Shown: piece by piece, positions 1-64,000 of the stretch
How positions within the stretch are numbered: position 1 is the stretch's first letter
Layout of the letters: every line of letters starts with the position of its first letter
Assembly (NCBI GenBank): GCA_039961635.1
Contig: JABRWB010000012.1
Location: 22,273-86,272, forward strand
DNA from: a bacterium
GTDB lineage: Bacteria > 4484-113 > JAGGVC01
Reading direction: 5' to 3'
DNA length: 64,000 bases
Position numbers and translations under genes: made by a program
Notes under the pieces: model-generated
Database searches by the model: none
Told to the model about the DNA's origin: nothing
What the model saw: the letters and a program-made list of their open reading frames with translations, nothing else

Positions 1-2144
1 TATCGGTAGGCAAGTTCGAGTTTTGAATTTACGAAATTTACCGGAAGAAGGTTGCCTTGAATGCGGCTCGCCAATTCGAGGTCGTTGGCAATATGCTCCT
101 TGTACGCTTCGAGCGCCTCGCTGTGTTCTTTCAGGTTCTCGAAGTTGTATGCGTTCATGAGCGCGCTGGCGAGCTGGCTCGCGACCGTTTCGAGAACCGC
201 GATATCGGATTCCTTGAAGGAATTCGCCGCGCGGTTGGCAACGTCCAGAACTCCCAGAATATGCCTGCCCTTGGTAATCGGGATTGCGATTTCGCTCTGG
301 ATGTTCAGCGCACCGGGAAAGTGGTTCACGAACCGCTCGTCTTTGGAGCAGTCAGGCGCGAATTGGGTCTTTCCGCTTTGGGCGGCGATTCCGATCAAAC
401 CTTCACCGACCGGCACGCGCAGCCCGACATCTATGTAGTCTCCATCTTTTCCGACCGAGCTGTAAAGGTAAAGGCTTCCTATAGCTTCGTCTACGAGAAA
501 AAGAAAAACGTTGTCGTAGCCGAACAACTCGATGAGATTGCGGCCGGCTTCCTTCAAAATCGTGTCGATATGAAGCGACTCCAGAACGCGCTGGGAGAGC
601 TTGTAAATCAGCGCGAACTGCTCGCTCCTGCGCTTTTCAAACTCCAGCAACCTTGCGTTTTGGAGAATCGCCGCAAGCTGGCTGGACAACTGGGTGATGA
701 AGCTGATGGTCGGAGTATCGAACGAATCCGGCTTGTCGCTTTCAAACACAAGCAGGCCGAGCAATTCGTTCTTGTAAATCATGTTTACCACGAGAAGCGA
801 CTGAATCGCTCCGGGGTATGCTTCGGTCACGCCGAAACTTTCAAGGGTGTTGACGTCGAGCTTTCCGACGAACAGTTGCGAAGGCATTCCGCTTTTGAAA
901 GACTGCCAAAGCGGGCTTTTGTGAACGCCCACATCTTCCCCCAGCGGATATCTCGCCGGATTAGGAGGCCGGCATTCGGCCCGGAATGCTCCCAGGTTCT
1001 GCTCGTCGGCAAGCAACAGCGAGAACCTGGTGTAGTGGAAAAGATCCTTCAGCTCCCTGTCCAGCGTGTCCACTATGTCGGAAAGCTTCAAACTTTCATT
1101 AAGCGCCTTGCCGATTTTGACGATCCTGCTGAAAAGCAGATTCCTGGCTATCAAATCGCGTTCGAGCTCGTATCTCTCCGTCACGTCGCGGGCGATGGCG
1201 AGGATGTATACCTGGTCGCCCAGATCCAGCCGCACCGTCCGAAAGTTTGCGATTACGCGTTTGCCGTCCGCGCCCACAAGTTCGAGATCCAGCGAGCGCG
1301 GGCTTTCGCCCGGCTCCATCGGACGGAAAAGCTCCGCCGCGTCCTCGATTTCCTCCGGCGGGAATATGTAAATTATGTTTTTGCCAAGCAAGTCGAACGC
1401 ATTGCAGCCCGTCAATCTTTCGAAGGCCGGATTGCATTCGGTGATGACCAGCGTTTCCGCGTCGATAAGAACGATCGCGTCGCCGGCCTTCGCAACGACC
1501 TGGCTGTATCGCGATTCCGCGTCCAACAGCGCCAGGTTTTGCTCGGTCAGCATTCCCAGAGCCTCCCGGTACTTGGACTCATCCTCCAAACGGACGAGCA
1601 CCTTTCCGCCTCCGGCGGGAAGGAAATCCAGCGTGGCGGTAAAGCTGTACCTTTCCCTGGGAAGCTGCTGGATAAGCGTCAATTTGCACCTTTGCTTGTT
1701 CTGTTTCAGCGATTTGAAAGACTCGATGACCGATTGCCTGCTGGAATCGTCAAACAGGTTCGCCACCAGCAGCGAGCGCGTTGGAATCAGCTCCACATAT
1801 TGCCCGAGATAAGGATGACGCCGCCATTCTTCGTTTACTTCCAGCACGCGCCCCGTTTTGTCGCAAACCGCAATCGCGCCGACCGAATGATTGAAGATAA
1901 ACTCAAGCTCCTGGCGCGATTTCCTCACGGGCGGGATTTGGGTCCGGGCGTTGCTTTTCAGAATATAAAAAAGGACGGCAAAAAGCGCAACCAAATTGGC
2001 CGCGGAAATCGCGATTGGGGTGGGAATCGGGCCGATGCCGGACGGCGCGGCGAAATGCAGTATCGCGTCCAGCACCGTCACGAGCAGAAGGAATCCGGCG
2101 AAAATGGCGGCGATCTGCCTCCAAGATATATTCGCCGTTGACAT
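1..2144 (-). CDS. Membrane-anchored PAS-domain sensor fused to an RsbU/SpoIIE-type PP2C serine phosphatase. The 3' end (phosphatase domain) lies beyond the window start.
   Basis: Hand translation of the minus strand from ATG (complement of 2142-2144) gives MSTANISWRQIAAIFAGFLLLVTVLDAILHFAAPSGIGPIPTPIAISAANLVALFAVLFYILKSNARTQIPPVRKSRQELEFIFNHSVGAIAVCDKTGRVLEVNEEWRRHPYLGQ, i.e. a TM helix followed by PAS-like motifs. The same frame at nt 120..1 reads EALEAYKEHIANDLELASRIQGNLLPVNFVNSKLELAYR, the typical start of SpoIIE/PP2C domains (DLxLAxxIQxxLLP). The track omits this ORF because its stop lies outside the window. The + strand ORF 57..2141 is its antisense shadow. Confidence 0.7.
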   Translation of the reverse strand, partial: MSTANISWRQIAAIFAGFLLLVTVLDAILHFAAPSGIGPIPTPIAISAANLVALFAVLFYILKSNARTQIPPVRKSRQELEFIFNHSVGAIAVCDKTGRVLEVNEEWRRHPYLGQYVELIPTRSLLVANLFDDSSRQSVIESFKSLKQNKQRCKLTLIQQLPRERYSFTATLDFLPAGGGKVLVRLEDESKYREALGMLTEQNLALLDAESRYSQVVAKAGDAIVLIDAETLVITECNPAFERLTGCNAFDLLGKNIIYIFPPEEIEDAAELFRPMEPGESPRSLDLELVGADGKRVIANFRTVRLDLGDQVYILAIARDVTERYELERDLIARNLLFSRIVKIGKALNESLKLSDIVDTLDRELKDLFHYTRFSLLLADEQNLGAFRAECRPPNPARYPLGEDVGVHKSPLWQSFKSGMPSQLFVGKLDVNTLESFGVTEAYPGAIQSLLVVNMIYKNELLGLLVFESDKPDSFDTPTISFITQLSSQLAAILQNARLLEFEKRRSEQFALIYKLSQRVLESLHIDTILKEAGRNLIELFGYDNVFLFLVDEAIGSLYLYSSVGKDGDYIDVGLRVPVGEGLIGIAAQSGKTQFAPDCSKDERFVNHFPGALNIQSEIAIPITKGRHILGVLDVANRAANSFKESDIAVLETVASQLASALMNAYNFENLKEHSEALEAYKEHIANDLELASRIQGNLLPVNFVNSKLELAYR

Positions 2145-2327
2145 GACTAGATTCCGTCGGCCTCCTGCGTCGGGATGCGCCCACCCGCCGCGGATCGCGC
2201 GCGAATCGGGTCGGCGGCTTTGATTATAGCCGTGCTGCAAATAGGTGGCAACCCGCGAATGGCCCGCGAACGGAGCTTTCGATGGCTGTCAATTTGTTTT
2301 CGGACGCATTCCGGCTCGGTTTAGGCG

Positions 2328-2356
2328 TTTGCCGGAAGGTGTTTGGGGGGTATAAT
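2328..2356 (+). promoter_or_regulatory. Sigma70-like promoter: -35 TTTGCC (2328-2333), 17-nt spacer, -10 TATAAT (2351-2356).
   Basis: Hexamers read directly; SD GGAGG lies upstream of ATG 2379. Confidence 0.35.
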
Positions 2357-2378
2357 CAAGGCGCGGAGGTGTACGCAG

Positions 2379-3038
2379 ATGGTCAGACTCGCAATTAGCT
2401 TCGCTTTTGCCGTTGCGCTTCTTTCGGGCGCGGCATTCGCGCAGGGAACGGTGGACGGCACCGTGAAGCACGCTTCGGGGCTGTTCGAATACACGAAAAT
2501 TTCGCTCAAGGGAACTCATAGCGATCAATTCTTCACCTATTGGGTTGGCAGCGCGAAGGGCGTGTCCGCTCCGCTCTGGTACGATCCCTACAACCGGATA
2601 TGGGTGGAGGGGCCGATTTCTTATACACGGTCTACCCTTCCATTCGGGAACGGCCTAGTTGAAGGCTGGACGCGTTCCTACGGGGACGGAAGCGTTGACA
2701 AACGCTTCTTTTTCGGTGTGGACGGCCACGTTTACATGAGAAAGGACGTCTTCCGCAAGCGCAAGATGCAAAACAACCGCCGCCGCAAGCGGCTCGTTTA
2801 CTCATATTGGATGGATTTGGTCACCGGCAAGCGCAGCGATTGGGTATATGCGGAGCCCGGCGAAGCGGTACCCACTCAAGCGGAAATAGAAGCCGCCGCG
2901 GCCGCCGAAACGCCCGCCGAGTCCTTCCCCAACTGGAAGGAGGCTGACGAAAAACCGGTAATCGAAGAGGAGCCGCTCACGGAAGAGGAGCAGCTATCGC
3001 TCGGCGCCGCCATCCGCCAGACGATATCAGGCGGCTAG
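2379..3038 (+). CDS. Hypothetical secreted protein with N-terminal signal peptide.
   Basis: ORF 2343..3038. The likely start is MVRLAISFAFAVALLSGAAFAQG at 2379, preceded by GGAGG. No recognisable domain. Acidic, Pro/Ala-rich C-terminus. Confidence 0.5.
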   Translation: MVRLAISFAFAVALLSGAAFAQGTVDGTVKHASGLFEYTKISLKGTHSDQFFTYWVGSAKGVSAPLWYDPYNRIWVEGPISYTRSTLPFGNGLVEGWTRSYGDGSVDKRFFFGVDGHVYMRKDVFRKRKMQNNRRRKRLVYSYWMDLVTGKRSDWVYAEPGEAVPTQAEIEAAAAAETPAESFPNWKEADEKPVIEEEPLTEEEQLSLGAAIRQTISGG

Positions 3039-3130
3039 ACTTTCTTTTTCCCGGCCGACGGTTCAGTAATTACAACATCGGAGAATGCGCTTGTGCCGTT
3101 TCTAGCACGCTGGCTGCCCGGCCCGGCCTA

Positions 3131-3158
3131 TTGATTTGGCGGAGATAGGAATATAATC
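3131..3158 (+). promoter_or_regulatory. Sigma70-like promoter: -35 TTGATT (3131-3136), 16-nt spacer, -10 TATAAT (3153-3158), upstream of tdh.
   Basis: Hexamers read directly in an otherwise GC-rich intergenic region. Confidence 0.4.
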
Positions 3159-3211
3159 TGGCCTTGCCCGCCCGGGCCGAGTGCTCAATCCGGCGGGCCG
3201 GAGTACCGCTA

Positions 3212-4270
3212 ATGCCCGAAACGATGCTTGCCGCAGTGAAAGCCAAGCCCGCGCCCGGATGCGAGCTGATGGACGTCGCCATCCCCGCGCCCGTGGATAA
3301 CGAAGTGCTTATCAAGGTCGTGCGCACCTCCGTTTGCGGAACCGATCGTCACATATATACATGGGACGAGTGGGCGCAGGGGCGCATCAAGCCGCCGTTG
3401 GTATTCGGCCACGAGGGATGCGGCGAAATCGTCGCGGTCGGCCCAGGCGTGCGCTCGATGAAAGTCGGCGACTTCGTTTCGGCGGAGACACACATCCCCT
3501 GCGGTTTCTGCTTCCAGTGCCGCACCGGCAACCAGCACATCTGCAGCCATCTCACGATCCTCGGCGTTGACGTGGACGGCGTCTTCGCGCAGTACGCCAA
3601 GTTCCCGGAAACCGTCTGCTGGAAGAATCCGCCGGACATGAATCCCGACCACGCGAGCATCCTCGAACCTTTCGGCAACGCGTGCTACACGGTGATGGAG
3701 TCGCAAGTATCGGCGAAGGAAATCCTGATTACGGGCGACGGGCCGATCGCCGCGTTCGCCGCGGGCATCGCGCGCGCGGTGGGAGCGACCAAAATTATCG
3801 TAACGGGCCTTGTTGACTTCCTGCTGGAAATCTGCAAGCAAATGGGCGCGGATTACGTGATAAATGTCGGCAGGGAAAAAGATCCGAAGGCGTTTATCAT
3901 GGATCACACGGGCGGAGAGGGAGTGGATGTTGTGCTTGAAATGTCCGGAGCTCAAGCTGCGATAAACCTCGGCTTCAACGTGCTTAAAAAAGCGGGCACA
4001 TTCACCGCGTTCGGAATAAGCACGCAGGACGTTATTTCGTGGCCCATGAACAACGGCGTCGTCTTCAAGGGGGCGAAGATTCTGGGTATCAACGGCCGCA
4101 AGATGTTCGAGACGTGGTACCAGAGCCGCAACCTTCTTATGGCGGGGCGCGTGGACCCGTCTCCGGTCATCACGAACCGGTTCGCGCTGAAAGAAATAGA
4201 CGCGGCGCTGAAATCCATTTTTCTAGAAGGCCGCAGGGCCAGCAAGGTGACGATCGACCCGTGGGGGTAG
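3212..4270 (+). CDS. tdh: L-threonine 3-dehydrogenase (zinc-dependent MDR family).
   Basis: Strong resemblance to Tdh throughout: CGTDRHIYTWDEW, VFGHEGCGEIVAVG, GxGPIG-like Rossmann motif, RKMFETWY. Start at ATG 3212 (MPETM); the alternative ATG 3224 (MLAAVKAK) aligns to the canonical Tdh N-terminus. Confidence 0.85.
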   Translation: MPETMLAAVKAKPAPGCELMDVAIPAPVDNEVLIKVVRTSVCGTDRHIYTWDEWAQGRIKPPLVFGHEGCGEIVAVGPGVRSMKVGDFVSAETHIPCGFCFQCRTGNQHICSHLTILGVDVDGVFAQYAKFPETVCWKNPPDMNPDHASILEPFGNACYTVMESQVSAKEILITGDGPIAAFAAGIARAVGATKIIVTGLVDFLLEICKQMGADYVINVGREKDPKAFIMDHTGGEGVDVVLEMSGAQAAINLGFNVLKKAGTFTAFGISTQDVISWPMNNGVVFKGAKILGINGRKMFETWYQSRNLLMAGRVDPSPVITNRFALKEIDAALKSIFLEGRRASKVTIDPWG

Positions 4271-4431
4271 GGATTTGCATCGCACTAATTCCAACTGCTG
4301 TTTTATAGGCAAATTTCCGTTGCACTTCAATTTCACGGCATAAAGGCAAATTATCGGATATAATAAAGGTGGCGGCTCGATGGGGTTGTGCCGCCCTATC
4401 GGAGCGCACTTTGCGGGAAAGGGAGACCCGT

Positions 4432-7400
4432 ATGGGCAGGCTTCATTTTCGTTTTGCATATCATCGAAATTCGTTATTGCCGGCGGTTTTCCTTGCAATC
4501 GGCGCCGTCATTGTTTTTGCCAGTTGCCGTGCAGCCGGGCGGCTGTTCGATGCGTCCAATCCGTCGTCGCAACCTCAAAATCTCGTTCCGCCGGCCATTG
4601 AAAACTCGGACCCCGGCGCGCTCTTGGATGCAATATCGGAGATAAGCGAGTTCGAGGTACCGCAAGACGCCGATCCTCAAACCTTCGATATTTTGCGCGC
4701 AAAGCTCATTGAATTTGTTACATCCGCATCCTCCAGAAAATCGGGACTCCGCGAAGCATCCAGCGTGCCAAAGGCAGGATTCGGCGCGGTATCCGATCTC
4801 ATTTACGATGAAGAATCTGGCACGCTATCCTGGACTTATACGAATTGGGGCGATTACGACGGCAGCGGCGAAGTAAATGTGGCCGATATAACGCCGATAG
4901 CCATGTATTTCGGCTCGAAGGTGGAAGACGGCGCCGGATATCCGGAACTTAAAAGGTGGATCGACGGCGACGGCGATGGCGAAATAGGTGTTAGCGATAT
5001 CGTCCCGATCGCTTTGAATTACCTGGGCGAAGTTTGGGGCTACGCCGTGTTCGCGTCAGAAACCCGCGACGGAGCTTTTTCGGCCAAGCTTCCGGGAAGC
5101 GTTGAAACAACGACGGGGGCGGGCATCCCCAAGCGCTGTTCGTTCGAAGTTCCGGCGGAGGCAGGAAATTTTTTCGTGGTAAGGCCGCTCGACGGATCTG
5201 GTAATTATGGAGAGGCGAGCAACATTGCGCCAAAAGGAATCGAGCCGCGGGTTTTGTCCGTAACACCTACTTCGGGCGACCAGGGAAGCGTGGTAACGTT
5301 CGAGGCGCAGGTCGAAGGAAGCGAACCACTCACGTATTTTTGGGATTTCGGAGGCGCCGCACTGCCGAATAATGCGACCGACGCATCGCCTGAAGTCGTG
5401 CTGACTACATATGGTGATTTCCAGGCCACGCTTACTTTATCGAATGCACTCGGCTCCCATGCTTTCGAATTCCCCCTTTCGGTTGTGCCGGTCGGAACCG
5501 CGCCCGAAATACTTTGGGTGCTTCCCGAAACCGCGGTCGAGGGCGAATTCGTGCCGTTTATGCCGTTCGTTACCGGCTCCGCGCCGCTTTTGGCGGAGTG
5601 GGATTTCGGCGAAGGAGCTTCGCCACGGTACTCGAACGAAGCAGCGCCGCTTGTGATATGGGACGAGCCGGGCGATTACAGCGTGCATCTCAAGGTGTCG
5701 AATTATTTCGGCTCTGACGAGGTTGTCATTGTAATTCACATAATTCGCCAAGGAGTATCGCCGGTAGTTTTCGGCGCATCGCCAATAAAGGGGGCAGAAG
5801 GAGAAACGGTCAAGTTCATACCCTTGATTGGCGGCTCGTATCCGATGGACTTCAACTGGCAGTTCGGCGAGGCCGCAACTCCCTCTACAACAACCGACAG
5901 ATTCCCGGTGGTCACGCTGGGTCATCCGGGCAAGTACAGATGCGTTCTGACCGCGTCGAATTACTTCGGTACCGACGAAACGACTTTCGAATTAACTGTC
6001 ACCGACGGCGACGCGTATGGCAACTGGCCCCAGCCAGGCCGCTGGGCGACTCACCGGAGCAGGGCGGATGTGCCGGTTGCAGTGGACAGCGAGAATCCGC
6101 GGGCTGGGAGGATACTCGGATTGCCGGGCAAGGTGGATTCAAGCCCGATTGTGGACGAGTACGGCGCGGTTTATGTCGTTGTGGCGGACGAGTCCGCAGA
6201 TCCCCCGATTGACAGGTTTTGCGCTGCCAAACGGTCAGGCGATATCGAAGTGCTTTTCGAAGCCGTCGACATAATTGACGATCCTGTGATGGACGGCGAA
6301 GGCAGGATATTCCTGAAAGCGGGCGATGGAACGGAGTATTTCCTATATGCGATAGGCCGCGGCTATGGAAACTTGCTTTGGTCCAAGCCTATTGGCGGGG
6401 CGGCGCTTGGATTGGCTTGCACCAAAGATGGAAAAGTCGTTGCAGGAACTTCGATTCCGAACTCGGAACCTTCCGTAAAGTCCTATTGGAATACGGGAGA
6501 ACTCAGATGGTCGATTTCCGCAAAGTCGGAAGGGCCGGGAAGCATCGCTATTGCACCGGACGAAACCGCGTACATTTTTGGCGAAGATGGAATCAAGGCA
6601 TTTGGCTATGATTCGGGCGTTTCATGGTCAAAGTACTGGTCCTATTATGGGGATGGAGGCATATCTATCGGGTTGGGCGGGGAAGTTCTGCTTGCCGCGT
6701 GGCAAGAAAAACTTGTTGCCTTTGATCGTCTCGGCACGGAATTATGGCTAGGCGGGTTGACCGCATGCAGCGGGCCTCCGGCAGTCGGGATTGACGGCTC
6801 CGTATATTATGGAGTGTATCCCAATTACCTGGATTCAATTTCGCAAGAAGGTCAGCAATTGTGGAGCACGGAGTTCACCAATTTGGGGTGGTACGATGGC
6901 GAGGCCAACGGACCATTGATTTCAGCGCCGGCTATGGATTCAAACGGCACGCTGTATTTTCTTTTCTTCGGCCAGATCGATGACCAGAGTCAGGTAGTTT
7001 CCATATCCTCTACCGGAGAATTGCTTTGGGAGTATCCGGTCGGCTCGGTTCAAGTCCACCACAATCCCGCAATCAGCGCCGACGGCAGGCTTTTCGTACC
7101 CGCGGGCGATCTTTACGTTTTCGGCGGAGAAGTGACCGGTCCGCAGGCTGCGCTCGATGTCTCGGAATCAACTGGACAAGTCCCGTTTACGGTGACGCTC
7201 GATGCGTCGGGTAGCACTGACGAAGACGGCTCGTTGCTTACTTACGAATGGGATGTGGAAGGCGACGGCGTTTGGGATTTCAATTCGGGATACGCGCCGA
7301 AAGTCAGGCATACCTACACGCATCCGGGAAGCTATTCGCCGGTAGTCAAAGTGTCCGACGACGGTGAAAGCGATTATGCTCAAGCATCGGTTACTGCATC

Positions 7401-8469
7401 GCCAAGCATGCACGACAAGGAGTGGCACATAACGGTATTGGATTCCGGTTACAATGGCTACTATCGACCATCGATGATTGTGAGTGAGAACAAACCGGGC
7501 ATCGCTATTTCAAAATATGGCGTACTCTTTTATTTGTCGGCATTGGATCCGTATGGACAATCTTGGAATGCGCCAATCGATCCCGGTTTTTCAAATTTCG
7601 GCTTGGTTTTCACTGCATCGGAGATCCTTGGAAAACCTGCAATGGCATTCAGTTCCGACCTGTTCAACGATTACCTGGCTTATGCAACTGCCGAAGACCA
7701 GTCAGGTTTTGTTTGGAGCCCTCCCGTGTCGGTGGATTATCTTATGTATCATGATCCACTTGGTATTTCGTTGCAGGAAGTAAACGGGAATCCTGCAGCT
7801 GCTTTTTCGCGATTTGCGCGTGGCTTTTGGTTCATCCATGCAAACGACCCGGATGGAATATCTTGGGCAGCACCCGTTCAACTTGAGCCCGGGGGAATGA
7901 ACTACTGGGAATACTCGGTATCGTTGGTTGAAGCAGGTGGCAAACCTTGCGTTTTCTACGTCCATGACAACCAGCTAAAGGCAACCGTGGCTCTGGATGC
8001 CAACGGCGACGAATGGAATTCCTCTGTCACTCTCGATGATTTGGAACTAAACTATAGCGAAAACCGTGTAGTGGCAGCGATAGAAGTATCGGGTTGTCCT
8101 GCTGTTGTTTATTTCAATGGAAGCGGAATTTACTATATGCGCGCTTTGGATCCCGAAGGAACAAGTTGGGGCAATAGGGTATTCATAGATAATTCCAATT
8201 CGAATTTTTCGCCTTCGGCAGGAATTATTGGTGGAGTGCCTGCAATTGCATATGCACAACACTTGAATGTGCCAGGGATGTTCGACGGATGCGCGCTCGC
8301 CATCATTCGCGCCACCGATGCGGACGCTACCAGCTGGGGCGAGCCCGAAATCATCGACAGCCTGGGCGACGTTGGCCATTTCGCCTCCATCGCCGAAAAT
8401 TCCGTCGGGCCTTGCATCGCGTATCAGGATCGCACGAAACAGGCGCTGAAGTTCGCAATTTATTATTGA
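4432..8469 (+). CDS. Giant secreted lipoprotein with an N-terminal dockerin-like module, PQQ/BamB-like beta-propeller repeats, a PKD domain and C-terminal repeated propeller-like blades.
   Basis: ORF 4369..8469. Likely start MGRLHF... at 4432 with SD AAGGGAG. Signal peptide ends ...VIVFASC (lipobox). Dockerin-like pair GDYDGSGEVNVADITPIAMYFG / IDGDGDGEIGVSDIVPIALNYL. PKD-like segment VTLDASGSTDEDGSLLTYEWDVEGDGVWDF. Repeated blade-like segments with conserved W/G pattern in the C-terminal half. Confidence 0.75.
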   Translation: MGRLHFRFAYHRNSLLPAVFLAIGAVIVFASCRAAGRLFDASNPSSQPQNLVPPAIENSDPGALLDAISEISEFEVPQDADPQTFDILRAKLIEFVTSASSRKSGLREASSVPKAGFGAVSDLIYDEESGTLSWTYTNWGDYDGSGEVNVADITPIAMYFGSKVEDGAGYPELKRWIDGDGDGEIGVSDIVPIALNYLGEVWGYAVFASETRDGAFSAKLPGSVETTTGAGIPKRCSFEVPAEAGNFFVVRPLDGSGNYGEASNIAPKGIEPRVLSVTPTSGDQGSVVTFEAQVEGSEPLTYFWDFGGAALPNNATDASPEVVLTTYGDFQATLTLSNALGSHAFEFPLSVVPVGTAPEILWVLPETAVEGEFVPFMPFVTGSAPLLAEWDFGEGASPRYSNEAAPLVIWDEPGDYSVHLKVSNYFGSDEVVIVIHIIRQGVSPVVFGASPIKGAEGETVKFIPLIGGSYPMDFNWQFGEAATPSTTTDRFPVVTLGHPGKYRCVLTASNYFGTDETTFELTVTDGDAYGNWPQPGRWATHRSRADVPVAVDSENPRAGRILGLPGKVDSSPIVDEYGAVYVVVADESADPPIDRFCAAKRSGDIEVLFEAVDIIDDPVMDGEGRIFLKAGDGTEYFLYAIGRGYGNLLWSKPIGGAALGLACTKDGKVVAGTSIPNSEPSVKSYWNTGELRWSISAKSEGPGSIAIAPDETAYIFGEDGIKAFGYDSGVSWSKYWSYYGDGGISIGLGGEVLLAAWQEKLVAFDRLGTELWLGGLTACSGPPAVGIDGSVYYGVYPNYLDSISQEGQQLWSTEFTNLGWYDGEANGPLISAPAMDSNGTLYFLFFGQIDDQSQVVSISSTGELLWEYPVGSVQVHHNPAISADGRLFVPAGDLYVFGGEVTGPQAALDVSESTGQVPFTVTLDASGSTDEDGSLLTYEWDVEGDGVWDFNSGYAPKVRHTYTHPGSYSPVVKVSDDGESDYAQASVTASPSMHDKEWHITVLDSGYNGYYRPSMIVSENKPGIAISKYGVLFYLSALDPYGQSWNAPIDPGFSNFGLVFTASEILGKPAMAFSSDLFNDYLAYATAEDQSGFVWSPPVSVDYLMYHDPLGISLQEVNGNPAAAFSRFARGFWFIHANDPDGISWAAPVQLEPGGMNYWEYSVSLVEAGGKPCVFYVHDNQLKATVALDANGDEWNSSVTLDDLELNYSENRVVAAIEVSGCPAVVYFNGSGIYYMRALDPEGTSWGNRVFIDNSNSNFSPSAGIIGGVPAIAYAQHLNVPGMFDGCALAIIRATDADATSWGEPEIIDSLGDVGHFASIAENSVGPCIAYQDRTKQALKFAIYY

Positions 8470-8529
8470 TATCTATAGGGCCGCGACGAAACAGGTGCTT
8501 TCTAGCCGCACAAGTTTACGCGATCGAGA

Positions 8530-8558
8530 TTGACCGCGTTTGCCGCGAGTGCTATACT
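8530..8558 (+). promoter_or_regulatory. Sigma70-like promoter: -35 TTGACC (8530-8535), 17-nt spacer, -10 TATACT (8553-8558), driving the cobalamin riboswitch and btu operon.
   Basis: Near-consensus hexamers with ideal spacing immediately upstream of the riboswitch. Confidence 0.5.
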
Positions 8559-8564
8559 CCTCCC

Positions 8565-8790
8565 GTTCCGTCGGCGGGAAGCCGGTGCAAATCCGGCACG
8601 GACCAGCCACTGTGAGGCGGACTCCCCGGCACTACGCCATTGCCTTCGGGCGAGAAGGCGCCGGGCGGGGTTGAAACCGAGTCAGGAGACCGGGCGGAAA
8701 CTTCAGGGCTTCTCGGAGTAAGCCGCGATGGCTTTCGGCTTTCGCTGTTTCGGCATTGCGATATCTGTATCGGGTGCGCGGCCCGTGCGG
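8565..8790 (+). promoter_or_regulatory. Cobalamin (B12) riboswitch.
   Basis: Conserved core GGGAAGCCGGTGCAAATCCGGCACGGACCAGCCACTGTGA (8575-8615), including the B12 box GCCACTG. Located in the leader of an ABC importer and TonB receptor operon. Confidence 0.75.
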
Positions 8791-8792
8791 TT

Positions 8793-9683
8793 ATGCGCGC
8801 ACGTTCGCATTGCAATGCCCGGATGTGTTCCCGCTCCGAAGCCCGCCGGGGGTGCGGGCGTCTGAGCGCAAGAGCGGCGGTAAACGCAGCGGGAATTTCG
8901 TTCGGATACGACGGCGGGCGCGTGATTGACGGGCTGTCGCTGTCGGTCGCGCCGGGCGAGCTGGTCACGATTAGCGGGCCGAACGGGAGCGGGAAAACGA
9001 CTTTACTGAATCTGCTTTCGGGCGCGCTTGCGCCGGATTCGGGCACGGTCGAGATAAACGGCAAAGCGGTTGCGGATTTCAGCCGCCGGGAGCTTGCAAA
9101 GGCCGTCGCACTGATGCCGCAGTACCTTCCTTATTCGCCCTGGCTGACGGTGCGCGAGATTGTCGCGCTGGGGCGGTATCCGCATATGCCTGCGGCGTTT
9201 TCGCTGTGGGAGCGGGGCGATGACGCATCGGAAGGGAAAGTAGCGGAGGCGATGGAGAAGGCCGGAATTGCGCATCTCGCGGACCGGCTGTCGGGTGAAA
9301 TAAGCGGCGGTGAGCTGCGGCGGACGCACCTGGCACGGGTGCTTGCGCAGGGCGCTTCGATTGTATTGGCGGACGAGCCGACGGGCGATCTGGATTTGCA
9401 GCACGTCGGCGGGATGATAGCGACATTGCGCGGGCTCGCGGAGGGGGGGGCGGCGGTCGCGGCCGTCACGCATGATCTCAACTTCGCGCTGGCGCTCGGT
9501 GGCAGGCTGGTTCTGATGGCGCGCGGGAAAATTGCGGCAGACGGAATCGCGGACGAGATGCTGACGCAAGAGCGGCTTGCGTCGCTTTACGGCGGCGGAT
9601 TCAGAATCGAGGCGCTCGTTTCGGGGGGGAGGGCGGTGCTTCCCGCGTCTTCCGGCCAAGGATTGGAGGCGCATAATGGTTGA
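8793..9683 (+). CDS. btuD: ABC transporter ATP-binding protein (cobalamin/iron-siderophore import type).
   Basis: Walker A GPNGSGKTT, ABC signature LSGGELRR, Walker B ILLADEPT. In-frame ATGs at 8793 and 8823; the track start 8640 (TTG) lies inside the riboswitch. Symbol assigned by operon context only. Confidence 0.85.
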   Translation: MRARSHCNARMCSRSEARRGCGRLSARAAVNAAGISFGYDGGRVIDGLSLSVAPGELVTISGPNGSGKTTLLNLLSGALAPDSGTVEINGKAVADFSRRELAKAVALMPQYLPYSPWLTVREIVALGRYPHMPAAFSLWERGDDASEGKVAEAMEKAGIAHLADRLSGEISGGELRRTHLARVLAQGASIVLADEPTGDLDLQHVGGMIATLRGLAEGGAAVAAVTHDLNFALALGGRLVLMARGKIAADGIADEMLTQERLASLYGGGFRIEALVSGGRAVLPASSGQGLEAHNG

Positions 9684-10713
9684 GAGATACCGCGGACGGC
9701 GGACGGCATACTTTGCGTTTTGCTTCTGGGCGGTTGTGTTCGTCCTGCTGATCGCGCTGCCGTATCTGCGCCAGGCGTACTCGACGTTTTCACGCATACC
9801 CGAAAACAAGAACGCCGGAATCGAATCCCCGGCGGCGAAAAGCGATGCCGAATGGCCTCTGACCAAATTCGACGCACTGGGACGCGAAGTGACATTGGCG
9901 AAACCGCCGGAGCGCATCGTATCGCTCTCTCCCGCGATTACGGAAACGGTATTTGCGCTCGGCGCGGGGGGGAGGCTCGTGGGCCGCTCGGATTTCTGCA
10001 ACTATCCTCCTGAAGTTGCATACATAAAATCAATTGGTGGATTGCTCAACCCGTCGCTTGAAGACATCGTTCTTCTTCAACCGGATCTGGTGTTCGTGCA
10101 GAAGGTCAGCCCGAGGGAAATCGTGGAGAGGCTGGGGGAGGCGGGCGTCGCGGTTTTTGCGGTCGATGAGGCGACATCTCTCAATGGCGTTTTGGAGACG
10201 ATCCGGATAATCGGAATTATGTGCGCAAGCCGCGATAATGCGATTCGGCTTGAATTCGAAAAATCGGCGCTTATGGCGGAGTATAAGTCGCGCAGACGCG
10301 CGCACGCATGGCGCGTGTATTTCGGAGGAGTCGAAGCGCCGTACTACACGGCGGGAGAGGGCACGTTTATAGACGACCTGATTTCACTTGCGGGCGCCAG
10401 GAACATCGCGAGCGGGGAGGGAAGAGAACGGAAATCGTCGCAGGGATGGCCGCAGCTTTCGCCGGAGGAAATAGCCTCCGCGGATCCGGAGGTTATACTC
10501 GTCGGGCATTCTCCGCTCGTCGCGGGGAAAGATGCAACGGATTCCATTCTTTCCGCGGCGCGCAAAAATCCGGCGTTCCGAAACACCTCCGCCGTGAAAT
10601 ACGGACGGATTTGCGTAATAGATCAGGACGAGCTGCTGCGTCCGGGACCGCGCATTTTCAACGCGCTCGAAAAGTTCTCCGCATATCTCGACGGACTGGA
10701 GGATGTCGAGTGA
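9676..10713 (+). CDS. btuF: Periplasmic substrate-binding protein, BtuF/FhuD class (cluster A-2).
   Basis: ATG 9676 preceded by GGAGG; the track start 9577 is a 5' over-extension. N-terminal TM/signal FAFCFWAVVFVLLIAL. PBP motifs IVSLSPAITETVFALGAGGRLVGRSDFCNYP and LQPDLVFV. Overlaps the btuD stop by 8 nt. Confidence 0.85.
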   Translation: MVERYRGRRTAYFAFCFWAVVFVLLIALPYLRQAYSTFSRIPENKNAGIESPAAKSDAEWPLTKFDALGREVTLAKPPERIVSLSPAITETVFALGAGGRLVGRSDFCNYPPEVAYIKSIGGLLNPSLEDIVLLQPDLVFVQKVSPREIVERLGEAGVAVFAVDEATSLNGVLETIRIIGIMCASRDNAIRLEFEKSALMAEYKSRRRAHAWRVYFGGVEAPYYTAGEGTFIDDLISLAGARNIASGEGRERKSSQGWPQLSPEEIASADPEVILVGHSPLVAGKDATDSILSAARKNPAFRNTSAVKYGRICVIDQDELLRPGPRIFNALEKFSAYLDGLEDVE

Positions 10714-11741
10714 CCTCCCCCCCTATTAAAGAGAACGCGAATTCCAGAGATGCGAGGCTTGTGCGGCTTCTTGCAATCGCGCTCACCCTTCTCGCACTCG
10801 GATTGGTTCTTTCGTTGGCCGCGGGAAAGGAGTATGTCAATCCGATATCGCTGTTTACGGGCGCATATTCCGATGACGCCCACCGTAAGGCGCTTTCGAC
10901 GATAGTATGGTCGCTAAGACTTCCCCGCGCGCTCGGCGCGGGGCTTATCGGAATGTCGCTCGCGCTTTCGGGGCTTTTGTTACAGGCGTATTTCCGCAAT
11001 CCGCTTGCCGATCCGTTCATCTTGGGAGTGTCCAGCGGCGCGGCGCTCGGCGCGGCCGTAAAAATTATTTTCTTGCCGAATATTCCGATTCCCCTTCCGG
11101 TGTTCGCGCTCGCGGGCGGGTTCGCGCTTGTGTCCGGAGTATGGCTTATCGCCAGAGGCGTACGGGGAGATGAGACCGTTACGCTGCTGCTTTCCGGAGT
11201 CGCCTTATCGCTTCTTGCGGGAAGCCTTTTGAGCGTGCTCGTTTTGTGGGGCAGGCCTGGCGAAGTGGGGCTTGTGATGCGTTGGCTGATGGGCTCGCTC
11301 GCGGGCGTCGGATATCGCGAGGTCGCGTGGCTTGCCGCGGGCGCGGTTGCGGGGCTTGCGATTTCGCTTGCGCTTTCGCGCGAACTCAATGCGATTCTTT
11401 TGGGCAAAACCGTCGCGCAGAGCATCGGCGTGGACGTGCGCGCGGTGCGGCTGTGGGTCGTGGGCGCGGCGACCGCGCTGGCCGCGCTGGCGGTTTCCGC
11501 CGCGGGAATCGTGGGTTTCGTCGGCCTGGTCGTACCGCATATCGCTCGGTTGATCGTGGGGGGGGGCGCGCGGCGGCTCGTTCCGGTGGCCGCCGCGATC
11601 GGAGCATCGGCGCTTGTGTGGTGCGACTTGGGCGCGCGCGCGGCTCTCCCCTCGGGCGAGCTGCCGATAGGAGCGGCGACCGCGATTATGGGCGTTCCGT
11701 TTTTTCTTTGGCTGATGCGCAGGGGGAGGTATTTGGGATGA
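10710..11741 (+). CDS. btuC: ABC transporter permease, FecCD/BtuC family.
   Basis: GTG 10710 overlaps the btuF stop (GTGA). FecCD motifs LGAGLIGMSLALSGLLLQAYFRNPLADPFILGVSSGAALGAAV. Multiple TM helices. The track start 10308 is an over-extension. Confidence 0.85.
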   Translation: MTSPPIKENANSRDARLVRLLAIALTLLALGLVLSLAAGKEYVNPISLFTGAYSDDAHRKALSTIVWSLRLPRALGAGLIGMSLALSGLLLQAYFRNPLADPFILGVSSGAALGAAVKIIFLPNIPIPLPVFALAGGFALVSGVWLIARGVRGDETVTLLLSGVALSLLAGSLLSVLVLWGRPGEVGLVMRWLMGSLAGVGYREVAWLAAGAVAGLAISLALSRELNAILLGKTVAQSIGVDVRAVRLWVVGAATALAALAVSAAGIVGFVGLVVPHIARLIVGGGARRLVPVAAAIGASALVWCDLGARAALPSGELPIGAATAIMGVPFFLWLMRRGRYLG

Positions 11742-13642
11742 TTTTCCGGCTGCTTGCCGCTATTTGGTTGATACTTTCGCTAAATGCCGCGTGGATCGGG
11801 GCGGCCGAATGCCAAGATGAAGGTTCGGGCGGAAATTCCGAATCTGCCGCCGAAGCCGATTCGGGGCGGGACGATTCCGAAGAAATCGAAGTCGGCGAAG
11901 TGGAGGTTGAAGGCGAGAAACCCGCGTCCGCGGAATCGCTGCCCGGCGAGGATTTTTTGTTGATTGACATCGAGGATTTCTTGATTCCCGGAGAGTCGCT
12001 CGGCGATGTCCTTGATACGCTCGGGGGCGTCGAAGTGCGCGGCCTGGGGGGGGGACTGGATATGACGACGTTTTCGATCCGCGGCGCGGGCGCGCACCAA
12101 ACCGATATTCTGCTTGAAGGCGCGCCGCTTTCGCCCGCGACCGGCGGCGTTTTCGACCTCTCGCTGTTGCCGGCTTGGTTTGTGCAATCCGCTCTCGTCA
12201 CCCGCGGCCCAGGCTCGATAGGCGGGAAAGCGCTCGCGGGAGAACTGGATTTGCGCCTGGCGAACGATACAGGAACTTCATTTTGCTCCGGCCGCGGCAG
12301 TTTCGGGACTTATTCCGCGATGATGAGGGGCGGATGGAACGCAGGAAATTCGAATTTTGTCATGGCCATTGGCTATGATTCTGCGGACGGCGATTTCACC
12401 TACGGGCGGCGCGACGGGAAAACCTACACGCGCTCGAACAACGAACGCGAGCGCGTTGCGGTCGCGCTGTCTTGGCAAACCAAAAACGCCGCGCGGGACG
12501 ATTCCGCATTTTTGCTGGCCGCCGACCGCTCCGGCGGTGTGCCGGGGCTGTCGGAATTTCCGACGCCTTCGGCGCACCAGGACGACACGCTTTTTCTCGC
12601 CGGTTTTTCCTCGACGGACAAATCGTTTGAAAAGGGCGAGTTGACGTGGACCGGCTACTCGCGCGTCCAACACACGGGCTTCGGCGATCCTTCGCCTTAT
12701 CTTGGAAACGCGGTGTATGCTGATCAATCCGAATACGCCGCCGGCGCCGCGGTATCGTTCAGGCGTCCGTCGGGGGGGGGTATCTTCGGTGCAAAAATAT
12801 CTATCGATGGAGCGGTTCTTTCCGACGATTCCTACGGGAATCCTGAACGGAGAACAATCGCCGCGACTCTATGGCGCGAGTTTTACGCCGGCAAGGCGGC
12901 TTTTTCCGCCGCACTGTCCGGGGAGGCGGCGAGCGACGGCCCCGTCGGCTGGCGCGGCAAACTGGGAATGGAGCGTAAACTGGGTGCGGGATTGTCATTA
13001 GCGGGCAGCGCGGCGCGCTCGTTCAGACGGCCCGATTTCGCGGAGCTTTATTATCCCGAATCGGGATTCATCGGCGGCAACCCGGAGCTTTTCCCGGAAA
13101 CCGGATACACGTTCGATTTCGGCCCGCGATTTCGAGGAAGCAAGTTGGATGCTTCACTTGTCGGATTTATCCACCGGTTTTCGGAATCGATCGAATTCGT
13201 GCCCGTATCCGCATACCGGCTTCGCGCGGAAAACACGGGGGGGGTGCGAAGCCGGGGCGTATCGCTGGACATACAAGCGGCTCCCGCGGACGGATGGAAG
13301 CTGGACGGCTCATTCACATTCCTTGACGCGGAATACCTGGACGGCGGACTTCCGCTTGCGGGGAGGTCTCCGCGCAAATGGAGTGTCGGCATATCGCGCG
13401 AGTCCGCCAACTGGCAAGTGTCGGCTTCATTCCTTCACCGCTCTTCCACGCCCGTCGACAGATTCGGCTCGCTGTATGTGGGCGCGGCCGGCGATTTGTC
13501 CGCGGCTCTTGTTTTCAGGCCCGATGATTCCTGGCGGATTTCGGTGTCGGGATTCAACCTGCTCGACGAAGATATCCGGGACAGCCTGGATTTCCCCCGG
13601 CCCGGCCGCTCGTTTTTTCTTTCGGTAAATCGCGAGGTGTAG
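11738..13642 (+). CDS. btuB: TonB-dependent outer-membrane receptor, BtuB-like.
   Basis: ATG 11738 overlaps the btuC stop (ATGA) with SD GGGGGAGG. Signal peptide MIFRLLAAIWLILSLNAAWIGAA. Plug-domain motifs VEVRGLGGGLDMTTFSIRGAGAHQTDILLEGAPLSP and VTRGPGSIGGKALAGELDL. The barrel C-terminus ends ...FFLSVNREV, not the usual aromatic residue. Confidence 0.8.
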   Translation: MIFRLLAAIWLILSLNAAWIGAAECQDEGSGGNSESAAEADSGRDDSEEIEVGEVEVEGEKPASAESLPGEDFLLIDIEDFLIPGESLGDVLDTLGGVEVRGLGGGLDMTTFSIRGAGAHQTDILLEGAPLSPATGGVFDLSLLPAWFVQSALVTRGPGSIGGKALAGELDLRLANDTGTSFCSGRGSFGTYSAMMRGGWNAGNSNFVMAIGYDSADGDFTYGRRDGKTYTRSNNERERVAVALSWQTKNAARDDSAFLLAADRSGGVPGLSEFPTPSAHQDDTLFLAGFSSTDKSFEKGELTWTGYSRVQHTGFGDPSPYLGNAVYADQSEYAAGAAVSFRRPSGGGIFGAKISIDGAVLSDDSYGNPERRTIAATLWREFYAGKAAFSAALSGEAASDGPVGWRGKLGMERKLGAGLSLAGSAARSFRRPDFAELYYPESGFIGGNPELFPETGYTFDFGPRFRGSKLDASLVGFIHRFSESIEFVPVSAYRLRAENTGGVRSRGVSLDIQAAPADGWKLDGSFTFLDAEYLDGGLPLAGRSPRKWSVGISRESANWQVSASFLHRSSTPVDRFGSLYVGAAGDLSAALVFRPDDSWRISVSGFNLLDEDIRDSLDFPRPGRSFFLSVNREV

Positions 13643-13690
13643 TGTCCGCATCTTTCCAGATGCAAAGTGAATAATCTCGGAGGTTAGGAA

Positions 13691-14914
13691 ATGAAGAAGA
13701 ATGTTGTTATCAATATGTTCATTGCAACGGCGGCGTCGCTGGCCATACTGATTGCATCCGGATGCGGAGGCGGCTCCGGTTCCGCAAATCCGCCGCTGCC
13801 GCCCGGAACCAACAAGGTCACTCCGGCCGAGCTTCAGGCCGCGCTTAAAAAGGGGTTTTTCACGACCGGAAGCGCGCCGTCCAGATTCGAGGCGCGGGGC
13901 GCCGAAATATACACGCTCAACTCACTTTCGAACACGATGACCGTCAATTCCGCGTACGACGGCGCCGCGGTGCGCACGATTTCGTTTCCGGTCGGCGCCG
14001 GGCCGTTCGATTTGGAATGGGTCGGAGATGCCTGTTACATCTGTGCTAACGGCACGAACGCGGTTTACCGCTACCGGGCCGGGCAGGACGCTGTTGACGG
14101 CGAGTCTGTTTCGCTCGCATTAGGTGGTCTTGAAGCGCTTGCGTACATCGGCCCGGGAGAAATGGCAGCGTACGGCGGAAAACTGTACGTCCCCATTTCG
14201 GGGATAGTTTCGTTTGGTGACCCATCGAGCGGAATAGAAGCCGAGTACGCGCCCGGAAGAATCGCTGTGTTAGACCTTGCGGCTTTCGCATTCGAGCGTT
14301 TTATAAATGTTCCGTTTGTGAATCCGACCGCGGCCTACACATCGCCCGACGGAATTATCTATTTCGTTTGCACCGGCGAAAGCCAGTTCACCGCGGAATA
14401 CGAGGCCTATGCCGGCAGCGAGGGCGGAATTGTCGCGTTCAATCCAGCATCCGGCCAGGTCGTTTATTCTCTGTCGCTCGGCGAAACGCTGCCGGGCACG
14501 ATTATTCTGGTCAATCAGGATGTCGCCTACGTGGGAAGCAACCTGAAGGCAGAGGTGTACCGGGTGCGGCTGGATACGGGCATCGTTCAGCGCGGCCCGG
14601 ACAACCCTATCGTTCTCACGCAGGAATTCAGCTTCGTGTCGGGATTTGCAGGTCTTCCCGGCCTCGGCGTTCTGGCGGGAAGCTTCAACACCGACGAGGT
14701 GTTCTTCATCGATCCGAACGACGACGGCGTCGGCAAATCACCCTTTACGCAGCCGTTCGATTTCGGAGAAAGCGATACTTTCTTCGGCGGCGTCCAGGAT
14801 GTCTTGTATTTCCGGGAAAATGAAAAGCACAAGATTTTCGTGTTGCAGGGAATCGCCAACAAGGTCGGTGCGGTTGACCTTACGCAACTGTGGAACAGGA
14901 TTCGGCTTGAATAG
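13691..14914 (+). CDS. Surface lipoprotein, beta-propeller-like, hypothetical; last gene of the btu cluster.
   Basis: Lipobox LAILIASGC followed by a GGGSGS linker. Repeated blade-like segments (YTL..., VYRYRA, LYVPISG, IYFVCTG, VVYSLSLG, AYVGSN, VYRVRL). SD GGAGG before ATG 13691. Confidence 0.6.
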   Translation: MKKNVVINMFIATAASLAILIASGCGGGSGSANPPLPPGTNKVTPAELQAALKKGFFTTGSAPSRFEARGAEIYTLNSLSNTMTVNSAYDGAAVRTISFPVGAGPFDLEWVGDACYICANGTNAVYRYRAGQDAVDGESVSLALGGLEALAYIGPGEMAAYGGKLYVPISGIVSFGDPSSGIEAEYAPGRIAVLDLAAFAFERFINVPFVNPTAAYTSPDGIIYFVCTGESQFTAEYEAYAGSEGGIVAFNPASGQVVYSLSLGETLPGTIILVNQDVAYVGSNLKAEVYRVRLDTGIVQRGPDNPIVLTQEFSFVSGFAGLPGLGVLAGSFNTDEVFFIDPNDDGVGKSPFTQPFDFGESDTFFGGVQDVLYFRENEKHKIFVLQGIANKVGAVDLTQLWNRIRLE

Positions 14915-14988
14915 CTCCCATGTTCCTGTTTTGCAATTAACGCGGTTTTTGGGCTAATATCGGCCGTCTAAATCCGCAAGGAAGACAG

Positions 14989-15462
14989 ATGGCCGAATTA
15001 TTCGTGAAGTACGCGCCGCTTTGGGCAGCGCTGTTTTCATGGGTTCTCGCCCAGTGCATAAAGCTGGTGATTTCGCTCGTTCAGGAAGGGCGTATCAACG
15101 TCGCCAAGCTTATCGACACGGGAGGCATGCCCTCTTCGCACAGCGCGCTCGTCGCGAGCATTTGCACCAGCGTGGGGCTGATCCGCGGCTGGGACAGCAT
15201 CGAGTTCGCTATCACAGCTGTGTTCACCGCAATCGTTTTGTACGACGCCACCGGAATCAGGCGCAGCGCCGGGGAGCATGCGGCGGCGCTGAACGACATC
15301 ATTCCGCAGCTTCTTGCGGGCAAGTTCTTAAAGCCCGACACCAAGTTCCGCGAGGAATACCGGGAGCTTTTGGGCCACAATCCCGCGGAAGTCGTGGTGG
15401 GCTCGATACTGGGCGCAATCGTCACATTGCTGTTTCTCTACGGCTACGGGGTGGTTCGATAA
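14989..15462 (+). CDS. DUF212 / divergent PAP2 (YuiD-like) membrane protein.
   Basis: Hallmark GGMPSSHSALV motif and hydrophobic helices; about 157 aa. Confidence 0.75.
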   Translation: MAELFVKYAPLWAALFSWVLAQCIKLVISLVQEGRINVAKLIDTGGMPSSHSALVASICTSVGLIRGWDSIEFAITAVFTAIVLYDATGIRRSAGEHAAALNDIIPQLLAGKFLKPDTKFREEYRELLGHNPAEVVVGSILGAIVTLLFLYGYGVVR

Positions 15463-15495
15463 TCCGTGCGCGGGTATCTGCGCCGCCCGATTGAA

Positions 15496-16272
15496 ATGAA
15501 TGTGGACAATCTGGCGCAACTCCTGGTTACGAACGGGGCCGCGGATGATTTGAAGGCGGCCCGAATGCTGATTCGCAGGGGCAGGGTGACGGTAAACGGA
15601 AAAAACGCGTACGACGAGGAAATGCCGGTCAATCCGGATGCCGCAATAAAGGCTCTTTGCAAACCGGGCGAGTGGGCGAGCCGCGGAGGATTGAAGCTGG
15701 AAGCGGCACTGCTGCATTTCGGAGTATCGCCCGCGGACAAGGTCTGCCTGGATCTAGGCTGCTCGACGGGGGGGTTCACCGACGTGCTGCTGGCTTACGG
15801 CGCGGCGAAAGTGCATGCTGTTGACGTGGGATACGGAGTTTTGGACTGGGTGTTGCGAAATCATCCCAGGGTGGCCGTTCACGAAAGGACAAATGCAAGG
15901 TTTCTTACGGCTGAACAGGTGGGCGAATCGGTTGATTTGATCACGGCAGATCTCAATCACATTTCGCTTGCGGTTGCGCTGCCCGCTCCGGCGAAGCTAT
16001 TGGTCGAAGGAGGCGCGGTACTGGCGCTGGTCAAACCCCAATTCGAAATCCCGAAACAGTGGTGCGTCCAGCCGGATTGGCAAGGCGGAGTGGTCAAGGG
16101 CGATGCGCTTAGAAAACGGATTCTGGATTACTCGGTGGAAAGGCTGGAACGCGAGGGGTTGTCTTGTCAAGGGCTGTTCGAATGTCCGGTTGCCGGCCAC
16201 AAAGGAAACCGCGAATATTTCGCGCTTCTCAAGCCCGCTTTGGCTCATGCTGGAAAACCCCCGGTGATATGA
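15496..16272 (+). CDS. tlyA: rRNA (cytidine-2'-O)-methyltransferase TlyA (hemolysin A family).
   Basis: S4 RNA-binding start MNVDNLAQLLVTNGAADDLKAARMLIRRGRVTVNG, then an FtsJ-type MTase with LDLGCSTGGFTDVLL. The track start 15466 is also possible. Confidence 0.85.
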   Translation: MNVDNLAQLLVTNGAADDLKAARMLIRRGRVTVNGKNAYDEEMPVNPDAAIKALCKPGEWASRGGLKLEAALLHFGVSPADKVCLDLGCSTGGFTDVLLAYGAAKVHAVDVGYGVLDWVLRNHPRVAVHERTNARFLTAEQVGESVDLITADLNHISLAVALPAPAKLLVEGGAVLALVKPQFEIPKQWCVQPDWQGGVVKGDALRKRILDYSVERLEREGLSCQGLFECPVAGHKGNREYFALLKPALAHAGKPPVI

Positions 16273-16276
16273 TTCA

Positions 16277-17197
16277 ATGGCCGGGGCGAATGCCCGGACA
16301 GGCAAGTTGAGAAAAACATCCAAAATCGGCGTAGTCCTTCATCCGTTCAGGGTGAAGCGCAGCTTCATCGAGCGGAAGGTGTTTCCCGTGCTGGAACGCC
16401 ACGGGTTCGCGCCTGAATTTCTGTCGCCAACGCTGAACGAAACGAATCCGCCGCGGCCCGCCGCGCTGCCGAAAGATCACGGCCTGTCGTATTTGATGGT
16501 ATTCGGCGGCGACGGAACATATTTGGGAGCATCCAGGCTGGCCGCGCGCGCGGGGATTCCCATTATCGGCGTCGAAATGGGCAAAATGGGCTTTCTCTGT
16601 CAGGCGAAGCTCGAGGAACTGGAGCCTCTTGCCGCGTTGCTGGCCAGCGGCGGTTACGAGACCGAGAAACGGATACTGCTTCAAGGCTCGATTATCCGCG
16701 GGGGAGCGAAGGCCGCAAGCGACATAGCGCTCAACGACGTGGTTATAGGCAACGCGACAATCCCGCGGATGCTGGATTTGGATTGTTACATTGACGACAA
16801 TTTTCTGGTCAGCTATTACGCGGACGGCTTGATCGTTTCCACCCCCACCGGCAGCACCGCGTACGCGATGGCGGCGGGCGGCCCCATTATCGATCCGACG
16901 CTGCGTACGATAATGGTTACGCCCATTTGCGCGCACTCGCTTTACATCCGGCCTCTGGTCGTGCCCGAAGACAAAACCGTGCGCATCCTGCCGGAGCCGG
17001 GCGGCCCTCCGTTGATGGCGACATTCGACGGACAGGTTTTTTACAACCTGGAAGAGGGCGACGAAGTAAGGATCTCCCGCTATTCGAAGCCGCTAAAAAT
17101 GATCAAACTGCGCGATTTCAACTTTATCAACACGTTAATGAAGAAGTTTAAATGGGGCTTCAAGTACTCAAACGAATATACTTCGGGCGGAGCCTGA
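16277..17197 (+). CDS. nadK: NAD+ kinase.
   Basis: Motifs GGDGT, NDVVI, DGLIVSTPTGSTAYAMAAGGPI. The conserved tlyA-nadK adjacency is seen in many bacteria. Confidence 0.9.
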   Translation: MAGANARTGKLRKTSKIGVVLHPFRVKRSFIERKVFPVLERHGFAPEFLSPTLNETNPPRPAALPKDHGLSYLMVFGGDGTYLGASRLAARAGIPIIGVEMGKMGFLCQAKLEELEPLAALLASGGYETEKRILLQGSIIRGGAKAASDIALNDVVIGNATIPRMLDLDCYIDDNFLVSYYADGLIVSTPTGSTAYAMAAGGPIIDPTLRTIMVTPICAHSLYIRPLVVPEDKTVRILPEPGGPPLMATFDGQVFYNLEEGDEVRISRYSKPLKMIKLRDFNFINTLMKKFKWGFKYSNEYTSGGA

Positions 17198-17298
17198 AGC
17201 GAAGGTTGCCTGCCGAGCTTCACAAGCCGCCGCGCAGGTTAGCGCACGGGCATCCCCTGTGCTAATATCGTCGTTCCCAAATCACTGTTGGAGATGTC

Positions 17299-19374
17299 AT
17301 GTCGCACGTTTCGATAGCAAACAAGCGCAATTTCGCCCTCGTCGGGCACGGCGGGTCGGGTAAGACCACCCTCGCGGAAGCACTGCTTTACGCCACCGGC
17401 GCAACCACTAGAATGGGCAAAATCCAGGACGGAAACACCGTCAGCGACCACCATCCCGAAGAAATCAAGCGCAAGTACTCGATTTTCACCACGGTGATTC
17501 CTGTGGACGACGGCGGATTCCGTTTGAACATTCTGGATACGCCGGGCTATCAGGATTTCATCGGCGAGATGATTGGTGCGCTTTATTCGTCGGACGCGGC
17601 CGTTCTCGTCATCAACGGGCATGCGGGGTTGGAAAGCCAGGCGGAGAAGGCCTGGGAATATTGTGAAAAGCTTGTGCTGCCGAGGCTGATTTTTATTTCG
17701 CAACTCGAAAAGGAAGGAGCCGATTACTTCCGCGTCGTGGGCGAGCTTCGCTCCAGGCTCGGAACAAAAGTCGCCCCGCTTGTCATTCCAATCGGCGAGC
17801 AGCACGGAATAAACGGCGTGATTGACGTCATGGCCCGCAAGGCGTGGTTCGTGGACGGCAAAAACGCGCGAAGCGGCGAGGTGCCCTCCGGCGAATCCGA
17901 CCGCGTCGAGGAAACGAGGCAGAGCCTGCTCGAAGCCATCGTCGAAAACGACGACGAGTTGATGGAGATGTACCTTGCGGATGAAAAAATCCCGGACGAG
18001 CGCTTGATACAGGCGATGCGCGCGGCGACCCTGGCGGGAAGTCTCGTGCCGTGCATTGCCGGCGTTGCCGAGCAGCTAATCGGAGTGCATCCGCTGCTCG
18101 ACCTTGTTAAGGAATTACTGCCCGGTCCGCTGCATCGTGGCAAGATTGTCGGCTTGAAACCGGATGGTTCGGGCGAGGATTCGAGGCCGATCGATCCGGG
18201 TGCGCCTTTTGCGGCTCGCGTTTTCAAGGTCGAGGAATCCCCAATGGGTTCGATCACCTACTTCCGGATTTTTTCGGGCAAGATTAAGGCAGGTGACCAG
18301 TTCTACAATCCCGTGCGCAAATCCAGCGAAAAGATTTCCACTTTGCTGGAAATGACCGGGAAAAACAGAAAGGATGTAAACGAGGCCGAGGCGGGCGACA
18401 TCGTCGCGACGGTCAAACTGAAGGATACCCACCGCGACGACACGATTTGCGACAAGGAACACCCGTTTTTGTTTCAGCCGATTCAATATCCGACGCCGCT
18501 CGCCTTCGAAGCGATCCACGTGGAAAGCAAGGGCGATCTGGAAAAAATCTCTGCCGGATTGTCGGCGATAGCGCTCGAAGATCCGACGCTCAATTTCGGG
18601 CAGGACTCGGACACACGCCAAATGGTTGTGCGGGCGATGGGCGAGCTGCAGTTGGATGTCGCCCGCTCCCTTGTCTCCGACAAGTTTAAAGTCAATTTCA
18701 CTTATGTCGAGCCCAAGATTCCCTACCGGGAAACAATCAGGTCAACCGCTTCTTCGCAAGGAAAACACAAGAAGCAAACGGGCGGGCGCGGCCAATATGG
18801 CGACGTTTGGCTGGAGTTATCTCCGCTTGCCCGCGGCGAAGGATTCAAATTCATTGATGCGATCGTCGGCGGTGTAGTGCCGGGCAAGTTCATCCCCGCC
18901 GTCGAAAAAGGCGTGGTTGAAACGATGGCCGGCGGCATTTTGGCCGGCTGCCAGGTTGTGGACGTACAGGTGAAGTTGTTTGACGGAAGTCATCACTCGG
19001 TGGATTCGTCCGAAATGGCGTTCAAGCTTGCGGCGGCGCTCGGTTTCAAAGCCGCTTTCGAAAAGGCCAATCCGGTGTTGCTGGAGCCGATTTACGCCGT
19101 AAAGGTTACGGTTCCGGAAGCTTTTATGGGCGATGTAATGGGGGATTTGAACAGCCGCCGGGGCAGGCTTCAGGGTATGGATTCGAAGGACGGCGCGCAG
19201 GTGATCAAGGCGAATGTTCCTCTCGCCGAATTGTACAAGTACGTCAATCACCTCCGCTCCATGACGCAAGGCCGCGGCAGCTTCGAAATGGAGTTTTCAC
19301 ATTACGAGGACGTTCCCAGCGACGTCGCGCAAAAGGTGATTGAAGACTACAAGCGTTCCAAAGAGGAAGGCTAG
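17299..19374 (+). CDS. Elongation factor G family GTPase (EF-G paralog).
   Basis: Full EF-G five-domain architecture: G domain (NILDTPGYQDF; P-loop is GHGGSGKTT rather than AHIDAGKTT), then domains II-V (GGRGQYGDVWLELSP, FKLAAALGFKAAF). Confidence 0.85.
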   Translation: MSHVSIANKRNFALVGHGGSGKTTLAEALLYATGATTRMGKIQDGNTVSDHHPEEIKRKYSIFTTVIPVDDGGFRLNILDTPGYQDFIGEMIGALYSSDAAVLVINGHAGLESQAEKAWEYCEKLVLPRLIFISQLEKEGADYFRVVGELRSRLGTKVAPLVIPIGEQHGINGVIDVMARKAWFVDGKNARSGEVPSGESDRVEETRQSLLEAIVENDDELMEMYLADEKIPDERLIQAMRAATLAGSLVPCIAGVAEQLIGVHPLLDLVKELLPGPLHRGKIVGLKPDGSGEDSRPIDPGAPFAARVFKVEESPMGSITYFRIFSGKIKAGDQFYNPVRKSSEKISTLLEMTGKNRKDVNEAEAGDIVATVKLKDTHRDDTICDKEHPFLFQPIQYPTPLAFEAIHVESKGDLEKISAGLSAIALEDPTLNFGQDSDTRQMVVRAMGELQLDVARSLVSDKFKVNFTYVEPKIPYRETIRSTASSQGKHKKQTGGRGQYGDVWLELSPLARGEGFKFIDAIVGGVVPGKFIPAVEKGVVETMAGGILAGCQVVDVQVKLFDGSHHSVDSSEMAFKLAAALGFKAAFEKANPVLLEPIYAVKVTVPEAFMGDVMGDLNSRRGRLQGMDSKDGAQVIKANVPLAELYKYVNHLRSMTQGRGSFEMEFSHYEDVPSDVAQKVIEDYKRSKEEG

Positions 19375-19400
19375 CCGGCTGTCACCGGTCGCTGATTGCC

Positions 19401-19436
19401 AAGAAAAAAAACGGGCGATGCGTACAACCGCATCGC
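19401..19436. terminator. Bidirectional rho-independent terminator between convergent genes.
   Basis: A8 run (19401-19408), then hairpin GGGCGATGCG-tacaacc-GCATCGCCC (19411-19436), then AAATATTT. Reads as hairpin plus U-run on the minus strand (for the 19457..21667 gene) and a weaker terminator on the + strand for the EF-G gene. Confidence 0.5.
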
Positions 19437-19456
19437 CCAAATATTTACCAACGAAA

Positions 19457-21667
19457 TCATCTGTTCCGGCTGCCGGCAGCCGATTGCGCGCCTTCGGCGG
19501 GCGGAGGGATTTTTTGGCTGGAATCCTGCGGAGGCGCCTGCTGGCCGGACTCCGGGGGCGGAGCCTGCTGGACATTCGATTGATCTCCGGTGTTGACCGG
19601 TGCCTGCTGAGGAGCGGCGGTCGCATCGCCGGTGACGGGGGGTGTGGGCGCGCCGCGCGGAACGACTTTGCCGCTTCCGTCTGGGCCGGGTACAACCGGC
19701 CCCATCTCGCCGCCGCCGTAAGTCGGAGCTGGAGCCCCTGGCGTGACGGGACCCTGGCCGGCGGGCGCCGGGGTTCCGGCCGTGACCGGACCGCCTTCAA
19801 CCGGCGCGCCGGGAGCGGCTTCCCCGGCTCCAGCAGCGGGCGTTGCGGGAGTCTCGGGCGCCGGCGGCTGTTTCAGTTCAGTCTGAAGCTTTGGCAGGCC
19901 GGATGCCGGCGGCGGAAGCTGATTCTCCCCGGCGCTGTCCTGGATGTATCTGAAATTCGGATCGTCTGTAAGTCCGAATCCGAGATCTTCAATGTCTCCC
20001 GGAATCGGCGCACGAGCTTCGAATGTGAGAGTGGCCGCCTGGCCGCTGCCCCGCACAGTCCGTATGATGTCGTCAAGCGAAATAGCGATTGTGACCAATC
20101 CGCTGGATTTGTCCGGCTGGGCATAAAACATCGTTGCATCGCGCCCGCCGTCAAACATAGAGCCGATTTTGACTTTTGTAAGGCTGAAGTTGTTCACGTC
20201 GAACGTTACTCCAAACAGTCCGCGGCGAAAATCGGGGATATTGCGGACATCGAGTGAAACTTCCAACGAATCCCCGGGATCCATTCCGGACTTGGGCTTA
20301 TCATATTTCAATTCCGCCGCCGGTTGAGGTGTTTTCACCTCCAAATCCAGCACCGTGGGCTCCGTCAGAGGAACTCCTTTCGGATTTACGATTATCAGGC
20401 TGACCGTGACGGATTCCGCGGTATCGGGAATGAACCGGACGAACGGCTCCGAAAGCGTCAATGTGACCGTCGGCTTGTCCTTGACTTCAACGGCTTCGGC
20501 TTCCTTCGCGGCAATTTCGTCGGTGATCTGCTTTTGAATGTCGTCAATCAGCTTTTCGCCTGCATCCCGCTTGCCCGGCATCGTGAATTCCCAAGGCGTC
20601 GGCCAGGAGTTTCGCTCCTTCAAACCCGCGCCGGTGTCGTCCGAAGCCGTTTCGGGGGCGACGGAATCGGAGTCATTTGCATCTTCTCCGCTTGCTGCAT
20701 CGGTTTCGGTCGAAGGTGTTTCCTCTGCAGGTGCTATTTCCGCTTCGGCGGAAGCCGCCTCGCCGGATTCCATCCCGTCCGCGGGCCGCTCAAGTTCCGT
20801 TGACCCGGATTCAATTTCGGTATCGGATGCCGTTTCATCCGCAGTATCATCTGCGGAGTCAACCGCTTCGACGGAATTCACCACGCCATCGTCCTGAAGC
20901 GCCAATACCGCATACTTGATTTGGCTGTAGTTGCCGAACAGGCTTGCGAAAATCGTACTGCGTTCGTTCCTCGATGCGACGGTGACCGGCGGCGCAGCAG
21001 GCTCGGTTCTGGTCGGCTCGGCCGGTTTCGGCGCAAGCTGCGGCGGCGGCACCGGCTCGCCGGTTTTGAACTGCTGGTTGCCGCCGCTGGGCGCGGCCGG
21101 TTTCTGGTCCATAACTTTGTCCGGCGATACCGTTGCGGGGATGGTTTTGCCATCCACCGTAGCCGGAGCGCCGCCGGCCGGAACCGGAGCGCCCGTATCG
21201 GTTCCCGCGGGCGCCGCGGGAGTTTCGCTTTCTGGTGCGGACGAAGCCGGCGGGACTGCAAGCGCTTTCAGCCTTTCGCGATCCGATTCGTTGACCGGCA
21301 AAAGCTTGCCGCCGGTCACGTGCCATTCGTAGCGGATGTCTTTTTTGTCGGGGTTGTCCACTATGGCGTAAACGTTGTAAGGCTGATTAACCTCGACCTG
21401 GCCGACCTCGAAGCTGATTTGCATAATCGTGACCGGCCGCTCGGGCGCGCGCTGGCCGGATGTCTCGGACTGCCCAGAGGGATTGCCGTAACTCTGCGAG
21501 TTTCGGTTCGGCGTATTCATGTTTTGGTTGTAACTCGGATTCGTCTGAAGGTTGCTTCCGGACGAGGTGCAGGCCGAACCGTACGCGACCGCGGCCGAAA
21601 ACGCCAGAATCAATGCGGAACCAGCGAACTTCGTCGCATGCTCCCTGAAATAATTCCTGATATGCAT
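19457..21667 (-). CDS. Proline/alanine-rich secreted lipoprotein with a cohesin-like beta-sandwich segment.
   Basis: Probable start MHIRNYFREHATKFAGSALILAFSAAVAYGSAC (signal plus lipobox) at 21667; the track ORF extends to 21793. Long low-complexity P/A/T/E-rich tracts. One globular segment (LEVSLDVRNIPDFRRGLFGVTFDVNNFSLTKVKIGSMFDGG) resembles the cohesin-like segment of the 41194..41844 protein. Confidence 0.6.
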   Translation of the reverse strand: MHIRNYFREHATKFAGSALILAFSAAVAYGSACTSSGSNLQTNPSYNQNMNTPNRNSQSYGNPSGQSETSGQRAPERPVTIMQISFEVGQVEVNQPYNVYAIVDNPDKKDIRYEWHVTGGKLLPVNESDRERLKALAVPPASSAPESETPAAPAGTDTGAPVPAGGAPATVDGKTIPATVSPDKVMDQKPAAPSGGNQQFKTGEPVPPPQLAPKPAEPTRTEPAAPPVTVASRNERSTIFASLFGNYSQIKYAVLALQDDGVVNSVEAVDSADDTADETASDTEIESGSTELERPADGMESGEAASAEAEIAPAEETPSTETDAASGEDANDSDSVAPETASDDTGAGLKERNSWPTPWEFTMPGKRDAGEKLIDDIQKQITDEIAAKEAEAVEVKDKPTVTLTLSEPFVRFIPDTAESVTVSLIIVNPKGVPLTEPTVLDLEVKTPQPAAELKYDKPKSGMDPGDSLEVSLDVRNIPDFRRGLFGVTFDVNNFSLTKVKIGSMFDGGRDATMFYAQPDKSSGLVTIAISLDDIIRTVRGSGQAATLTFEARAPIPGDIEDLGFGLTDDPNFRYIQDSAGENQLPPPASGLPKLQTELKQPPAPETPATPAAGAGEAAPGAPVEGGPVTAGTPAPAGQGPVTPGAPAPTYGGGEMGPVVPGPDGSGKVVPRGAPTPPVTGDATAAPQQAPVNTGDQSNVQQAPPPESGQQAPPQDSSQKIPPPAEGAQSAAGSRNR

Positions 21668-21836
21668 CACTTGCGCCCAGCTCCTTGCCTTGAAATGGCA
21701 AACATTTTCAAAGACGCACCGGCGGGCGCGCTGTTCACGTCCGCGCCGTGCATCCGGATAGATTCTACCCCATAATTTGCCGTCTGGGAACATCCCGCCG
21801 GACCGAAATTCGGCGCGTCCGTCAGCAAGCTTTCAA

Positions 21837-22955
21837 CTATCCGGCGCGGGCGGTTTCGGCGGCCAGCAATCCGAATTTCTCGCGGGATTCGTTCCAGGTG
21901 AACCTGGCGGCCAAGCTGCGCGCTTCTTCGCCCTTTTGCTTCCGCAGCTCCGTGCTGGATGCAAGTTCGCCGATGATGCGCGCCGCGTCCAAATCGGATT
22001 CCGCGGGACAGGAAACCGCGTTTTCCCTGTGCGCAGCCACGTTCAGCGCGACCGTCGGCAATCCGGCGAAAGCCGCTTCTGCGACCGGCAGTCCGAATCC
22101 TTCCCATCGGGACAGCGATACGAAAATGTCGGCGGCTGCGTAAAGCTGCGCAAGTTCGTTCCAATCCGGCGCTTCCACTATGATCGCGCCGGTTTGCTTC
22201 AGAGACGCGATTTGGTCGGCGCGGCCCATTCCGGCAAGCACCAACTCAACCGGCGCGCCGCCTTCTTTGAGTTTGGCCGCAACCTGGGCCAGCTCCATCA
22301 CTCCCTTGTACGGATGCGATTTGTAATCCAGCCGCGAAATCGAAAACAACATCACGCGGCTGTCGTCCAATTCCAGCCGCGATCGCATAAGGTTTCTCGC
22401 GTAAGCTCCCGGCTTCGGAAGATGGTCGCCTCCGGGATAAATCACGATCGCTTTCGGTTTGGCCTCGCGCGGCAGGCCGTCCGCGAGAAATTTGGATATC
22501 GCGAGGATTTTGCCGGCCCGGCGAAGATGCCCGGCGTCGCTTATGTCGAGGTACGCCCGGTTAAGCCGCGCCGCTGCGGGCAACCCGGTTGTCGGAGGAT
22601 TGCCGAAATGCAGATGAATGGATGGGCAGCCCAGCACCTTTCCGGCGCCGTAAAACGGAAACGAAGCGGGCAGGGCGAGGTCGAGCTTTCCCGACTGGCC
22701 CAAATCGCTTTTAAGCTTTCTAAGCGTGTTCGTCGCGTCCGCCTCGAACACCTGCAGCACGCGGTTGGCCTGGTCGTTTTCCAGATGAAGCGGGACGATT
22801 GCGTATGGAGCGCCCTTGTATGTGTCGCTGTCCGTGTCGAAACAGTAGACGCGGACCGAATGGCCGTCGTCGCAGAGCCGCCGCGCCCACTGGTCGACGA
22901 CTAGATCGACCCCGAATCCCTTGCGCATCCTGATAGTGAAAAAACCGACGCGCAC
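21837..22955 (-). CDS. Glycosyltransferase family 4 (GT-B fold).
   Basis: GT4 C-terminal motifs: ...ADIFVSLSRWEGFGLPVAEAAFAGLPTVA... (EX7E-like); N-terminal MRVGFFTIR... typical of GT4. Confidence 0.8.
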   Translation of the reverse strand: MRVGFFTIRMRKGFGVDLVVDQWARRLCDDGHSVRVYCFDTDSDTYKGAPYAIVPLHLENDQANRVLQVFEADATNTLRKLKSDLGQSGKLDLALPASFPFYGAGKVLGCPSIHLHFGNPPTTGLPAAARLNRAYLDISDAGHLRRAGKILAISKFLADGLPREAKPKAIVIYPGGDHLPKPGAYARNLMRSRLELDDSRVMLFSISRLDYKSHPYKGVMELAQVAAKLKEGGAPVELVLAGMGRADQIASLKQTGAIIVEAPDWNELAQLYAAADIFVSLSRWEGFGLPVAEAAFAGLPTVALNVAAHRENAVSCPAESDLDAARIIGELASSTELRKQKGEEARSLAARFTWNESREKFGLLAAETARAG

Positions 22956-23016
22956 GAGAAGGATTATAAGCGAAAAGGCAGCCCGCCGTTAGATTTCAGG
23001 CGGAACGACATATCTT

Positions 23017-24552
23017 TCAAGCGTCCGGAATCGAAATGGATTTCGGTGTGCGTTCCACTTGCTCGAGTTCCAAAATATCGTCCTTGATTCCCGCATCAAG
23101 CTCTTTGAATTTCCTGGCCTGCGGCAAAACCCTGGATTCAAGGGAGCCTACCGCCCGGTTGTAAGATTCAACCGCCCCGTCAAGCCCCTTTTTGACTCCG
23201 TTGAAGTGCTCGGCCATAACTCTTATCCGGTTGTACAGCTCCTTGCCGAGATTGCTGATTTGCTTTGCGTTTTCCGCAATCTGCTCCTGGCGCCAGCCAA
23301 ACGCAACGGTTTTGAGCAGCCCCATAAGCATTGCAGGATTCGCAGGGAGAACCCGTTTGTCGAGGGCATATGAAATCAAATCAGGGTCAACCTTAAGCGC
23401 CGACATCAACAAATCCTCGAAAGGCAAAAACATGATTACGAAATCGGGGCTGCCCTGGACGAAATCCCAATATCCTTTTGACGCAAGCTGGTTGATATGG
23501 GTTTTCAAATTGGCCGCGTGCCTTTTCAGGCATTCGGCCTTCATCTCCTCGCTTTCGGCTTCGTAGGCTGAAATATATGCCTCCAGCGGGGCTTTTGAAT
23601 CGACAGGAATGCCGTGACCAGCCGGCATTTTAATAACCATATCGGGCCTGAACCTGGCCTCGCCCGCGGACACGGTGACCTGTTCCGCAAAGTCGCAGTA
23701 AGCCGTCATTCCCGCCAGTTCGACTACTCTTTTCAGCTGCATTTCGCCCCAGCTCCCCCACATGGTAGGTTTGCCGCGCAGCGCTGAAGTCAAACTGTCG
23801 GCCTTTGCGTGCAAATCTTTTTCGGCTTCTTGAAGGTTTCTGATTTGCTCGGTAAGAGTGGCGTACGCCTTGATTCTGCTTTCCTCGATCTCCCTGACAT
23901 GCGCCGAAAATTCCTCAAGTTTTTCTTTGAGCGGTTTTACCAGCGATTCCACTTTTTCCCTGCCCAATTCAAGCTCGTTTTTGGCTTGCTCGTTAAAGCT
24001 GCCCAGATTTTCCTTGGCAAGTTCCAGGAAACTTCTGGCGTTTCTGCTTAACGCGTCCGCCGACAAGGTTGAAAAAGCGTCTTTCAGTTGCTGTTTGGCC
24101 GCTTCCAAAAGCGCAAGTTTTTCTTCCGAATTTCTTTTTTCGTCGTCAAGCGCGGTACTCGCCGCGGCAAGGGCTTTTTCCAGGTTTTTGGTTAATTCGA
24201 TTTGTTCCGCGTACTTGGTTTTCCATTCGAGCGCTTCATTTCGAGAATGCTCCAAAAACGCCTCCTGGGACGATGCTCTTTCGCGCAGCTTCGAAATTTC
24301 TTCCGCGTCCGCTTTGGCGGCGGCCGTCAGTTCGTCTATTCTTTGAATACGTTCTTGGTTTTCATTGAGCGCCGACTGGAGCTCCGCGTCGCGGCTGCCA
24401 AGCCTTTCGTTCAGCAAAACGATTTCCGATTCCGCCCTGGAAACAGCATTCCTGACCGCCGCGTCAAGTTTTGCTTTGGAGCCGAGCCAGCATGAGCCAT
24501 ACCCTACGGCCAAACCGACGATCAGAAAAATCAAGTAAAATATCCAGTCCAT
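23017..24552 (-). CDS. rmuC: DNA recombination protein RmuC.
   Basis: N-terminal TM helix, long coiled-coil region, C-terminal RmuC nuclease-like domain (FRPDMVIKMPAGHGIPVDSKAPLEAY...FVIMFLPFEDLL). Confidence 0.85.
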   Translation of the reverse strand: MDWIFYLIFLIVGLAVGYGSCWLGSKAKLDAAVRNAVSRAESEIVLLNERLGSRDAELQSALNENQERIQRIDELTAAAKADAEEISKLRERASSQEAFLEHSRNEALEWKTKYAEQIELTKNLEKALAAASTALDDEKRNSEEKLALLEAAKQQLKDAFSTLSADALSRNARSFLELAKENLGSFNEQAKNELELGREKVESLVKPLKEKLEEFSAHVREIEESRIKAYATLTEQIRNLQEAEKDLHAKADSLTSALRGKPTMWGSWGEMQLKRVVELAGMTAYCDFAEQVTVSAGEARFRPDMVIKMPAGHGIPVDSKAPLEAYISAYEAESEEMKAECLKRHAANLKTHINQLASKGYWDFVQGSPDFVIMFLPFEDLLMSALKVDPDLISYALDKRVLPANPAMLMGLLKTVAFGWRQEQIAENAKQISNLGKELYNRIRVMAEHFNGVKKGLDGAVESYNRAVGSLESRVLPQARKFKELDAGIKDDILELEQVERTPKSISIPDA

Positions 24553-24625
24553 TTTTTCCTCTTAAAATACGGGAATCCATTATATCAAGGCGCCATGTCA
24601 AGGCGCCGCGAAATGAGGCTATACT

Positions 24626-25576
24626 TTGGCCGTGCGCTTCGCCGAACGACTTGAGAGATTATTCGCCCCGGTGCTTCGGCGCATCCCGTATCTGTACGAT
24701 TCGGAAGTCGGATTCAATCCGGTGATTGTGGCGGACTGGAGGGTGTTCAGGCACGATTTTCGCAAAAAGCGCCTTCATTATTTTTTGCTTACAATGATTA
24801 TGTATCTGGTTTTTCCTACTTCGGTATCTGCGTTTGTCGTTTATCAAAACTATTTGGCGGCAGGTTACACGCAAATGCCGCCGGAATATTTAACAAGCTG
24901 CCTAAACATGTTGACGTATGCGGTCGCCGCAATCGCATTGCTGCATTATTTTTCGATTGTGCTGCTTAGCCTGGTCAGCCCTCTCGGAAATGGCACTCAA
25001 AACTTGATTTATTCCGATCCCCCGATTGCGCAGTCGATTTCGCGGCGCGTTTTTTGGGGAAGGCTTCTTCCAAGGATTGCCGTAATTCCGTTTTTTGCGA
25101 TTGCAATATTCATGTATGAATATGGGACGGCGGCATGGAGATTGGACACGGGTTATGCGAATATATTTCAGCTGAATGTGCTTGTTTCGATTTCGGCATT
25201 ATTGGCGGGATTCCAGCTGCTTTCATATTCGGTGCTGGCGCATATGTACATTCCGTTTCCTTGGGCCAGGGCGATTCTTGTGTGCACGATGTTGACTGCA
25301 TTCGCGGTCACCACGAATATTAGCGGCGCGTCGACTGAATCCTATTCCCTATTAGATGCACTCAGGATTTTGAATCCCTTTTCGAGCGCGGCCGCGATAT
25401 CCGCATCCTTTCTCCGCAGTCAGCCTTTTTTGTCTCCTGGAACCGCGCCGTCCGCCTTGTATCCAATGTATAAAGTTGCGTTGGCATTCGCCGGGCAAAC
25501 GATCATCAACGTATTTTTGTGGCGTGCAAACTACGGAAGCTTCATCGCTCGATTTGGAAGATGCCGCGTGGAATGA
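24626..25576 (+). CDS. Hypothetical polytopic membrane protein encoded in a low-GC patch.
   Basis: Multiple hydrophobic helices. GC of 24780-25560 is visibly lower (about 47-50 %) than the flanks. No recognisable domain. The start is uncertain: the 5' 150 nt are GC-rich and may not be coding. Confidence 0.45.
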   Translation: MAVRFAERLERLFAPVLRRIPYLYDSEVGFNPVIVADWRVFRHDFRKKRLHYFLLTMIMYLVFPTSVSAFVVYQNYLAAGYTQMPPEYLTSCLNMLTYAVAAIALLHYFSIVLLSLVSPLGNGTQNLIYSDPPIAQSISRRVFWGRLLPRIAVIPFFAIAIFMYEYGTAAWRLDTGYANIFQLNVLVSISALLAGFQLLSYSVLAHMYIPFPWARAILVCTMLTAFAVTTNISGASTESYSLLDALRILNPFSSAAAISASFLRSQPFLSPGTAPSALYPMYKVALAFAGQTIINVFLWRANYGSFIARFGRCRVE

Positions 25577-25622
25577 ACGTGGAACTGCTTGATTGCGCTG
25601 CGGTTACTCCGCGAAAATCCGC

Positions 25623-26858
25623 CTAATACCTTTCGACGGTAATCTCCGTCTTTGACGGCTTCTTGGCCTTTCCAACGCGCTTGGCGCGCCTGAAGACTAT
25701 CCTGTCCTCGTCATGCTGCGCGTCGAACGCGACGTCGGCCACGATGAAATCGCCCGGCTTGATATTGCCGTAGCCCAGGTGCTCGGCCAGCTTCGTTTCA
25801 ATGTAACGCTCTACGGCCTTGACCAAAGGCCGAACGCCCATTTCGAGGTCAAGCCCGCGGTCCACCAGCCAGTCGCGCGCGGCCTGCGTAAGCTGCACCT
25901 GGAATCCGAGATGCGCGAACCTCGTCGCGCTTATGTTCAGCAATTTCTGCAGGATTTTATACAGCGCTTCTCGGTTTAACGCGCGGAAAACAATGAAGTC
26001 GGTTATGCGGTTGCGGAACTCCGGCGTGAAGGCGCGTTTCATCGCTTCCTTGACGGTTTCGTAAATGTCCTGGTCGGCCTTGTCCATCGAAACGGTCTGG
26101 TGCTTGAATCCGATGCGCTGCTCCTTCATGAGCCGGTCGATTTCCGGCGCGCCTACGTTGGAGGTCATGATCGGGATCGTATTCGTGAAATCCACGATAC
26201 CGTCGTCGTCCTTGGTGCGCCTGGCCAGAGTCAGCCTGCCCTCGTCCATAATCTGCAAGAGAAGGTTATGCAGCCGGAAGTGCGCCTTTTCGATTTCGTC
26301 GAACAGAACGATCGTGTTGGGCTTGCCCTCGACGGCCTCCTTTGAAAAAATCACCGGAAGGTCGCTTCCCACGTATCCCGGAGGGCTGCCGATCAGACGC
26401 GAAATGGCGTGCGGCTCGCTGTATTCGCTGCAGTCCACCTTGATCATCTTGCGGTAGTCGCCGTGCAAAGCGCGCGCCAGCGCGCGGGCGGTTTCGGTTT
26501 TGCCGACCCCGGTCGGCCCGGCGAAGTACATGACCGCTATAGGCTTGTAAGGATTGCGGAATCCGGCATAGTTTCTAATCAAAGCGCGGCATATCGCTTC
26601 GATCGCGCGCTCCTGGCCAATGACTTCTTCCGTCAAAATACGCCGGATGCTGTCAACGGGGCCGGGCTGGTCTTCTTTTATTTTCAGCGGAACGGTCGCT
26701 TTGGGGATAATGTCCACGCGCTTCCCGCCGCCGCCTTCGGTCGGGCCGCCGGGCAAAGCGGTGTCGGGGGCTTCGCCCTCATCCTTGTGCTTCGCCGGAT
26801 GGCCGGGCTTGGGTTTTTCCTTCTCCGGCTCGGCCGGCGCTTTTTCGGGTTCGTACAT
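25623..26858 (-). CDS. Stand-alone AAA+ ATPase of the ClpA/ClpB D2-domain type, with a disordered Pro/Glu/Lys-rich N-terminus.
   Basis: VIGQERAIEAI...GPTGVGKTETARALARAL...VDCSEYSEPHAISRLIGSPPGYVGSD...VLFDEIEKAH...MDEGRLT...TSNVG, plus a ClpB D2-small C-terminal domain. No N-domain, D1 or middle domain. Confidence 0.75.
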   Translation of the reverse strand: MYEPEKAPAEPEKEKPKPGHPAKHKDEGEAPDTALPGGPTEGGGGKRVDIIPKATVPLKIKEDQPGPVDSIRRILTEEVIGQERAIEAICRALIRNYAGFRNPYKPIAVMYFAGPTGVGKTETARALARALHGDYRKMIKVDCSEYSEPHAISRLIGSPPGYVGSDLPVIFSKEAVEGKPNTIVLFDEIEKAHFRLHNLLLQIMDEGRLTLARRTKDDDGIVDFTNTIPIMTSNVGAPEIDRLMKEQRIGFKHQTVSMDKADQDIYETVKEAMKRAFTPEFRNRITDFIVFRALNREALYKILQKLLNISATRFAHLGFQVQLTQAARDWLVDRGLDLEMGVRPLVKAVERYIETKLAEHLGYGNIKPGDFIVADVAFDAQHDEDRIVFRRAKRVGKAKKPSKTEITVERY

Positions 26859-26875
26859 TCAGTTTTCCACCGCGC

Positions 26876-27862
26876 TCATTTTACCCCGCTTGGGCTCGAT
26901 TGCAAAAACCAGTCGAATGTGCGCACGAGTCCGGATTTCAAATCCGTTTTGGGATTCCATTCGAAATCCCGCGCCGCCTTTGAAGAATCGAGCGCGATCC
27001 GCATCACTTCGCCCGATCTGGGCGGGCCGTTATCTCTTCCCGAGGGCTCGATGCCGCGTGACCTTGCAACATCTTCCAGCAATGCCGCTATTTGCGTTAC
27101 GGGAGTTTCGACGCCAGCGCCGACGTTGTACGCCAGATCGCTTATCGAGGTCGGCGGGCGCCAGCGCCCGCTTTCGAGATAGGTCAACGCGAGCAGCAAT
27201 GCATCGACCGCGTCATCAACGTATACGTAATCCCGTGTAGCTTCACCGGTGCCGTGGATCACGAGCGGCTTTCCCGCGATAATCCTGCTGCAAAAAATCG
27301 CCACCACGCCGGCTTCTCCGCAGGGATCCTGTCGCGGGCCGTAAACGTTGCCGGGTCTGACTGATACGCCGCGGATTTTCTTGCGCTCCGCCGCGTATAC
27401 GAGCACCCTCTCGAACTCGTACTTCGAGCGGCTGTAAGGAAACGGCAATCGCTTGTCCGCGGTTTCGGAGATCGGATATTCGACGAACGGAGTTTGGTCG
27501 CCGTACACGATGCCGGTTGAAACATTGACGAAATATTCCGCGCCTGACAGAATGGCCGCCGCGAGCACGTTCTGGCTTCCGCCGGCATTTATCGAGAAAT
27601 CCCTGTCCGGATCGCGGATGCTGTCCGGGACGCTCACCTGCGCGGCGAGATGAAATACTGCGTCCGGTTTGAATGCCGAAAGCAAATCCGAAAGGCGATC
27701 CTCGCGGATGTCCGCCTGCTCGAACTTCACGGAGGCGTTAAGATTTTCCCGTTTTCCCGTCGAAAGGTCGTCAATCACCAGTACCGCGTGCCGCAGGCCG
27801 ACGAGCGCGTCGACAAGATGACTCCCTATGAATCCAGCTCCGCCGGTTACCGCAACGCGCAC
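26876..27862 (-). CDS. NAD-dependent epimerase/dehydratase (extended SDR; UDP-sugar 4-epimerase-like).
   Basis: MRVAVTGGAGFIGSHLVDAL Rossmann motif and a YxxxK region. About 328 aa. Confidence 0.85.
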   Translation of the reverse strand: MRVAVTGGAGFIGSHLVDALVGLRHAVLVIDDLSTGKRENLNASVKFEQADIREDRLSDLLSAFKPDAVFHLAAQVSVPDSIRDPDRDFSINAGGSQNVLAAAILSGAEYFVNVSTGIVYGDQTPFVEYPISETADKRLPFPYSRSKYEFERVLVYAAERKKIRGVSVRPGNVYGPRQDPCGEAGVVAIFCSRIIAGKPLVIHGTGEATRDYVYVDDAVDALLLALTYLESGRWRPPTSISDLAYNVGAGVETPVTQIAALLEDVARSRGIEPSGRDNGPPRSGEVMRIALDSSKAARDFEWNPKTDLKSGLVRTFDWFLQSSPSGVK

Positions 27863-27898
27863 GGCCCGATTCTACCGCATTGCATCCGGAATGGCAGG

Positions 27899-29791
27899 CT
27901 AACGTGCCGTCTCGAGCTTCGGCCCGCCGGGCTTGTGCGAGCCGAGCTGTATCAACCTTGTCGCGCCGACGATTATCACGCCGACGCTGAACAGGATTAA
28001 AAGTACGATGGTCACGGCGAGCACGTTGCGCTGCACCAGGTCCGCGGGCGCCTTCTTGAACAGCCCCTGGAGCTGGTAAATGAGCGAATAAAGCGTGGTC
28101 GCGGTCATAAACACCGCGGGAATGAGCGTATACCAGGCGGTTTTCTTTCTGTTGACCAGCCAGATGCTTATCGCTATAAGCGCGAGCGCGGCCATCATCT
28201 GGTTCGCGGTGCCGAATACGGGCCAGATGATTTTGTATCCGTTGTTTACCGCAAGCAGAAACATAAGTCCCACGCTCAATCCGGCGTTGAACATATAGTT
28301 CATCAATAACGCGGGCGGCGTCTTCCAGATGAACCGCCACAATTCCTCGAAAAGATACCGGTTGAGCCTGACCGCGCTGTCCAGCGTCGTTACAATGAAT
28401 CCCTCGACCGCGAGTATGCCGAAAATTGTCGCAAGGTAAAGCGGGATTCCCAGAGCTTTGTTGGCCAGGCCGCCGAATCCCAGGGCGAATGTGAGTATCG
28501 GGTTTCCTTTGCCCGCCTCGGGATACATGTTCGCCATATATCCGCCGTGCCCCAGTCCGGCTGCCAGCGCGATGATCACTCCGGTCGCCAAAAGCCCTTC
28601 GAGAAGCATCCCGCCGTACGCGATGCGCTTGGCGTCGGACTCGGTCGCGCACTGCTTTGCAGTGGTGCCGCCGGCGACCAGCGAATGGAATCCGCTTATC
28701 GCGCCGCAGGCGATTGTGATGAACAAAATCGGCCAGATCGGCCCGAGCAGAGCGGTTCCCTTGGCTACGTTGTCGCCGAGCTTGAACAGCTCGGGGTCGG
28801 CTGTTATGCCCATAACTCCGCCAGCCAATCCTGCAATCAACAACACGGCGACGCCGGTGTATAGTATGAAGCTGTTGATGAAATCGCGCGGCTGAAGAAC
28901 GATCCAGACCGGAATGCCCGCGGCGACGAATGTGTATACCGTGAGAATTAGCATCCAGGGCAGCTTGATGTGCTCGTATGTCCCGTCGCCTATGACAACT
29001 GGAAGCTGCATTCCGACAAGGATGCTTCCAAGCGAAACGCAAAGCGCGATGGCAACCGCGGCCCAGGTTTTAATCCCGCGCCGGTAAACTATGAATCCGA
29101 CTATGGGCGCAATCAGCGTGATGATAATCACGGACGTCGTCGCGATGCCGCCGATGCGCACCATTTCCGCGCCGTCAACCATGGTTTTGTGCAAAGGGAA
29201 AAGAGCGGTACCCTCGGCGTTTCCGAAATACTTTCCGTCAACTATCGAAGTCAGCGAAACGACGGTCAAATCAAGAAACGCGCTCGTCACGAGCAGTATC
29301 AGCAATATCGTGAATGCGATGTAAAGAAAAAATCCCAGCTTGCCGGTCGTTTTGCCAGTTATTTCCGCAACGCTTCTGCCCTTCTCGCGTAAGCTTGCGA
29401 ACAAAGCCGTGTAGTCGTGCACCGCGCCGAAGAACACGCTGCCGACGACGATCCAAGCCCACGCGGGAAGGAATCCGTAAACAAGAGCGAGAGTCGGCCC
29501 GACAATCGGCCCGGCTCCCGCGATCGTCGCGAAATGGTGGCTGAACAGAATCGTCGGACGGGTAGGAACGTAATCCACGCCGTCTTCCATGGCTTTTGCG
29601 GGGGTGGGATTGCCGTCGTTTTCCTCGAACTGGCGGGCTATGAAGCGGGCGTAGAACTTGTATCCTGCTACGCCGATCGCGATCGAAATTAGCAAAATCA
29701 AGCCGATGTTCACCGAGCACCTCCATGGGCGCCTCCCCCCATCTGTCGCCGGAACAGCGGTTCCAGCGGCCTTATCCGGCGGCCGTCCCAT
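27899..29791 (-). CDS. cstA: Carbon starvation protein A (peptide/pyruvate transporter CstA family).
   Basis: CstA N-terminal signature ...YKFYARFIA...TRPTILFSHHFATIAGAGPIVGPTLALVYG... and about 16 TM helices. An in-frame GTG about 80 nt downstream of the track ATG, preceded by GGAGGTG, may be the true start. Confidence 0.85.
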   Translation of the reverse strand: MGRPPDKAAGTAVPATDGGRRPWRCSVNIGLILLISIAIGVAGYKFYARFIARQFEENDGNPTPAKAMEDGVDYVPTRPTILFSHHFATIAGAGPIVGPTLALVYGFLPAWAWIVVGSVFFGAVHDYTALFASLREKGRSVAEITGKTTGKLGFFLYIAFTILLILLVTSAFLDLTVVSLTSIVDGKYFGNAEGTALFPLHKTMVDGAEMVRIGGIATTSVIIITLIAPIVGFIVYRRGIKTWAAVAIALCVSLGSILVGMQLPVVIGDGTYEHIKLPWMLILTVYTFVAAGIPVWIVLQPRDFINSFILYTGVAVLLIAGLAGGVMGITADPELFKLGDNVAKGTALLGPIWPILFITIACGAISGFHSLVAGGTTAKQCATESDAKRIAYGGMLLEGLLATGVIIALAAGLGHGGYMANMYPEAGKGNPILTFALGFGGLANKALGIPLYLATIFGILAVEGFIVTTLDSAVRLNRYLFEELWRFIWKTPPALLMNYMFNAGLSVGLMFLLAVNNGYKIIWPVFGTANQMMAALALIAISIWLVNRKKTAWYTLIPAVFMTATTLYSLIYQLQGLFKKAPADLVQRNVLAVTIVLLILFSVGVIIVGATRLIQLGSHKPGGPKLETAR

Positions 29792-29914
29792 ATTTTATCA
29801 CTGAAAAGCGCACGGCCTGCCAATTCCGGACTTGGCGCTCCGGTATCTTTACGAGGCTGCAGTCTTCGGCTAAAATGCGGCATCCCCGCGGGGATATGCT
29901 CATTCCGGGAGTGG

Positions 29915-30655
29915 TTGATGAAGAAGTTTGCCCTTGTTGCAGTGCTTTTCGCCGTTATCGGGGCCGTATGCGCGCCTAGGCCCGCGCAGGCGAAAATAAC
30001 CGAGTTGAACCAGATTCCGACTGCGGACGTAATCGGGGTCGCCAAATTCAGAATCAATTTCGACGTGAGTTTCACAGGCGGCGAGAACACCATCGGCAGC
30101 ATCACCGAGGACGGCACCGGCTTCCTTCTCGGCGCGACTGCGGGAGTTTTCCCCAAGCTTGAAGTGGGAGTCACCGTCCCGTTCGAAGAATTCGACATCG
30201 GAGCGGGTTTCTGGCCGGAGGCGCCTTCCCAGACCGACGCGCAGTTCGAGTTCAAGTTCAACGTTATCGAGGAAAGCCTTACGATGCCGGGCGTTTCGGT
30301 CGGTATGCGCAACATAGCCAGCGACGCGGATGCCAATTACTTCGTCGTCGTTTCCAAGCACTTCACCGAGCTGGTCGGACTGCATGCAGGCGCACAGGGG
30401 AACACCTTCGGCATGGACGACGACATACAGTTCTTCGCCGGCGCGAACGCCAAGGTTATCCCCGGCATGCTGGAACTAATGGCCGACTGGCAAAACAACG
30501 ACGGCGACGAGCTTGACCAGGGCGTGTTCGGCCTCGGCGTAAAGTGGCAGGGCTTCCCGATGTTCGACATCATCGCGAAGGGCTTCTTCGTGGACGGGGA
30601 CAACAATCCGTTCGATAATCTGTACGTCGTGGAAGTCGCCTGGAACAGCATCTAG
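29915..30655 (+). CDS. Hypothetical secreted/outer-membrane protein with signal peptide.
   Basis: MMKKFALVAVLFAVIGAVCAPRPAQA signal peptide; alternating beta-strand-like pattern; no recognisable domain. Confidence 0.5.
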   Translation: MMKKFALVAVLFAVIGAVCAPRPAQAKITELNQIPTADVIGVAKFRINFDVSFTGGENTIGSITEDGTGFLLGATAGVFPKLEVGVTVPFEEFDIGAGFWPEAPSQTDAQFEFKFNVIEESLTMPGVSVGMRNIASDADANYFVVVSKHFTELVGLHAGAQGNTFGMDDDIQFFAGANAKVIPGMLELMADWQNNDGDELDQGVFGLGVKWQGFPMFDIIAKGFFVDGDNNPFDNLYVVEVAWNSI

Positions 30656-30791
30656 TCCTTGCCGGCGTTTCATTTGGAGAACTAATCCGGTGCAGGCCGC
30701 AATCGGAGCCGATTCGTTGCGGTCTGCACCGGGTCTTTGACCCGAACCTCGCGTTGACGGAGCGGTGGCAAAATAATAATCTTGGTGGGTC

Positions 30792-33272
30792 TTGCGGTTC
30801 CGCGTTTCCATTACGGGCATCGTCCAGGGCGTCGGCTTTCGTCCGAACGTTCACAAGCTGGCGGAGCGCTTCGGAATCCGCGGCTGGGTGCTCAACAATT
30901 CAAGCGGCGTCACGATGGAGATCGAGCCGCCTCCCGGGGGCGGAAAAAACGAGCTGACGCGCTTCCTGCTTGCCCTAAAGGACGAAGCTCCGCCGCTTGC
31001 GAAAATCCTTACGATTGAAGCCATCGAGCTTCCGGCCGTCGGTTTCGCCGGATTCGAAATCCGCGACAGCGAGCGGCTTCCCGGCGAGCTTACGCTTATA
31101 AGCCCGGACGTCGCGCTTTGCGCGGACTGCAAAGCCGAGCTGTTCGATCCGGGCGACCGGCGCCATCTGTATCCGTTCATCAACTGCACAAACTGCGGGC
31201 CGCGCTATTCGATAATCCGCTCGATTCCCTACGACCGGCCGAACACAACGATGGCCGCGTTTACGATGTGCGATGCGTGCGCGGCGGAATACTCCGACGT
31301 CGGCGACCGCCGCTATCACGCCCAGCCTGATTGCTGCCCCGCCTGCGGTCCGTCGGTCGAGCTTGTGGATTTCACCGGTGTTAAAATTGCGGGGGGGGAG
31401 TCAGATGAAACCGGTGCGATTGCGGTCTGCGCGCGCATGATCCTGGACGGCAAAATCGTCGCGATTAAAGGCGTCGGTGGATTCCACCTGGCATGCGACG
31501 CGTCGAATCCCGCGGCGGTCGGCCTTCTGCGCGCCCGCAAACGTCGAGCCCGGGCAAAACCTTTTGCCGTAATGGTGCGCGATCTCAAATCCGCGCTTGA
31601 AATCTGCGATGTTTCGGAACTTGAGGCGTCGCTGATTTCTTCCACCGCAGCGCCGATTATGCTTCTAAAGCGCGCGCGCTTGGAGCGGCATCCGGTCGCT
31701 TCCGAAGTCGCCCCGGGCCAATCCAGGCTGGGCGTTATGATTGCGTACGCGCCGCTGCATCACGTGATTTTCCACTGGCTTGAGCGATTGCGCGTTTCTC
31801 CGCTTGAATCCAAGGATACGCGTCTGGACAAAGCGGGTGTCCCCCGTTCCATCATCCTGGTCATGACCAGCGCGAATATTTCCGAAGAGCCGCTGGTCTC
31901 GCAAAACCGCGAAGCGCTGGAAAAACTTTCCGGCCTTGCGGACGCTTTGCTTATGCACAACCGGGACATCCACGCGAAATGCGACGACAGCGTTGCGCGC
32001 GTGGTTTCGGGACGCATCCAGCTGATCCGCCACAGCCGGGGCTTTTCGCCGCATCCAGTCAGTTTCGCATCGGACGGACCGCAGGTTTTGGGAGTGGGCG
32101 CCGAGAAAAAAAACACCTTCGCGCTTTCGCGCGGCCGCTTCGGTTTTCTCTCTCCGCACATGGGTGATATGGAAAATCTCGAAACGATGCGGTTTTTCGA
32201 GGAAACGCTGGAACATTACAAATCGCTTTTTTCAATCGAGCCCGAAGCGGTCGCGTGCGACCTTCATCCGGATTACCTCGCGACGAAGTGGGCGGAGGAA
32301 TACACCGCACGCAACGGGCTGCCGCTTTACCGCGTCCAGCACCACCACGCGCACATGGCGTCCGTCCTTGCGGAGCATGGCGAGGCCGGCCCCGCGCTGG
32401 GCGTATCATTCGACGGCACCGGCTACGGCCCGGACGGTACGCTGTGGGGGGGGGAGTTTCTATGGGGCGGTCTTTCGGATTACCGTCGATTCGGCAAGTT
32501 TTTTCCGCTCAAACTGCCGGGGGGCGAGGGTGCAATCAAGGAGCCATGGCGCGTCGCGCTCGCGGCTTTGTCCACGCTCGACGACGGGGAACTCGCCGGA
32601 GCCGCGCGGTCGCTTCTGGAAAAGCGGCTTTCTGCGGACGCAATCCCCGTTGACAAAATCGCCGACGTACGCCGGATGATCGATCGAAACGCGAACTGCG
32701 TTGCCACTTCGTCCTGCGGCCGCTTGTTCGACGCCATCAGCGCGCTCGTCGGGTTATGCCATACCGCAAGCTATGAAGGTCAGGCGGCGATGCTGCTGGA
32801 GGAGGCGATGGGCGATCCGCTGGCCTGGCGGGGCGAACTTGATCCGTACCGCTGGCGGTGGCGGGAGGCGCGGCCGACGGAGGCCATCGCCGGCTTTCTT
32901 TCAAGCGAAGACGGAGGCGGGCATCCGCCGCCGATAGTGCTGGACTGGCGCCCGCTCGTCGAGGATGCTTGCAAGGATCTGCTTTCGGGATTGTCGCTCG
33001 CGCGCATTTCGGCGAGGTTCCACCTTGCGATTGTGGACATAGTATGCGACGCGGCTTTTCGCGCGCACACCGTTCTCGGAGCGGAAATCGTCGCGCTTTC
33101 CGGCGGATGTTTCCAGAACGCCTTTTTGGTGGAAGAAATAACGCGCCGCCTGCCGAAAACGCGGTTCCGCGTTCTCACCGGCTCGCTCGTGCCGCCCAAC
33201 GACGCGGGAGTATCTCTCGGTCAAGTGGCATCCGCGCGTGCGGCGATTGGTAAATCCGGTGCGCAGGGTTGA
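30792..33272 (+). CDS. hypF: [NiFe]-hydrogenase maturation carbamoyltransferase HypF.
   Basis: Acylphosphatase domain (VQGVGFRP); two Zn-finger motifs (CADCKAELFDPGDRRHLYPFINCTNCGPRYSI and CDACAAEYSDVGDRRYHAQPDCCPACGP); YrdC and Kae1-like C-terminal domains. TTG start per the track. Confidence 0.9.
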   Translation: MRFRVSITGIVQGVGFRPNVHKLAERFGIRGWVLNNSSGVTMEIEPPPGGGKNELTRFLLALKDEAPPLAKILTIEAIELPAVGFAGFEIRDSERLPGELTLISPDVALCADCKAELFDPGDRRHLYPFINCTNCGPRYSIIRSIPYDRPNTTMAAFTMCDACAAEYSDVGDRRYHAQPDCCPACGPSVELVDFTGVKIAGGESDETGAIAVCARMILDGKIVAIKGVGGFHLACDASNPAAVGLLRARKRRARAKPFAVMVRDLKSALEICDVSELEASLISSTAAPIMLLKRARLERHPVASEVAPGQSRLGVMIAYAPLHHVIFHWLERLRVSPLESKDTRLDKAGVPRSIILVMTSANISEEPLVSQNREALEKLSGLADALLMHNRDIHAKCDDSVARVVSGRIQLIRHSRGFSPHPVSFASDGPQVLGVGAEKKNTFALSRGRFGFLSPHMGDMENLETMRFFEETLEHYKSLFSIEPEAVACDLHPDYLATKWAEEYTARNGLPLYRVQHHHAHMASVLAEHGEAGPALGVSFDGTGYGPDGTLWGGEFLWGGLSDYRRFGKFFPLKLPGGEGAIKEPWRVALAALSTLDDGELAGAARSLLEKRLSADAIPVDKIADVRRMIDRNANCVATSSCGRLFDAISALVGLCHTASYEGQAAMLLEEAMGDPLAWRGELDPYRWRWREARPTEAIAGFLSSEDGGGHPPPIVLDWRPLVEDACKDLLSGLSLARISARFHLAIVDIVCDAAFRAHTVLGAEIVALSGGCFQNAFLVEEITRRLPKTRFRVLTGSLVPPNDAGVSLGQVASARAAIGKSGAQG

Positions 33273-33365
33273 TTTGAGAAGACGTTTTAATTGGGGCATA
33301 TCGACGGTGGTACGAGCTGATTATATTAATTTATAAAACCTGTGCAGCAAGTAAATGCATAAACA

Positions 33366-34952
33366 TCACATCAAATCATCAGGAAAAATGTTGTTTTTCC
33401 ATTCGCAATCGCGAAGAAACTCGTCGGAAAGCGTGCCCGTGCGCAGCCCTTCGTATATATGGTTGAAATTGGCGATATGCGATTTCGTGCGCATTACCGC
33501 ATAGGACACCATTGTTCCCGTCTGCATTATGAACGCCCAATCGCTGGCCTGCAATAAAAGCAGCTCCCGCCGCGCCTGGGCCAGCGCGCGGCGGACAAAC
33601 CCGTCTTCCCAGTGGCCGAAATGGACTTCCAGTTCGTCCATCCTGCGCGCCAGTTGGAAAAAGTGCGGATATATCCACTCGTTCGATGCGGACAGCCAAA
33701 ACTCGCAGTAGCCTTTGTCCCCCCAGCTTGATTGCGCCGGCACCGCAACTTGATTCGCGGGGAACGCGTCGAGATAGTCCGGCGCGGTGCAAAGAGCGAC
33801 GGCGCCGGGATGCTCCGCGCAGCGGCGGATGACGGCTTCCAGCCACAGCGGGCCTTCGTACCACCAGTGGCCGAAAAGCTCCGCGTCGTATGGCGCCACC
33901 ACAAGGGGGGGGCGGTCAATCACCGCCGCGAGATGCTTGAACTGCTCCGTGCGGTTGAAGTGGAAATTGGACGCGTGCTCGTTAAGCTTGTTCCATGCGG
34001 CAACGGGATCGTATATGCGTTTGTGCGCCGTTTTGCCGGTTATCGCGTAGTACTTGAAACCGGTGTGGATGCGGACTCGTCCCTCGTGAATATAGGGAGC
34101 GACGTATTCCAGCGGCAGATCGAAGCCGATGTCGCGGTAAAAATCGCGGTAATTCCGGTCGCCGGGGTAGCCTTCCTGCGCGCTCCACACGGACTTGGAG
34201 GACTCCTTGTCCCTTCCGAACGCGGCGACGCCGTTTTCGCAGTAGACGGGCGCATGCACGCCGTATACTGGCGGGGGGGACGCATGTTCCAGTCCGTGCG
34301 TGTCAAGGAAGAAATAGCGCAAGCCTTCGTCCAACAAGAAGCTCTCGAGCCCGGGAAAGTAGCCGCATTCAGGCAGCCAGATGCCTTCCGGGCGCTCACC
34401 GAGGACGCGCTCGTGATACGCACACGCGACCGCCACTTGGCGGCGTATCGCGGACGGGGTGGGCTGCGCAAGCGGGAGGAACATGTGGGTGGCCGCGCAG
34501 GTGATGATTTCGAGCGCGCCGGATTCTCTGAAGCGGCGGAAGCCGCGGACGAGGAAGGTTTGGTATTGCTCCGCGAATACCGCGCGGCAATGCTCGAGGC
34601 GGGAGCGGTACATCAGCGCCAGGTTGTGGAATTCGCGGTCGTTATTCCATGTGCGCTCCGCCTCGCGGTTTGCAAGCTCGATGTGCGAGTCGAGGAATCG
34701 AAGATAGCGCATGCGCAGAAGCTCGTCCTCGAGCATCGCGAGAAGCGTCGGCGTGAGCGACATCGTGATTCGGAAGGGGATGCCGTCGCGTTCCAAGCGC
34801 TCCATCATATCGAGGAGCGGAATGTATGTTTCCGTGATAGCTTCGTACAGCCAGCGTTCCTCTAGGTGGTGCTCGTGCTCTGGATGGCGCACGTAAGGCA
34901 GGTGCGCGTGGAGCACGAACATAAGAAGGCCGGGCAAATTATCCTTCGGCAT
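33366..34952 (-). CDS. GH57-family 1,4-alpha-glucan branching enzyme (DUF1957-type).
   Basis: N-terminal GLLMFVLHAHLPYVRHPEHE...ERWLYEAITETYIPLL typical of GH57 branching enzymes; about 528 aa. Confidence 0.8.
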   Translation of the reverse strand: MPKDNLPGLLMFVLHAHLPYVRHPEHEHHLEERWLYEAITETYIPLLDMMERLERDGIPFRITMSLTPTLLAMLEDELLRMRYLRFLDSHIELANREAERTWNNDREFHNLALMYRSRLEHCRAVFAEQYQTFLVRGFRRFRESGALEIITCAATHMFLPLAQPTPSAIRRQVAVACAYHERVLGERPEGIWLPECGYFPGLESFLLDEGLRYFFLDTHGLEHASPPPVYGVHAPVYCENGVAAFGRDKESSKSVWSAQEGYPGDRNYRDFYRDIGFDLPLEYVAPYIHEGRVRIHTGFKYYAITGKTAHKRIYDPVAAWNKLNEHASNFHFNRTEQFKHLAAVIDRPPLVVAPYDAELFGHWWYEGPLWLEAVIRRCAEHPGAVALCTAPDYLDAFPANQVAVPAQSSWGDKGYCEFWLSASNEWIYPHFFQLARRMDELEVHFGHWEDGFVRRALAQARRELLLLQASDWAFIMQTGTMVSYAVMRTKSHIANFNHIYEGLRTGTLSDEFLRDCEWKNNIFPDDLM

Positions 34953-35006
34953 AAGAGATTCGCCCGGTGCATGGTGCGGCGGGCAAGGTATGATACCACC
35001 GGCCTG

Positions 35007-36344
35007 TCAATCGTCGTCCGGGTCGGGATGGAGAAATCGGAAGCGGGTTATCCCGAACGAGGGCGGCGGCGGCGCTGTGTATACGGTGTGCACTCCTGTG
35101 TCCGGATGGATGAATCCCAGCCTCCACGCGTGCAACAGATGGCCGCCGTAGGGATAGCCGTCCTCGATTCCTAGAAGCCCTCGTATCCGAATCCTTTCTT
35201 CATTATCTGAAACAAGCCCGGAAAGCGCGGGAGGCAGCGCTTCGATATCGCGCTTTCTTCCGGTGTCGACCGCTCGAACGAACCGCGCATTTATGCCTGT
35301 TCCATACAGCACGTCGCCCACGATTTCCAGCCCGATTGATTTGAGGTGGACGCGGATTTGGTGCGTTCTGCCTGTATGAAGAATGCATCGCAGGAGCGAG
35401 AAGCAATCGTTCGATTCGAGAACTTCGTAATCCGTGCGGGCGAATCGCGCCTTCGTGCCCGCGCGCGCCAGTATGTCGCCCGAAGCGAACTGTTTTCGCT
35501 CCTTTGGATGACGGCCGATCGGCGCGTCCAACGTTCCAAACGGCTCCTTCGGCGCCCCGTACACCACGGCGAGATATTCCTTCTGCACCGAGCGCGCCGC
35601 GAAGTCGCTTGAAATGTGCCGGTGCGCAATCACGTCGCGCGCTACGACCAGGCATCCCGTCGTCATTTTGTCGAGACGATGGACTATTCCGACGCCGCAG
35701 TGCGCGGAAAGCGCCGCTTTGATTTTCTCCACCGGGTCGTACTCGAACTCGGCGCGGCCGGGCAAGTAGGCCGGCTCGTCGGATTCCGACATTTCTTCTT
35801 CTTCCGAGGCGTTGCCGGACGGGAAAAAGCTGTCCGGTTCTTCAATGCGCTGTTCTTCGGTTTCCAACGGATGCGGGGCAGGGGACGGCGCGTCGAAGCG
35901 CGGAATTTCGAGCGGGATCGAAAGCGCGGGCGCGCCGTATCGGTGAAGCAGCGCCCCCGCGACGGTCGGTCCGCGGTCGCTCGGCGACGGATGCACCGCG
36001 ACGCCCGCTTGTTTGTTAATTACAATTATGCGGGCATCTTCGTGAATTACGTCAAGCGGAATGTCCTGCGGCTCGATTGTGATGCTTCCCAAAAATTCTT
36101 CAATCAGCGCTGCGATGCGCTCCGGCGATGCGGCGATTTCCAGCATTCCTTCGCGCAGCTTTGATGCGGGCTTCAGCCGCTTGCCGTCCTGGCTAACCAG
36201 GCCGGTCGTAATGATGGTTTTCGCCCGCTCGCGGGACACGTTCATATCGAGCCGCTCTGTCAAAAGCGCGGCGACCGCGGTGTCCGCGCGCTGACCAGCG
36301 CGGGCGGAAGTAATCTCTATCTGAAAAGCTCCTCCTTCGCCCAC
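35007..36344 (-). CDS. RluA/RluD-family 23S rRNA pseudouridine synthase with an S4 domain and an unusual roughly 70-aa acidic insertion.
   Basis: S4-like N-terminus; catalytic motif VGIVHRLDKMTTGCLVVA and ...HTGRTHQIRVHL. An inserted Glu/Asp/Pro-rich segment (PAPHPLETEEQRIEEPDSFFPSGNASEEEEMSESDEP) sits between the S4 and catalytic domains. Confidence 0.8.
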   Translation of the reverse strand: MGEGGAFQIEITSARAGQRADTAVAALLTERLDMNVSRERAKTIITTGLVSQDGKRLKPASKLREGMLEIAASPERIAALIEEFLGSITIEPQDIPLDVIHEDARIIVINKQAGVAVHPSPSDRGPTVAGALLHRYGAPALSIPLEIPRFDAPSPAPHPLETEEQRIEEPDSFFPSGNASEEEEMSESDEPAYLPGRAEFEYDPVEKIKAALSAHCGVGIVHRLDKMTTGCLVVARDVIAHRHISSDFAARSVQKEYLAVVYGAPKEPFGTLDAPIGRHPKERKQFASGDILARAGTKARFARTDYEVLESNDCFSLLRCILHTGRTHQIRVHLKSIGLEIVGDVLYGTGINARFVRAVDTGRKRDIEALPPALSGLVSDNEERIRIRGLLGIEDGYPYGGHLLHAWRLGFIHPDTGVHTVYTAPPPPSFGITRFRFLHPDPDDD

Positions 36345-36419
36345 GAAGGCATTTTAGCGCAATGCCTGGCGGAAACGCCCGCATCCCGCAGGCGTTAGTG
36401 CGGCATTCGTGGAAATCTC

Positions 36420-36455
36420 AAAAAAGGGAAGCCGGCGCGTAGCCGGACTTCCCTT
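36420..36455 (-). terminator. Rho-independent terminator of the MarR-like plus Cys-rich-protein operon.
   Basis: Hairpin GGGAAGCCGGC-gcgta-GCCGGACTTCCC (36426-36455), followed on the minus strand by a U6 run (A-run 36420-36425 on the top strand), 12 nt downstream of the 36467 stop. Confidence 0.55.
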
Positions 36456-36466
36456 GAAACCGGATG

Positions 36467-36676
36467 TTACTTGCAGCAGGAATCTCCGTCGCCGTCGTCC
36501 TTGCAGCATTCGCAATCGCAATTGCATCCGCAAGAGCAACAGCTGCAGGTGCACTGGCCTCTAAGGAACGCCTGGATGCGCTCGCCCCACTCGGCGCGGA
36601 TTTCCTCGTCCTCGCTTTCGACCGTGAGCATGTAGCCCTTGTCGGTCTTCGTGAGCTTGATCGTCAACATGTCCAT
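36467..36676 (-). CDS. Small (69-aa) cysteine-rich protein, metallothionein-like (12 Cys in the last 30 residues).
   Basis: MDMLTIKLTKTDKGYMLTVESEDEEIRAEWGERIQAFLRGQ-CTCSCCSCGCNCDCECCKDDGDGDSCCK. SD GGAGG lies 7 nt before the ATG. Follows the MarR-like gene by 55 nt. Followed by a terminator. Confidence 0.6.
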   Translation of the reverse strand: MDMLTIKLTKTDKGYMLTVESEDEEIRAEWGERIQAFLRGQCTCSCCSCGCNCDCECCKDDGDGDSCCK

Positions 36677-36733
36677 CGGACAACCTCCGTAAATCAGTTT
36701 AGAGTTTAGATTTGAGAGTTTTGAGTTGGAAAA

Positions 36734-37309
36734 TCAGCAGCAAGTGCCGCCTTCGGATTTTTCGAACGCGGAGATCAGCTCCTCAAGCGCGTCAACGACA
36801 TTCTTCCGCCGATCGCTCGGAATCATGCCAAGAACGTCTTCCAGAAAGCCGATTTTTCGCGAACGGATTTTCGCGGCAACGTCCGCTCCCCGCCCCGTGC
36901 AACACAGCCGGATGACCCTTCTGTCGCCGCCCTCGACGCGCTCCACAAATCCCGCCGACACAAGCGGATCGACGTGACGCGTCAGCGTTGATGCGGACAC
37001 GCCCGTCTGCTCCGCCAGCGTCGCGCACGTGCAGCCGGGGCAAAGGCAGAGCGTTTCGAGGGTGCGGCACTGGGCCGGCGTCAGCCCGTCGCAGCAGGGA
37101 GCAGCCTCGTCCCGGGAAAGCGCTTTCCCGAGCCGTCGCAGCACTGCATCCAGCCTGTGCGCTAGTGCATGGATTCCGCCGCGCCGGGAAGCCGCGCCGC
37201 AGGAGCCTGACGCACAGCAGCATTCGCCCTGCCTTGAAAGGACAGCGGCCGGCGGGAGCTCTCCGCGGCGGGCGGGGCCGGACTTTGGTTTTGCAGCCTG
37301 ATTCGCCAA
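36734..37309 (-). CDS. MarR-family transcriptional regulator with Cys-rich N- and C-terminal extensions.
   Basis: Winged-HTH core LTPAQCRTLETLC...ATLAEQTGVSASTLTRHVDPLVSAGFVERVEGGDRRVIRLCCTGRG. Cys clusters ECCCASGSCG, PCCDG, CLCPGCTC, and terminal GGTCC. Confidence 0.7.
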   Translation of the reverse strand: MANQAAKPKSGPARRGELPPAAVLSRQGECCCASGSCGAASRRGGIHALAHRLDAVLRRLGKALSRDEAAPCCDGLTPAQCRTLETLCLCPGCTCATLAEQTGVSASTLTRHVDPLVSAGFVERVEGGDRRVIRLCCTGRGADVAAKIRSRKIGFLEDVLGMIPSDRRKNVVDALEELISAFEKSEGGTCC

Positions 37310-37588
37310 CCTTTAACTCTCCTTGGATTCAACCGTCCGGACTTGAGGCCGCCGCCAAGACAAGAAAGCACGCAGGGACGAAGATACAAGGCCAATACGG
37401 CTCAATCAATCAAGCCGCATTCGCATCCTGCCTCCGGCCAAGCGGCTCGCAACGCCGCCGTCCAGATAGTTGTAGATTACAAATATCAGATATTCGAAGG
37501 ATTGTCAAGTAGAAAATGTGGTTTCGCTCAAAATGCTTATGCGCTGTATCCGATCGTTCCGCAAGGCCTGATGCGACGAATCCGCCTG

Positions 37589-40500
37589 TCAAAGAGTTTC
37601 CCCCCAGCGGTAACCGATTTGGCCCGCATCCCGCTCGTCTATCACGCCGTCCGCGTTGCAGTCGAACAGCGGATTGAATCCGGTGTCGGCGCTCGTCAGG
37701 AAAAGCACATCCGAGAAGCCGTCGAGATCACCTTCGCCGACCGTCCCGTCGCCGTTGGTATCGCCCACTAGGTTATACAGCCAAAATGGAAGCGAAATAG
37801 GGATCGATGAATCCCCGTTCGAGTTGAACGCCGTCACTACAACCTGCGCCCTTTGATTCGGAAGGGCGTTGTTTCCCACGCTGAAAGTGACGCCGAACGG
37901 CTCGTCCGAGATTTGGAACAATTGGTCGTACTCATCCTCCCGGCCGAGAGGCGCGTAATCCAGCCTGTATTCCACTCTTTCGACATAGGTAAGGCCGCTG
38001 ACCGAAAACGTCGCACTGTATTGATTCGTGATCTTTCCGAATATCCCGCTCGGGTTCATCGAGGCCTGCTCCACCACCGGCCATTTGAGAACGACGGACC
38101 GGTTGTTGATTTCGACGTCGTCCAGCCATGCGCCAATTCCGTTTGTCTGGTCGTTCCCCCACGCCCACCAGCAAAGCGCGCCCGAATATCCCTTGTAGTT
38201 GTTCAGCGGGAACAGCTCCTGGTACCAATCCGGCCGGTCGTTCGCCCATCCGCCGATCCACATGTAACCTTCCCAAGTGTTGTAAAGGTAAAGCCCGCCG
38301 CCGAAACCGTCCGGCAAATCCGCCTTGAACCAGTACGCAAGCACCGGATCGTCGACCGCGTCGCCCGCAAGATCCACGCATTGACGTCCCGCGGCCGGCG
38401 TAAGCCCGGAGTACCATAATCCTTCGCTGTTGTATTGTCCGAACGGCGCTTCATAGCCGAACGAAGTCGGCGCGGAGTGCGAGTCGGTCGTGACCGGCCG
38501 CCAGTCCGGCGCAATTCCGTCGGAGCCGTATCCCCAGTTATCAGTGCCGCCTTCAAGGTCGTCGAAAATCGGATAGGGGCGGTCGTTTTTCCACTTGAGC
38601 GAGATTGACGCAGGCTCGGACGGCAGTCCGTCGTTGTCCTCCGAAATCACCTTCAGGACGATATTCGGATGGTTGTCGTCGTCAAGTGTATTTCGAGTGT
38701 ATTCCCAGGGAGCATCTTCATCAGTGGAAACCAGCCAGTCGTGCAGATAGAAATACACGCGCTCGACAGCGTTGTCGTCCGATGCGTCCGCGGTGAAGGT
38801 TGCATCGCCTGAAATGACGTCGCCTTCGATGTGGCTTGTGATGGCCGCGGTAGGCGGATCGCTCGGCGCTTCCCGGAGCATGAAATCGTCTATGTTCGCT
38901 CCAAGCCCCGCGTCCGCGGTCGGATGCACCGAGCCGGTGTACCTCAGCTCTATGTATGCGCCGGTGCCTTGCAATTCGAAAGTGCGGTTCCAGAGCGTCC
39001 ATCCCCAGTTTGGCTGCACCCTGTCCACAAGCCGCCAGGTCGCGCCTTCGTCGGTGGTCGCGTAAACCTCGAACGTATCGCGCGATCGGTAGAAAAATTT
39101 CATGTGTATCCGGTTCGTGAATCCGGATATGTCGACGCGCTGGCTGCGCAGCTTGTCCTTGTTAGCATTGTGCCAGGTGTCTGCTCCGCCGTACGGGCGC
39201 ACCCAAGCCTCGTTGCCGGCGCCGAGCGGCGCGGGATCGCCGGGGCTGGTTCGCGTGTCCCATGCGGTGTATTGCCCGCCGGGTTCGCGCGGAGCGTTGA
39301 GGATTTTCCACTTGAATAAACCGCTTTCGAAATCGTCGGAAAGCGTTGTCACCCCGGCGTTGTCCACGGTCACGAAAATCGTGTCGGATGCGGACTGGCC
39401 GTTCCCGTCGAATGCGCGCGCGGTGATTTCAACCGATTTGTTGAACTCGACACGCGTGTTCCATGCGTAGTTGTACGGCGCGGAAGTCAGGTCCGCGGTC
39501 CATTCGCCGTCGATGAAAAGCTCGACTTTTGAAATCGAATCGTCGTCCGCCGCATCTACTGAAATCACTTCTCCGCCGCTTACGGTATCTCCCGGCCCCG
39601 GAGAAGTAATAGCGACCGACGGCGCGGAATCCGGATACAAAAGAATGTCTGCCGTCATCACCGCGCCGGCGGGAGAAATGTTGTTGACCGTGATTCCGGT
39701 GGGCGCGCCGGAGTAGTCGTTGGAATTGGGATAAGTGACCGGCGATAACGAAGTTCCTTCCGTGTAATAATCGCCGGCGTTCGCTCCCCCACCGTTTTCG
39801 ATTTCATCCAGTCCGTCCGCCTCCATAAGCTTGATGTACTTGTGGTCGGTGTACGAGTTGTTGTAACGCGTTCCCCCCCCTTCGTCGACGCGCGCATCTA
39901 TATGCCATATCAGAAGACCGCTGTTTGGATACCCTGCGTCCGAGCCTTCGGCCTGCCTGTTTTCGATCATGAAATATTCGGCCCACGGCGTCACGCCGTC
40001 GAACCATGGCATCGCAAGCACCGCGTCCGGATTTGCAATCACTTTGTCCAGCTGCTCTCCCGGCAGATTCGTGAACGTGATCGTTGGGGAAAGCCAGCCG
40101 AGCATATATTTGCTGAAGCAGCAATGCCCGCCCCAGCCGCCCATCATGTCGAGCCCGCCCACTCCGCCGCGCTCGCCCACCGAATCATCGTAGTCGTAAT
40201 AATCGGGCAGCCCAAGTCCGTGGCCGGTTTCGTGAATGACGGTTCCGGGATCCCACACTTCCGGAAGCGGCGGCTCCTCACCGAAGTAGTACCATCGCTC
40301 CGGCTGCCATGAGTAGCTTCCGAATTCGACGCCGTCCAGCGAAAATCCGCCCATCCACATCGCGAATCCCCACCAGTAAGTCGCCCAATCGCCGTTTGGC
40401 CCGGTCCAGAGAATCGTGAACCCGTCCACCAGGCCGTCCTTGTCGTTGTCGTACTGCGAAAAATCCACGCCCGCGTCGTCCGCCGCGGTCAGCGCTTCGA

Positions 40501-41197
40501 TAATGAGCTCGCGCTGGCGCTCCCCGTCGGTCGGCAATCCTTCGTTTTGATCGGGATGGTAATAGTCGCGTGTCCGGCTGGCCATATGCCAGGAAAAAAC
40601 ATCGCCCGTTATCTGAAGCTGGCCGTAGCTCTGCTCCAAATAATACTGTCGCAGGCCTATGTACGGCGCGCCGGGATCGCCGTCGCCGTAAAGCACGTCG
40701 TCGAACTGCTCTTCGGTGAAATAATGCGGGTAATTGGGGAATTCAATCGGCAGGCAGAACATCTTGACCGTACCGATTGAGGGGAGGACCGCAGTGTCCC
40801 TTGGCATTTCGAATCCGAGAACCAGCAGGTCGCGTTCGTCCACGACGCGGTCGTGATTAAGGTCGTATTCGATGTACGAAAGCTCGCGCGACGTGCTGCG
40901 GCCGATTTCGCTCGCGGATTTGCCGTCGAGCGAGCGGCCGAGATTGGCGAGTATTCCGTCGGCGATTTCGCGAGGACTCAATGCAGCGATTTCGAGCGCG
41001 CCGCGCTTGGGTACTTTTGCTTCCCAATTGCCGAGCCTTTTCGCGTTTTCGAGCGCCTCGGCGTAAGTACCTTCGCGCTTCATCCGCTCGATCATTCCGG
41101 GCTTGGGCGGCTCAAGCGCAAAAGCATGGCATGGCAACAAAACCGGAACAGCGAAAATCGCGGCAACCGGAATAAGAAGGGCAGGGGAGGATTTCAT
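37589..41197 (-). CDS. Secreted M6-family (immune inhibitor A-like) metalloprotease with Ig-like/PPC-like modules and a C-terminal dockerin-like module.
   Basis: Signal peptide MKSSPALLIPVAAIFAVPVLLPCHAFA. M6 zinc site TVIHETGHGLGLPDYYD. The C-terminus VGDTNGDGTVGEGDLDGFSDVLFL...FDCNADGVIDERDAGQIGYRWG is a two-segment dockerin-like Ca-binding repeat. Confidence 0.85.
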   Translation of the reverse strand: MKSSPALLIPVAAIFAVPVLLPCHAFALEPPKPGMIERMKREGTYAEALENAKRLGNWEAKVPKRGALEIAALSPREIADGILANLGRSLDGKSASEIGRSTSRELSYIEYDLNHDRVVDERDLLVLGFEMPRDTAVLPSIGTVKMFCLPIEFPNYPHYFTEEQFDDVLYGDGDPGAPYIGLRQYYLEQSYGQLQITGDVFSWHMASRTRDYYHPDQNEGLPTDGERQRELIIEALTAADDAGVDFSQYDNDKDGLVDGFTILWTGPNGDWATYWWGFAMWMGGFSLDGVEFGSYSWQPERWYYFGEEPPLPEVWDPGTVIHETGHGLGLPDYYDYDDSVGERGGVGGLDMMGGWGGHCCFSKYMLGWLSPTITFTNLPGEQLDKVIANPDAVLAMPWFDGVTPWAEYFMIENRQAEGSDAGYPNSGLLIWHIDARVDEGGGTRYNNSYTDHKYIKLMEADGLDEIENGGGANAGDYYTEGTSLSPVTYPNSNDYSGAPTGITVNNISPAGAVMTADILLYPDSAPSVAITSPGPGDTVSGGEVISVDAADDDSISKVELFIDGEWTADLTSAPYNYAWNTRVEFNKSVEITARAFDGNGQSASDTIFVTVDNAGVTTLSDDFESGLFKWKILNAPREPGGQYTAWDTRTSPGDPAPLGAGNEAWVRPYGGADTWHNANKDKLRSQRVDISGFTNRIHMKFFYRSRDTFEVYATTDEGATWRLVDRVQPNWGWTLWNRTFELQGTGAYIELRYTGSVHPTADAGLGANIDDFMLREAPSDPPTAAITSHIEGDVISGDATFTADASDDNAVERVYFYLHDWLVSTDEDAPWEYTRNTLDDDNHPNIVLKVISEDNDGLPSEPASISLKWKNDRPYPIFDDLEGGTDNWGYGSDGIAPDWRPVTTDSHSAPTSFGYEAPFGQYNSEGLWYSGLTPAAGRQCVDLAGDAVDDPVLAYWFKADLPDGFGGGLYLYNTWEGYMWIGGWANDRPDWYQELFPLNNYKGYSGALCWWAWGNDQTNGIGAWLDDVEINNRSVVLKWPVVEQASMNPSGIFGKITNQYSATFSVSGLTYVERVEYRLDYAPLGREDEYDQLFQISDEPFGVTFSVGNNALPNQRAQVVVTAFNSNGDSSIPISLPFWLYNLVGDTNGDGTVGEGDLDGFSDVLFLTSADTGFNPLFDCNADGVIDERDAGQIGYRWGETL

Positions 41198-41844
41198 GAC
41201 TGCGCCTCCCTCGTCTCGGTGTCGAAGCTAATTCGCCTTCCCGATGAATCGCGCAGCTGCATGAAAGCGGGGTCGGACATGAATCCGAAGCGCCTGCTTG
41301 GATTTTCGTTTGAAATCACGCGGAATCTGACGCGCAGAAGCTCGCTTTCGCCCGGCCGGATTTGCGCACCGCCCGGCAGCGCCGTGAACGAAAACGGAAC
41401 AGCACCTTCAAGATTCAGTCCGGCGACGGACAGCGTTTCATCCGGAAGTCCCGCGCCCCGGGAAGCCTTAATTGGCCGGTACTTTCGGGAATCGAAAACG
41501 ATCCTCGTGCTGCCCTGGAATACCGGCTCGCAGTTTCGCACGCTCAAGACCGCGTCGAATTCGTCGCCGGTTTTGTAATCGGAAGATGCGGGCGTCACAA
41601 GCGAAAGCACCGTTCTTCCTCCGGCATCCGCTGCTAAGCCGGGATTCGATTCGCTGCCGCCGGTTGAATTCGGATGCATCGGGCTTTTGCCCGATTTGCA
41701 TGCGGGAGCGGTCAACAGCGCCAGAAGCGCAAATCCAAAAAGCCAGGCCAGGCGAATCGTGTTTTGCAATCCGGACTCCGCGTATAAATATAGAGGCGGA
41801 GAGCCGCCTCGCGGAGCGGATTGTAGCATCCGGCCCGCGTACAA
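41194..41844 (-). CDS. Cohesin-like lipoprotein translationally coupled to the M6 protease.
   Basis: Signal/lipobox ...LFGFALLALLTAPAC. Beta-sandwich-like segment FDAVLSVRNCEPVFQGSTRIVFDSRKY...LSVAGLNLEGAVPFSFTALPGG. Its stop overlaps the protease start (ATGA, 41194-41197). Start uncertain: ATG 41844 or ATG 41829. Confidence 0.55.
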   Translation of the reverse strand: MYAGRMLQSAPRGGSPPLYLYAESGLQNTIRLAWLFGFALLALLTAPACKSGKSPMHPNSTGGSESNPGLAADAGGRTVLSLVTPASSDYKTGDEFDAVLSVRNCEPVFQGSTRIVFDSRKYRPIKASRGAGLPDETLSVAGLNLEGAVPFSFTALPGGAQIRPGESELLRVRFRVISNENPSRRFGFMSDPAFMQLRDSSGRRISFDTETREAQS

Positions 41845-41920
41845 TCACCGGCAATCAGCCTTGATACGAGCATTCTTTGTATAGTCTGGAAAACCCGTCG
41901 CCGGCAAGATATCATCCATC

Positions 41921-42598
41921 GTGCTTCGTTCGATATGCGCATTTGTGCTTTTGGCTGCGCCGCTGGTTTTGCTGGCGGCGGCACATCAAATTCCCGCGGA
42001 GCTTCCGCGCGAATACGGTTTCTCGGCGGAGCTTGCCGCGAAATTCGATGCCTGGGTGAAGGAAACGCTCGACTGGACGAATGAGAAGGGCAAATACGCT
42101 GTAATTGTGGATAAAAGCAAGTATTCGCTTTACCTGGCGATTAACGGCAAGGTCGTCGCCGCGATGCCAATTGAACTCGGATTCGAGCCGGTAGCCGACA
42201 AGCGGATGGAGGGCGACGGCGCGACGCCGGAGGGGAAATACAAAGTCGCGGAGAAGCGCGACGTCGGCCAGACGCGGTTTCACCGGGGATTGCTTCTCGA
42301 TTACCCGAACGAAACCGACCGCAGCGAATTCCGCGAATGGAAGGCCGCGGGCGAAATTCCGGCGGATGCAGCAATAGGCGGATTGATTCTGATTCACGGC
42401 TCCGGCTCCGGCAAGCGGCCCGCGGAAGGCGGCTCGAACTGGACGCTCGGATGCGTCGCGCTTTCGAATTCCGACATCGATCGGCTTTTCCGTCACGCGT
42501 ACAAAGGAATGCCGGTCACAATCGTGCGGTTCACGAATGCGGACTTGAGTCCAAAATATTCCCGGAAAAACAAAGCTCCGAATACCAGTTCTGCGTAA
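41921..42598 (+). CDS. L,D-transpeptidase (YkuD/ErfK catalytic domain).
   Basis: Signal peptide. Catalytic region GDGATPEGKYKV...HRGLLLDYPN...IHGSG...GGSNWTLGCVALSNSDIDRLF with active-site Cys. Confidence 0.8.
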   Translation: MLRSICAFVLLAAPLVLLAAAHQIPAELPREYGFSAELAAKFDAWVKETLDWTNEKGKYAVIVDKSKYSLYLAINGKVVAAMPIELGFEPVADKRMEGDGATPEGKYKVAEKRDVGQTRFHRGLLLDYPNETDRSEFREWKAAGEIPADAAIGGLILIHGSGSGKRPAEGGSNWTLGCVALSNSDIDRLFRHAYKGMPVTIVRFTNADLSPKYSRKNKAPNTSSA

Positions 42599-42652
42599 AT
42601 TGAATTGCGGTTCGCTGGTCTGGAGACCGGCGGCATATTTCAATACCTAATA

Positions 42653-43441
42653 TTACGCGAAGATTTCCTCGAAGAAATCAAGCATCGCCCGCCAGCTTCG
42701 CTTGTCGGCGGATTCGTTGTAAGCGGCGCCGCGGGACGGGTCGCTTCCCGCATTCCAGTCGCTGAATGCGTGCACCGCGCCGCCGTAAAGAACAATCTGG
42801 TAATCCGCGCCGGCCGCGCGCATTTCGTCCTCGAAAGCCTTCAACTGATCGCCCGCGATGTTCTTGTCGTCCGCGCCGTGAAGCACCAAAACTTTCGCCT
42901 TGATTTGCCCCGGCGCGGCGGGCATTTTCGTTTCGAACGAGCCGTGGAAGCTGACTACTCCCGCGATTTTCGCGCCGGTGCGCGCCAACTCAAGCACTCC
43001 GCCCCCGCCGAAGCAGTATCCGATCGCGGCGATGCGCTTCGGATCGACGTCCTTTTGCGCCAGAAGCGCGTCAAGCGCCGCGTTAAGCCGCGCGCGGAAC
43101 AACTCCGGGTCGCTGCGGTATTTTCCCGCCTGCGCGCCCGCTTCCTCCATATTTTGCGGCCGCACGCCTTTGCCGTAAATGTCGGCGCAGAACACGACGT
43201 AGCCCAGCTCGGCGAGCATCTCCGCCCGCTTTTTCTCGTAGTCGGACAGCCCGCGCCACTGGTGCACGATCAAAACGCCCGGCCGCGCGCCGCCTGCAAC
43301 GCTTTCGCGCACGACCCATCCTTCAAGCGGGACGCCGCCTTGCTCGTATTCGTAGGTTGTTCCCGTCACTTTTGCTTCCGCGAGCGATGAATGCAATACC
43401 ATTGCAATTGCAATCGCCGCCATCAAATATAAGGATTTCAT
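42653..43441 (-). CDS. Dienelactone hydrolase family protein (secreted).
   Basis: Signal peptide; GYCFGGG nucleophile elbow; ...VLHGADD... and HAF motifs typical of DLH. Confidence 0.85.
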   Translation of the reverse strand: MKSLYLMAAIAIAMVLHSSLAEAKVTGTTYEYEQGGVPLEGWVVRESVAGGARPGVLIVHQWRGLSDYEKKRAEMLAELGYVVFCADIYGKGVRPQNMEEAGAQAGKYRSDPELFRARLNAALDALLAQKDVDPKRIAAIGYCFGGGGVLELARTGAKIAGVVSFHGSFETKMPAAPGQIKAKVLVLHGADDKNIAGDQLKAFEDEMRAAGADYQIVLYGGAVHAFSDWNAGSDPSRGAAYNESADKRSWRAMLDFFEEIFA

Positions 43442-43526
43442 GTACGCTCCGCAGCCCCGCCCTGCGGGACGCCATTATCCTTACCCCCAAAACCGTTTCC
43501 CTATTTGGAAGGAGCGGGACGTTAGT

Positions 43527-44516
43527 CTACCTGTTCACCGCGCCCATTGCGCGTTCTGGATAGCGCAGTCCCGCGGTAATTCCCGCTGGCACGGCCTCGT
43601 CAATCGCGGCAAGCTCGTCCGAAGAAAGCTCGACCTGAACGGCCGCGATGTTTTCGTCAAGTCTTTCGCGCCGCTTCGTGCCGGGGATCGGGACGATGTG
43701 CTCGCCGCGGTGAAGCAGCCATGCAAGGCAAAGCTGCGCGGGAGTCACGCCCTTCGATTCCGAGATCTCCGAAAGCATTTCAACCAGCGCCCGGTTTTTT
43801 TGGAAATTTTCGCCCTGGAAGCGAGGGTGGTTGCGGCGCGCATCGTCTTCCGCCAAATCGCTTTCCGTCTTGAACATTCCCGCAAGCATCCCGCGGCCCA
43901 GCGGGCTGTACGCGACGAAGCAGATTCCCAGCTCCCTGCACAAATCCAGATGACCGCCCGCCTCCGGGTCGCGCGTCCACAGGCTGTACTCGGTTTGCAG
44001 CGCCGCAATCGGATGCACCGCCTGTGCGCGCTTTATAGTTTCCGGCGCGGCCTCCGACAGTCCAAGGTAGCGGATTTTCCCCGCATTCTTGAGCTCCACC
44101 ATCGCGCCGACGGTTTCCTCTATCGGCGTCTCCGGGTCGACGCGGTGCTGGTAGTAAAGGTCTATGCAGTCCACGCCGAGCCTGGAAAGGCTCGCGTCGC
44201 ACGCCGCTTTGACGTATTCCGGCTTGCCGCACACGCCTCGCCAGTTGCCGTCCGCGTCACGCACGTTGCCGAATTTGGTGGCGAGGAACACTTCGCCCCG
44301 CCGCCCGGCTATCGCACGGCCGACAAGCTCTTCGTTTCTGCCGCAGCCGTAAACGTCGGCGGTGTCGAGGAAGTTGACTCCGCGGTCGAGCGCATGGTGG
44401 ATGGTGGCGACGCTCTCGGCGTCGTCGCGGCCCGAGTAGAAGTCGCTCATCCCCATGCAGCCAAGCCCAAGAGCGGAAACCCGCTCGCCGGTGTAACCTA
44501 ATGTGCGATATTTCAT
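43527..44516 (-). CDS. Aldo/keto reductase.
   Basis: [24 protein letters not shown]...[10 protein letters not shown]...LATKFG AKR signatures; 329 aa. Confidence 0.9.
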
Positions 44517-44575
44517 GACGATTTATTCTACTTCATCTCGATCCTGTCCACATAGACTCTAGCCGCCCAGAAACC

Positions 44576-47500
44576 TCATTCTGAATGTTGTTCCGTTTTC
44601 ACTACTTCCACGCGTTCCACCTCCACCGACAGGCTGCCGTGATTGTCCGCAACGCGGCCCAGGACCGCGGCCACCTCTCCCGGATGTCCCATCGCCACCG
44701 CGCGGTCGTACGCGTCCGGCCACATCACGCAGTTGATCACGCCCTCCGGCCGGTCGAGCGTGAGGAACCGCATCCGCCGGTCCTGCTTCGTCACGGTGCG
44801 CCGCGCCTCGATAACGTAGCCGCAGACGATGACGTATCTTCCGACGTAATCCGCAAGCTGCGTCTGGAGGATGACGGGGATGCCTGTTCCGTTCCTGGAA
44901 TTGTACGGGTGGGCTTTGTATCTGCCCGAATTCGAATATCCGGATATACCGCCGGTCTCCGGAGCGGCGTGCATTGAATTATCCCAATTGTTTTTGGATG
45001 CGCCCTTATGAGGAAATGCGGCGTGTTTCGGTTTTTCCCTCAATTTTTCCACCGCTGCTTCAAGCTCCTCACTCCATATCTCCACCGGGTGCGCCCGCGG
45101 CGAAAATCCTAGCGACCTCCACTCCGCCAGCATTATTTCCTTTTCAGATGGAGCGGGCAGCTCCGGTACCGCGATTTGCGAATAAGGTTTGTCGTCGAAC
45201 AATGCGACGGCCGCCGCAGAGGCGCACTGCGTGCGCCCGCCCGAATCGTAGGGGCGGGGTTTATCCCCGCCCGCAGATTGAGGCGGGGGCGGGTAAACCG
45301 CCCCCCTACAGTTTTCATTTGAAACCTGCGCCAGCCAGTGCAGTTCGTTGCGGTTGTATTTTTTGGGAGTGCGGGAGCTCGCTCCCACCCAAGGCACCGG
45401 CGAGCCGGTGCACTCCCCAAAGTCCAGTGCGCCGCAGTCCACAAGATGCCGAGCCTCGTCGTCGCCCGGCCGCACGCGCGACATGAAATCGGCCGCGTCG
45501 CGGAACGGCCGCGCCGCGCGCTCGGCCAGTATCCGCTCCCGCGTCGCGCCCGACAGCCCGAATATCGAGCGAAGCCCCGTCCGTATCGCGGGTATGTCGT
45601 TCACCCCCTCCGCTCCGGAAGCGTATTCCGCAACCCACCTGTCCTCGCTTTTGTTCACGTCCGGCGGGAGCACCGCCACCCCCGTCCGCCGCGCCTCGCT
45701 GACGTACGCCTGCGGCCCGCTCGTTATGTAATAAATTCCGCTCCCGTTCGAGAGCACCGCGGCCATGTACTCCGCCGGAAAATGCTCTTTCAGGTAGACC
45801 GCGAGCCCGCTCACGCGCGCGAACGCGGCCGCGTGCGCCTTGCAGAAACTGTACCCGGCGAAGCTGCGCAGCTCCTCCGCGAGCTGCTCCACCGCGTCGC
45901 GCGGAATCCCGCGCTCCGCGCACCGCCGCCTGAAATCCACGAGCGCCACGGCCATCAGCTCGCCCCCGCGCAGGCTGCGCTCCTTCCCGCTCATCGCGCG
46001 GCGGAACGTATCCGCCTCGGCCCAGCTCATCCCGGCGATATCGTGCGCGACCTGCATCACCTGCTCCTGAAAGACGAGCTTGCCGTACGTCGAGCGCAGC
46101 ACCGGCTCTAGCTCCGGCAGAAGGTAGTTCGCCTTCTCCAGCCCCAGCCTGCACCGGACGTACTGCTCCTTCGCTCCCGTTCCGGCCGCGCCGGGCCGGA
46201 TCACGCTCGTGTTTATCGTCGCCTCGGGATAGCTCTGGCATTTCGTTAGGAAATAAAGCTCGCGCATTCCCGGGCTTTCGATGTCGAAACAGCCGATCGT
46301 CCGCGCCTCGCGCATCCGCGCTTTCGTGCGCTCGTCGCCGTAAATCGCGTCCACGTCCTGCGGATTTATCTCCAGCCTTCCGTTCACATCGCGAATCGTC
46401 TGCTGCACGGTTTCGAGCGCCCGCAGCGAAAGGATGTCCACCTTCACAAGCCCCACGTCCTCGACACCCCACATGTCCAGCTGCGTGAGCATGATCCCGG
46501 ATTTCGCCGTCGGCTGCACCGGGAGGAACCGCGACAGCTTTCCCGGCGCGATTACTACGCCCCCGCAGTGCACCGAAAGATGCGTCGGAAATCCCGCGAT
46601 GCCTTTCGCGATGTCGATGATGCGCGCGTGCGGCTCGTCGCGAAGCTGGGCTACCGCGGGATTGGCGTCGAACTCCGGGTCGCCGATGTATTCGAGTTGC
46701 CGGCCGCGCAATCCCGACAGCATCTTCGTAATCCGCGTGATTTGCGCGTCGGAGTATCCGAGAACCTTCGCCACCTCGCGGTAGCCGCTTTTCGCTTGGA
46801 ACGTGACGTATGTGCAAACGTTCGCGACGCGGTCGCCGCCGTATTTGTTGTAGATGTATTCGTAGACGCGGTCGCGATCCTTCCACGAAAAATCTATGTC
46901 TATGTCGGGCAGGCTCTTGCGCTCCGGGTTAAGGAACCGCTCGAAGAAGAGGTCGTGCTTTATCGGGTCTACGTCGGTAATCCCCAGCGCGTACGCGACC
47001 AGGCTGTTCGCCGCGCTGCCGCGCCCTATCGTGAACATCCCCCGCGAGTGCGCCCAGGCCACGATATCGTGCAAAATCAGGAAATACGGAATGAAACGCC
47101 CGTCGGCGATTATCCTGATTTCGTATTCGAGCTGGTTCAAATAACGCGAGCCCGCGTCCGGAATCCGCGCTTTCAGCCCGCTTAAGCAAAGGTCGTGAAA
47201 ATACTGCCACTCGGACAGCCCGAACGGGAGCGGGAACTTGGGAAAGTGCCACTTGCCCAGGTTCGGCGCGAACGCGCAGCGCTCCGCGATCGCCGCTGCG
47301 TTGCGCACCGCGTCCGGATACCGGAAATACCGCGACCATATTTCGTTGGCGGATAGGATCTTCTGCTCCGGCTGCGCGACCTCGCCCTGCCGAAGCGCGG
47401 AAAGCGTGGTCAGCTCGCGCATCGCGCGCAGCACGTGGTGCCGCGTCATCTCGCCGCGCGTCCCGTTCGCGGAGTACGCCGCGGCGGTCGCCGCGAGCGG

Positions 47501-48055
47501 GATGCGGTTCGCGCGCGCGAAGTCCGCCAGCTTCGCCGCGCGCTTTCTGTCCGCGTCGAAATCGGTCAGGATTATTTCGGCGAAAATCCTACCGCGCCAT
47601 TCCTGCACCAAACCATCAAGCAATTCCGCCCACGGCGAAATCAGAATCAATCCATCCGGGTCGGCGCGGCGCAGCGCGGGAACAAGCTCGAAATCCGCGT
47701 CGCAATGCCTGGCAGTTATCAGACCGCAAAGCGTTTCGTATCCCTTTTCGTTCTCGCACAGGAGTACCGCGTACTTCCACCATCCCGCCGCGGGCGCGGG
47801 ATCGCGCGCGGGTTCGCCGGGCGCGGCGGGCGCGCGGGGCTCGGTCACCGCGGCGCCGATGATGGGGCGAATGCCCGCTCGGTTGCATTCCTCGACGAAA
47901 ACCGTCATCCCGTATAGCCCGTCTGTGTCGGTGAGCGCGAGCGCGCGCATTCCCAGCGCGGAGGCGCGGTCCACAAGCTCGCCGGGCACGTTCGCGCCCG
48001 CCTGCATCGAATAGCAGGAATGCGTATGAAGATGAGTGAAGTTGCCGGAGATCAT
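44576..48055 (-). CDS. dnaE2: Error-prone DNA polymerase III alpha-subunit paralog DnaE2 (ImuC).
   Basis: PHP domain start MISGNFTHLHTHSCYSMQAGA; polymerase core; C-terminal OB fold (...VIVCGYVIEARRTVTKQDRRMRFLTLDRPEGVINCVMWPD). Assigned dnaE2 because of the adjacent imuB-like gene. Contains an apparent in-frame insertion of about 60-70 aa (around 45250-45420) encoded by palindromic repeat elements. Confidence 0.85.
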   Translation of the reverse strand: MISGNFTHLHTHSCYSMQAGANVPGELVDRASALGMRALALTDTDGLYGMTVFVEECNRAGIRPIIGAAVTEPRAPAAPGEPARDPAPAAGWWKYAVLLCENEKGYETLCGLITARHCDADFELVPALRRADPDGLILISPWAELLDGLVQEWRGRIFAEIILTDFDADRKRAAKLADFARANRIPLAATAAAYSANGTRGEMTRHHVLRAMRELTTLSALRQGEVAQPEQKILSANEIWSRYFRYPDAVRNAAAIAERCAFAPNLGKWHFPKFPLPFGLSEWQYFHDLCLSGLKARIPDAGSRYLNQLEYEIRIIADGRFIPYFLILHDIVAWAHSRGMFTIGRGSAANSLVAYALGITDVDPIKHDLFFERFLNPERKSLPDIDIDFSWKDRDRVYEYIYNKYGGDRVANVCTYVTFQAKSGYREVAKVLGYSDAQITRITKMLSGLRGRQLEYIGDPEFDANPAVAQLRDEPHARIIDIAKGIAGFPTHLSVHCGGVVIAPGKLSRFLPVQPTAKSGIMLTQLDMWGVEDVGLVKVDILSLRALETVQQTIRDVNGRLEINPQDVDAIYGDERTKARMREARTIGCFDIESPGMRELYFLTKCQSYPEATINTSVIRPGAAGTGAKEQYVRCRLGLEKANYLLPELEPVLRSTYGKLVFQEQVMQVAHDIAGMSWAEADTFRRAMSGKERSLRGGELMAVALVDFRRRCAERGIPRDAVEQLAEELRSFAGYSFCKAHAAAFARVSGLAVYLKEHFPAEYMAAVLSNGSGIYYITSGPQAYVSEARRTGVAVLPPDVNKSEDRWVAEYASGAEGVNDIPAIRTGLRSIFGLSGATRERILAERAARPFRDAADFMSRVRPGDDEARHLVDCGALDFGECTGSPVPWVGASSRTPKKYNRNELHWLAQVSNENCRGAVYPPPPQSAGGDKPRPYDSGGRTQCASAAAVALFDDKPYSQIAVPELPAPSEKEIMLAEWRSLGFSPRAHPVEIWSEELEAAVEKLREKPKHAAFPHKGASKNNWDNSMHAAPETGGISGYSNSGRYKAHPYNSRNGTGIPVILQTQLADYVGRYVIVCGYVIEARRTVTKQDRRMRFLTLDRPEGVINCVMWPDAYDRAVAMGHPGEVAAVLGRVADNHGSLSVEVERVEVVKTEQHSE
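45248..45309. repeat. GC-rich imperfect nested palindrome inside the dnaE2 coding sequence.
   Basis: GTAGGGGCGGGGTTTA-TCCCCGCCCGC-AGATTGA-GGCGGGGGCGGG-TAAACCGCCCCCCTAC; the outer and inner arms are mutually complementary. Translated in dnaE2 as ...CRGAVYPPPPQSAGGDKPRPYDSGG... Confidence 0.6.
45365..45417. repeat. REP/MITE-like nested-palindrome element, copy 1 (inside dnaE2 CDS, in-frame).
   Basis: GGGAGTGC-GGGAGCtcGCTCCC-acccaag-GCACCGGCgaGCCGGTGC-ACTCCC: outer arms GGGAGTGC/GCACTCCC enclosing two internal hairpins. An inverted second copy lies at 48084-48137. Confidence 0.7.
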
Positions 48056-48059
48056 GTTT

Positions 48060-48137
48060 TTATGTGGGAGTGCACCTTTATGTGGGAGTGCACCGGCTTG
48101 CCGGTGCCTTTGTCGGGAGCAAGCTCCCGCACTCCCA
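48060..48137. repeat. REP/MITE-like nested-palindrome element, copy 2, with a partial tandem duplication of its 5' arm. Located between the dnaE2 start and the DUF72 start.
   Basis: TTATGTGGGAGTGCACC (48060-48076) then TTTATGTGGGAGTGCACC-GGCTTGCCGGTGC-CTTTGTC-GGGAGCaaGCTCCC-GCACTCCC (48077-48137). The reverse complement matches copy 1 at about 85 % identity. Confidence 0.7.
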
Positions 48138-48159
48138 AAATTCCTTTTATAATCCCACC

Positions 48160-49149
48160 GTGGAAATCCACATCGGCACGTCGGGCTGGAGCTACCCCGA
48201 ATGGATCGGGCCGTTCTACCCGCGGGGCACGGGCCGCGCGAAGCTGCTCGAAGCGTACTCGGCGGTGTTCGATGCGGCGGAGGTGAACTCCACCTACTAC
48301 AGGCTGCCGGGCGCGAAGACCGTCGAGGGATGGGTGGAAAAAACCGGCGGCAGGATGATTTTCGCCGTCAAGCTCCCGAAGGAGCTGACGCACGCGGGAA
48401 GCCCGGTCGCGGGCAGCGCGGACGCGGGATGGGAGGTGGACGCCGCGGTCGAGCGCGCGGCGGAGGCGGTACGGCAGTGCGTCGCGCCGCTCGCGGACGC
48501 GGGCGCGCTTGGATGCCTGCTCGCGCAATTTCCGTCCAGCTTCCACCGCAACCGCGAAAACTCGCGCTACCTGGGATGGCTGCGCGGCGCGCTGAAAGAA
48601 TTTCCGCTCGTCGTCGAATTCAGGAACGACGAATGGATACGCCCCGAAATTCTGAAATGGCTCGCGGATACCGGCACTGGATTCGCCTGCGTTGACCAGC
48701 CGCGGCTCGCGGGACTCGCGCCGCCGTTCTTTCTCGCGACGGGCGAAACGGGATACGTGCGGATGCACGGGCGCAACTCGGCGAACTGGTGGACGGGCGA
48801 CAACGTGACGCGGTACGAGTACGATTACAGCGACGCTGAATTGAATGAATGGGCGGATGTCGTCCGCCGCGCAATCCAGAATTTCGGAGGCGGTACCTCC
48901 CAGTCCCGCAAAGAAGCCGATTCGTCCGAAACGTCCGCGTCCGCGATCCCGCTCGACGCCGATGCGGAAGTGTTTTTGAAGGAACGCAAGGTTTTCGACT
49001 GGGACAGAACACTCGGCGTCGAGTCCTCGATGACCGAAGCCCGCGCGATGCTCAAAAAGATTTTCTTCTTCTACAACAACCACTCGCACGCGTACGCCGC
49101 CAAGAACGCGTTGCGGTTCAGGGAAATGATGATGGAGGAATCGCGTTAG
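48160..49149 (+). CDS. DUF72 (YecE-like) family protein.
   Basis: GTG 48160 (VEIHIGTSGWSYPEWIGPFYP matches the DUF72 N-terminal signature IGTSGWxYxxW). A -10 TATAAT at 48148-48153 is only 6 nt upstream, suggesting a leaderless transcript. The track start 48064 would read through the repeat element. Confidence 0.8.
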   Translation: MEIHIGTSGWSYPEWIGPFYPRGTGRAKLLEAYSAVFDAAEVNSTYYRLPGAKTVEGWVEKTGGRMIFAVKLPKELTHAGSPVAGSADAGWEVDAAVERAAEAVRQCVAPLADAGALGCLLAQFPSSFHRNRENSRYLGWLRGALKEFPLVVEFRNDEWIRPEILKWLADTGTGFACVDQPRLAGLAPPFFLATGETGYVRMHGRNSANWWTGDNVTRYEYDYSDAELNEWADVVRRAIQNFGGGTSQSRKEADSSETSASAIPLDADAEVFLKERKVFDWDRTLGVESSMTEARAMLKKIFFFYNNHSHAYAAKNALRFREMMMEESR

Positions 49150-49157
49150 TCGTTTGC

Positions 49158-50189
49158 TCATGCCCCCACCCCCGCGAGCTCGCGGCCGGTTTTTATCGCT
49201 TCGAATCCGTACTTCGCGCGCACCCGGTTGACGCTGCGCTCAAGCGCTTCGCCCTTCACCCGCGACGCGGGAACGAACAGCCTGTCCTGCACGACGAACG
49301 GATAGAACCGCGACGCGGTTATCTCGACCGCGGCCACGTTCACGCGCCGAGTGTGCGCCCGCTCCGCGAGCTCCCGCGACGCGCACAGCATGTCGCACGC
49401 GTACGGCGTAGGCTCGGCCAAAGTCGCGCCCGCGTACCGCCTGCCGCCGTCTATGTAATGCAGCGCGAGGTCCAGCCTGCGCACCGCGCGCATCGCGCCC
49501 TCCCTGTACAGCGCGAACGAAAGCCGGTCGCAGACCACTTCCAGATACGGCGCAAGCCCGTCCGGCGACGAGACGCCGGGCGCGGGGACGGGCATCCGCT
49601 CGACAATCGCCTGCGGCCGCTCGGCCAGCTTCGGCGGAGAGACGTCCCGGCCGCGGCACTGGTGGAACGCTATATGGGCGAACCTGCGGCCGACGAGCAA
49701 ATCCAGGGCGCCGCGCTCAAGCCGCGCCACATCGCCAAGCTGGCGCAATCCGATCCGATGGAGCCGCTCCAAAGCTGGCTCCGGCAAATAAAGCGCGGGG
49801 AGAGGAAGTGGGGCGACCGCTTCGGATTCCGCGCCCGCGGGAACGAGCAGACCGCCGCGGCATTCAGCGCGCCGCCATTTGACGACCAAGCGCGCGACGG
49901 TCGCGTTGGGAGCGAGGCACATCGCGGCCGAGTCCGCGCCGCGCGCGCACGCGTGCTCCAGCGCAACCAGCGCCGCGCGCCCGGCCTCGAACACGTCCGG
50001 ATACACACGTCCGCAGCCGGTGAAGTCGGCCAGCCAGTCGCACCGCGGACGCGGCTCGACCGCGGGCGCGAACCGCCAAAGAAGCGTGCGTCCCGCATCC
50101 GGCCAGAGCGGCGGCCCGTCCATCCCGGCGCCGATCGAATACCAGGCGTACGATCGGGCGGCCGCCTCCGGGTTATCAATACTGAACAC
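49158..50189 (-). CDS. imuB: ImuB-like Y-family polymerase paralog (catalytically degenerate), accessory to DnaE2.
   Basis: Y-family HhH/thumb-like region LPLPALYLPEPALERLHRIGLRQLGDVARLERGALDLLVGRRFAHIAFHQCRGRDVSP resembles the DinB LPVxKLWGVG...LGIxTxGDL segment. The N-terminal region lacks catalytic acidic motifs. Shorter (343 aa) than typical ImuB. Confidence 0.55.
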   Translation of the reverse strand: MFSIDNPEAAARSYAWYSIGAGMDGPPLWPDAGRTLLWRFAPAVEPRPRCDWLADFTGCGRVYPDVFEAGRAALVALEHACARGADSAAMCLAPNATVARLVVKWRRAECRGGLLVPAGAESEAVAPLPLPALYLPEPALERLHRIGLRQLGDVARLERGALDLLVGRRFAHIAFHQCRGRDVSPPKLAERPQAIVERMPVPAPGVSSPDGLAPYLEVVCDRLSFALYREGAMRAVRRLDLALHYIDGGRRYAGATLAEPTPYACDMLCASRELAERAHTRRVNVAAVEITASRFYPFVVQDRLFVPASRVKGEALERSVNRVRAKYGFEAIKTGRELAGVGA

Positions 50190-50234
50190 AAGTATAGTAT
50201 ACTTGTTTTCAGCGAAGAATGCAAGCGGAGGGAG

Positions 50235-50840
50235 TTAGCCGTTGTCCCAGCGCGGCGGCTTGCCGCCCGCGCCGGATAAATCCGATAGATTAACGCGCGT
50301 GACCGGATATGGAACCGGACGGACGTATTCGAATTGGAGCTGGTCCACGTTTTCGCCTTGAACGAAAAGCGAAGACTTGAAAACGCCGACTTGGTTGAAT
50401 CCCAGTTTCGGATAAAGCGGGATGAGCGGATCCCAGCCCGCGGCCGAAGATATCGTCACGCGATCCATACGACAATCGCCGGTCAGGTAGTCACGCGCGA
50501 GCGTCAGCGCTTCGAGCCAAGCTTCTTCGTCGAGCGGAACCGCCGGGTCGGGGTACGGCTTGAGCCGAGCCGCGTTGCGCTGGGCCTGGACTCCCGGAAT
50601 GTGGATGTAACCCAGAGCTTTCATCGTTTCCGCTTCGAAAACGATGAACCACGGGCCTTTCGGCAACTGCCAGTCGTGAGACGGAGCTTCGAATTTGCCT
50701 TCCTTCAATTGTTTTTCGATGTCCGCGGTGCGCACCAATTCCCACTTCTCGCGCCAGACGCACCGGTTGTACAGCCCTGCGACGATTTCCGCGTCCGGCG
50801 ACGCCGCGCCGCGGAGCATTACCTTTTCACCTTTAAGCAT
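50235..50840 (-). CDS. GNAT-family N-acetyltransferase (RimJ/RimL-like).
   Basis: Acetyltransf_3-like pattern (LRGAASPDAEIVAGLYN...FIVFEAETMKALGYIHI...). Start trimmed to an internal ATG to reduce overlap with the upstream GNAT gene; the track start is 50861. Confidence 0.5.
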   Translation of the reverse strand: MLKGEKVMLRGAASPDAEIVAGLYNRCVWREKWELVRTADIEKQLKEGKFEAPSHDWQLPKGPWFIVFEAETMKALGYIHIPGVQAQRNAARLKPYPDPAVPLDEEAWLEALTLARDYLTGDCRMDRVTISSAAGWDPLIPLYPKLGFNQVGVFKSSLFVQGENVDQLQFEYVRPVPYPVTRVNLSDLSGAGGKPPRWDNG

Positions 50841-52011
50841 CGGGAACCTCCCTTGCGCCATACCATTCTTCTCTGGAAACGCCGTATAGCGCCGCGCCCG
50901 AAGGCGGACGGCGGCCTTCCTCGACGCCGGAGAACACGGCCTCGAACCGCAGCCCAGCGCGCAAAAGCGAGCATCGCGCCGCGCGGTTGTATTGGCTCGT
51001 CCCGGCGTAGATGCGGTTTATCGGCCACACGTCGAATCCGTGTCCCATCGCCAGAAGTTTCGCCTCGGTGCCGTAACCTTTTCCGCGGTCCGCGACGTCC
51101 ACAAGCAGCGTGCCTACCTCGGCCTCGCCGTTGCGCTTGTCGTATCCCCACATTCCCACCTGGCCCAGCGGCTTGCCGTCCAGCGTTTCGATGACGAATG
51201 TGTGGTTCGTGTCGCCCCAGAAATCGCCCTCGTCGTACCACTTGTTGTAGTCGTCGAGCGTGCAGATTTCGTGGTCGAGATACGGATACGGCTGCGACCA
51301 AAGGTTGGAGAGAAATATCCCGTCTTCTTTTTCCGTCGGACGTATCGCGATTAGCTTGCCGACAAGCCGCGTCTGCGCTTTTTCGGAATCGGGGACTTCG
51401 CGCGGTTCGACGGGATCGGTGTTGCCGTACAACTTCCAATCGCGCTTCGCCGCCCTGTAGTCCGAGCGCGTCATGCCATAGTTGTAGAAATCACAATACT
51501 TGCCGTGAATGAACCGGATATTGCGAGCGATTCCCTCGCGCTTGAATCCGCACTTTTCGAGCGACCGGATCGCGGGCGCGTTTTCCACATGCGTCGACGC
51601 GGACACGCGCTCGATCCGGAACGCGCGGAAGAGGTAGTCAACGAGCAGCATCTTCGCGCGCGTGCCCGCGCCCGTGCCGCGGTACGCGGCGGAGATTTTC
51701 GTCCCGACTTCGCACTCGCCGGTGACGTCGCGGAAATGCACGCCGATGTCGCCGATCGGAACGGCCGCGCCGTCCCGCTCGATTTCGACGATGAACAACT
51801 TCGTCTTGTCGTCCCAGAAGCCGCCCTTCTCCATCTGCTTCGCGATGAACGAGCGCGGGCACAGGTTCGTACGGTTGTACGCGACCGGCTCGCAATCGTT
51901 CTTCCAGAGGAAATCAACGTCGGAATCCGCGACGGGCCGAAGCCCCACGGTTCCGTCATACAAATCGTACTTGGTCACTTCCTTTCTCCGAATGAAATTA
52001 GTCCCGAACAT
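50833..52011 (-). CDS. Tandem-domain GNAT-family N-acetyltransferase.
   Basis: Two successive GNAT-like halves, each with an LRPV/IRPT start motif and a conserved ...G...G.G-like acetyl-CoA loop (VGTKISAAYRGTGAGTRA; VGTLLVDVADRGKGYGTEA). Confidence 0.6.
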   Translation of the reverse strand: MFGTNFIRRKEVTKYDLYDGTVGLRPVADSDVDFLWKNDCEPVAYNRTNLCPRSFIAKQMEKGGFWDDKTKLFIVEIERDGAAVPIGDIGVHFRDVTGECEVGTKISAAYRGTGAGTRAKMLLVDYLFRAFRIERVSASTHVENAPAIRSLEKCGFKREGIARNIRFIHGKYCDFYNYGMTRSDYRAAKRDWKLYGNTDPVEPREVPDSEKAQTRLVGKLIAIRPTEKEDGIFLSNLWSQPYPYLDHEICTLDDYNKWYDEGDFWGDTNHTFVIETLDGKPLGQVGMWGYDKRNGEAEVGTLLVDVADRGKGYGTEAKLLAMGHGFDVWPINRIYAGTSQYNRAARCSLLRAGLRFEAVFSGVEEGRRPPSGAALYGVSREEWYGAREVPDA

Positions 52012-52025
52012 AAATGAATCCGGGC

Positions 52026-52052
52026 AAAAAAAAACCCTCCGTTGCCGGAGGG
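52026..52052 (-). terminator. Orphan rho-independent terminator (minus-strand orientation) upstream of the GNAT operon.
   Basis: A9 run (52026-52034), then CCCTCCG-ttgc-CGGAGGG (52035-52052). On the minus strand this reads hairpin plus U9. No annotated minus-strand gene ends here. Confidence 0.5.
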
Positions 52053-52302
52053 CGGAACCTGGCCTGCGCGCAAGCGCCTAGCCGGACGGGCCGCCCCCTG
52101 GGATTGGGAGAACCGGGAGAACGATGCTGTAAGAGTGCGGGAAAACAGGGCAGGGCGCGGCCGCGGGCCGCTTCGGGATGCAAAGCGCAAAATTCATCAA
52201 GCCGTCCTCCTTTGGATGGATTTCCCCGGTGATGCGGTCAGCCCGCATGCCGTGGATTGCGCATTTTACCCCAGATCGCGGGAAATGCAACAGAAAAAAG
52301 TA

Positions 52303-52377
52303 GCCGAGTTGAGAGTTGCCGAGTTGTGAGTTGCCGATTTGTGAGTTGCCGAGTTGTGAGTTGCCGAGTCGAGGGTT
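52303..52377. repeat. Tandem direct repeat, 5 copies of a 15-nt unit (GCCGAGTTGTGAGTT consensus).
   Basis: GCCGAGTTGAGAGTT / GCCGAGTTGTGAGTT / GCCGATTTGTGAGTT / GCCGAGTTGTGAGTT / GCCGAGTCGAGGGTT, read directly; located in a 630-bp intergenic region. Confidence 0.8.
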
Positions 52378-52800
52378 GGAAACAATATCTACAAGGAGCC
52401 GAGGCTTCAGCCTCGGCGGAACGCAATGGAAACCGTGGCAAGTGCAAGGCAAGCCAATCCGAGGAGCGCCGCCCCCAATGGCTGCAAATCAAATGCCTCC
52501 ATATTGGCAGCTATGCAATTCCGCGAACCAAATGCCGGAATCCGGGTCTATAATGACGGCGATGGGGATTTTCCAGCGGGACGAATACGGGCCGATCATC
52601 TCGCCGCGCCGCCGCGCTCCGATTAACGGGTATTCCGGTACCCGAATGTGGATGCGCGCAAATTCCGCGCCAGTGGTACCTTACAAAAGCGCGTAATAGG
52701 GACTCAAGCGGGGTATAATACCAGCGAGCGGTCACCTTCCCGGAGGTTGGTGCAACTTGTCGGGAACACGCCGATTGGTTTTGCACATTGGAGAAAGGAT

Positions 52801-54483
52801 GTGAAAAGGGAGCTTTCGCAACGGTCGTTAATCGGGCCGTTATTTTTTTGTTTGCTTGCTGCGCTCGCGCTGTTAGCTGCGCTTGCCGGATGCGCCGGTT
52901 ATTCTCATCAGAAATACGCACGAGCCGGACACTCGACGCCTCTGTCCGCCGCGCTGGCCGAAATCCGCAACGCCGCGCCTCCCCAAGGCGCAGATCCCGC
53001 GGTTTTCGATTCGCTCAAGCTGCAGCTTGAATCCGAACTAGCCGCGCGCTACGGCGACACCGGACGAATCCCGTCTCGAACCGGAAGCCGGGTTGAAGAT
53101 TTGAGCTACGATACGGGCACGGGATTCATCATTTGGACGTACGTAAACGCGGCGGATTACGACGCGAACGGCGAGACGAGCATCTCGGATGTCACCCCGA
53201 TCGCGCTGAACTGGCAGGCGATTTGCGACGACGGAATAGGCGACGACGCTCACGAATCCTGGATAGACGGCGATCATTCGAACGAAGTGGGGATTTCCGA
53301 CGTGACTCCCATCGCGCTCAATTGGCAGTCCACAGTCGCCGAGTACATAGTCTTTGCTGCCGATGATGAGGCGGGGCCGTTCACCGAAGTCGCCAGAGTG
53401 CCGTTCGGAGATGTTATCGACAGCTGGCCGCCGCACTTCGAGCTGGAATGGCAGCCAGCTTGGGGCGATTATGGCGCGGTTCAGCCCGCGGACGGCGAAG
53501 GCAACACTGGCGAGATGAGCAACGTGGTGGCCATCGGCGGCGCGCTTAAGGATATCGAAATCATGGAGCCGTCCATCACCGCTACGGCGCTTGTGGACAC
53601 CGAAATTCAAAGGACGATCCGCGTAAGAAACAACACGGACGGTCCGATCGACTGGTCGCTCGACCTGACCGGCGCGTTCCTCGCGGCGGATCCCGCATCG
53701 GACACGACAGGCGCGCATTCGATTACCCAGGTGACCGTGACGCTTTCGGCAGTCGGCCTGCTTCCGGGCGTGTACAACGGCGGAATCGCGCTGGATTCGA
53801 TTGCGGGATTCGACAGCTGCCCCGTGTTTTTCACCGTCAACGAATTCGGCGCGGTCGTCAGCATTTTGGAGGATTCGATTTCCGCGACCGCGCCGGAGGA
53901 CGGCTCGGACTCCGAGGTATTCACCCTAAGGAACGACGGAAATATCGACCTTGACTGGGAGGCGTTCGCGGACGATCCGTGGATTACCTTCGATCCCTCA
54001 TCCGGCACTCTGGGCGCCGGGCTTGAAGTTCAGATTACCGCCGATTTCTCGGCCGCGGGAATGCAGGAAGGCGAATACGATTCGACGATCACGGTCGAGG
54101 AATCCGGCAATCCGGCGAACGCGGACTCTTGCGAGGCGCAATTTACGGTGACCACAGGCGGAGTTCCGGTTCTCGACCGCCTGACCGTGGACGGCGCGAC
54201 CGGCGGTTCGGGGACGCAGGCCGACCCGTGGGTGTTCCCAGTGGGCACGACCGCAGTCCAGTTCCACGCGTGGGACACCGACGACAACGAAATCACGGAG
54301 CATCCTTCGATGCTGTTCGATTTCGGAGCGGGCGTTTCGCCCAGCCCGGCCACCGGATGGAGCGTGTCGACAGCCGGAAACTTGATATGGGGCGAATTCG
54401 ATTCGTTAATCGAAGTAACCGGTCAGTACGACGGGTGGCCCGATCCTGCGATGAGTTATTGGATATACAAGGCTCCGTTTTAA
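52801..54483 (+). CDS. Secreted lipoprotein with an N-terminal dockerin-like module (paralogous to the N-terminus of the 4432..8469 protein) and Ig-like domains.
   Basis: Probable GTG start 52801 (SD GGAGAAAGG), giving VKRELSQRSLIGPLFFCLLAALALLAALAGC (lipobox). Dockerin-like ADYDANGETSISDVTPIALNWQ / IDGDHSNEVGISDVTPIALNWQ. N-terminal region PQGADPAVFDSLKLQLESELAARYGDTG parallels PQDADPQTFDILRAKLIEFVTS of the 4432 protein. The track start 52648 is probably an over-extension. Confidence 0.65.
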   Translation: MKRELSQRSLIGPLFFCLLAALALLAALAGCAGYSHQKYARAGHSTPLSAALAEIRNAAPPQGADPAVFDSLKLQLESELAARYGDTGRIPSRTGSRVEDLSYDTGTGFIIWTYVNAADYDANGETSISDVTPIALNWQAICDDGIGDDAHESWIDGDHSNEVGISDVTPIALNWQSTVAEYIVFAADDEAGPFTEVARVPFGDVIDSWPPHFELEWQPAWGDYGAVQPADGEGNTGEMSNVVAIGGALKDIEIMEPSITATALVDTEIQRTIRVRNNTDGPIDWSLDLTGAFLAADPASDTTGAHSITQVTVTLSAVGLLPGVYNGGIALDSIAGFDSCPVFFTVNEFGAVVSILEDSISATAPEDGSDSEVFTLRNDGNIDLDWEAFADDPWITFDPSSGTLGAGLEVQITADFSAAGMQEGEYDSTITVEESGNPANADSCEAQFTVTTGGVPVLDRLTVDGATGGSGTQADPWVFPVGTTAVQFHAWDTDDNEITEHPSMLFDFGAGVSPSPATGWSVSTAGNLIWGEFDSLIEVTGQYDGWPDPAMSYWIYKAPF

Positions 54484-54550
54484 ACGGCCGGCAAATTATC
54501 TCGTCAACCTTGATTTTTTCCGGAGCCGGAACCGGAAGAAATAAACCGGC

Positions 54551-57500
54551 ATGGAGTTTGAAATGGCGAAAAGGAATCTGATTGCTGTTGTCGTGCTCGT
54601 GCTTGCGTTTGCGATGTACGCCTGTGGAGGCGGCAGGAAGCTAAGCTCTCCCGCTCCTATTCCGTCCGGCCCAGTCTCCGACCAACAGGCAGGCGGCTCC
54701 GACAATACGGTTGGCTCGCTCTCGGATGCGCTGAAGGCAATCGTGGATTACGAAAACTCGCAGACCGCGATGCAGGCCGCGCGGGATGCCGCCCGCAAGC
54801 CGAGCGCCGTGCCGAATACGCTTCTTGGCGACGAGGAGTGGATGAAAGGCCCGACGATGAACAACTATGAAGAGGATTTCGATTCGCACACCCTTACGGC
54901 GATAAGCGATTCCTCCGATATCGAAGACGTCGGATTTTTGGGCTTCGCCGTGTACAGGTTCGACGGGCATGCCGCCGATACCGATCTTTCCCTCGCCGCA
55001 GAAATAGAGCCTGCGCCGGGAAGCTCCTTTTACATTTACGTGGTGAGCTGGGATGGACCGCCAAGATGGATAAGCTTCGGTCCGTTTTTTGAAAATCCAG
55101 GTCCGCCGGATTGGCCGATCGAATTCGCGTTCGACGCGGTTTCGCCAACCGGCAGCATTTACGTCGGGATTGCGGTTTACGCCGAAAGCGAAGCGACAAC
55201 CTGGTCGTTTACTGTGGATTCCACCGGAGGTGCATCAAGTCCTCCATTCGCGGATATTCAGGCCAATCCAAAGTCGGGAGATCCGCCGCTAAATGTTTCG
55301 TTTGATGCCGGAAACAGCTACGACCCTGACGGAGGGGCGATAACGTTATTCGAGTGGGATTTCGAAGGCGACGGCGTTTACGACGAATCTGGCGCATCAT
55401 GGACGGCTTCCCACATTTACAACGCGCCGGGCGTTTATGCCGCAACTGTTCGAGTAACGGACGACGAAGGGGAAAAGGACACAGCGCACACGATTGTGCG
55501 CGCGGGAGCGAATCCGTATTACGAAACGGAGGACAACGACGACCTTCCGCAGGCGAACGCGCTGCCTGCGTTCGACTTCTCGGGCAACACGGTGTCCGGC
55601 TCCATCGGCAACGACGATCCCGAAGGCAATTACCCGGGCTACGACGGGGACAGTTCGGATGCGTTTTCTTTTGCCATAACCGAGGCCAGCACGGTTTCGC
55701 TGACAATTCTGTATGACTGGGAAACCTGCGGGCTTGGATTCGACGTGTACGACGAAATGTGGAATTATTACGGCGGCGGCAATGGCGACAACGGTATCGC
55801 ATTCGCCGAAGTGGGATTGACAAATCCAGGCACTTACTACGTTTGGTTATACAGTTGGTGGGGATACAGCGATTACATAATCACCGGCTCGCGCGTGTCG
55901 GGGGTCAAACCGGTTGCAGATATCGTGGCTGAACCTTCGTCCGGCGAGGCACCGCTTGACGTTCAATTGGACGCCGGTGCAAGTTATGATCCCGACGGCG
56001 GCTCCATCGTCAAGTACGAATGGGATTTCGAAGGCGACGGAATTTATGACGAAGATACCGGCGGTACGCCCATAACCAACCACATTTATGCGGACGATGG
56101 ATTTTATCTTGCGACCGTCCGGGTAACTGACGACGAAGGCGCAGCCGCAACCGACTCCGCTCTTGTATATGTTGGAACTCCGTTTTACGAAGTTGAAGAC
56201 AACGAGGAGTTTTACCAGGCAACACCGCTTCCGGCATTTCCTTTCCCGGCTCCGCTTGTGAACGGCAGCGTAGGTTCAAGTTTGGATTATCCGGGTTACG
56301 ACGGCGATTACTACGATGTATTTTCGTTTGCAACAACAGAGGCAGGCGCTGTTGAATTCCTGCTTACATACGGCACCGACTATGGTACGGCATATTTCGA
56401 CATTTACGACGGGGATTGGAATTATTACGGCGGCTCTTGGGACGGCGACGGAGACGGTTACCTGGTGGTGTATTTAGACAATCCCAATACCTACTATATT
56501 TCGGTTGGGATGAACACGGGCGAATGGACCGAATACGAATTGGAAGGGGCGTTTTATCCGGGCCAGCTTCCAGTCGCCGACATAGTCGCAGCGCCCGCAT
56601 ACGGCGATCCGCCGCTCGACGTGGATTTTGACGCGGCCGCAAGCTACGATCCCGACGGAGGAGCCATCGTCAAATACGAATGGGATTTCGACGGCGACGG
56701 GGTTTGGGACGAGGACACGGGGGGCAGTCCGGTTGCTTCGCACCAATACACGTCCGAAGGTGTGTATGTCGCGGCGGTCCGCGTGACCGACGACGAGGGC
56801 GCGCCGGATATAGACACCAAGGTGATAGTTGTCGGCAATCCGCAGTATTTCGAAATCGAGGATAACGATTGGATGGATGAAGCCAATCCGTTGCCCGATT
56901 TGCCGTTCCCGTCGCCCTTGGTCAACGGCAGCATAGGCTGGGGCAGCGGCTATGATGGTTACGACGGCGATACAGAAGACTTCTTTAGTTTCGAAACCGA
57001 TGAATCCGGAAGCATTAATCTCTTTATCGAATTCGAGCAAATGACCGCACCGAACACCGAAGCCTACGTAATCAACTCAAATGAAGACTGGATCGCAGGA
57101 GATTACGACAGGGACGGCGACGGAGACATAGAGCTTCAGGCGTTCCTGCCGGATCCGGGCAAATACTATATAGCGGTTTTCAACAGTGGTTTTGAGGAAT
57201 TCTCTGATTACGAAATAACGGCGGAATTAATCCCAGGCGATCCGCCCGTAGCGGATTTCACAGCCGATCCGATCTGGGGCTCGCCTCCGCTGGCGGTGGA
57301 TTTTGACGCTTCCGCAAGCTACGACCCGGACGGAGGCCCGATTGTCAATTACATGTGGGATTACGACGGGGACGGCATTTACGATGAAGAATCGCCCGGC
57401 GATCCGACGATATCCCATTCGTACGATGACGCGGGGATTTATAACGCGACGCTCAAAGTGATTGACGAGGAGGGCGCGTATACCTCGGCCAGCATTAGAA

Positions 57501-57883
57501 TAATCGTCGGGCCGTTTTACGAAACCGAGGACAACGACGACTCGACGGAAGCGGACGCGCTTCCGGCATTCCCGTTCTATTCGGATACGGTGACCGGCAA
57601 TTTGGGAGCCGGCGGATACAACGGAGACAACGAGGATTGGTTTGAATTCGAGATTACAGATCCCGGCGAAATTTACTTTTACATCGAATACAACTTCAAT
57701 CTCGCCAACCTGCAGGTGGAGATTTTCGACTCATCGCTAAACCAAATCTACTCTTCCTATATGGACGGCGATTACGAGGAGATAGATTACTGGCTGGATT
57801 CACCCGGCACTTATTACCTGCGCTGTTTCGTCAACTCCGGTCAGACGAACTACGTGATGTCCGGCGAATTCTGGAGCTGGTAG
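54551..57883 (+). CDS. Giant lipoprotein with four tandem PKD plus pre-peptidase C-terminal (PPC) domain pairs.
   Basis: Lipobox VVLVLAFAMYACGGG. Four PKD units (PPLNVSFDAGNSYDPDGGAITLFEWDFEGDGVYDE...; APLDVQLDAGASYDPDGGSIVKYEWDFEGDGIYDE; PPLDVDFDAAASYDPDGGAIVKYEWDFDGDGVWDE; PPLAVDFDASASYDPDGGPIVNYMWDYDGDGIYDE), each followed by a PPC-like unit (YYETEDNDD...A..LPAF.F...V.G..G...Y.GYDGD..D.FSF). Repeat period is about 660-670 bp. Confidence 0.75.
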   Translation: MEFEMAKRNLIAVVVLVLAFAMYACGGGRKLSSPAPIPSGPVSDQQAGGSDNTVGSLSDALKAIVDYENSQTAMQAARDAARKPSAVPNTLLGDEEWMKGPTMNNYEEDFDSHTLTAISDSSDIEDVGFLGFAVYRFDGHAADTDLSLAAEIEPAPGSSFYIYVVSWDGPPRWISFGPFFENPGPPDWPIEFAFDAVSPTGSIYVGIAVYAESEATTWSFTVDSTGGASSPPFADIQANPKSGDPPLNVSFDAGNSYDPDGGAITLFEWDFEGDGVYDESGASWTASHIYNAPGVYAATVRVTDDEGEKDTAHTIVRAGANPYYETEDNDDLPQANALPAFDFSGNTVSGSIGNDDPEGNYPGYDGDSSDAFSFAITEASTVSLTILYDWETCGLGFDVYDEMWNYYGGGNGDNGIAFAEVGLTNPGTYYVWLYSWWGYSDYIITGSRVSGVKPVADIVAEPSSGEAPLDVQLDAGASYDPDGGSIVKYEWDFEGDGIYDEDTGGTPITNHIYADDGFYLATVRVTDDEGAAATDSALVYVGTPFYEVEDNEEFYQATPLPAFPFPAPLVNGSVGSSLDYPGYDGDYYDVFSFATTEAGAVEFLLTYGTDYGTAYFDIYDGDWNYYGGSWDGDGDGYLVVYLDNPNTYYISVGMNTGEWTEYELEGAFYPGQLPVADIVAAPAYGDPPLDVDFDAAASYDPDGGAIVKYEWDFDGDGVWDEDTGGSPVASHQYTSEGVYVAAVRVTDDEGAPDIDTKVIVVGNPQYFEIEDNDWMDEANPLPDLPFPSPLVNGSIGWGSGYDGYDGDTEDFFSFETDESGSINLFIEFEQMTAPNTEAYVINSNEDWIAGDYDRDGDGDIELQAFLPDPGKYYIAVFNSGFEEFSDYEITAELIPGDPPVADFTADPIWGSPPLAVDFDASASYDPDGGPIVNYMWDYDGDGIYDEESPGDPTISHSYDDAGIYNATLKVIDEEGAYTSASIRIIVGPFYETEDNDDSTEADALPAFPFYSDTVTGNLGAGGYNGDNEDWFEFEITDPGEIYFYIEYNFNLANLQVEIFDSSLNQIYSSYMDGDYEEIDYWLDSPGTYYLRCFVNSGQTNYVMSGEFWSW

Positions 57884-57941
57884 CCTCCGCTCCCGCTCGA
57901 TTAGGTTTCAGTAAGGGAGCTTGCGTTTTCGGAATAACCGG

Positions 57942-58358
57942 CTATTCCTTCTGTCCGAACGCGGTGTTGCCGATTATGTAAAGCTTTCCGCGGTCGCCGA
58001 AGACGTGAAGGTTGTAATTCACCTGCTGCTCGTCGCGGAAGATGCGCTCGTAGTAGACCATCCCGACCGATGCAGCGGGATCGAAGTTGCGGCTGCCGGT
58101 GTCCGCAATCGGCTTTTTCGTGTACGGATTCTCCGGCCATTTTTCGTTCGGAAGAAGATATTGTTTTACCTGCTCCAGCGACTCCGGATACTCGGCGACG
58201 TCGCGGAAGTATTCGTCGATAAGCCGGGAAATGCGCTTCGCTCCCTTCATCATCTCGTAGTCCTTGCCCACGAACTCACCCGGCCGTTTGGGGCAGGAAA
58301 GGAGCGGCAGCAATAAGCAGATAATCAAAACTGCAAAAGCCAAATTCGACAGCTTCAT
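57942..58358 (-). CDS. Hypothetical small lipoprotein.
   Basis: MKLSNLAFAVLIICLLLPLLSC lipobox. Lower GC than the flanks. No domain recognised. Confidence 0.5.
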   Translation of the reverse strand: MKLSNLAFAVLIICLLLPLLSCPKRPGEFVGKDYEMMKGAKRISRLIDEYFRDVAEYPESLEQVKQYLLPNEKWPENPYTKKPIADTGSRNFDPAASVGMVYYERIFRDEQQVNYNLHVFGDRGKLYIIGNTAFGQKE

Positions 58359-58434
58359 CTTGTCACCCCCATCTTTGATGAAGTGCGGGACGGAATAGTT
58401 CCGTCATAATCCTGTTTTATCGCGCGCTGTAAGA

Positions 58435-59595
58435 TTATCCCAGCGCGCACTCGTTTTTGCCGCCTTCCAGGATGTCCGCTTCCATTTCGGACACCTTGAA
58501 CAGGCCGGCGTTTATTCCCTTAATCTGCCTGTAAGCTTCAGGGGGATTGGAGATGCGGCTTTCGACCCATTCGAAAAACGCATCGGGATCTGAAACCGAC
58601 AGGTGTGCGTTGCCAGATTTTATTTCGCCGAATGTGCGCCAGATTGTCCTGTCCTCGTTTCGCTCCGATTCCGAACCGTAGTGTGCGGGCAGAACGCGCA
58701 GCCCTTCCGGCCACTCCCGCTTCGCGCGATCGATGCTCGCGAGCAAATCCTCGCTCCAGTCCCGCGTCTTTCCCGCCAGGTCCGGGCGCCCGATGGATGC
58801 GATAAACATAAAATCGCCCGTGAACGCGCCATCGCCTGCAACGAAACAAGTGCTCCCTTCGGTGTGCCCCGGAGTATGAATCGCGCGCACGATCCCGTTT
58901 CCGACCTTGATTTCGAATCCGTCCGAGAGCGGAGCAATATCCAGTTTGCCCGGCGTGCCGTCGTACGGGTACGCGTTGTCCGCCGGATGCAGGTAGTACG
59001 GAATCCCCAGCTTCGCCGCGAGCGCGGGCGCGCCGCTGATGTAATCCGCATGAACGTGCGTGTCCGCGACCGCAATTATCCGTGCGCCCGATTCCCCCGC
59101 GGCTTTTTCGATTTCGCCAAACTCGCGCGGAATGTCTATCGCAAGCGCCTCTCCGCCGGATATCAGCAGGTATGCAAGCGAGCCTTTCGCGATCCGGTCG
59201 AACTGGAGCAGCCGGTCGAATCCATCCGGCGGAGCTATTTCGCGGGCGACAAGCACGTGGTTCCACGCCGCCATCCCGCCCGAAAGCGACACCGCATCGA
59301 ATCCGCATTCGCACAGGTGCATCGCGACGCGCATGCTGTCGTGACCGCGCCCGCACACCGTCACGACGGGGAGCGAGCGGTCCAGCCCCGCTGCGGACGG
59401 ATCGTCCATTTCGACCACCTGCGAGCCGCGCACGTTTACGAACCGCGCGGGGGGCGCGACGTCCACCTTGCCAGCGGCCAGCCGCTCCGGCGCGCGCACG
59501 TCAAGCACCTGCAGCGCGGCGCCTCCCTCGATGCGCGCCGCCAATTCCGCCGGCGCGATTTCCATTCCGTTACCCAATTGCGGCTGGTGCGGCAT
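58435..59595 (-). CDS. Rhodanese-domain / metallo-beta-lactamase-fold fusion protein (persulfide dioxygenase-like).
   Basis: N-terminal rhodanese (…VTVCGRGHDSMRVAMHLCECGFDAVSLSGGMAAWN). MBL fold motifs ADTHVHADYISG...HTPGHTEGS...D. Start chosen at internal ATG 59595 (MPHQPQ...); ATG 59670 and ATG 59565 are alternatives. Confidence 0.7.
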   Translation of the reverse strand: MPHQPQLGNGMEIAPAELAARIEGGAALQVLDVRAPERLAAGKVDVAPPARFVNVRGSQVVEMDDPSAAGLDRSLPVVTVCGRGHDSMRVAMHLCECGFDAVSLSGGMAAWNHVLVAREIAPPDGFDRLLQFDRIAKGSLAYLLISGGEALAIDIPREFGEIEKAAGESGARIIAVADTHVHADYISGAPALAAKLGIPYYLHPADNAYPYDGTPGKLDIAPLSDGFEIKVGNGIVRAIHTPGHTEGSTCFVAGDGAFTGDFMFIASIGRPDLAGKTRDWSEDLLASIDRAKREWPEGLRVLPAHYGSESERNEDRTIWRTFGEIKSGNAHLSVSDPDAFFEWVESRISNPPEAYRQIKGINAGLFKVSEMEADILEGGKNECALG

Positions 59596-59625
59596 ACCCT
59601 TCCCCTGAAACGGAGGTGAAAATGA

Positions 59626-59814
59626 AGATACGAATTGTACCGCGGCGAAGAGGCGAAAATCGAAAGGCAAAAGCCATGGCGGCGCGATCCGGACGGCAAC
59701 GGCGTGGAGCTGTACTGGGACAAGCCAAAGGAGGAATGGCCGCGCGACGCGGAGGGGAATATCGAGATGTACACGCGGCCGGCGGATTTGGGGCGGGAGT
59801 TGGGGAGAAGTTGA
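59626..59814 (+). pseudogene. Remnant (C-terminal about 45 aa) of a VOC/glyoxalase-family gene.
   Basis: A reading frame with no M start but a strongly protein-like translation ...KPWRRDPDGNGVELYWDKPKEEWPRDAEGNIEMYTRPADLGRELGRS* matching the conserved C-terminus of VOC-family proteins (FRDPDGNxIELYWDRP...W...M.T.PLDL). Preceded by an in-frame stop at 59623. Confidence 0.4.
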
Positions 59815-59823
59815 AGTGCCAGT

Positions 59824-60216
59824 TTAGGTTTGGTCTTTGATAACTGTCGAAGCCCAGGCAAAAACGGCTTCCGCCAATTCAATCGCCTCAGCCAAATCCT
59901 GCTCGGTCGCATCTCTGTCCGGGCCCGGATACCTTAATGTCGTGGCGTAGTCGGTTAGGGAAAACGCGGCTGCAAGTTCCGCCGGGAATTCGGTGAATTC
60001 GGCTACTTTCCCTGCCAACGCTTCAATATCGTGTACCCAGGGAGGTTCCACGCCGAAGGATAAAATTACGGCTTTCAGCGATTTCTCCACGCACTGGTGA
60101 GCGCCGTTGCACAGCTCCTCGATGCAAACGCCCTCGGGGCGTTCCACCTTGGCTAGATTCAGATTGCTGCGAGCGATAACAAGCCAATCCGCTGGCGAGC
60201 CGGATTCAGGATTCAT
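59824..60216 (-). CDS. hepT: HEPN-domain toxin (HepT-like) of a type VII toxin-antitoxin pair.
   Basis: 130-aa HEPN-like protein. Overlaps the upstream MNT gene by 11 nt. Confidence 0.75.
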   Translation of the reverse strand: MNPESGSPADWLVIARSNLNLAKVERPEGVCIEELCNGAHQCVEKSLKAVILSFGVEPPWVHDIEALAGKVAEFTEFPAELAAAFSLTDYATTLRYPGPDRDATEQDLAEAIELAEAVFAWASTVIKDQT

Positions 60217-60589
60217 ATACGGTTTTGCCCTCGCGAAGAATCGTGCGGTAAATCAAGCCGATATTATCCGCATACTTTGCAAGCTCGCTGACCGTCGTAA
60301 CCAGGATGTCCTTAGCGGCGCCGCCGCCTTCCACGACTCTATAAAGGTGCCTTGCCGTTTTTCGCCGCGGCGTCCCGTCCGGCATGACGACTAGCAGGTC
60401 GAAGTCGCTGTCCGGCCCCATCTCTCCCCGCGCCGCCGAGCCGAAGAGGATTATCCTGACGGGATGCACCGCCTCGACGATCTGGCTTACCAGGCTGTCG
60501 AGCTGCGCGGAAAAGTCTGCTTTGGTCGCGGTTGACACCGTGAAAATTATACCGCACGGCGCGAGTACGCGCCGCCGGTTGCGCTTCAC
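60206..60589 (-). CDS. mntA: Minimal nucleotidyltransferase antitoxin (MntA-like).
   Basis: Pol-beta-type NTase motif ILFGSAARGEMGPDSDFDLLVV. 127 aa. Upstream of and overlapping the HEPN gene. Confidence 0.8.
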   Translation of the reverse strand: MKRNRRRVLAPCGIIFTVSTATKADFSAQLDSLVSQIVEAVHPVRIILFGSAARGEMGPDSDFDLLVVMPDGTPRRKTARHLYRVVEGGGAAKDILVTTVSELAKYADNIGLIYRTILREGKTVYES

Positions 60590-60656
60590 CGCCGCGTGGC
60601 AAATGCGTAAACCGCCAATTCACAATCACGGATGAACATTCACAATCGTCGCCTGC

Positions 60657-61361
60657 ATGATCGCGATTACCTTGCTTGCGTCCCCCGAAAAAGCGCGGAC
60701 TTGGCCCGTGCAGACGGTCAGGGTTTTTCCGGCGTTCTCCACTTTGCCCGTCGCCAGGAACCGCTCGCCGGCAGCCGGGCGCATGAAGTTGATCTTGAAC
60801 TCCGCCGAAACGACCTCGCAGCCGGGAGAGCTTCTGGCCCAGGACGCGTTTTACGTGGGATACCTGAAAGGGGTGGGCAAGGTTTATCTTCAGGCGGTTG
60901 TGGATACTTACGGGAGCTACGCCTTCGGCTTTCTGCACACCGGCAAGCTTCCCGTCTGCAGCGTTGCGGTGCTCCACAACGACGTGCTTCCGCAGTACAG
61001 GAAGTGGCGCGTCCCGGTGAAGGCTGTTCTCACCGACAACGGCCGGGAGTTCTGCGGAACGGACAACCATCCGTTCGAGCTCTACCTGGCCCTGAACGAC
61101 ATCGAGCACAAGAGAACCAAAGTGAGGCGGCCGCAGAGCAACGGCTTCGTGGAGAGATTCAACCGCACGGTGCTGGACGAATTCTTCCGCCTGAAATTCC
61201 GGGAGCGCTTCTACGAATCGGTGGATTCACTGCAAAGGGACCTGAACGAATGGCTGATCTTTTACAACAACGAGCGTCCACACCATGGCTACCGCAACAT
61301 GGGAAAACGCCCGATCGACACCATTAACGAATTCCAAAAGAGCGTTAGACAAGATGGTTAG
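60657..61361 (+). mobile_element. 5'-truncated IS481-family (DDE, rve) transposase remnant.
   Basis: rve core PGELLAQDAFYVG...LQAVVDTYGSYAF...LTDNGREFCG...RRPQSNGFVERFNRTVLDEFF...YNNERPHHGYRNMGKRP is complete. The N-terminal HTH region (about 100-150 aa) is absent and the upstream sequence is occupied by the MNT gene. Ends 14 nt from the tmRNA 3' end. Confidence 0.7.
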
Positions 61362-61375
61362 TGGTACAAACACAA

Positions 61376-61720
61376 TGGAGGTGGGGGGAATCGAACCCCC
61401 GTCCGAACGGGCACCCGGGACGGCGTCTACGGCGGTAGTCTGCGGATTAATCTTAACGCCCTTCGGAAGCCGCAAACGACACCTCCGGGCGGGCAGCCCT
61501 TAATCTTTCGCGGATGCCGGGCGTTCTCCGCGGCATCCCCTGGATCTGGCCGCGCATCCGAGCCCCAGGGGCCCGGCGCGGTGCGCGGTCGTCGCTATGT
61601 TAAGCGGCGAGAGCGAAATCGCGGTTGGCGATTATGTTTTGCTGGGGTTGTTGACCCGGCGTCCAGCCGCCGGGCGTCGCAGCCGATCGTGCATCCCATC
61701 CGTCGAATCCATACACCCCC
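61376..61720 (-). ncRNA. ssrA: Transfer-messenger RNA (tmRNA, ssrA).
   Basis: Minus-strand 5' end GGGGGTGTATGGATTCGACGG... (complement of 61720 downward). Tag ORF ...GCCAACCGCGATTTCGCTCTCGCCGCTTAA = ANRDFALAA* (around 61601-61630). 3' tRNA-like end GGACGGGGGTTCGATTCCCCCCACCTCCA with encoded CCA (complement of 61376-61378). Confidence 0.85.
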
Positions 61721-62156
61721 ATGTAAATGTGCAGGCGCGGGACAGGGCGGAAAAGCGCGCCCTCCACGCGGACACATTATACCCCGGTTTCGTCAAGTTT
61801 GAATGGGAGCCGGCAAAAAGGAGAATGGCCGGGACGAGCCGGCCCGTAATCCAAGCAGGAAATATACCCCCTATCTCCAGATCGGGGTAAGGTAGGTCTC
61901 TACGCCGCTCAAGAGAGCGGCGGTATATGTTTCAAAGGTTGATTCGGTGAACGTTGCTCTGAAGACCGGCGGCGTATATGGCAAAAGTTGATGAATTGAA
62001 CGCCGGCATCGAGATCGACCGTATATTATGTTATCAATTCCCGCTCGTTACATCTCTCACAAGCCCGCAATTCAGGTATATCAGTACCAGAATACCGATA
62101 TAAACATGCGGGTGCCAGGGAACGGCGCCCGTTGTTTGATTCCAAGGAGGAACATC

Positions 62157-62897
62157 GTGAACAACACAATCGACTTTAATCTTACCGTAGGCGAAATCGT
62201 GGCCGAGCGCATAGGACGCAGCCGCGTCCTGGAAAGCTACGGACTAGACTATTGCTGCGGCGGCGGAACACCGTTCGCGGACGCCTGCGCGGCGAAAGGA
62301 CTGGATCCCGACGAGGTCGCCGCGGCGATCGCCGAATCCGATGCCGCGCCCGCGGCGGGCGAGGACGACGGGGCGGACTACCGCAGCATGCCGCTTTCGC
62401 GTCTGTGCGACCACATCGAGGAAACGCACCACGTATTCATGAAGCGTGAGGTGCCGCGGCTGACCGAGCTTCTGGACAAAACGTTCAAGGCGCACGGCGA
62501 GAACCATCCGGAGCTTGCGCAGGTGGTGCGCGTATATGCGGGGCTGCGCGCCGAAATAGAAGCTCACTTGTTGAAGGAAGAACAGGTGCTTTTCCCGTTC
62601 ATCCGCCAGATGGAAGCGACCGGCGGGGTGCCGCAGTTCCATTGCGGAAGTCTTCAGGCGCCGATTGGCGTGATGCTGCAGGAGCACGACAACGCAGGCG
62701 ACGCGCTGCGCAAGCTGAGCGAACTGACGAACGGCTACGCTGTGCCGGAGGACGCCTGCAGCACTTACCGCGCCGCGCTTGACGGGCTGCGGGAGATGGA
62801 ACTCGACCTGCACCTGCACATCCACAAGGAGAACAACATCCTCTTCCCGCGGGCGCTGGAGGAGGAGCAGATTCGGTACGAAACGGCGGCGGGCTAG
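62157..62897 (+). CDS. ytfE: Iron-sulfur cluster repair di-iron protein (RIC/YtfE/ScdA family).
   Basis: GTG 62157 with perfect SD AAGGAGG 6 nt upstream. ScdA_N motif LDYCCGGG, then a hemerythrin-like H/E cation-binding region (HH..E...LFP). The track start 62028 is an over-extension. Confidence 0.8.
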   Translation: MNNTIDFNLTVGEIVAERIGRSRVLESYGLDYCCGGGTPFADACAAKGLDPDEVAAAIAESDAAPAAGEDDGADYRSMPLSRLCDHIEETHHVFMKREVPRLTELLDKTFKAHGENHPELAQVVRVYAGLRAEIEAHLLKEEQVLFPFIRQMEATGGVPQFHCGSLQAPIGVMLQEHDNAGDALRKLSELTNGYAVPEDACSTYRAALDGLREMELDLHLHIHKENNILFPRALEEEQIRYETAAG

Positions 62898-62937
62898 CCC
62901 GAAGCGGAATGCAAAAGGAGCAATTCAAAAGGGTGCG

Positions 62938-63591
62938 TCAGGCGCCCTTTATTTTTGCATTTACAATCATCACCGCGGTGGCGAGTTCCGCGTTGGAAGG
63001 GAAGCGGAGCTGCCCGTTCTGGTAAATGCTCCTCGCGTCGGTGTAGTAGCCGTAGTATTCCCATATCGAGCCGCCGACAAGAAAGTATGCGGGATTCTTC
63101 TCATCCAGGCCCAAATCGCGCCTGGTGCTAGTCACCTGCGCCGCGACGTCGCCGCGCGCCGCGCCCGTAACCGGCCCGTCGAAGCTGCCGGAACGTATCG
63201 CGCCGTACTGGTTCATGTCGCGCTCGGCCTTGAGCTTGTCCTGGAATTTCTTCAGCAGGATAGCCCACGTGCCGTTCTTTTTCGGCAGCTTGGAGCGGTC
63301 GCCGGAAACCAGTCCGGAAGTGATTTTCACGGTTTTCGACTCGCCGATCTTGTAAAGCTTGTCGTCCAGCAGAACGATTGCGGCATTTGCGCCCGCAACC
63401 GTTTTGATGGTGTCGTCGAGGCGCACAGGCATGCCAAGCTCGGCGTCCACGCCAGCAACCTTTACGTTCCCGTTGAAACTGACGACGAACGCGAGTATCT
63501 CCTTTTCCGCGGAAAAGGCCAGGGGCGCGTGAAAAACCGCGGACGCGTAAACGAGCAGTCCGCCGACTGCAGTCAGAATCAATCGAAACAT
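62938..63591 (-). CDS. Secreted FecR-domain-like protein, downstream of the adenylate/guanylate cyclase gene.
   Basis: Signal peptide MFRLILTAVGGLLVYASAVFHAPLAFSA. Segment GNVKVAGVDAELGMPVRLDDTIKTVAGANAAIVLLDDKLYKIGESKTVKI resembles the FecR/DUF4974 beta-sandwich. Assignment is weak. Confidence 0.4.
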   Translation of the reverse strand: MFRLILTAVGGLLVYASAVFHAPLAFSAEKEILAFVVSFNGNVKVAGVDAELGMPVRLDDTIKTVAGANAAIVLLDDKLYKIGESKTVKITSGLVSGDRSKLPKKNGTWAILLKKFQDKLKAERDMNQYGAIRSGSFDGPVTGAARGDVAAQVTSTRRDLGLDEKNPAYFLVGGSIWEYYGYYTDARSIYQNGQLRFPSNAELATAVMIVNAKIKGA

Positions 63592-63654
63592 GGTGTCCTC
63601 CGGGACAAGACATGCGAATTATACCCGCAAGAGGGGCGCGATTTTCGGGGAGCG

Positions 63655-64000
63655 TCAGATGCCGAGTTCTTTGTCCGCCCTGCCGTTCATCGCGCGCGCG
63701 CGTGAGCCGGCGCCCGACAGCTCGCCGACCCGGTAAATCACGACCGGTTGCGAGCGGCCGCGCACCGTGAAGCTGCCGATTTCGGAAAGCTCTGCGATTC
63801 CGTCCAGATCGGCCTTGGTTTCCTGGGTCACCACCACGGCGACGCCCTGGCGTTTCGCCTCCTCGACAATCCGCTGGCAAACGTTGACCGCGTCGCCTAT
63901 CACGGTGTATTCCATCCTTTGCGGGGAGCCGATGTTACCGACGCTCGCCGGCCCGGTGTGAACGCCGATGGTCGCGCCGAAATTTTCGACGCCGTAGCGC
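63655..64000 (-). CDS. Class III adenylate/guanylate cyclase catalytic domain (C-terminal part; the gene start lies beyond the window end).
   Basis: The minus strand reads ...[61 protein letters not shown]..., the canonical CYTH-unrelated class III cyclase core (GxHxGP...G...YTxxGDxVNxAxRL). The track shows only the internal-Met fragment 63655..63915. Confidence 0.75.

Follow-up and report, generated by a model that had tools for sequence, protein, structure and literature searches.

The DNA analysed here is a single stretch of 64 kb, called the window throughout, and the region of interest within it is a divergent spacer of 104 nt (48056-48159), bordered on one side by the ATG of a 1159-aa DnaE-type polymerase encoded on the minus strand and on the other by the GTG of a DUF72 gene on the plus strand. 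The inverted DUF72 gene separates dnaE2 from a third gene, which encodes an ImuB-like protein. The genes at the locus are:

44576..48055, minus strand: dnaE2-type polymerase gene, 1159 aa, carrying REP-derived inserts where it encodes the linker from the HhH domain to the OB fold
48160..49149, plus strand: DUF72 gene, 329 aa (Pfam E 3e-52), starting from the GTG at 48160 and not from the upstream GTGs inside the repeat
49158..50189, minus strand: ImuB-like Y-family gene, 343 aa, with its own TATACT-6 nt-GTG start and without the repeat motif of the spacer

With the ATG at 48055, the N-terminal HxH motif of the polymerase aligns with its homologues. The protein scores 651 bits against the NCBIfam model for DnaE1 (cutoff 1002) and 582 bits against that for the error-prone type (cutoff 939), and thus lies below both cutoffs. 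An earlier reading of this DNA (the original prediction) had named the gene dnaE2, and this label is a reasonable one given the ImuB-like neighbour, the presence of a distant polymerase homologue in a lexA-small ORF-IMS-dnaE cassette and the absence of any C-terminal domain beyond the OB fold, where the protein ends. The ImuB-like product aligns to Pol IV without the catalytic N-terminal region, and its promoter carries a perfect palindrome, ACAAGTATA-c-TATACTTGT, across the -10 box and the GTG. No ImuA was recognised at the locus; a 208-aa ORF that precedes the imuB-like gene was a candidate for this role and was rejected, as neither Pfam nor PDB gave a match to it and the relative described below has no such ORF called ahead of its imuB-like gene. 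Automated gene calls appear to have been misled by the repeat at this locus, DUF72 being given a GTG within the repeat as its start and dnaE2 its codon 23. Concerning the organism, the named relatives of the EF-G encoded in the window come from KSB1, Zixibacteria and Calditrichota, with an identity of about 47%.

Repeat and palindrome in the divergent spacer

The original prediction described a region of 105 nt filled with a repeat and a palindrome: the sequence matches this description, whilst the length is 104 nt. The features of the spacer are:

48059..48076, plus strand: tandem repeat copy 1, an exact 18-nt unit (TTTATGTGGGAGTGCACC), a duplicate of the sequence where the flank meets the 5' arm of the element
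48077..48094, plus strand: tandem repeat copy 2, likewise an exact 18-nt unit, which contains the closing 5' arm of the element
48084..48140, plus strand: REPIN-like element of 57 nt, with an outer stem GGGAGTGC/GCACTCCC around hairpins 1 and 2 and a Y-shaped fold
48146..48154, minus strand: candidate dnaE2 -10 box in the conserved block GATTATAAA (in the relative, AATTATAAA), overlapping the DUF72 -10 box
48148..48153, plus strand: DUF72 -10 box TATAAT, 6 nt ahead of the GTG at 48160, conserved in the relative and fitting a leaderless start

The duplicated 5' arm that had been noticed previously is indeed present as an exact tandem repeat, although both units measure 18 nt and not 17 and 18 nt as first given. 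Copy 1 combines 6 flanking nucleotides with the 9-nt arm and takes in just 3 nt of hairpin 1, a composition that fits duplication of the junction and not a second insertion. The nested palindrome spans 48083-48137, and its outer arms TGGGAGTGC (48083-48091) and GCACTCCCA (48129-48137) enclose hairpin 1 (GCACCGGC-tt-GCCGGTGC, 48090-48107) and hairpin 2 (GGGAGC-aa-GCTCCC, 48115-48128); the arm in the first repeat copy (48065-48073) is also able to pair with the 3' arm. A core of 67 nt folds with -32.5 kcal/mol as RNA (z -4.6) and -18.5 kcal/mol as DNA (z -4.2), and comparison of the element with shuffled controls gave z values of -4.2 to -4.9, with none of 200 shuffles as stable. No Rfam family was found at the element, either in a gathering-threshold scan of the whole window or in a scan of 44400-48400 at E<=10. 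The organism is represented by two independent Logan assemblies (L021 and L022), and both agree with the window at every position of the region, including the duplication: there is thus no sign of ongoing instability at the spacer, and the suggestion of a recombination hotspot found no evidence in its favour.

The closest relative of the polymerase (P0002, 70–75% identical) is encoded on the Logan contigs L019 and L020, where the gene order is that of the window: a 343-aa Y-family-like gene, an inverted DUF72 gene and dnaE. The divergent spacer in this relative measures 32 nt and does not contain the element. The alignment with the window is clean on both sides, with the ATTATAAAA/TATAAT box conserved, and about 70 nt of the window spacer, made up of the element and the 18-nt repeat, are missing from the relative. 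Its sequence on the strand of DUF72 is TATAAT-TGTGCT-GTG, which preserves the 6-nt spacing seen in the window, whilst conservation does not extend to the -35 position. The short leader of dnaE in the relative contains GAGG, about 10 nt ahead of the ATG, a site that is absent ahead of dnaE2 in the window.

The TATAAT box at 48148-48153, 6 nt ahead of the GTG at 48160, stands where the original prediction placed it by direct reading of the sequence, and the leaderless DUF72 mRNA predicted from it gains support from the relative, where the TATAAT-6 nt-GTG arrangement is kept, and from its recurrence at the imuB-like gene and at others. The ImuB-like gene shows TATACT-6 nt-GTG in both organisms; the layout of a hexamer, a short gap and a start codon is found at 4 of the 13 TATAAT sites in the window and also with TATACT, TAAAAT and TAGAAT before long ORFs. 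Several long ORFs in the window start (with GTG, TTG or ATG) 6–8 nt after a TATAAT-like hexamer and without a Shine-Dalgarno sequence, and other genes in the window carry clear GGAG or GAGG sites; dnaE2 in the window has neither a Shine-Dalgarno sequence nor a leaderless -10 box. The idea that the duplication had created a promoter for dnaE2 was rejected, as no TANNNT hexamer lies 5–8 nt from the ATG. A consensus scan found neither a full sigma-70 promoter (-35 plus -10) nor a terminator in the spacer, in the window or in the relative.

A second copy in dnaE2 and the dispersed repeat family

Whichever half of the palindrome served as query, the window yielded exactly one further copy of the element, which lies within dnaE2 itself and has a palindromic repeat of another kind as its neighbour:

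45361..45417, minus strand: second 57-nt copy of the element, on the sense strand of dnaE2 and translated in frame as …GECTGSPVPWVGASSRTPKK…
45248..45309, minus strand: GTAG-tagged REP dimer of a different family, in frame in the dnaE2 linker

The two copies of the element are identical at 52 of 57 positions (91%); of the five differences, four affect loops or the linker and one turns a C-G pair into U-G, so that no base pair is broken. The copies are inverted relative to each other at a distance of 2.67 kb, share a longest identical run of 18 nt and, being the only two in the 64-kb window, both sit at the same gene. The intragenic copy occupies a variable linker that extends from the end of the HhH domain (residue 879) to the start of the OB fold (residue 1075) and that is shorter in homologues; minus its inserts, the DnaE2 protein would comprise about 1040 aa. 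The linker accordingly holds two types of repeat, the element and the GTAG-tagged REP dimer, and the control region carries the third insertion at this gene. At the site that matches the intragenic copy, the relative on L019 reads ACCGGCTCGGCGTTCC, which may be a decayed copy.

The element in the spacer belongs to a dispersed repeat family. Its 3' half, GGGAGCNNGCTCCCGCACTCCC, occurs in at least 120 metagenome contigs with unrelated flanks, and the 3' half of the window element is identical to the consensus of this metagenome family. The metagenome elements are bounded by GGAGTGC…GCACTCC and range in length from 28 to over 200 nt (up to 230): the smallest form is a perfect 28-nt monomer, GGAGTGC-GGGAGCAAGCTCCC-GCACTCC, and the long forms (100–230 nt) consist of two inverted ends of about 28 nt around variable sequence, in the arrangement GGAGTGC-hairpin-GCTTTTC … GAAAAGC-hairpin-GCACTCC. 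The window element is likewise composed of two inverted units, with GGGAGTGC-hairpin-GCCTTT on the left and hairpin-GCACTCCC on the right, and it is a minimal member of the family in which both ends abut without cargo. The hairpin stems covary across 169 units (GGCGGC/GCCGCC, GGGAGC/GCTCCC, ACCGGC/GCCGGT, GGTAGC/GCTACC and CGAAGC/GCTTCG); among the copies compared, ACCGGC hairpins were confined to the window and two MAG contigs. The metagenome matches listed include as many as five hits to the pattern on a single contig (L114). The 5' half of the element matched 18 loci when compared with reference-genome contigs, 16 of them single matches in unrelated sequence, many of which represent one conserved coding stretch; only two MAG contigs, L008 and L014, carried related repeats.

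A RAYT-like gene adjoins elements in six of the element-bearing contigs, and flanking of such a gene on both sides was read in one of these, L041. Here a 214-aa ORF (1276-1920) lies between two elements and displays both the HUH motif and the catalytic-tyrosine motif; it matches the NCBIfam model for the REP-associated tyrosine transposase (NF047646) with E 4e-19 and 68.8 bits, which is under the curated cutoff of 80, and Pfam Y1_Tnp with 23.1 bits, which is at the cutoff of 23. Homologues of this ORF with 50–96% identity are encoded on five further element-bearing contigs (L108, L044, L056, L034 and L070). Taken together, the elements on both sides of the L041 gene, the transposase matches and the homologues show that the family has the defining architecture of REP/REPIN-RAYT systems or of a 'TIRtron'. 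No RAYT gene lies within the 64-kb window, and the ends of the element, GGAGTGC/GCACTCC, are without the GTAG or CGTC tag of classical REPs. The description of the spacer sequence as a REP-like element therefore stands, with a dispersed repeat family that is associated with RAYT transposases in related contigs. A literature search by sequence strings returned nothing relevant to the element.

Origin of the spacer element and rival readings

We consider it likely that the spacer holds a non-autonomous palindromic mobile element of the REP/REPIN type, which inserted before dnaE2 and was followed by duplication of the 18-nt junction. Elements of this type are moved by HUH tyrosine transposases (RAYT/TIRYT), as described in PMC3116915 and PMC3733652. 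Comparison with the one close relative suggests gain of the element rather than its precise loss. The element would have entered an ancestral divergent spacer of about 32 nt, between the shared, overlapping -10 boxes and the start of dnaE2; 18 nt across the junction of flank and arm would then have been duplicated in tandem, most simply through replication slippage at the hairpin. Such an insertion would leave the DUF72 -10 box and its leaderless GTG untouched, with only the non-conserved -35 position falling in the element, and on these grounds expression of DUF72 is presumably little affected. Should the conserved GATTAT/TATAAA box still drive dnaE2, the dnaE2 mRNA would gain a leader of about 90 nt with a stable Y structure, in which the GAGG is lost and the AUG would lie in an unpaired, A-rich stretch. 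Either copy of the duplicated 3' arm can serve as partner of the 5' arm; a predicted fold of the whole leader pairs the 5' arm with the distal duplicated arm and not with the proximal one, and leaves the AUG region unpaired. The effect on dnaE2 expression is thus probably at most modulatory, whether dampening or stabilising: we would expect a modest influence on mRNA stability or translation, but no switch. With the DUF72 promoter spared and the dnaE2 leader structured but open at its AUG, the element is best regarded as a selfish insertion.

Cassettes containing dnaE2 are usually LexA-controlled, and the original prediction took the direct repeat ATGTGGGAGTGCAC as a candidate for a lineage-specific SOS operator. 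A LexA operator serving both dnaE2 and DUF72 would agree with the occurrence of the distant polymerase homologue in a lexA-IMS-dnaE cassette and with the ability of tandem direct repeats to serve as operators, and the remark that the spacer shows no canonical LexA box is borne out by the sequence. In spite of this, the distribution of the motif makes such an operator very improbable. It is missing from the 32-nt orthologous spacer of L019/L020, and within the 64-kb window it occurs at 0–1 mismatch only in the two repeat copies, whilst matches with 2–3 mismatches stay at chance level (5 seen against 2.9 expected). None of the window matches falls at the imuB-like promoter, the one other repair promoter nearby, or at the rmuC promoter, and a version with three mismatches lies in the second copy of the element, inside the dnaE2 coding sequence. 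As far as the window reaches, the motif is thus missing from other damage-inducible promoters, which the original prediction had named as a refuting observation. The repeat unit, moreover, is the arm of a dispersed mobile element together with 6 nt of flank. No lexA was found in the window by tblastn with the LexA protein of the distant cassette, neither recA nor uvrA is present in it, and we know of no LexA box that the spacer repeat resembles. The spacer repeat is the end of a mobile element and very probably not a repressor binding site: what had the appearance of a plausible SOS operator is corrected accordingly.

A different role for the inserted sequence would be that of a co-opted cis-regulatory RNA in the dnaE2 leader, working either through alternative closing helices, for which GCACUCCCA is present twice on the mRNA, or through the Y structure as a stabiliser or translation brake. 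This reading draws on the stability of the leader structure, on the preference of the whole-leader fold for the distal over the proximal arm, on the fact that dnaE2 has neither a Shine-Dalgarno site nor a -10 box for a leaderless start where the relative has GAGG, and on the role of REPs as known modulators at the RNA level (PMC3733652). However, neither of the alternative helices reaches the AUG region, the element is not conserved beyond this organism and no Rfam match was obtained at E up to 10, and we therefore regard co-option as unlikely. Less probable by far is a joint function of the two 57-nt copies, whose inverted orientation at a distance of 2.67 kb could in principle support either inversion of the DNA, as a switch by which dnaE2 is disrupted and restored, or long-range pairing on the mRNA, where the copies are complementary and their duplex (-118 kcal/mol) is far more stable than the self-folds (-31 and -34 kcal/mol). 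Against this, L021 and L022 are collinear with the window across the spacer and have dnaE2 intact, no recombinase gene lies nearby, and a longest identical run of 18 nt makes the copies a poor substrate for homologous recombination; on the mRNA, the local hairpins would form first and ribosomes traverse the second copy. We give the paired copies hardly any credence. The same is almost as true of the wider proposal that the inverted copies together switch the error-prone polymerase, through 57-nt mRNA pairing or inversion of the first 880 codons, and that the presence of REP-type elements at repair genes reflects recruitment and not accident, which is highly doubtful; such recruitment is a speculation of Di Nocera et al. 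(PMC3733652). Finally, only the small size of the element would speak for a chance palindrome or an assembly artefact, whereas independent assemblies are identical, none of 200 shuffles folds as well, and two copies are seen where no long sub-pattern is expected by chance in the window, so that this explanation can practically be dismissed. A REP/REPIN-type insertion followed by junction duplication thus remains our preferred reading of the spacer.

Comparison with known repeat systems

The analysis documents a GGAGTGC-bounded REPIN/TIR family that has its own tyrosine transposase and is common in metagenomes, and it adds a further case to the reported tendency of palindromic repeats to occur in DnaE2 and other repair genes, here affecting a single gene in its control region as well as in its coding linker. 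It also illustrates how an insertion can remodel a compact divergent promoter, in that a short leader with a Shine-Dalgarno sequence may be turned into a long structured one.

REP/REPIN elements are mobilised by RAYT transposases according to Bertels and Rainey 2011 (PMC3116915) and Di Nocera et al. 2013 (PMC3733652). The family described here shares with them short hairpin units whose head is conserved, the arrangement of units as inverted doublets with a larger common fold, dispersal in unrelated contexts and, in related contigs, a single HUH tyrosine transposase gene flanked by repeats. It differs from classical REP/REPIN sequences in its head, which is GGAGTGC and not GTAG or CGTC, and in its fold, which instead of one long hairpin consists of two abutting hairpins within one outer stem that yield the Y shape; in this comparison, the window element is known from two copies in 64 kb. 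A second point of reference is provided by the RAYT-like TIRYT genes, which are flanked by partly palindromic terminal inverted repeats (TIRs) that themselves make up repeat families, and which include a distinct acidobacterial group (PMC3733652). The metagenome elements resemble such TIRtrons in having inverted ends of about 28 nt (GGAGTGC-hairpin-GCTTTTC) around variable cargo.

The position of the second copy also has precedents: REPs inside DnaE2 genes have already been described, and Rickettsia palindromic elements (RPE) are reported together with intragenic REPs in frame, including in DnaE2/DnaE (both in PMC3733652). As in these cases, the palindromic repeats at the locus are translated in frame in the linker of a replication and repair protein; unlike the intragenic REPs and RPEs described there, they involve another repeat family and an unclassified host, and a further copy lies in the control region of the same gene.

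With the LexA boxes of imuA-imuB-dnaE2 cassettes, on the other hand, the spacer repeat has only its position upstream of dnaE2 in common: it lacks conservation in the orthologue and has no second occurrence at another repair-gene promoter. The spacer between dnaE2 and DUF72 most likely holds a REP/REPIN-type element that belongs to the GGAGTGC-bounded family.

Gene starts and automated calls at the dnaE2/DUF72 locus

Many long ORFs in the window start 6-8 nt past a TATAAT-like hexamer and lack a Shine-Dalgarno sequence, often using GTG or TTG as the start codon, while clear GGAG/GAGG sites are present at other genes of the window. The number of ORFs that begin in this manner suggests that leaderless mRNAs with non-AUG starts are frequent in this bacterium.

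ORF starts 6-8 nt past a TATAAT-like hexamer, without Shine-Dalgarno sequence
3164 (plus), 22955 (minus), 24632 (plus), 27862 (minus), 36344 (minus)
44516 (minus), 48160 (plus; DUF72), 50189 (minus; imuB-like), 60538 (minus)

The automated starts of both DUF72 and dnaE2 on the Logan contigs look misplaced: the DUF72 call (355 aa, of which 26 residues are spurious) uses a GTG that falls within the repeat, in the element, and the dnaE2 call (1137 aa) begins only at codon 23, with loss of the conserved HxH motif.

Automated calls on L021, a Logan assembly of the window's own organism
Window 48082-49149 (L021 8841-9908): DUF72
Window 44576-47989 (L021 10001-13414): dnaE2

Gene order and the palindrome at the imuB-like start

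The order imuB-like gene, inverted DUF72, dnaE2 is common to the window organism and its relative (contig L019). The imuB-like gene and DUF72 are convergent, with stop codons 8 nt apart in the window (49149-49158) and 20 nt apart in the relative (L019 9003-9024). No minus-strand terminator was found after the imuB-like gene, and hence its transcript may read antisense across DUF72 and on into dnaE2; a single weak terminator-like hairpin is located on the plus strand at 49172-49185.

The original prediction placed a candidate operator in the repeat of the dnaE2/DUF72 spacer. A better candidate is a perfect 9+1+9 palindrome, ACAAGTATA-c-TATACTTGT, at 50188-50206, which occurs only once within the window; at the imuB-like gene it overlaps both the GTG start codon and the TATACT -10 box, although its conservation does not extend to the relative.

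Other features of the window
8547-8712, plus strand: cobalamin riboswitch
23017-24552, minus strand: RmuC gene
54551-57883, plus strand: gene for a large PKD-domain protein, with internal repeats at 55.3-57.6 kb
61373-61720, minus strand: tmRNA (tag ANRDFALAA)

Further repeats in the window and on other contigs

The dnaE2 linker also contains a repeat of a family other than that of the 57-nt element, consisting of GTAGGGGCGGGGTTTATCCCCGCCCGC and an inverted partner (27-nt arms, 81% complementarity) and translated as …CRGAVYPPPPQSAGGDKPRPY….

45248-45309, minus strand: GTAG-tagged REP dimer, in frame in the DnaE2 linker

At the position in the relative that aligns with the intragenic copy of the element (window 45361-45417; L019 ~12660-12700), ACCGGCTCGGCGTTCC resembles hairpin 1 without the outer arms. 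The resemblance may be due to chance, to the decay of an ancient copy or to an independent hit at this position. Two more GC-rich, REP-unit-like hairpins without GGAGTGC arms occur in the window at ~50246-50278 (minus strand) and 52398-52417; their sequences are CCGGCGCGGGCGGCAAGCCGCCGCGCTGG, at the 3' end of the 208-aa ORF upstream of the imuB-like gene, and GCCGAGGCTTCAGCCTCGGC, further upstream.

Related repeats are found on MAG contigs from Ignavibacteria and Hydrogenedentota.

L008 5473-5649 and L014 4137-4346: repeated units

These units (134-188 nt) start with the GGAGTGCACCGGCTTGCCGGTGC module as in the window element and then diverge from it; in L014, one GGAGTGCA/TGCACTCC stem encloses three hairpins. 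On metagenome contigs with a RAYT-like gene, a conserved TTGACAATTAC… block lies within the upstream element immediately before the RAYT-like ORF (L041 1186-1321; also L044, L056 and L108), and therefore the left element may supply the promoter of the transposase gene.

Follow-up and report, generated by a model that had tools for sequence, protein, structure and literature searches.

Control of transcription by translated leader peptides is best known from Proteobacteria, Firmicutes and Actinobacteria. In these attenuators a small promoter-proximal open reading frame (ORF) overlaps one strand of a set of alternative helices and an intrinsic terminator is located downstream (reviewed in PMC5418344). 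In the whiB7 leader, efficient translation of the upstream ORF (uORF) leads to the terminator whereas impaired translation leads to an antiterminator and read-through (PMC10274678). A comparable arrangement is described here from an uncultured Planctomycetia-like group.

The window, by which we mean the whole stretch of 64,000 nucleotides analysed, contains a gene-free gap of 822 bp (51979-52800) whose two flanking genes are divergent. This length follows from the GTG starts of the minus-strand GNAT acetyltransferase gene (51978) and the plus-strand lipoprotein gene (52801); an earlier note on this DNA had recognised the long non-coding stretch but had put it at 630 bp. All four features listed in that note (a repeat, a terminator, a palindrome and a TATAAT) are present at the coordinates that it gave. 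Taken as a single element, however, they do not belong together. Our preferred reading, to which we give a probability of roughly 0.55, is that the region holds three separate things: a leader-peptide (uORF) attenuator, a lineage-specific slippage array and an independent palindromic hairpin.

The gene that the leader faces (50833-51992, minus strand, including the ribosome-binding site GGAGAAAGGAA) encodes a tandem-GNAT acetyltransferase identical to database protein P0001 (381 aa). Pfam Acetyltransf_3/Acetyltransf_1 matched it twice and its AlphaFold model (pLDDT 86.5) showed a SpeG/RimJ-type GNAT likeness in each half. Regarding its function, Pfam, NCBIfam, PDB sequence search and AlphaFold with Foldseek returned only a generic SpeG/RimJ/AAC(6')/peptide-acetyltransferase likeness. 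A partner gene of 201-208 aa (50235-50861, minus strand), the start of which overlaps the end of the GNAT gene, has no family match and is 41% identical to the 195-aa gene found 3' of GNAT in L007. The arrangement of GNAT with this downstream partner was observed to be kept in all related loci.

Architecture and conservation of a probable leader unit

The ~230-nt minus-strand unit at 52290-52026 is probably a short, conserved and unannotated leader that controls the adjoining GNAT gene. It was found in five lineages of uncultured Planctomycetia-like MAGs, namely the window, L001/L016/L018, L010-L014, L007-L009 and L015. Their alignment shows a conserved anatomy with two helices predicted to compete, and the order in common is a promoter, a 5' hairpin, GAAAUCCAU-AAGGAGG, about 200 nt, a G-rich element and a terminator with an invariant CCCUC.

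The predicted -35 hexamer TTGCAT (52285-52290, minus strand) is conserved in the window, L001 and L010 and is replaced by TTTACA in L015, with a spacer of 16 nt to the -10 hexamer in all four. A generic sigma-70 scan misses this -35 element because it matches TTGACA at only three of six positions. The -10 hexamer TAAAAT (52263-52268, minus strand) has GGGG just before it, and GGGTAnAAT occurs at the same place of the alignment in all five lineages. Since the promoter (52290-52263) is conserved in the comparison with four related lineages, transcription is predicted to start near 52257. The RNA would therefore be about 230 nt long and start downstream of the repeat and the palindrome. Furthermore, a hairpin (P1; 52224-52255, minus strand) with an outer stem CCACGG/CCGGGG and an inner stem AUGCGG/CCGCAU would form at the 5' end of the RNA. 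A hairpin was found at this position in every lineage (CGCCGG...CCGGCG in the relatives), followed by the conserved GAAAUCCAU.

At the other end of the unit, the earlier note's minus-strand hairpin with a U9 tract (52026-52052) was borne out. It is an intrinsic terminator (52026-52053), GCCCUCCG-GCAA-CGGAGGGU followed by U9, in which the stem (52053-52034) has 8 bp, six of them G-C, closed by a GCAA loop, and the T9 run extends down to 52026. The predicted hairpin energy is about -16 kcal/mol (z -2.9). A G+C-rich hairpin with a U-run, as in Rho-independent terminators, occurs at a conserved position in the five lineages, and the CCCUC of its 5' arm is invariant in all of them. An RNA of the minus strand that ends here is thus very likely real. 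The terminator had been called an orphan with no gene ending there; a 39-codon ORF with a strong Shine-Dalgarno sequence in fact stops 25 nt before its stem. The GNAT start is located 48 nt 3' of the T-run, and the promoter scan found no promoter-like site in these 48 nt.

Folding of the complete leader differs between the window and its relatives. The window leader (241 nt) folds no better than shuffled sequences (z +0.4) whereas those of the relatives do (z -4.2, -2.9, -4.2 and -2.2), so that the structural signal is seen only in the relatives, which are less G+C-rich than the window. A multi-stem layout is common to the folds of the L001, L010 and L007 leaders.

The leader was observed upstream of, and co-oriented with, GNAT orthologues that are just 45-50% identical to the window protein. 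The genes upstream of the leader differ between lineages while the linkage to GNAT and the orientation persist. With an nhmmer profile of the leader a single copy was found in each locus and no other in the window. Scans of metagenomes and genomes added just 3-4 further true orthologue loci, the others being distant single-domain GNATs without the leader. In the relatives a gene for a small basic protein, which the window does not encode, follows directly 3' of the terminator; its assignment as ArfA-like was rejected as it has no Pfam support. Structural conservation in related MAGs, the check proposed earlier, holds for only part of the region: leader and terminator are conserved in four other lineages, the repeat and the palindrome are not conserved at this position.

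A search of the region and one relative against Rfam 15 (4227 families, E <= 10) found no T-box or riboswitch and returned only terminator-driven, sub-threshold matches. The best of these was anti-hemB with 25.7 bits against a gathering score of 49.5, also driven by the terminator, and nothing else fell below E = 0.1. In addition, scanning the whole window at gathering thresholds gave no match to the leader.

Upstream ORF, predicted antiterminator and proposed mechanism

The Shine-Dalgarno sequence AAAGGAGGA (52205-52213, minus strand) is located 8 nt before an AUG. Its AGGAGG is invariant in all six aligned sequences and the spacing to the AUG is 7-8 nt in four of the five lineages. The 39-codon uORF that follows, MNFALCIPKRPAAAPCPVFPHSYSIVLPVLPIPGGGPSG (52078-52197, minus strand), ends with TAG at 52080-52078. 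Counterparts by position have 44, 44 and 48 codons in L001, L010 and L007, where they are called by gene callers, and the product of one relative is an NCBI hypothetical protein. The openness of the window frame is not significant on its own (P = 0.69 at 64% G+C). In L015 there is just a 26-codon ORF which lies 15 nt from the Shine-Dalgarno sequence.

Conservation of the encoded peptide is uneven. Between L001 and L010 the last 19 codons show no non-synonymous and three synonymous changes, while the N-terminal 25 codons are unconstrained with 15 non-synonymous changes against one synonymous. The C-terminal part G-[IV]-L-x-x-D...G-G-S-P-P is conserved in the relatives, and that of the window is the proline- and glycine-rich PIPGGGPSG. 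The similarity between the peptides of L001 and L007 exceeds that of shuffled ones (P = 0.0005); that between the window peptide and those of the relatives is not significant (P ~ 0.2). A profile of the four uORF peptides searched against 5.8 billion proteins recovered no relatives beyond the three already known.

A conserved alternative pairing in the leader can form between the G-rich element X, GGGGGCGG (52091-52098, minus strand), and CCGCCCUC (52048-52055, minus strand), which overlaps six of the eight nucleotides of the terminator 5' arm. The sequence of X is GGGGGUAGUC in L001 and L010 and GGGAGUGAUCC in L007. In all five lineages X is the segment of the leader that pairs best with the terminator 5' arm, and the predicted duplex is stronger than the terminator hairpin throughout (-18.6/-15.7, -18.2/-14.0, -15.6/-13.7, -25.1/-13.9 and -7.1/-5.9 kcal/mol). 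When each alternative was forced, the antiterminator and terminator folds differed by at most 1 kcal/mol in the window, L001, L010 and L007; in L015 the antiterminator fold was 6 kcal/mol worse. The pairing was found in 88.9% of cells in register against 38-61% with the 3' partner slid. Two pairs are changed on both sides, and the observed covariation score, which was reached by 23 of 500 shuffles, is weak because just five lineages (six distinct sequences) were available.

We noticed that the position of the uORF seems to follow that of X. In the window, L001 and L010 the last seven codons of the uORF contain X, and in L007 X is located 4-9 codons upstream of the stop. The uORFs of 39-48 codons accordingly stop 3-13 nt after X in four of the five lineages (10 nt in the window). 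This overlap is absent in L015, where the ORF ends 42 nt before X. A further feature is a C/U-rich mid-element, CAUCGUUCUCC and GGUUCUCC (52107-52128, minus strand), that can pair with the Shine-Dalgarno/AUG region. Of all duplex partners of the Shine-Dalgarno core it ranks first in the window and L007 and within the top three in L001 and L010, and it forms a long-range helix in the minimum free energy folds of L001, L010 and L007. Predicted folds of the complete leader have the Shine-Dalgarno sequence base-paired. An anti-antiterminator was also sought across the lineages and none was consistent, the best partners of X being different.

On the minus strand the order is thus promoter (52290-52263), Shine-Dalgarno sequence (52213-52205), ORF (52197-52078), terminator (52053-52026) and GNAT start (51978). 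We infer that the unit is a leader-peptide transcription attenuator like whiB7 or trpL. The predicted promoter position, the Shine-Dalgarno sequence with AUG and 39-codon ORF, the antiterminator and the co-oriented GNAT gene together argue for a cis-acting leader and against a free-standing sRNA. Transcription would start near 52257, the 5' hairpin would form, and the strong Shine-Dalgarno sequence and AUG would be exposed. The 39-codon uORF would then be read across X (52098-52091), which may pair with the terminator 5' arm to give an antiterminator that is mutually exclusive with the terminator hairpin. A ribosome that reaches the end of the uORF would cover X, so that the terminator forms and an RNA of about 230 nt is released. 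When the uORF is poorly translated or the ribosome stalls early, X would pair with the terminator arm, and this pairing would let RNA polymerase proceed into GNAT and the 208-aa partner gene. That the uORF is translated, in which direction the switch works and what signal it senses are what we infer from the predicted elements.

The likeness to whiB7 includes a distal promoter, a short uORF, a Rho-independent terminator before the regulated gene and a mutually exclusive antiterminator. In both systems the length and sequence of the uORF are strongly variable between species. The whiB7 regulon also contains a GNAT (eis). The two are different in that whiB7 belongs to mycobacteria and other actinobacteria while the present leader comes from another phylum and has no sequence or family relationship to it. 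Here the regulated unit would be an enzyme operon instead of a transcription factor, and the uORF is not alanine-rich. With trpL, hisL, leuL, bmrB-bmrCD and ermK the leader shares an ORF placed over alternative helices and, as predicted, a short terminated RNA. Unlike these, its uORF contains no run of codons for one amino acid and, with 39-48 codons, is longer than typical amino-acid leaders. A clear conserved 1:2 pause or anti-antiterminator helix is also missing, and the ribosome would mask the 5' strand of the antiterminator directly.

Should the model be true, uORF attenuation would extend to an uncultured Planctomycetia-like group, and the condition that relieves attenuation would give a handle on the function of the tandem-GNAT operon. 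The seemingly empty 822-bp gap would become an annotated regulatory unit, an example of how an apparently orphan terminator can mark an unannotated leader.

Alternative readings of the leader

Among the other readings of the unit, the one we rank highest, unlikely as we consider it, is a cis-acting attenuator in which the ORF is not translated. Such an attenuator would be a riboswitch, or its leader would be bound by a protein or tRNA, and the conserved 5' domain (P1, GAAAUCCAU, the long-range helix and a multiloop) would sense a ligand or protein and so choose between antiterminator and terminator. The terminator/antiterminator alternative, which is the best-supported feature, would suit it, and the relatives' leaders fold well with their multi-stem layout in common. 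The multiloop hairpins, however, change in number and sequence from one lineage to the next, which aptamer cores do not, and none of the 4227 Rfam families, T-box and all riboswitches included, was found at E <= 10. L015 has the RNA architecture without the ORF, but the ORF stop tracks X in the other four lineages. Between L010 and L013 the uORF differs by three changes, all non-synonymous. One of these, GTA to GCA, re-establishes a G-C pair of a hairpin and so suggests that the RNA, not the peptide, is under constraint. The conserved single-stranded motif, on the other hand, is simply a perfect Shine-Dalgarno sequence with an AUG at 7-8 nt. The relatives' small basic protein, encoded after the terminator, could act as an autoregulator. 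As regards T-boxes and riboswitches in general, the leader resembles them in its length of 230-260 nt and in the G-rich 5' strand of an antiterminator that competes with the terminator, and X (GGGGGUAGUCCGCC) is loosely like the T-box sequence (AGGGUGGUACCGCG). Its antiterminator nevertheless has no 7-nt bulge, and the downstream gene is neither an aminoacyl-tRNA synthetase nor an amino-acid gene. More doubtful is a new kind of translation-sensing switch. Here the C-terminal part of the uORF would serve as an arrest or slow-termination peptide that sets GNAT read-through in response to a small molecule, for instance an antibiotic that targets the ribosome or, as the tandem GNAT is SpeG-like, polyamines, or the ~200-nt 5' domain would be an undescribed riboswitch aptamer.

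Ranked between these two is the view that the unit is an independent gene, for a small protein or a ~230-nt trans-acting sRNA, which merely neighbours a GNAT operon with a promoter of its own. A promoter, a 5' hairpin, a strong Shine-Dalgarno sequence and a strong terminator do give it the look of a highly expressed small gene, and gene callers report the 44- and 48-codon ORFs of the relatives, one of them as an NCBI hypothetical protein. The peptide, though, has only its three known relatives in a set of 5.8 billion proteins, its N-terminal 25 codons are unconstrained and the ORF is lost in L015. In favour of an independent gene, the GNAT orthologue loci L099 and L100 have no leader, another gene being directly upstream, and in L007 the next gene begins about 170 nt after the terminator. 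Against this, the window has just 48 nt from T-run to GNAT start with no promoter-like site, and the linkage and orientation to GNAT are kept across deep divergence while the other neighbour changes. A conserved antiterminator isoenergetic with the terminator would also be left without explanation. We regard as very improbable that the uORF encodes a RiPP-like precursor peptide which the tandem GNAT modifies, the hairpin being a leaky terminator that sets the ratio of precursor to enzyme. It would fit the gene order, in which a terminator separates a small peptide gene from the modifying-enzyme-like genes immediately 3' of it, and the best structural matches of the GNAT model include the lasso-peptide acetyltransferase 9iy3. 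These matches are generic, however, with SpeG and RimJ scoring just as well. The window peptide is not conserved in the relatives, L015, L099 and L100 have the enzymes but no such peptide, and the conserved block contains no other RiPP enzymes, protease or exporter. The least probable reading is the one put forward in the earlier note, a single minus-strand sRNA of 350-400 nt that starts at the palindrome and repeat and ends at 52026. Its 3' end very likely stands, as the terminator is real, and the minus strand from palindrome to leader has no stop codon or terminator. The proposed start and length find no support, since the conserved promoter at 52290-52263 sits between the repeat and the terminator. 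In addition, neither repeat nor palindrome is conserved here in any relative, shuffled sequences fold as well as the 431-nt stretch itself (z +0.5) and the promoter scan found no promoter-like site upstream of the palindrome.

Tandem array, lipoprotein side and palindrome

The array consists of five head-to-tail copies of the 15-nt unit GCCGAGTTGTGAGTT (52299-52378). The core copies at 52303-52377, first pointed out in the earlier note, were recovered with 1, 0, 1, 0 and 3 mismatches, and five matches occurred in none of 100 shuffles. TRF reported a period of 15, 4.7 copies, 92% matches and a score of 121 with an internal sub-period of 7/8 nt; each unit consists of two sub-repeats with GAGTTG, spaced by 7/8 nt. 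The array edge is located 13 nt upstream of the leader -35 hexamer and 423 bp from the lipoprotein start. It is not an assembly artefact because a second assembly, made independently (L102, Logan SRR32934033), matches with 100% identity across 7146 nt, the five copies included; the copy number is therefore five in both assemblies compared. A search for further arrays in the 64-kb window and 102 related loci, a check proposed earlier, returned none except that of L102, and all four related lineages have no repeat arrays upstream of the leader promoter. Being unique in the window and absent from the relatives, the array is most likely a lineage-specific slippage minisatellite, which at most would modulate the leader promoter. 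The contiguous copies, of which those at the edges are the most diverged, are consistent with this.

That the array has a function is considered unlikely. The GAGTTG elements at every 7-8 nt may be sites for a regulator of the leader promoter or of the divergent lipoprotein gene, or the array may be a phase-variable spacer of changing copy number or a C-rich, Rho-loading site that insulates the leader against read-in. Its position 13 nt upstream of the -35 hexamer is the usual place of activator or UP-type elements, and a GCCGAG hexamer is common to the array and both arms of the nearby palindrome; the period of 7.5/15 nt, however, is not helical and there is no adjacent regulator gene. If the minus strand of the array were transcribed, the RNA would be C-rich and G-poor with UC every 7-8 nt and is predicted to be fully unstructured (z +2.98; 200 of 200 shuffles fold better). 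The adjoining gene codes for a surface lipoprotein, and genes of this class frequently undergo phase variation. Contingency loci such as the 7-bp repeats upstream of Haemophilus hmw and the TAAA repeats upstream of Neisseria nadA likewise place a short-unit array directly upstream of a promoter and beside a surface-protein gene. They are different from the present array, in which the unit is 15 nt, the copies are just five and identical in number in two independent assemblies, and the source is an environmental MAG. The absence of the array at this promoter in all four related lineages, and of its motif anywhere else in the 64 kb or the 102 loci, also speaks against a function.

The proposal that the 15-mers are iterons for the lipoprotein gene found no support, as the array is 423 bp away, abuts the promoter of the opposite unit, has no copies elsewhere in the window or the related loci and is not adjacent to a replication or regulator gene. 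Plasmid and phage iterons resemble it in having 4-5 head-to-tail direct repeats of a similar unit length. Here, by contrast, the copies are contiguous without spacers, the context is chromosomal and there is no rep gene or adjacent A+T-rich/DnaA-box region. Two other candidates were rejected. A coding 5-residue repeat was discarded as the ORFs that cross the array (52078-52452 on the minus strand and 52316-52696 on the plus strand among them) run through the conserved promoter, hairpin and Shine-Dalgarno sequence or have no ribosome-binding site, and no gene was called there in the identical L102. An inserted mobile element, comprising the array or the gap, was discarded as the window contains no second copy and the search for terminal repeats gave nothing convincing. 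As matters stand, the tandem repeat itself is of minor interest.

On the lipoprotein side, a ribosome-binding site GGAGAAAGGAT with the GTG start (52801) occupies 52790-52803 on the plus strand, and the gene has 560 aa as called in L102. The TATAAT noted earlier was read at 52714-52719 (plus strand), 82 nt before the GTG with GGGG 5' of it, and is a candidate -10 element. With its GGGTAnAAT pattern it looks like the -10 element of the leader, yet it lacks a -35 hexamer and was not among the sites returned by the promoter scan. The lipoprotein upstream region, TATAAT included, is not conserved in L007.

The palindrome with a ttca loop was confirmed as a perfect 8-bp stem, GCCGAGGC/GCCTCGGC, at 52398-52417 with a TTCA/UGAA loop (-17.1 kcal/mol, z -3.9). 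It is an independent hairpin, predicted to be stable, of a type that is seen again in a related genome: in the L007/L008/L009 lineage a hairpin at a position not homologous to this one matches its 22-nt core (52395-52416) with 100% identity.

A probable leader of the GNAT operon

The tandem-GNAT acetyltransferase gene (start GTG 51978; 381 aa, identical to database protein P0001) lies on the minus strand and the lipoprotein gene with dockerin-like repeats and a BACON-like domain (start GTG 52801) on the plus strand; they are therefore a divergent pair with an 822-bp gap. This gap probably holds an unannotated leader of a known regulator kind, composed of a small ORF (uORF) and a terminator/antiterminator switch. 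The leader is conserved within a small group of uncultured bacteria, and a minisatellite and an unrelated palindrome adjoin it. The minus-strand hairpin and T9 terminator reported in the earlier note was found again as an 8-bp stem at 52053-52034 followed by T9. It had been called an orphan but is actually directed at the GNAT gene, 48 nt ahead of the start codon. A short terminated minus-strand RNA, as that note had proposed, is likely, but the extent and nature given for it as an sRNA were wrong.

On the minus strand of the window, the leader elements span 52290-52026. The series begins with a promoter (TTGCAT-16 nt-(G)GGTAnAAT) and a hairpin where the transcript is predicted to start, followed by the motif GAAAUCCAU-N-AAGGAGG and, 7-8 nt beyond AAGGAGG, by the uORF AUG. 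A variable segment of ~130 nt with local hairpins then leads to the conserved G-rich element X (GGGGGUAGUCCGCC, GGGAGUGAUCCACC; window form GGGGGCGGCCCGUCC, 52098-52091), and a second variable segment of 25-45 nt leads to the terminator, where CCCUC is always found in the 5' arm and U9-10 follows. The same series was observed on the same strand ahead of GNAT in four other lineages (loci L001/L016/L018, L010-L014, L007-L009 and L015). Orthologues of this GNAT are rare: a search of 5.8 billion proteins gave nine clusters, with 45-50% identity to the window protein in every case, and the named genomes carrying them are 'uncultured Planctomycetia bacterium' MAGs. The likeness of the protein to SpeG, RimJ, AAC(6') and peptide acetyltransferases is only generic.

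What lies upstream varies: the window and L007 have a lipoprotein gene there, L001 and L010 an unrelated gene of 447 aa. The leader unit therefore goes with the GNAT operon. In a profile search the unit appeared once per locus, with no second copy in the window, and no Rfam family matched the leader. It is not universal, as another gene lies directly upstream of the operon in the orthologue loci L099 and L100. In the relatives, the leader terminator and GNAT are separated by the gene for a small, very basic conserved protein, ..DWAKF..S..G.GPHR.K..Y.RK.KH.. (L001 and L010 5814-6008, L007 ~3251-3415, L015 ~700-873; also L100 677-871). No Pfam family matches this protein, and the window does not encode it. 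It could act as an autoregulator or as a partner that binds RNA or associates with the ribosome. In this lineage only, the GNAT partner gene is followed in the same orientation by another gene (49158-50189, minus), which may share a transcript with the attenuated operon; its 343-aa product has weak DinB/Pol IV-like matches.

Competing helices and the small reading frame

The anatomy of the leader and its competing helices are what the sequences show. In each lineage, every 16-nt segment of the leader was assessed for its ability to pair with the terminator's 5' arm and flank, and X was the best partner in all five lineages, with a duplex stronger than the terminator hairpin in each. For example, UAGUC pairs with GACUA in L001, UGAUCC with GGAUUA in L007 and GGGGGCGG with CCGCCCUC in the window. 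In a common alignment 88.9% of the cells pair; sliding the partner lowers this to 38-61%. On both sides, two antiterminator pairs have changed; with six sequences, the covariation statistic is weak. When folding is forced into the antiterminator or the terminator state, the two energies are at most 1 kcal/mol apart in the window, L001, L010 and L007, as a switch requires; for L015 the antiterminator comes out 6 kcal/mol worse. The Shine-Dalgarno region has a possible partner too, a C/U-rich mid-element that lies at 52107-52128 in the window, and this helix dominates the minimum free energy folds of the relatives, whose leaders fold significantly better than shuffles. Folding of the G+C-rich window leader was no better than that of shuffles.

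The AUG-opened frame has 39 codons in the window, 44 in L001 and L010 and 48 in L007, and in all four it crosses X and stops 3-13 nt past it. Translation or constraint on the peptide is favoured by a perfect Shine-Dalgarno sequence at conserved spacing from the AUG, by the absence of indels between L001 and L010, by the last 19 codons of this pair, where all three changes are synonymous, and by L001/L007 peptide similarity above shuffles (P = 0.0005). The first 25 codons of L001 and L010 differ by 15 non-synonymous changes and one synonymous change. Against either, an open frame of this kind is not notable in the window (P = 0.69) and no more than suggestive in the other lineages (P = 0.08-0.18), and the window peptide has no significant similarity to those of the other lineages. 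In addition, the L010-L013 differences in the uORF are all non-synonymous (3/3), one of them restoring a base pair, while L015 has a different ORF of 26 codons which ends before X. No wider family was found for the uORF peptides, and a RiPP precursor is an unlikely identity for them. The main rivals to uORF-dependent attenuation are an attenuator working without translation, controlled by a ligand or protein, and an autonomous small gene or sRNA.

For the uORF-dependent switch, the leader geometry matches the uORF-dependent attenuation described for whiB7 (PMC10274678) as well as classical leader peptides (PMC5418344). Translation of the uORF, the polarity of the switch and the signal sensed are what we infer here. 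A ribosome at the end of the uORF would mask X, so that the terminator forms. If the uORF were untranslated or the ribosome stalled early, X would be free to sequester the terminator arm and RNA polymerase would thus read into GNAT and the conserved 201-208-aa partner gene.

The repeat array and the palindrome

TRF detected a 15-nt period at 52299-52369/78 (4.7 copies, 92% matches, score 121), within which there is a 7-nt sub-period. A search allowing mismatches likewise upheld the reported five-copy array: GCCGAGTTGTGAGTT occurs exactly five times, at 52303-52377, and nowhere else in the 64 kb, a count reached in 0/100 shuffles. Read on the minus strand, the array is (CAACUCACAACUCGG)5; the -35 hexamer follows 13 nt downstream of its end, with CUACUUUUUUCUG in between. 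L102, a contig of the same population assembled independently from another sequencing run (Logan SRR32934033), is 100% identical across 7.1 kb including the array, which is therefore no assembly artefact; copy number is the same in this only other assembly. ORFs crossing the array are not credible and a coding repeat was rejected.

The suggestion that the 15-mers are iterons is unsupported, as the motif occurs neither elsewhere in the window nor in any other locus. No repeat of any sort was found upstream of the homologous promoter in the four related lineages, and divergence is greatest in the outer copies. The array is most simply read as a slippage minisatellite specific to this lineage. 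Three features allow that it may have a function: its position is typical of upstream promoter elements, the hexamer GCCGAG is common to the array and the palindrome arms, and its minus-strand RNA would be fully unstructured, C-rich and G-poor (z +2.98), like a Rho-loading site.

The palindrome at 52398-52417 has the perfect 8-bp stem and TTCA loop noted previously (dG -17 kcal/mol). It lacks a U-run and so is no canonical terminator; it lies outside the leader and is not part of it. No other hairpin of its kind was found in the window. Its 22-nt core CCGAGGCTGAAGCCTCGGCTCC (52395-52416) is 100% identical in L007 (183-204), L008 (17-38) and L009 (2710-2731), a lineage in which GNAT shares only 45% identity with that of the window. 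In that lineage the copy occupies a non-homologous site ~2.6 kb away from the leader, on the same relative strand, where a gene-free stretch crowded with other hairpins ends. The palindrome looks like a dispersed REP-like or protein-binding element, and the shared core suggests, from sequence identity, that a family of such hairpins may exist in this bacterial group. In L009, a gene-free stretch of 600 nt (2204-2814) carries ~8 distinct strong hairpins, of which several have UGAA or a similar tetraloop; it has no Rfam match and no credible ORF. A hydrophobic peptide, MEAFDLQPLGAALLGLACLALATVSIAFRRG, would be encoded by a 31-codon ORF (52407-52502, minus) whose stop codon falls inside the palindrome loop; this ORF lacks a Shine-Dalgarno sequence and is probably spurious.

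Minor features of the gap and window

The 15-nt translation-initiation regions of the divergent genes are virtually identical (GGAGAAAGGA[A/T]GTGA; 51975-51989, minus, and 52790-52804, plus). Both matches are exact, where 0.18 matches are expected even with up to two mismatches. They could reflect shared translational control or may simply be a local optimal RBS. The 9-mer TTCATTCGG, found once in the 64-kb window (51988-51996, minus) between the terminator and the GNAT RBS, also occurs once in each homologous intergenic region of L001 (5326-5334), L010 (5319-5327) and L007 (2594-2602, minus), at differing positions and orientations, and may be a regulator half-site.

The TATAAT listed in the earlier note is present at 52714-52719 and has the GGGTAnAAT look of the leader promoter. 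It could be the -10 of the lipoprotein gene; a -35 hexamer is absent and there is no conservation with L007. A terminator-like hairpin followed by T7 (52820-52851, plus) lies 20 nt past the lipoprotein start, within the part coding for the signal peptide. It is probably incidental (Phe-Phe codons) but could attenuate this gene.

Only two gathering-level Rfam matches were found in the window, a tmRNA gene with tag ANRDFALAA (61373-61720, minus) and a cobalamin riboswitch (8547-8712, plus). Among its other tandem repeats, the highest identity is that of a perfect 2 x 18-nt duplication, TTTATGTGGGAGTGCACC (48059-48094), at the end of a gene region.

Follow-up and report, generated by a model that had tools for sequence, protein, structure and literature searches.

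Does the DNA that follows the tmRNA gene (ssrA) in this genome represent the remains of an island integrated at that gene, or did it arise by other events? In the window, by which we mean the whole stretch of 64,000 nt that was analysed, the interval between ssrA and a gene for a rhodanese-metallo-beta-lactamase (rhodanese-MBL) protein spans 1.78 kb (Table 1). It holds half a transposon, the broken remains of two ordinary genes and an intact pair of genes for a minimal nucleotidyltransferase (MNT) and a HEPN protein. The initial annotation had described the locus as a decayed genomic island at ssrA; the analysis reported here indicates that the interval is probably the scar that a single transposition and two or more illegitimate deletions left behind, without a recognisable integrase-borne island.

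Table 1. Coordinates (in the window) of the features at the ssrA 3′ flank and of their neighbours
Feature	Position	Strand	Basis and remarks
Rhodanese-MBL gene, native flank	58435..59595	-	Pfam; 70% protein identity to L014 11786-12916
VOC/glyoxalase gene, C-terminal ~44 codons and stop	59677..59814	+	tblastn; convergent with the HEPN gene
HEPN protein (PF05168, HEPN-T type), putative toxin	59824..60216	-	PF05168, E 6e-21, 75.2 bits
MNT, putative antitoxin	60206..60589	-	PF01909, E 6e-12; PF18765
PaaI-like hotdog (4HBT) thioesterase gene, C-terminal ~65 codons and stop	60626..~60826	-	PDB 3e1e, PF03061, TIGR00369
Deletion junction, IS interior / thioesterase interior	60816..60832		CCCGG in both parent sequences, Pro-Gly on both strands
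Right 553 bp of 1138-bp IS481-family IS	60816..61368	+	blastn, 95.7% identity to L019/L020 positions 586-1138
7-nt spacer AACACAA, IS right end to ssrA 3′ end	61369..61375		IS end mapped against L019/L020
ssrA (tmRNA), tag ANRDFALAA, complete	61373..61720	-	Rfam and ARAGORN
Promoter-like site TTCAAA-16-TATAAT (prediction only)	61776..61803	-	~55 nt upstream of ssrA; consensus scan, 10/12 positions
ScdA/RIC di-iron protein gene, native flank on ssrA 5′ side	62157..62897	+	Pfam; same ssrA neighbour in L014

The tmRNA gene and its native flanks

Both tmRNA-specific searches identified ssrA as a genuine gene, as had been proposed together with its tag: ARAGORN placed it at 61376-61720 on the minus strand with the tag ANRDFALAA, and the Rfam model RF00023 matched 61373-61720 over its full length (model positions 1-374; 130.1 bits, E 1.4e-50; gathering score 47). 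The 3′ CCA is not encoded. The stop codon of the neighbouring transposase gene, at 61359-61361, lies 14 nt (61362-61375) from the ssrA 3′ end called by ARAGORN, the same distance as was originally counted on the sequence.

The gene order was compared with that of one related contig (L014), in which the ScdA gene, ssrA and the rhodanese-MBL gene are kept but the DNA between the last two differs. Its ssrA is 78.5% identical to that of the window and encodes the same tag, and its MBL gene follows ssrA after a few kb and is oriented relative to it as in the window. All five elements found in the window between ssrA and the MBL gene are absent from this single and rather distant relative (ssrA 78.5%, MBL protein 70%). 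Directly after ssrA it reads TTTTTTT where the window has the spacer AACACAA, and its interval includes an AT-rich, foreign-looking HARE-HTH gene, again directly after ssrA. A scan of the GTDB species genomes with the rhodanese-MBL protein yielded no close relative, the best matches being 52% (Ignavibacteriota) and 42% (Eisenbacteria) identical with no ssrA nearby, and the contexts of the closest ScdA homologues (61-68% identity) contained no tmRNA gene.

An IS481-family fragment and two gene remnants

The transposase gene next to ssrA matches Pfam rve and rve_3 and positions 125-283 of the 284-position NCBIfam IS481 profile NF033577 (E 5.5e-47); the lack of the N-terminal half alone accounts for a score (160.6) under the full-length cut-off of 224. 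A full-length 357-aa transposase (P0258) shares a 90% cluster with the fragment, which has lost the equivalents of residues 1-175 of the full-length relative and retained those of residues 176-357, the DDE core, in a continuous reading frame with the invariant D, D and E catalytic columns present. The gene was thus rightly recognised at the outset as a truncated IS481-like transposase with an intact catalytic core and no N-terminal HTH. Full-length copies of the element in related metagenomes, from which the fragment differs by 4.3%, define 22-bp inverted repeats; the window has the right one, intact, with GTACA as its last bases at 61368, which leaves exactly 7 nt to the ssrA 3′ end. In L012, a related IS stands between copies of the 7-bp duplication GTTTATA, and the AACACAA spacer may accordingly be the right copy of the target-site duplication.

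The element resembles the ISSod13-like group of the IS481 family: it encodes one DDE transposase, with an HTH at its N-terminus and an rve/rve_3 core, its terminal inverted repeats are short, imperfect and begin with TGT, and the target duplication is short as well (7 bp in the case of L012). At the protein level it is 65-76% identical to many copies from metagenomes and 67% identical to a protein of Cereibacter that bears the name ISSod13 transposase. The window copy departs from these relatives in holding 553 of 1138 bp (IS positions 586-1138 only): the left copy of the duplication is absent, and without its left inverted repeat and the HTH half of its transposase the copy cannot transpose alone.

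The fragment directly abuts the remnant of a PaaI-like thioesterase gene, which had been overlooked in the first reading. This remnant matches residues 79-137 of the 141 residues of PDB 3e1e (E 2.9e-10), positions 28-75 of 79 of PF03061 (31.3 bits, passing the Pfam gathering score) and positions 58-114 of 117 of TIGR00369, and its homologues are 70-78% identical to it. Only the C-terminal part of the ~140-aa hotdog domain is therefore present, ~75 N-terminal codons with the conserved HGG/DSACGY region being missing. At the breakpoint, homology to the IS begins at 60816 (19/26 bases upstream mismatch) and homology to the thioesterase (PGCEVV) extends to 60826. The toxin-antitoxin (TA) pair had been thought to occupy the space of the missing HTH; a pair is indeed found on that side, but the space is not simply taken up by it, the IS fragment being fused head-on to the thioesterase remnant. 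We also considered the thioesterase block as a conserved cassette and rejected this, the context of the closest long-contig homologue (P0245) having no MNT/HEPN, VOC or ssrA genes.

Beyond the pair lies the VOC-like frame, previously read as the C-terminus of a VOC/glyoxalase protein, an identification that tblastn supported in both directions. The fragment matched 67 plasmid records in 7.3 Gb of plasmids and, among the matches listed, fell under genes annotated as VOC/glyoxalase with ~60% (up to 64%) identity and E values down to 5e-10. Conversely, full-length VOC proteins (168-171 aa) aligned by residues 126/128-169 alone, to 59677-59802 (E 4e-13), and to no other spot in the window. Instead of a complete protein of ~170 aa with paired beta-alpha-beta-beta-beta modules, the last ~44 residues align, and ~125 N-terminal codons are missing. 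Sequence searches of Pfam, NCBIfam and PDB returned no match for the VOC frame, as they might if this frame and the thioesterase-like one were chance similarities in non-coding DNA; that explanation is extremely improbable, and is already refuted by the reciprocal tblastn matches of the former and by the Pfam score, PDB match and close homologues of the latter.

Independent confirmation of both junctions came from short-read contigs (Logan) of other samples, which are 100% identical over them. Furthermore, all contigs with the exact MBL or HEPN protein are arranged alike, including each of the four that bear the MBL gene (4/4), so that no strain variant with an intact VOC gene or another arrangement was seen among them. 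The missing halves of the IS, the thioesterase gene and the VOC gene were found neither in the window nor in L001, L006 or L014.

The adjacency of ssrA and the IS fragment could in principle be an assembly artefact, two loci having been joined through the repeated IS while a full-length copy may sit beside ssrA. The independent Logan contigs end at 60908 and 61333, because the 30-mers there become shared with an L020-type IS, and leave the central 424 bp (60909-61332) unbridged; such an IS, with shared stretches of at least 30 bases, occurs in the same samples. That the two flanks are physically linked is accordingly supported by the source assembly and by the synteny with L014. Across the unbridged part, however, the window copy has its own 12 differences from L020 and is therefore no collapse onto the other copy, and the transposase reading frame runs through without a break. 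With the MBL gene also following ssrA in L014 and the MBL-bearing contigs all agreeing, we judge an artefact to be very unlikely.

The intact MNT-HEPN pair

Between the two remnants, the MNT and HEPN genes are both intact, with the MNT gene 5′ of the HEPN gene and the HEPN start overlapping the MNT stop by 11 nt. The sequence itself shows the GSX10DXD motif of the MNT (GSAARGEMGPDSDFD), and translation from an alternative start at 60538 would give a 110-aa protein, the form called by NCBI. The closest solved structures are PDB 1WOT for the MNT and TT1696 (1UFB) for the HEPN protein. The latter keeps all invariant columns of 39 relatives (Q41, E44, K48, H62, Y96 and W121) and, in the 40-sequence alignment, all 7 invariant columns as well as the nearly invariant ones.

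The pair had been classed as HepT/MntA-type. Type VII HepT toxins are defined by PF01934 (DUF86) and an RX4HXY motif (PMC7641770); the HEPN protein has PF05168 as its sole Pfam match, no NCBIfam match and no RX4HXY motif, its H62 and RY motif (R95-Y96) being 33 residues apart. In known MNT-HEPN dyads the MNT is in the 5′ position, and PF05168 corresponds to HEPN-T (PMC3710099), so that the arrangement here, a PF05168 protein with its conserved residues encoded beside an MNT gene, is that of a HEPN-T/MNT dyad. The antitoxin side has the features of MntA (PF01909, GSX10DXD and a position 5′ of the toxin gene), and an NCBIfam MntA score, 29.8 bits, that falls far short of the cut-off of 60. In comparison with type VII systems, the pair therefore shares the overlapping gene order, the MNT motif and, in the HEPN protein, a conserved Tyr (RYP motif) and a conserved His, and differs in a putative toxin of PF05168 without the RX4HXY of characterised HepT toxins and in the low MntA score. 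In this way the HEPN/MNT pair of the initial annotation is retained, and the toxin is reassigned from HepT to HEPN-T. With PADLOC, the HEPN protein had no match and the MNT matched only candidate PDC-S09 models.

On these features, the pair probably acts as a TA module in which the MNT neutralises the HEPN protein. In type VII pairs, a growth-inhibitory HEPN protein is countered in this way through MNT-dependent AMPylation. An inactive toxin was considered in view of a Phe at the Arg position of the TT1696 Rx6H motif and was rejected, that position being unconserved in the subfamily and the invariant residues all being kept.

Island or scar at the ssrA 3′ flank

A classical island would have entered the ssrA 3′ end by means of its own tyrosine or serine recombinase and would since have lost the integrase, the distal att site and most of its cargo, leaving the TA pair and the fragments. 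Islands often carry TA modules and accessory enzymes, and a mobile element whose signatures are gone could have brought in the genes for the thioesterase, the TA pair and the VOC protein. The wholly different interval of L014, with its AT-rich, foreign-looking gene directly after ssrA, would also fit. Moreover, ssrA is a frequent integration site at which islands can erode beyond recognition (PMC3146451, PMC11915505), and the ssrA-integrated islands of Dehalococcoides (PMC3146451) and of the Islander type (PMC11915505) likewise comprise variable, partly foreign DNA 3′ of a single-copy tmRNA gene, with content that differs between relatives. Those islands differ from the present interval in that it measures only 1.8 kb and that its DDE IS lies outside the gene, whereas integrases use T-arm/acceptor sublocations.

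The hallmarks of such an island were absent. The last 48 nt of ssrA were compared with the whole window as words of 14-20 nt, allowing 1-3 mismatches, and as a 33-mer, allowing up to 3, and no att-like repeat was detected, such as the direct repeat further left for which a search had been suggested: sub-words of 17 or 20 nt remained unmatched with up to 2 or 3 mismatches, and the three 14-mers matched with one mismatch are at chance level and in coding DNA. Among the chance-level 14-mers, the one at 9817 was rejected as an att repeat, lying inside coding DNA with unrelated flanks. For the genes in the 11 kb that follow ssrA, the precomputed Pfam list contained no recombinase domain. The G+C content of 59596-61368 (0.576 versus 0.586 for the window) equals the genomic background and is not atypical. 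Finally, what comes after ssrA is a T-rich spacer of 7 nt, as in the relative, and then the IS end, not island DNA; the only mobile-element gene encodes a DDE transposase and belongs to a multicopy IS, and it is no integrase gene. A site-specific island at ssrA is thus unlikely, and this part of the initial annotation was not upheld; its broader notion of insertion and erosion at the ssrA 3′ flank fits the IS fragment with its intact right end, the intact TA pair with a truncated gene on either side and the difference of the interval in the one related contig.

We therefore favour a history of transposition and deletion, the order and number of the deletions being read solely from the junctions. 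First, a 1138-bp IS481-family element (TGTAC...GTACA ends, 7-bp target duplication) would have inserted into the T-rich 7-mer directly 3′ of ssrA, a step that we regard as established. A deletion with end points at the CCCGG microhomology would then have removed 585 bp from the left of the IS, and with them its left inverted repeat and the HTH-coding half of the transposase gene, as well as a further stretch of DNA and the first ~75 codons of the thioesterase gene. A second deletion would have taken the first ~125 codons of the VOC gene, so that the upstream region of the rhodanese-MBL gene now adjoins the VOC remnant. Both junctions are present in the DNA, and deletion is the mechanism that we infer from them. 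The MNT-HEPN operon would have been spared throughout; ssrA is untouched, with its promoter-like site kept.

The junctions lie within ~40 nt (thioesterase side) and 10 nt (VOC side) of the TA operon, and both deletions may have stopped just outside it because loss of the pair would be counter-selected. Studies of superintegrons and of stabilisation by chromosomal TA systems have described chromosomal TA loci that protect neighbouring DNA from deletion. The locus resembles these cases in its intact TA pair between two deletion junctions and differs from them in being a single case, seen at the level of DNA sequence, whose pattern could be coincidence; that the pair stabilises the remnant, as first suggested, is plausible.

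The 7-nt T-rich stretch after the tmRNA gene might even serve this uncultivated lineage as a hot spot for insertions that need no integrase, targeted by the IS481-family element, where the flank gains and erodes cargo without a site-specific recombinase and an MNT-HEPN anchor limits the deletions, although we regard this as a long shot. The would-be IS target duplication abuts the last nucleotide of ssrA. Unrelated foreign DNA, with the AT-rich HARE-HTH gene, meets the same boundary in L014.

Taken together, the interval at ssrA is an ordinary case of low interest, with small consequences beyond annotation. A mobile gene next to ssrA is insufficient for calling an island, as here the gene is part of a multicopy IS that has been truncated, and the locus lacks the hallmarks of an island. 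The boundaries of the three pseudogenes (IS fragment, thioesterase remnant and VOC remnant) are now precise, the classification of the TA pair is corrected, and the full 1138-bp IS, now defined with its inverted repeats and 7-bp duplication, can serve to mask repeats in MAGs of this lineage. With its TA pair left intact between deletion scars, the locus provides a single illustration of the already established concept of TA persistence.

The IS481-family fragment beside ssrA

The tmRNA gene proposed in the initial annotation was confirmed by ARAGORN, which called a single such gene in the window (tag ANRDFALAA), and by a match to the full Rfam model (RF00023, 130.1 bits, E = 1.4e-50; 61373-61720); a promoter-like TTCAAA-16-TATAAT is predicted ~55 nt 5' of it. 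The plus-strand ORF that terminates at 61361 contains rve and rve_3 domains and matches the NCBIfam IS481 transposase model at positions 125-283/284 (E = 5.5e-47), as expected of the truncated IS481-like transposase claimed there; its first ~53 codons are non-transposase sequence.

Features of the window and the evidence for them
Feature	Position	Strand	Evidence
Cobalamin riboswitch	8547-8712	plus	RF00174, 85.5 bits
Tandem repeat	52284-52378		15-nt unit (AGTTGCCGAGTTGTG-like), five copies head-to-tail
PKD-domain protein gene	54551-57883	plus	1110 aa; four ~666-nt internal repeats
Rhodanese-MBL gene	58435-59595	minus	
VOC remnant	59677-59802		alignment to full-length VOC proteins
HEPN	59824-60216	minus	PF05168, E 6e-21; intact
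MNT	60206-60589	minus	PF01909, E 6e-12; intact
PaaI-like hotdog thioesterase, C-terminal third	60626-~60826	minus (opposite transposase ORF)	homology; overlooked in the initial annotation
Transposase ORF	60657-61361	plus	
IS fragment	60816-61368		alignment to complete IS
ssrA	61376-61720	minus	ARAGORN
ScdA gene	62157-62897	plus	

The 90% cluster of the truncated transposase includes a 357-aa protein (P0258) encoded by two JGI metagenome contigs, L019 (1139 bp) and L020 (1138 bp), both of which are complete IS elements. The complete element starts with TGTACAACTAGCC and ends with GGTTAGTAGTACA; its termini are 22-bp imperfect inverted repeats, the right one containing the transposase stop codon. 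The window fragment gives a gap-free alignment to IS positions 586-1138 (95.7% identity), and just left of 60816 19 of 26 bases mismatch. Codon differences from the full-length IS (17 synonymous, 5 nonsynonymous) indicate that both copies diverged as functional elements; the fragment is free of frame-disrupting decay and its right inverted repeat is intact, ending at 61368. Exactly 7 nt (AACACAA, 61369-61375; TTGTGTT on the ssrA strand) separate this terminus from the last ssrA nucleotide, the equivalent position in a relative (metagenomic contig L014) being TTTTTTT. An IS relative on contig L012 (5539-6691; 76% protein identity) shares this type of terminus, with the 7-bp duplication GTTTATA on its flanks. 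From the exact spacer and this duplication we infer that the target was the T-rich 7-mer immediately 3' of ssrA.

The fragment differs from L020 unevenly, with 11 differences in the first 63 nt (60816-60878) and just 13 over the other 490 nt (60879-61368), mostly synonymous; gene conversion or mosaicism among IS copies may lie behind this pattern. The L012 relative has its transposase in two overlapping ORFs (HTH, 120 aa; rve, 227 aa) and many database homologues are only 180-230 aa long, which points to frequent frameshift or decay in this IS group, or else to programmed frameshifting.

Gene remnants and probable deletion junctions

The thioesterase remnant corresponds to residues 79-137 of PDB 3e1e (141 aa; E = 2.9e-10), passes the Pfam 4HBT gathering score (positions 28-75/79) and is 70-78% identical to metagenomic thioesterases; the N-terminal ~75 residues, where homologues have a conserved HGG/DSACGY region, are missing. 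IS homology runs from 60816 and thioesterase homology (PGCEVV...) as far as 60826, and the overlap contains CCCGG in both parents, read as Pro-Gly in each of the two genes, which run on opposite strands. This shared stretch bears the mark of an illegitimate deletion at microhomology, in which the IS would have lost its left 585 bp and the thioesterase gene its 5' part, along with everything between.

The VOC-like frame had no match in Pfam, NCBIfam or PDB sequence searches; tblastn against 7.3 Gb of plasmids matched it to 67 records, and the listed matches lie under genes annotated as VOC or glyoxalase (identity ≤64%, E down to 5e-10). Of two complete VOC proteins (168 and 171 aa), the window matches nothing but residues 126/128-169 (E = 4e-13). 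The suspected VOC C-terminus is borne out by these matches, and the frame is, judging by homology, a real gene remnant. It starts at ~59677-59686, 80-110 nt away from where the oppositely directed rhodanese-MBL gene begins, and its stop lies 9 nt from that of HEPN. These positions suggest that a second deletion took the 5' part of the VOC gene; no missing halves were found in the window or flanking contigs. Short-read contig L002 (1223 bp, SRR32934022) ends at 59686, exactly the first base of VOC homology (D of DPDGNG), which hints that the sample contains another sequence with that 30-mer, such as an intact VOC gene; a protein look-up found no alternative arrangement.

Over 49824-60908 and 61333-64000 the window is matched at 100% identity by Logan short-read contigs of other runs, and thus both junctions reproduce. 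Their ends fall exactly at 30-mers bounded by window/L020 mismatches at 60878 and 61363, a pattern expected of k=31 graph assembly if the same samples contained a full-length IS of L020 type. Independent cover consequently stops on either side of the central 424 bp; a chimeric join of two loci through IS sequence is nevertheless very improbable, since the window copy has 12 differences of its own from L020 across this part, the reading frame is uninterrupted and both flanks are also near each other in L014.

The MNT-HEPN pair

Between the two remnants, the genes described in the initial annotation as a HepT/MntA-type pair overlap by 11 nt, and MNT contains GSX10DXD (GSAARGEMGPDSDFD). The pair itself stands, whereas the HepT label does not: HepT/MntA proper combines PF01934 (DUF86) carrying RX4HXY with PF01909 carrying GSX10DXD (PMC7641770), while the HEPN family here, PF05168, is of the HEPN-T class (PMC3710099). 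With the NCBIfam MntA model, MNT reaches no more than 29.8 bits (cut-off 60). The nearest solved structures are Thermus TT1696 (1UFB) for HEPN and 1WOT for MNT. HEPN has 1892 relatives among 1.84 billion representatives (best 62% identity), and in an alignment of the window protein with 39 of them the invariant residues (Q41, E44, K48, H62, L87, Y96 and W121) are all kept. Gene order and overlap are consistent with MNT-HEPN dyads, where the role of toxin falls to HEPN (PMC3710099). We infer from these likenesses a functional toxin-antitoxin module of HEPN-T type, with toxicity and neutralisation predicted. A perfect TATAAT (60546-60551, minus) lies 7 nt 5' of an alternative GTG start of MNT (60538) and may be the promoter of the pair, the upstream thioesterase gene having lost its own 5' end.

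History of the ssrA-to-MBL interval

Islands at ssrA are often atypical in composition (PMC3146451, PMC11915505). The classical ssrA island put forward initially found no support: G+C of the interval is ordinary (0.576 versus 0.586 for the window), no segment of the final 48 nt of ssrA recurs in the window other than as chance-level 14-mers, and the 11 kb downstream of ssrA have no recombinase domain on record. Full erosion of an ssrA-integrated island is a documented process (PMC3146451), but we consider it unlikely here, as nothing positive speaks for it and the sole mobile-element gene belongs to a multicopy DDE IS whose insertion lies outside ssrA.

No close relative was found among GTDB species genomes, and the ScdA homologues have no ssrA in their surroundings; searching with a degenerate pattern of the tag-coding region brought up a single metagenomic contig, L014 (JAANMV010000339.1). 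Its tmRNA is 78.5% identical with the same tag, an ScdA gene lies on the 5' side, and the rhodanese-MBL gene (70% protein identity, same orientation) lies 6.85 kb downstream of ssrA. The intervening DNA is wholly unlike that of the window: directly 3' of ssrA is a 1.1-kb AT-rich segment (L014:4935-6050; 32-45% G+C versus ~57%) coding for a 300-aa HARE-HTH protein; next come a 174-aa protein and two proteins with PKD repeats. No att-like ssrA repeat or integrase was found in 13 kb of L014. Compared with those of L014, the window PKD gene lies on the opposite flank of the MBL gene and points the other way, implying rearrangement.

Of the proposed successive insertion and erosion at ssrA, the IS insertion and the deletion junctions hold and the island label falls away. 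The region is thus probably an ordinary scar, in which an IS481-family element would have inserted beside ssrA and two microhomology-type deletions would have cut back the IS, the thioesterase gene and the VOC gene, leaving the intact MNT-HEPN pair between them. The entirely different interval of L014, one distant relative, suggests that the ssrA-to-MBL interval is variable in this lineage.
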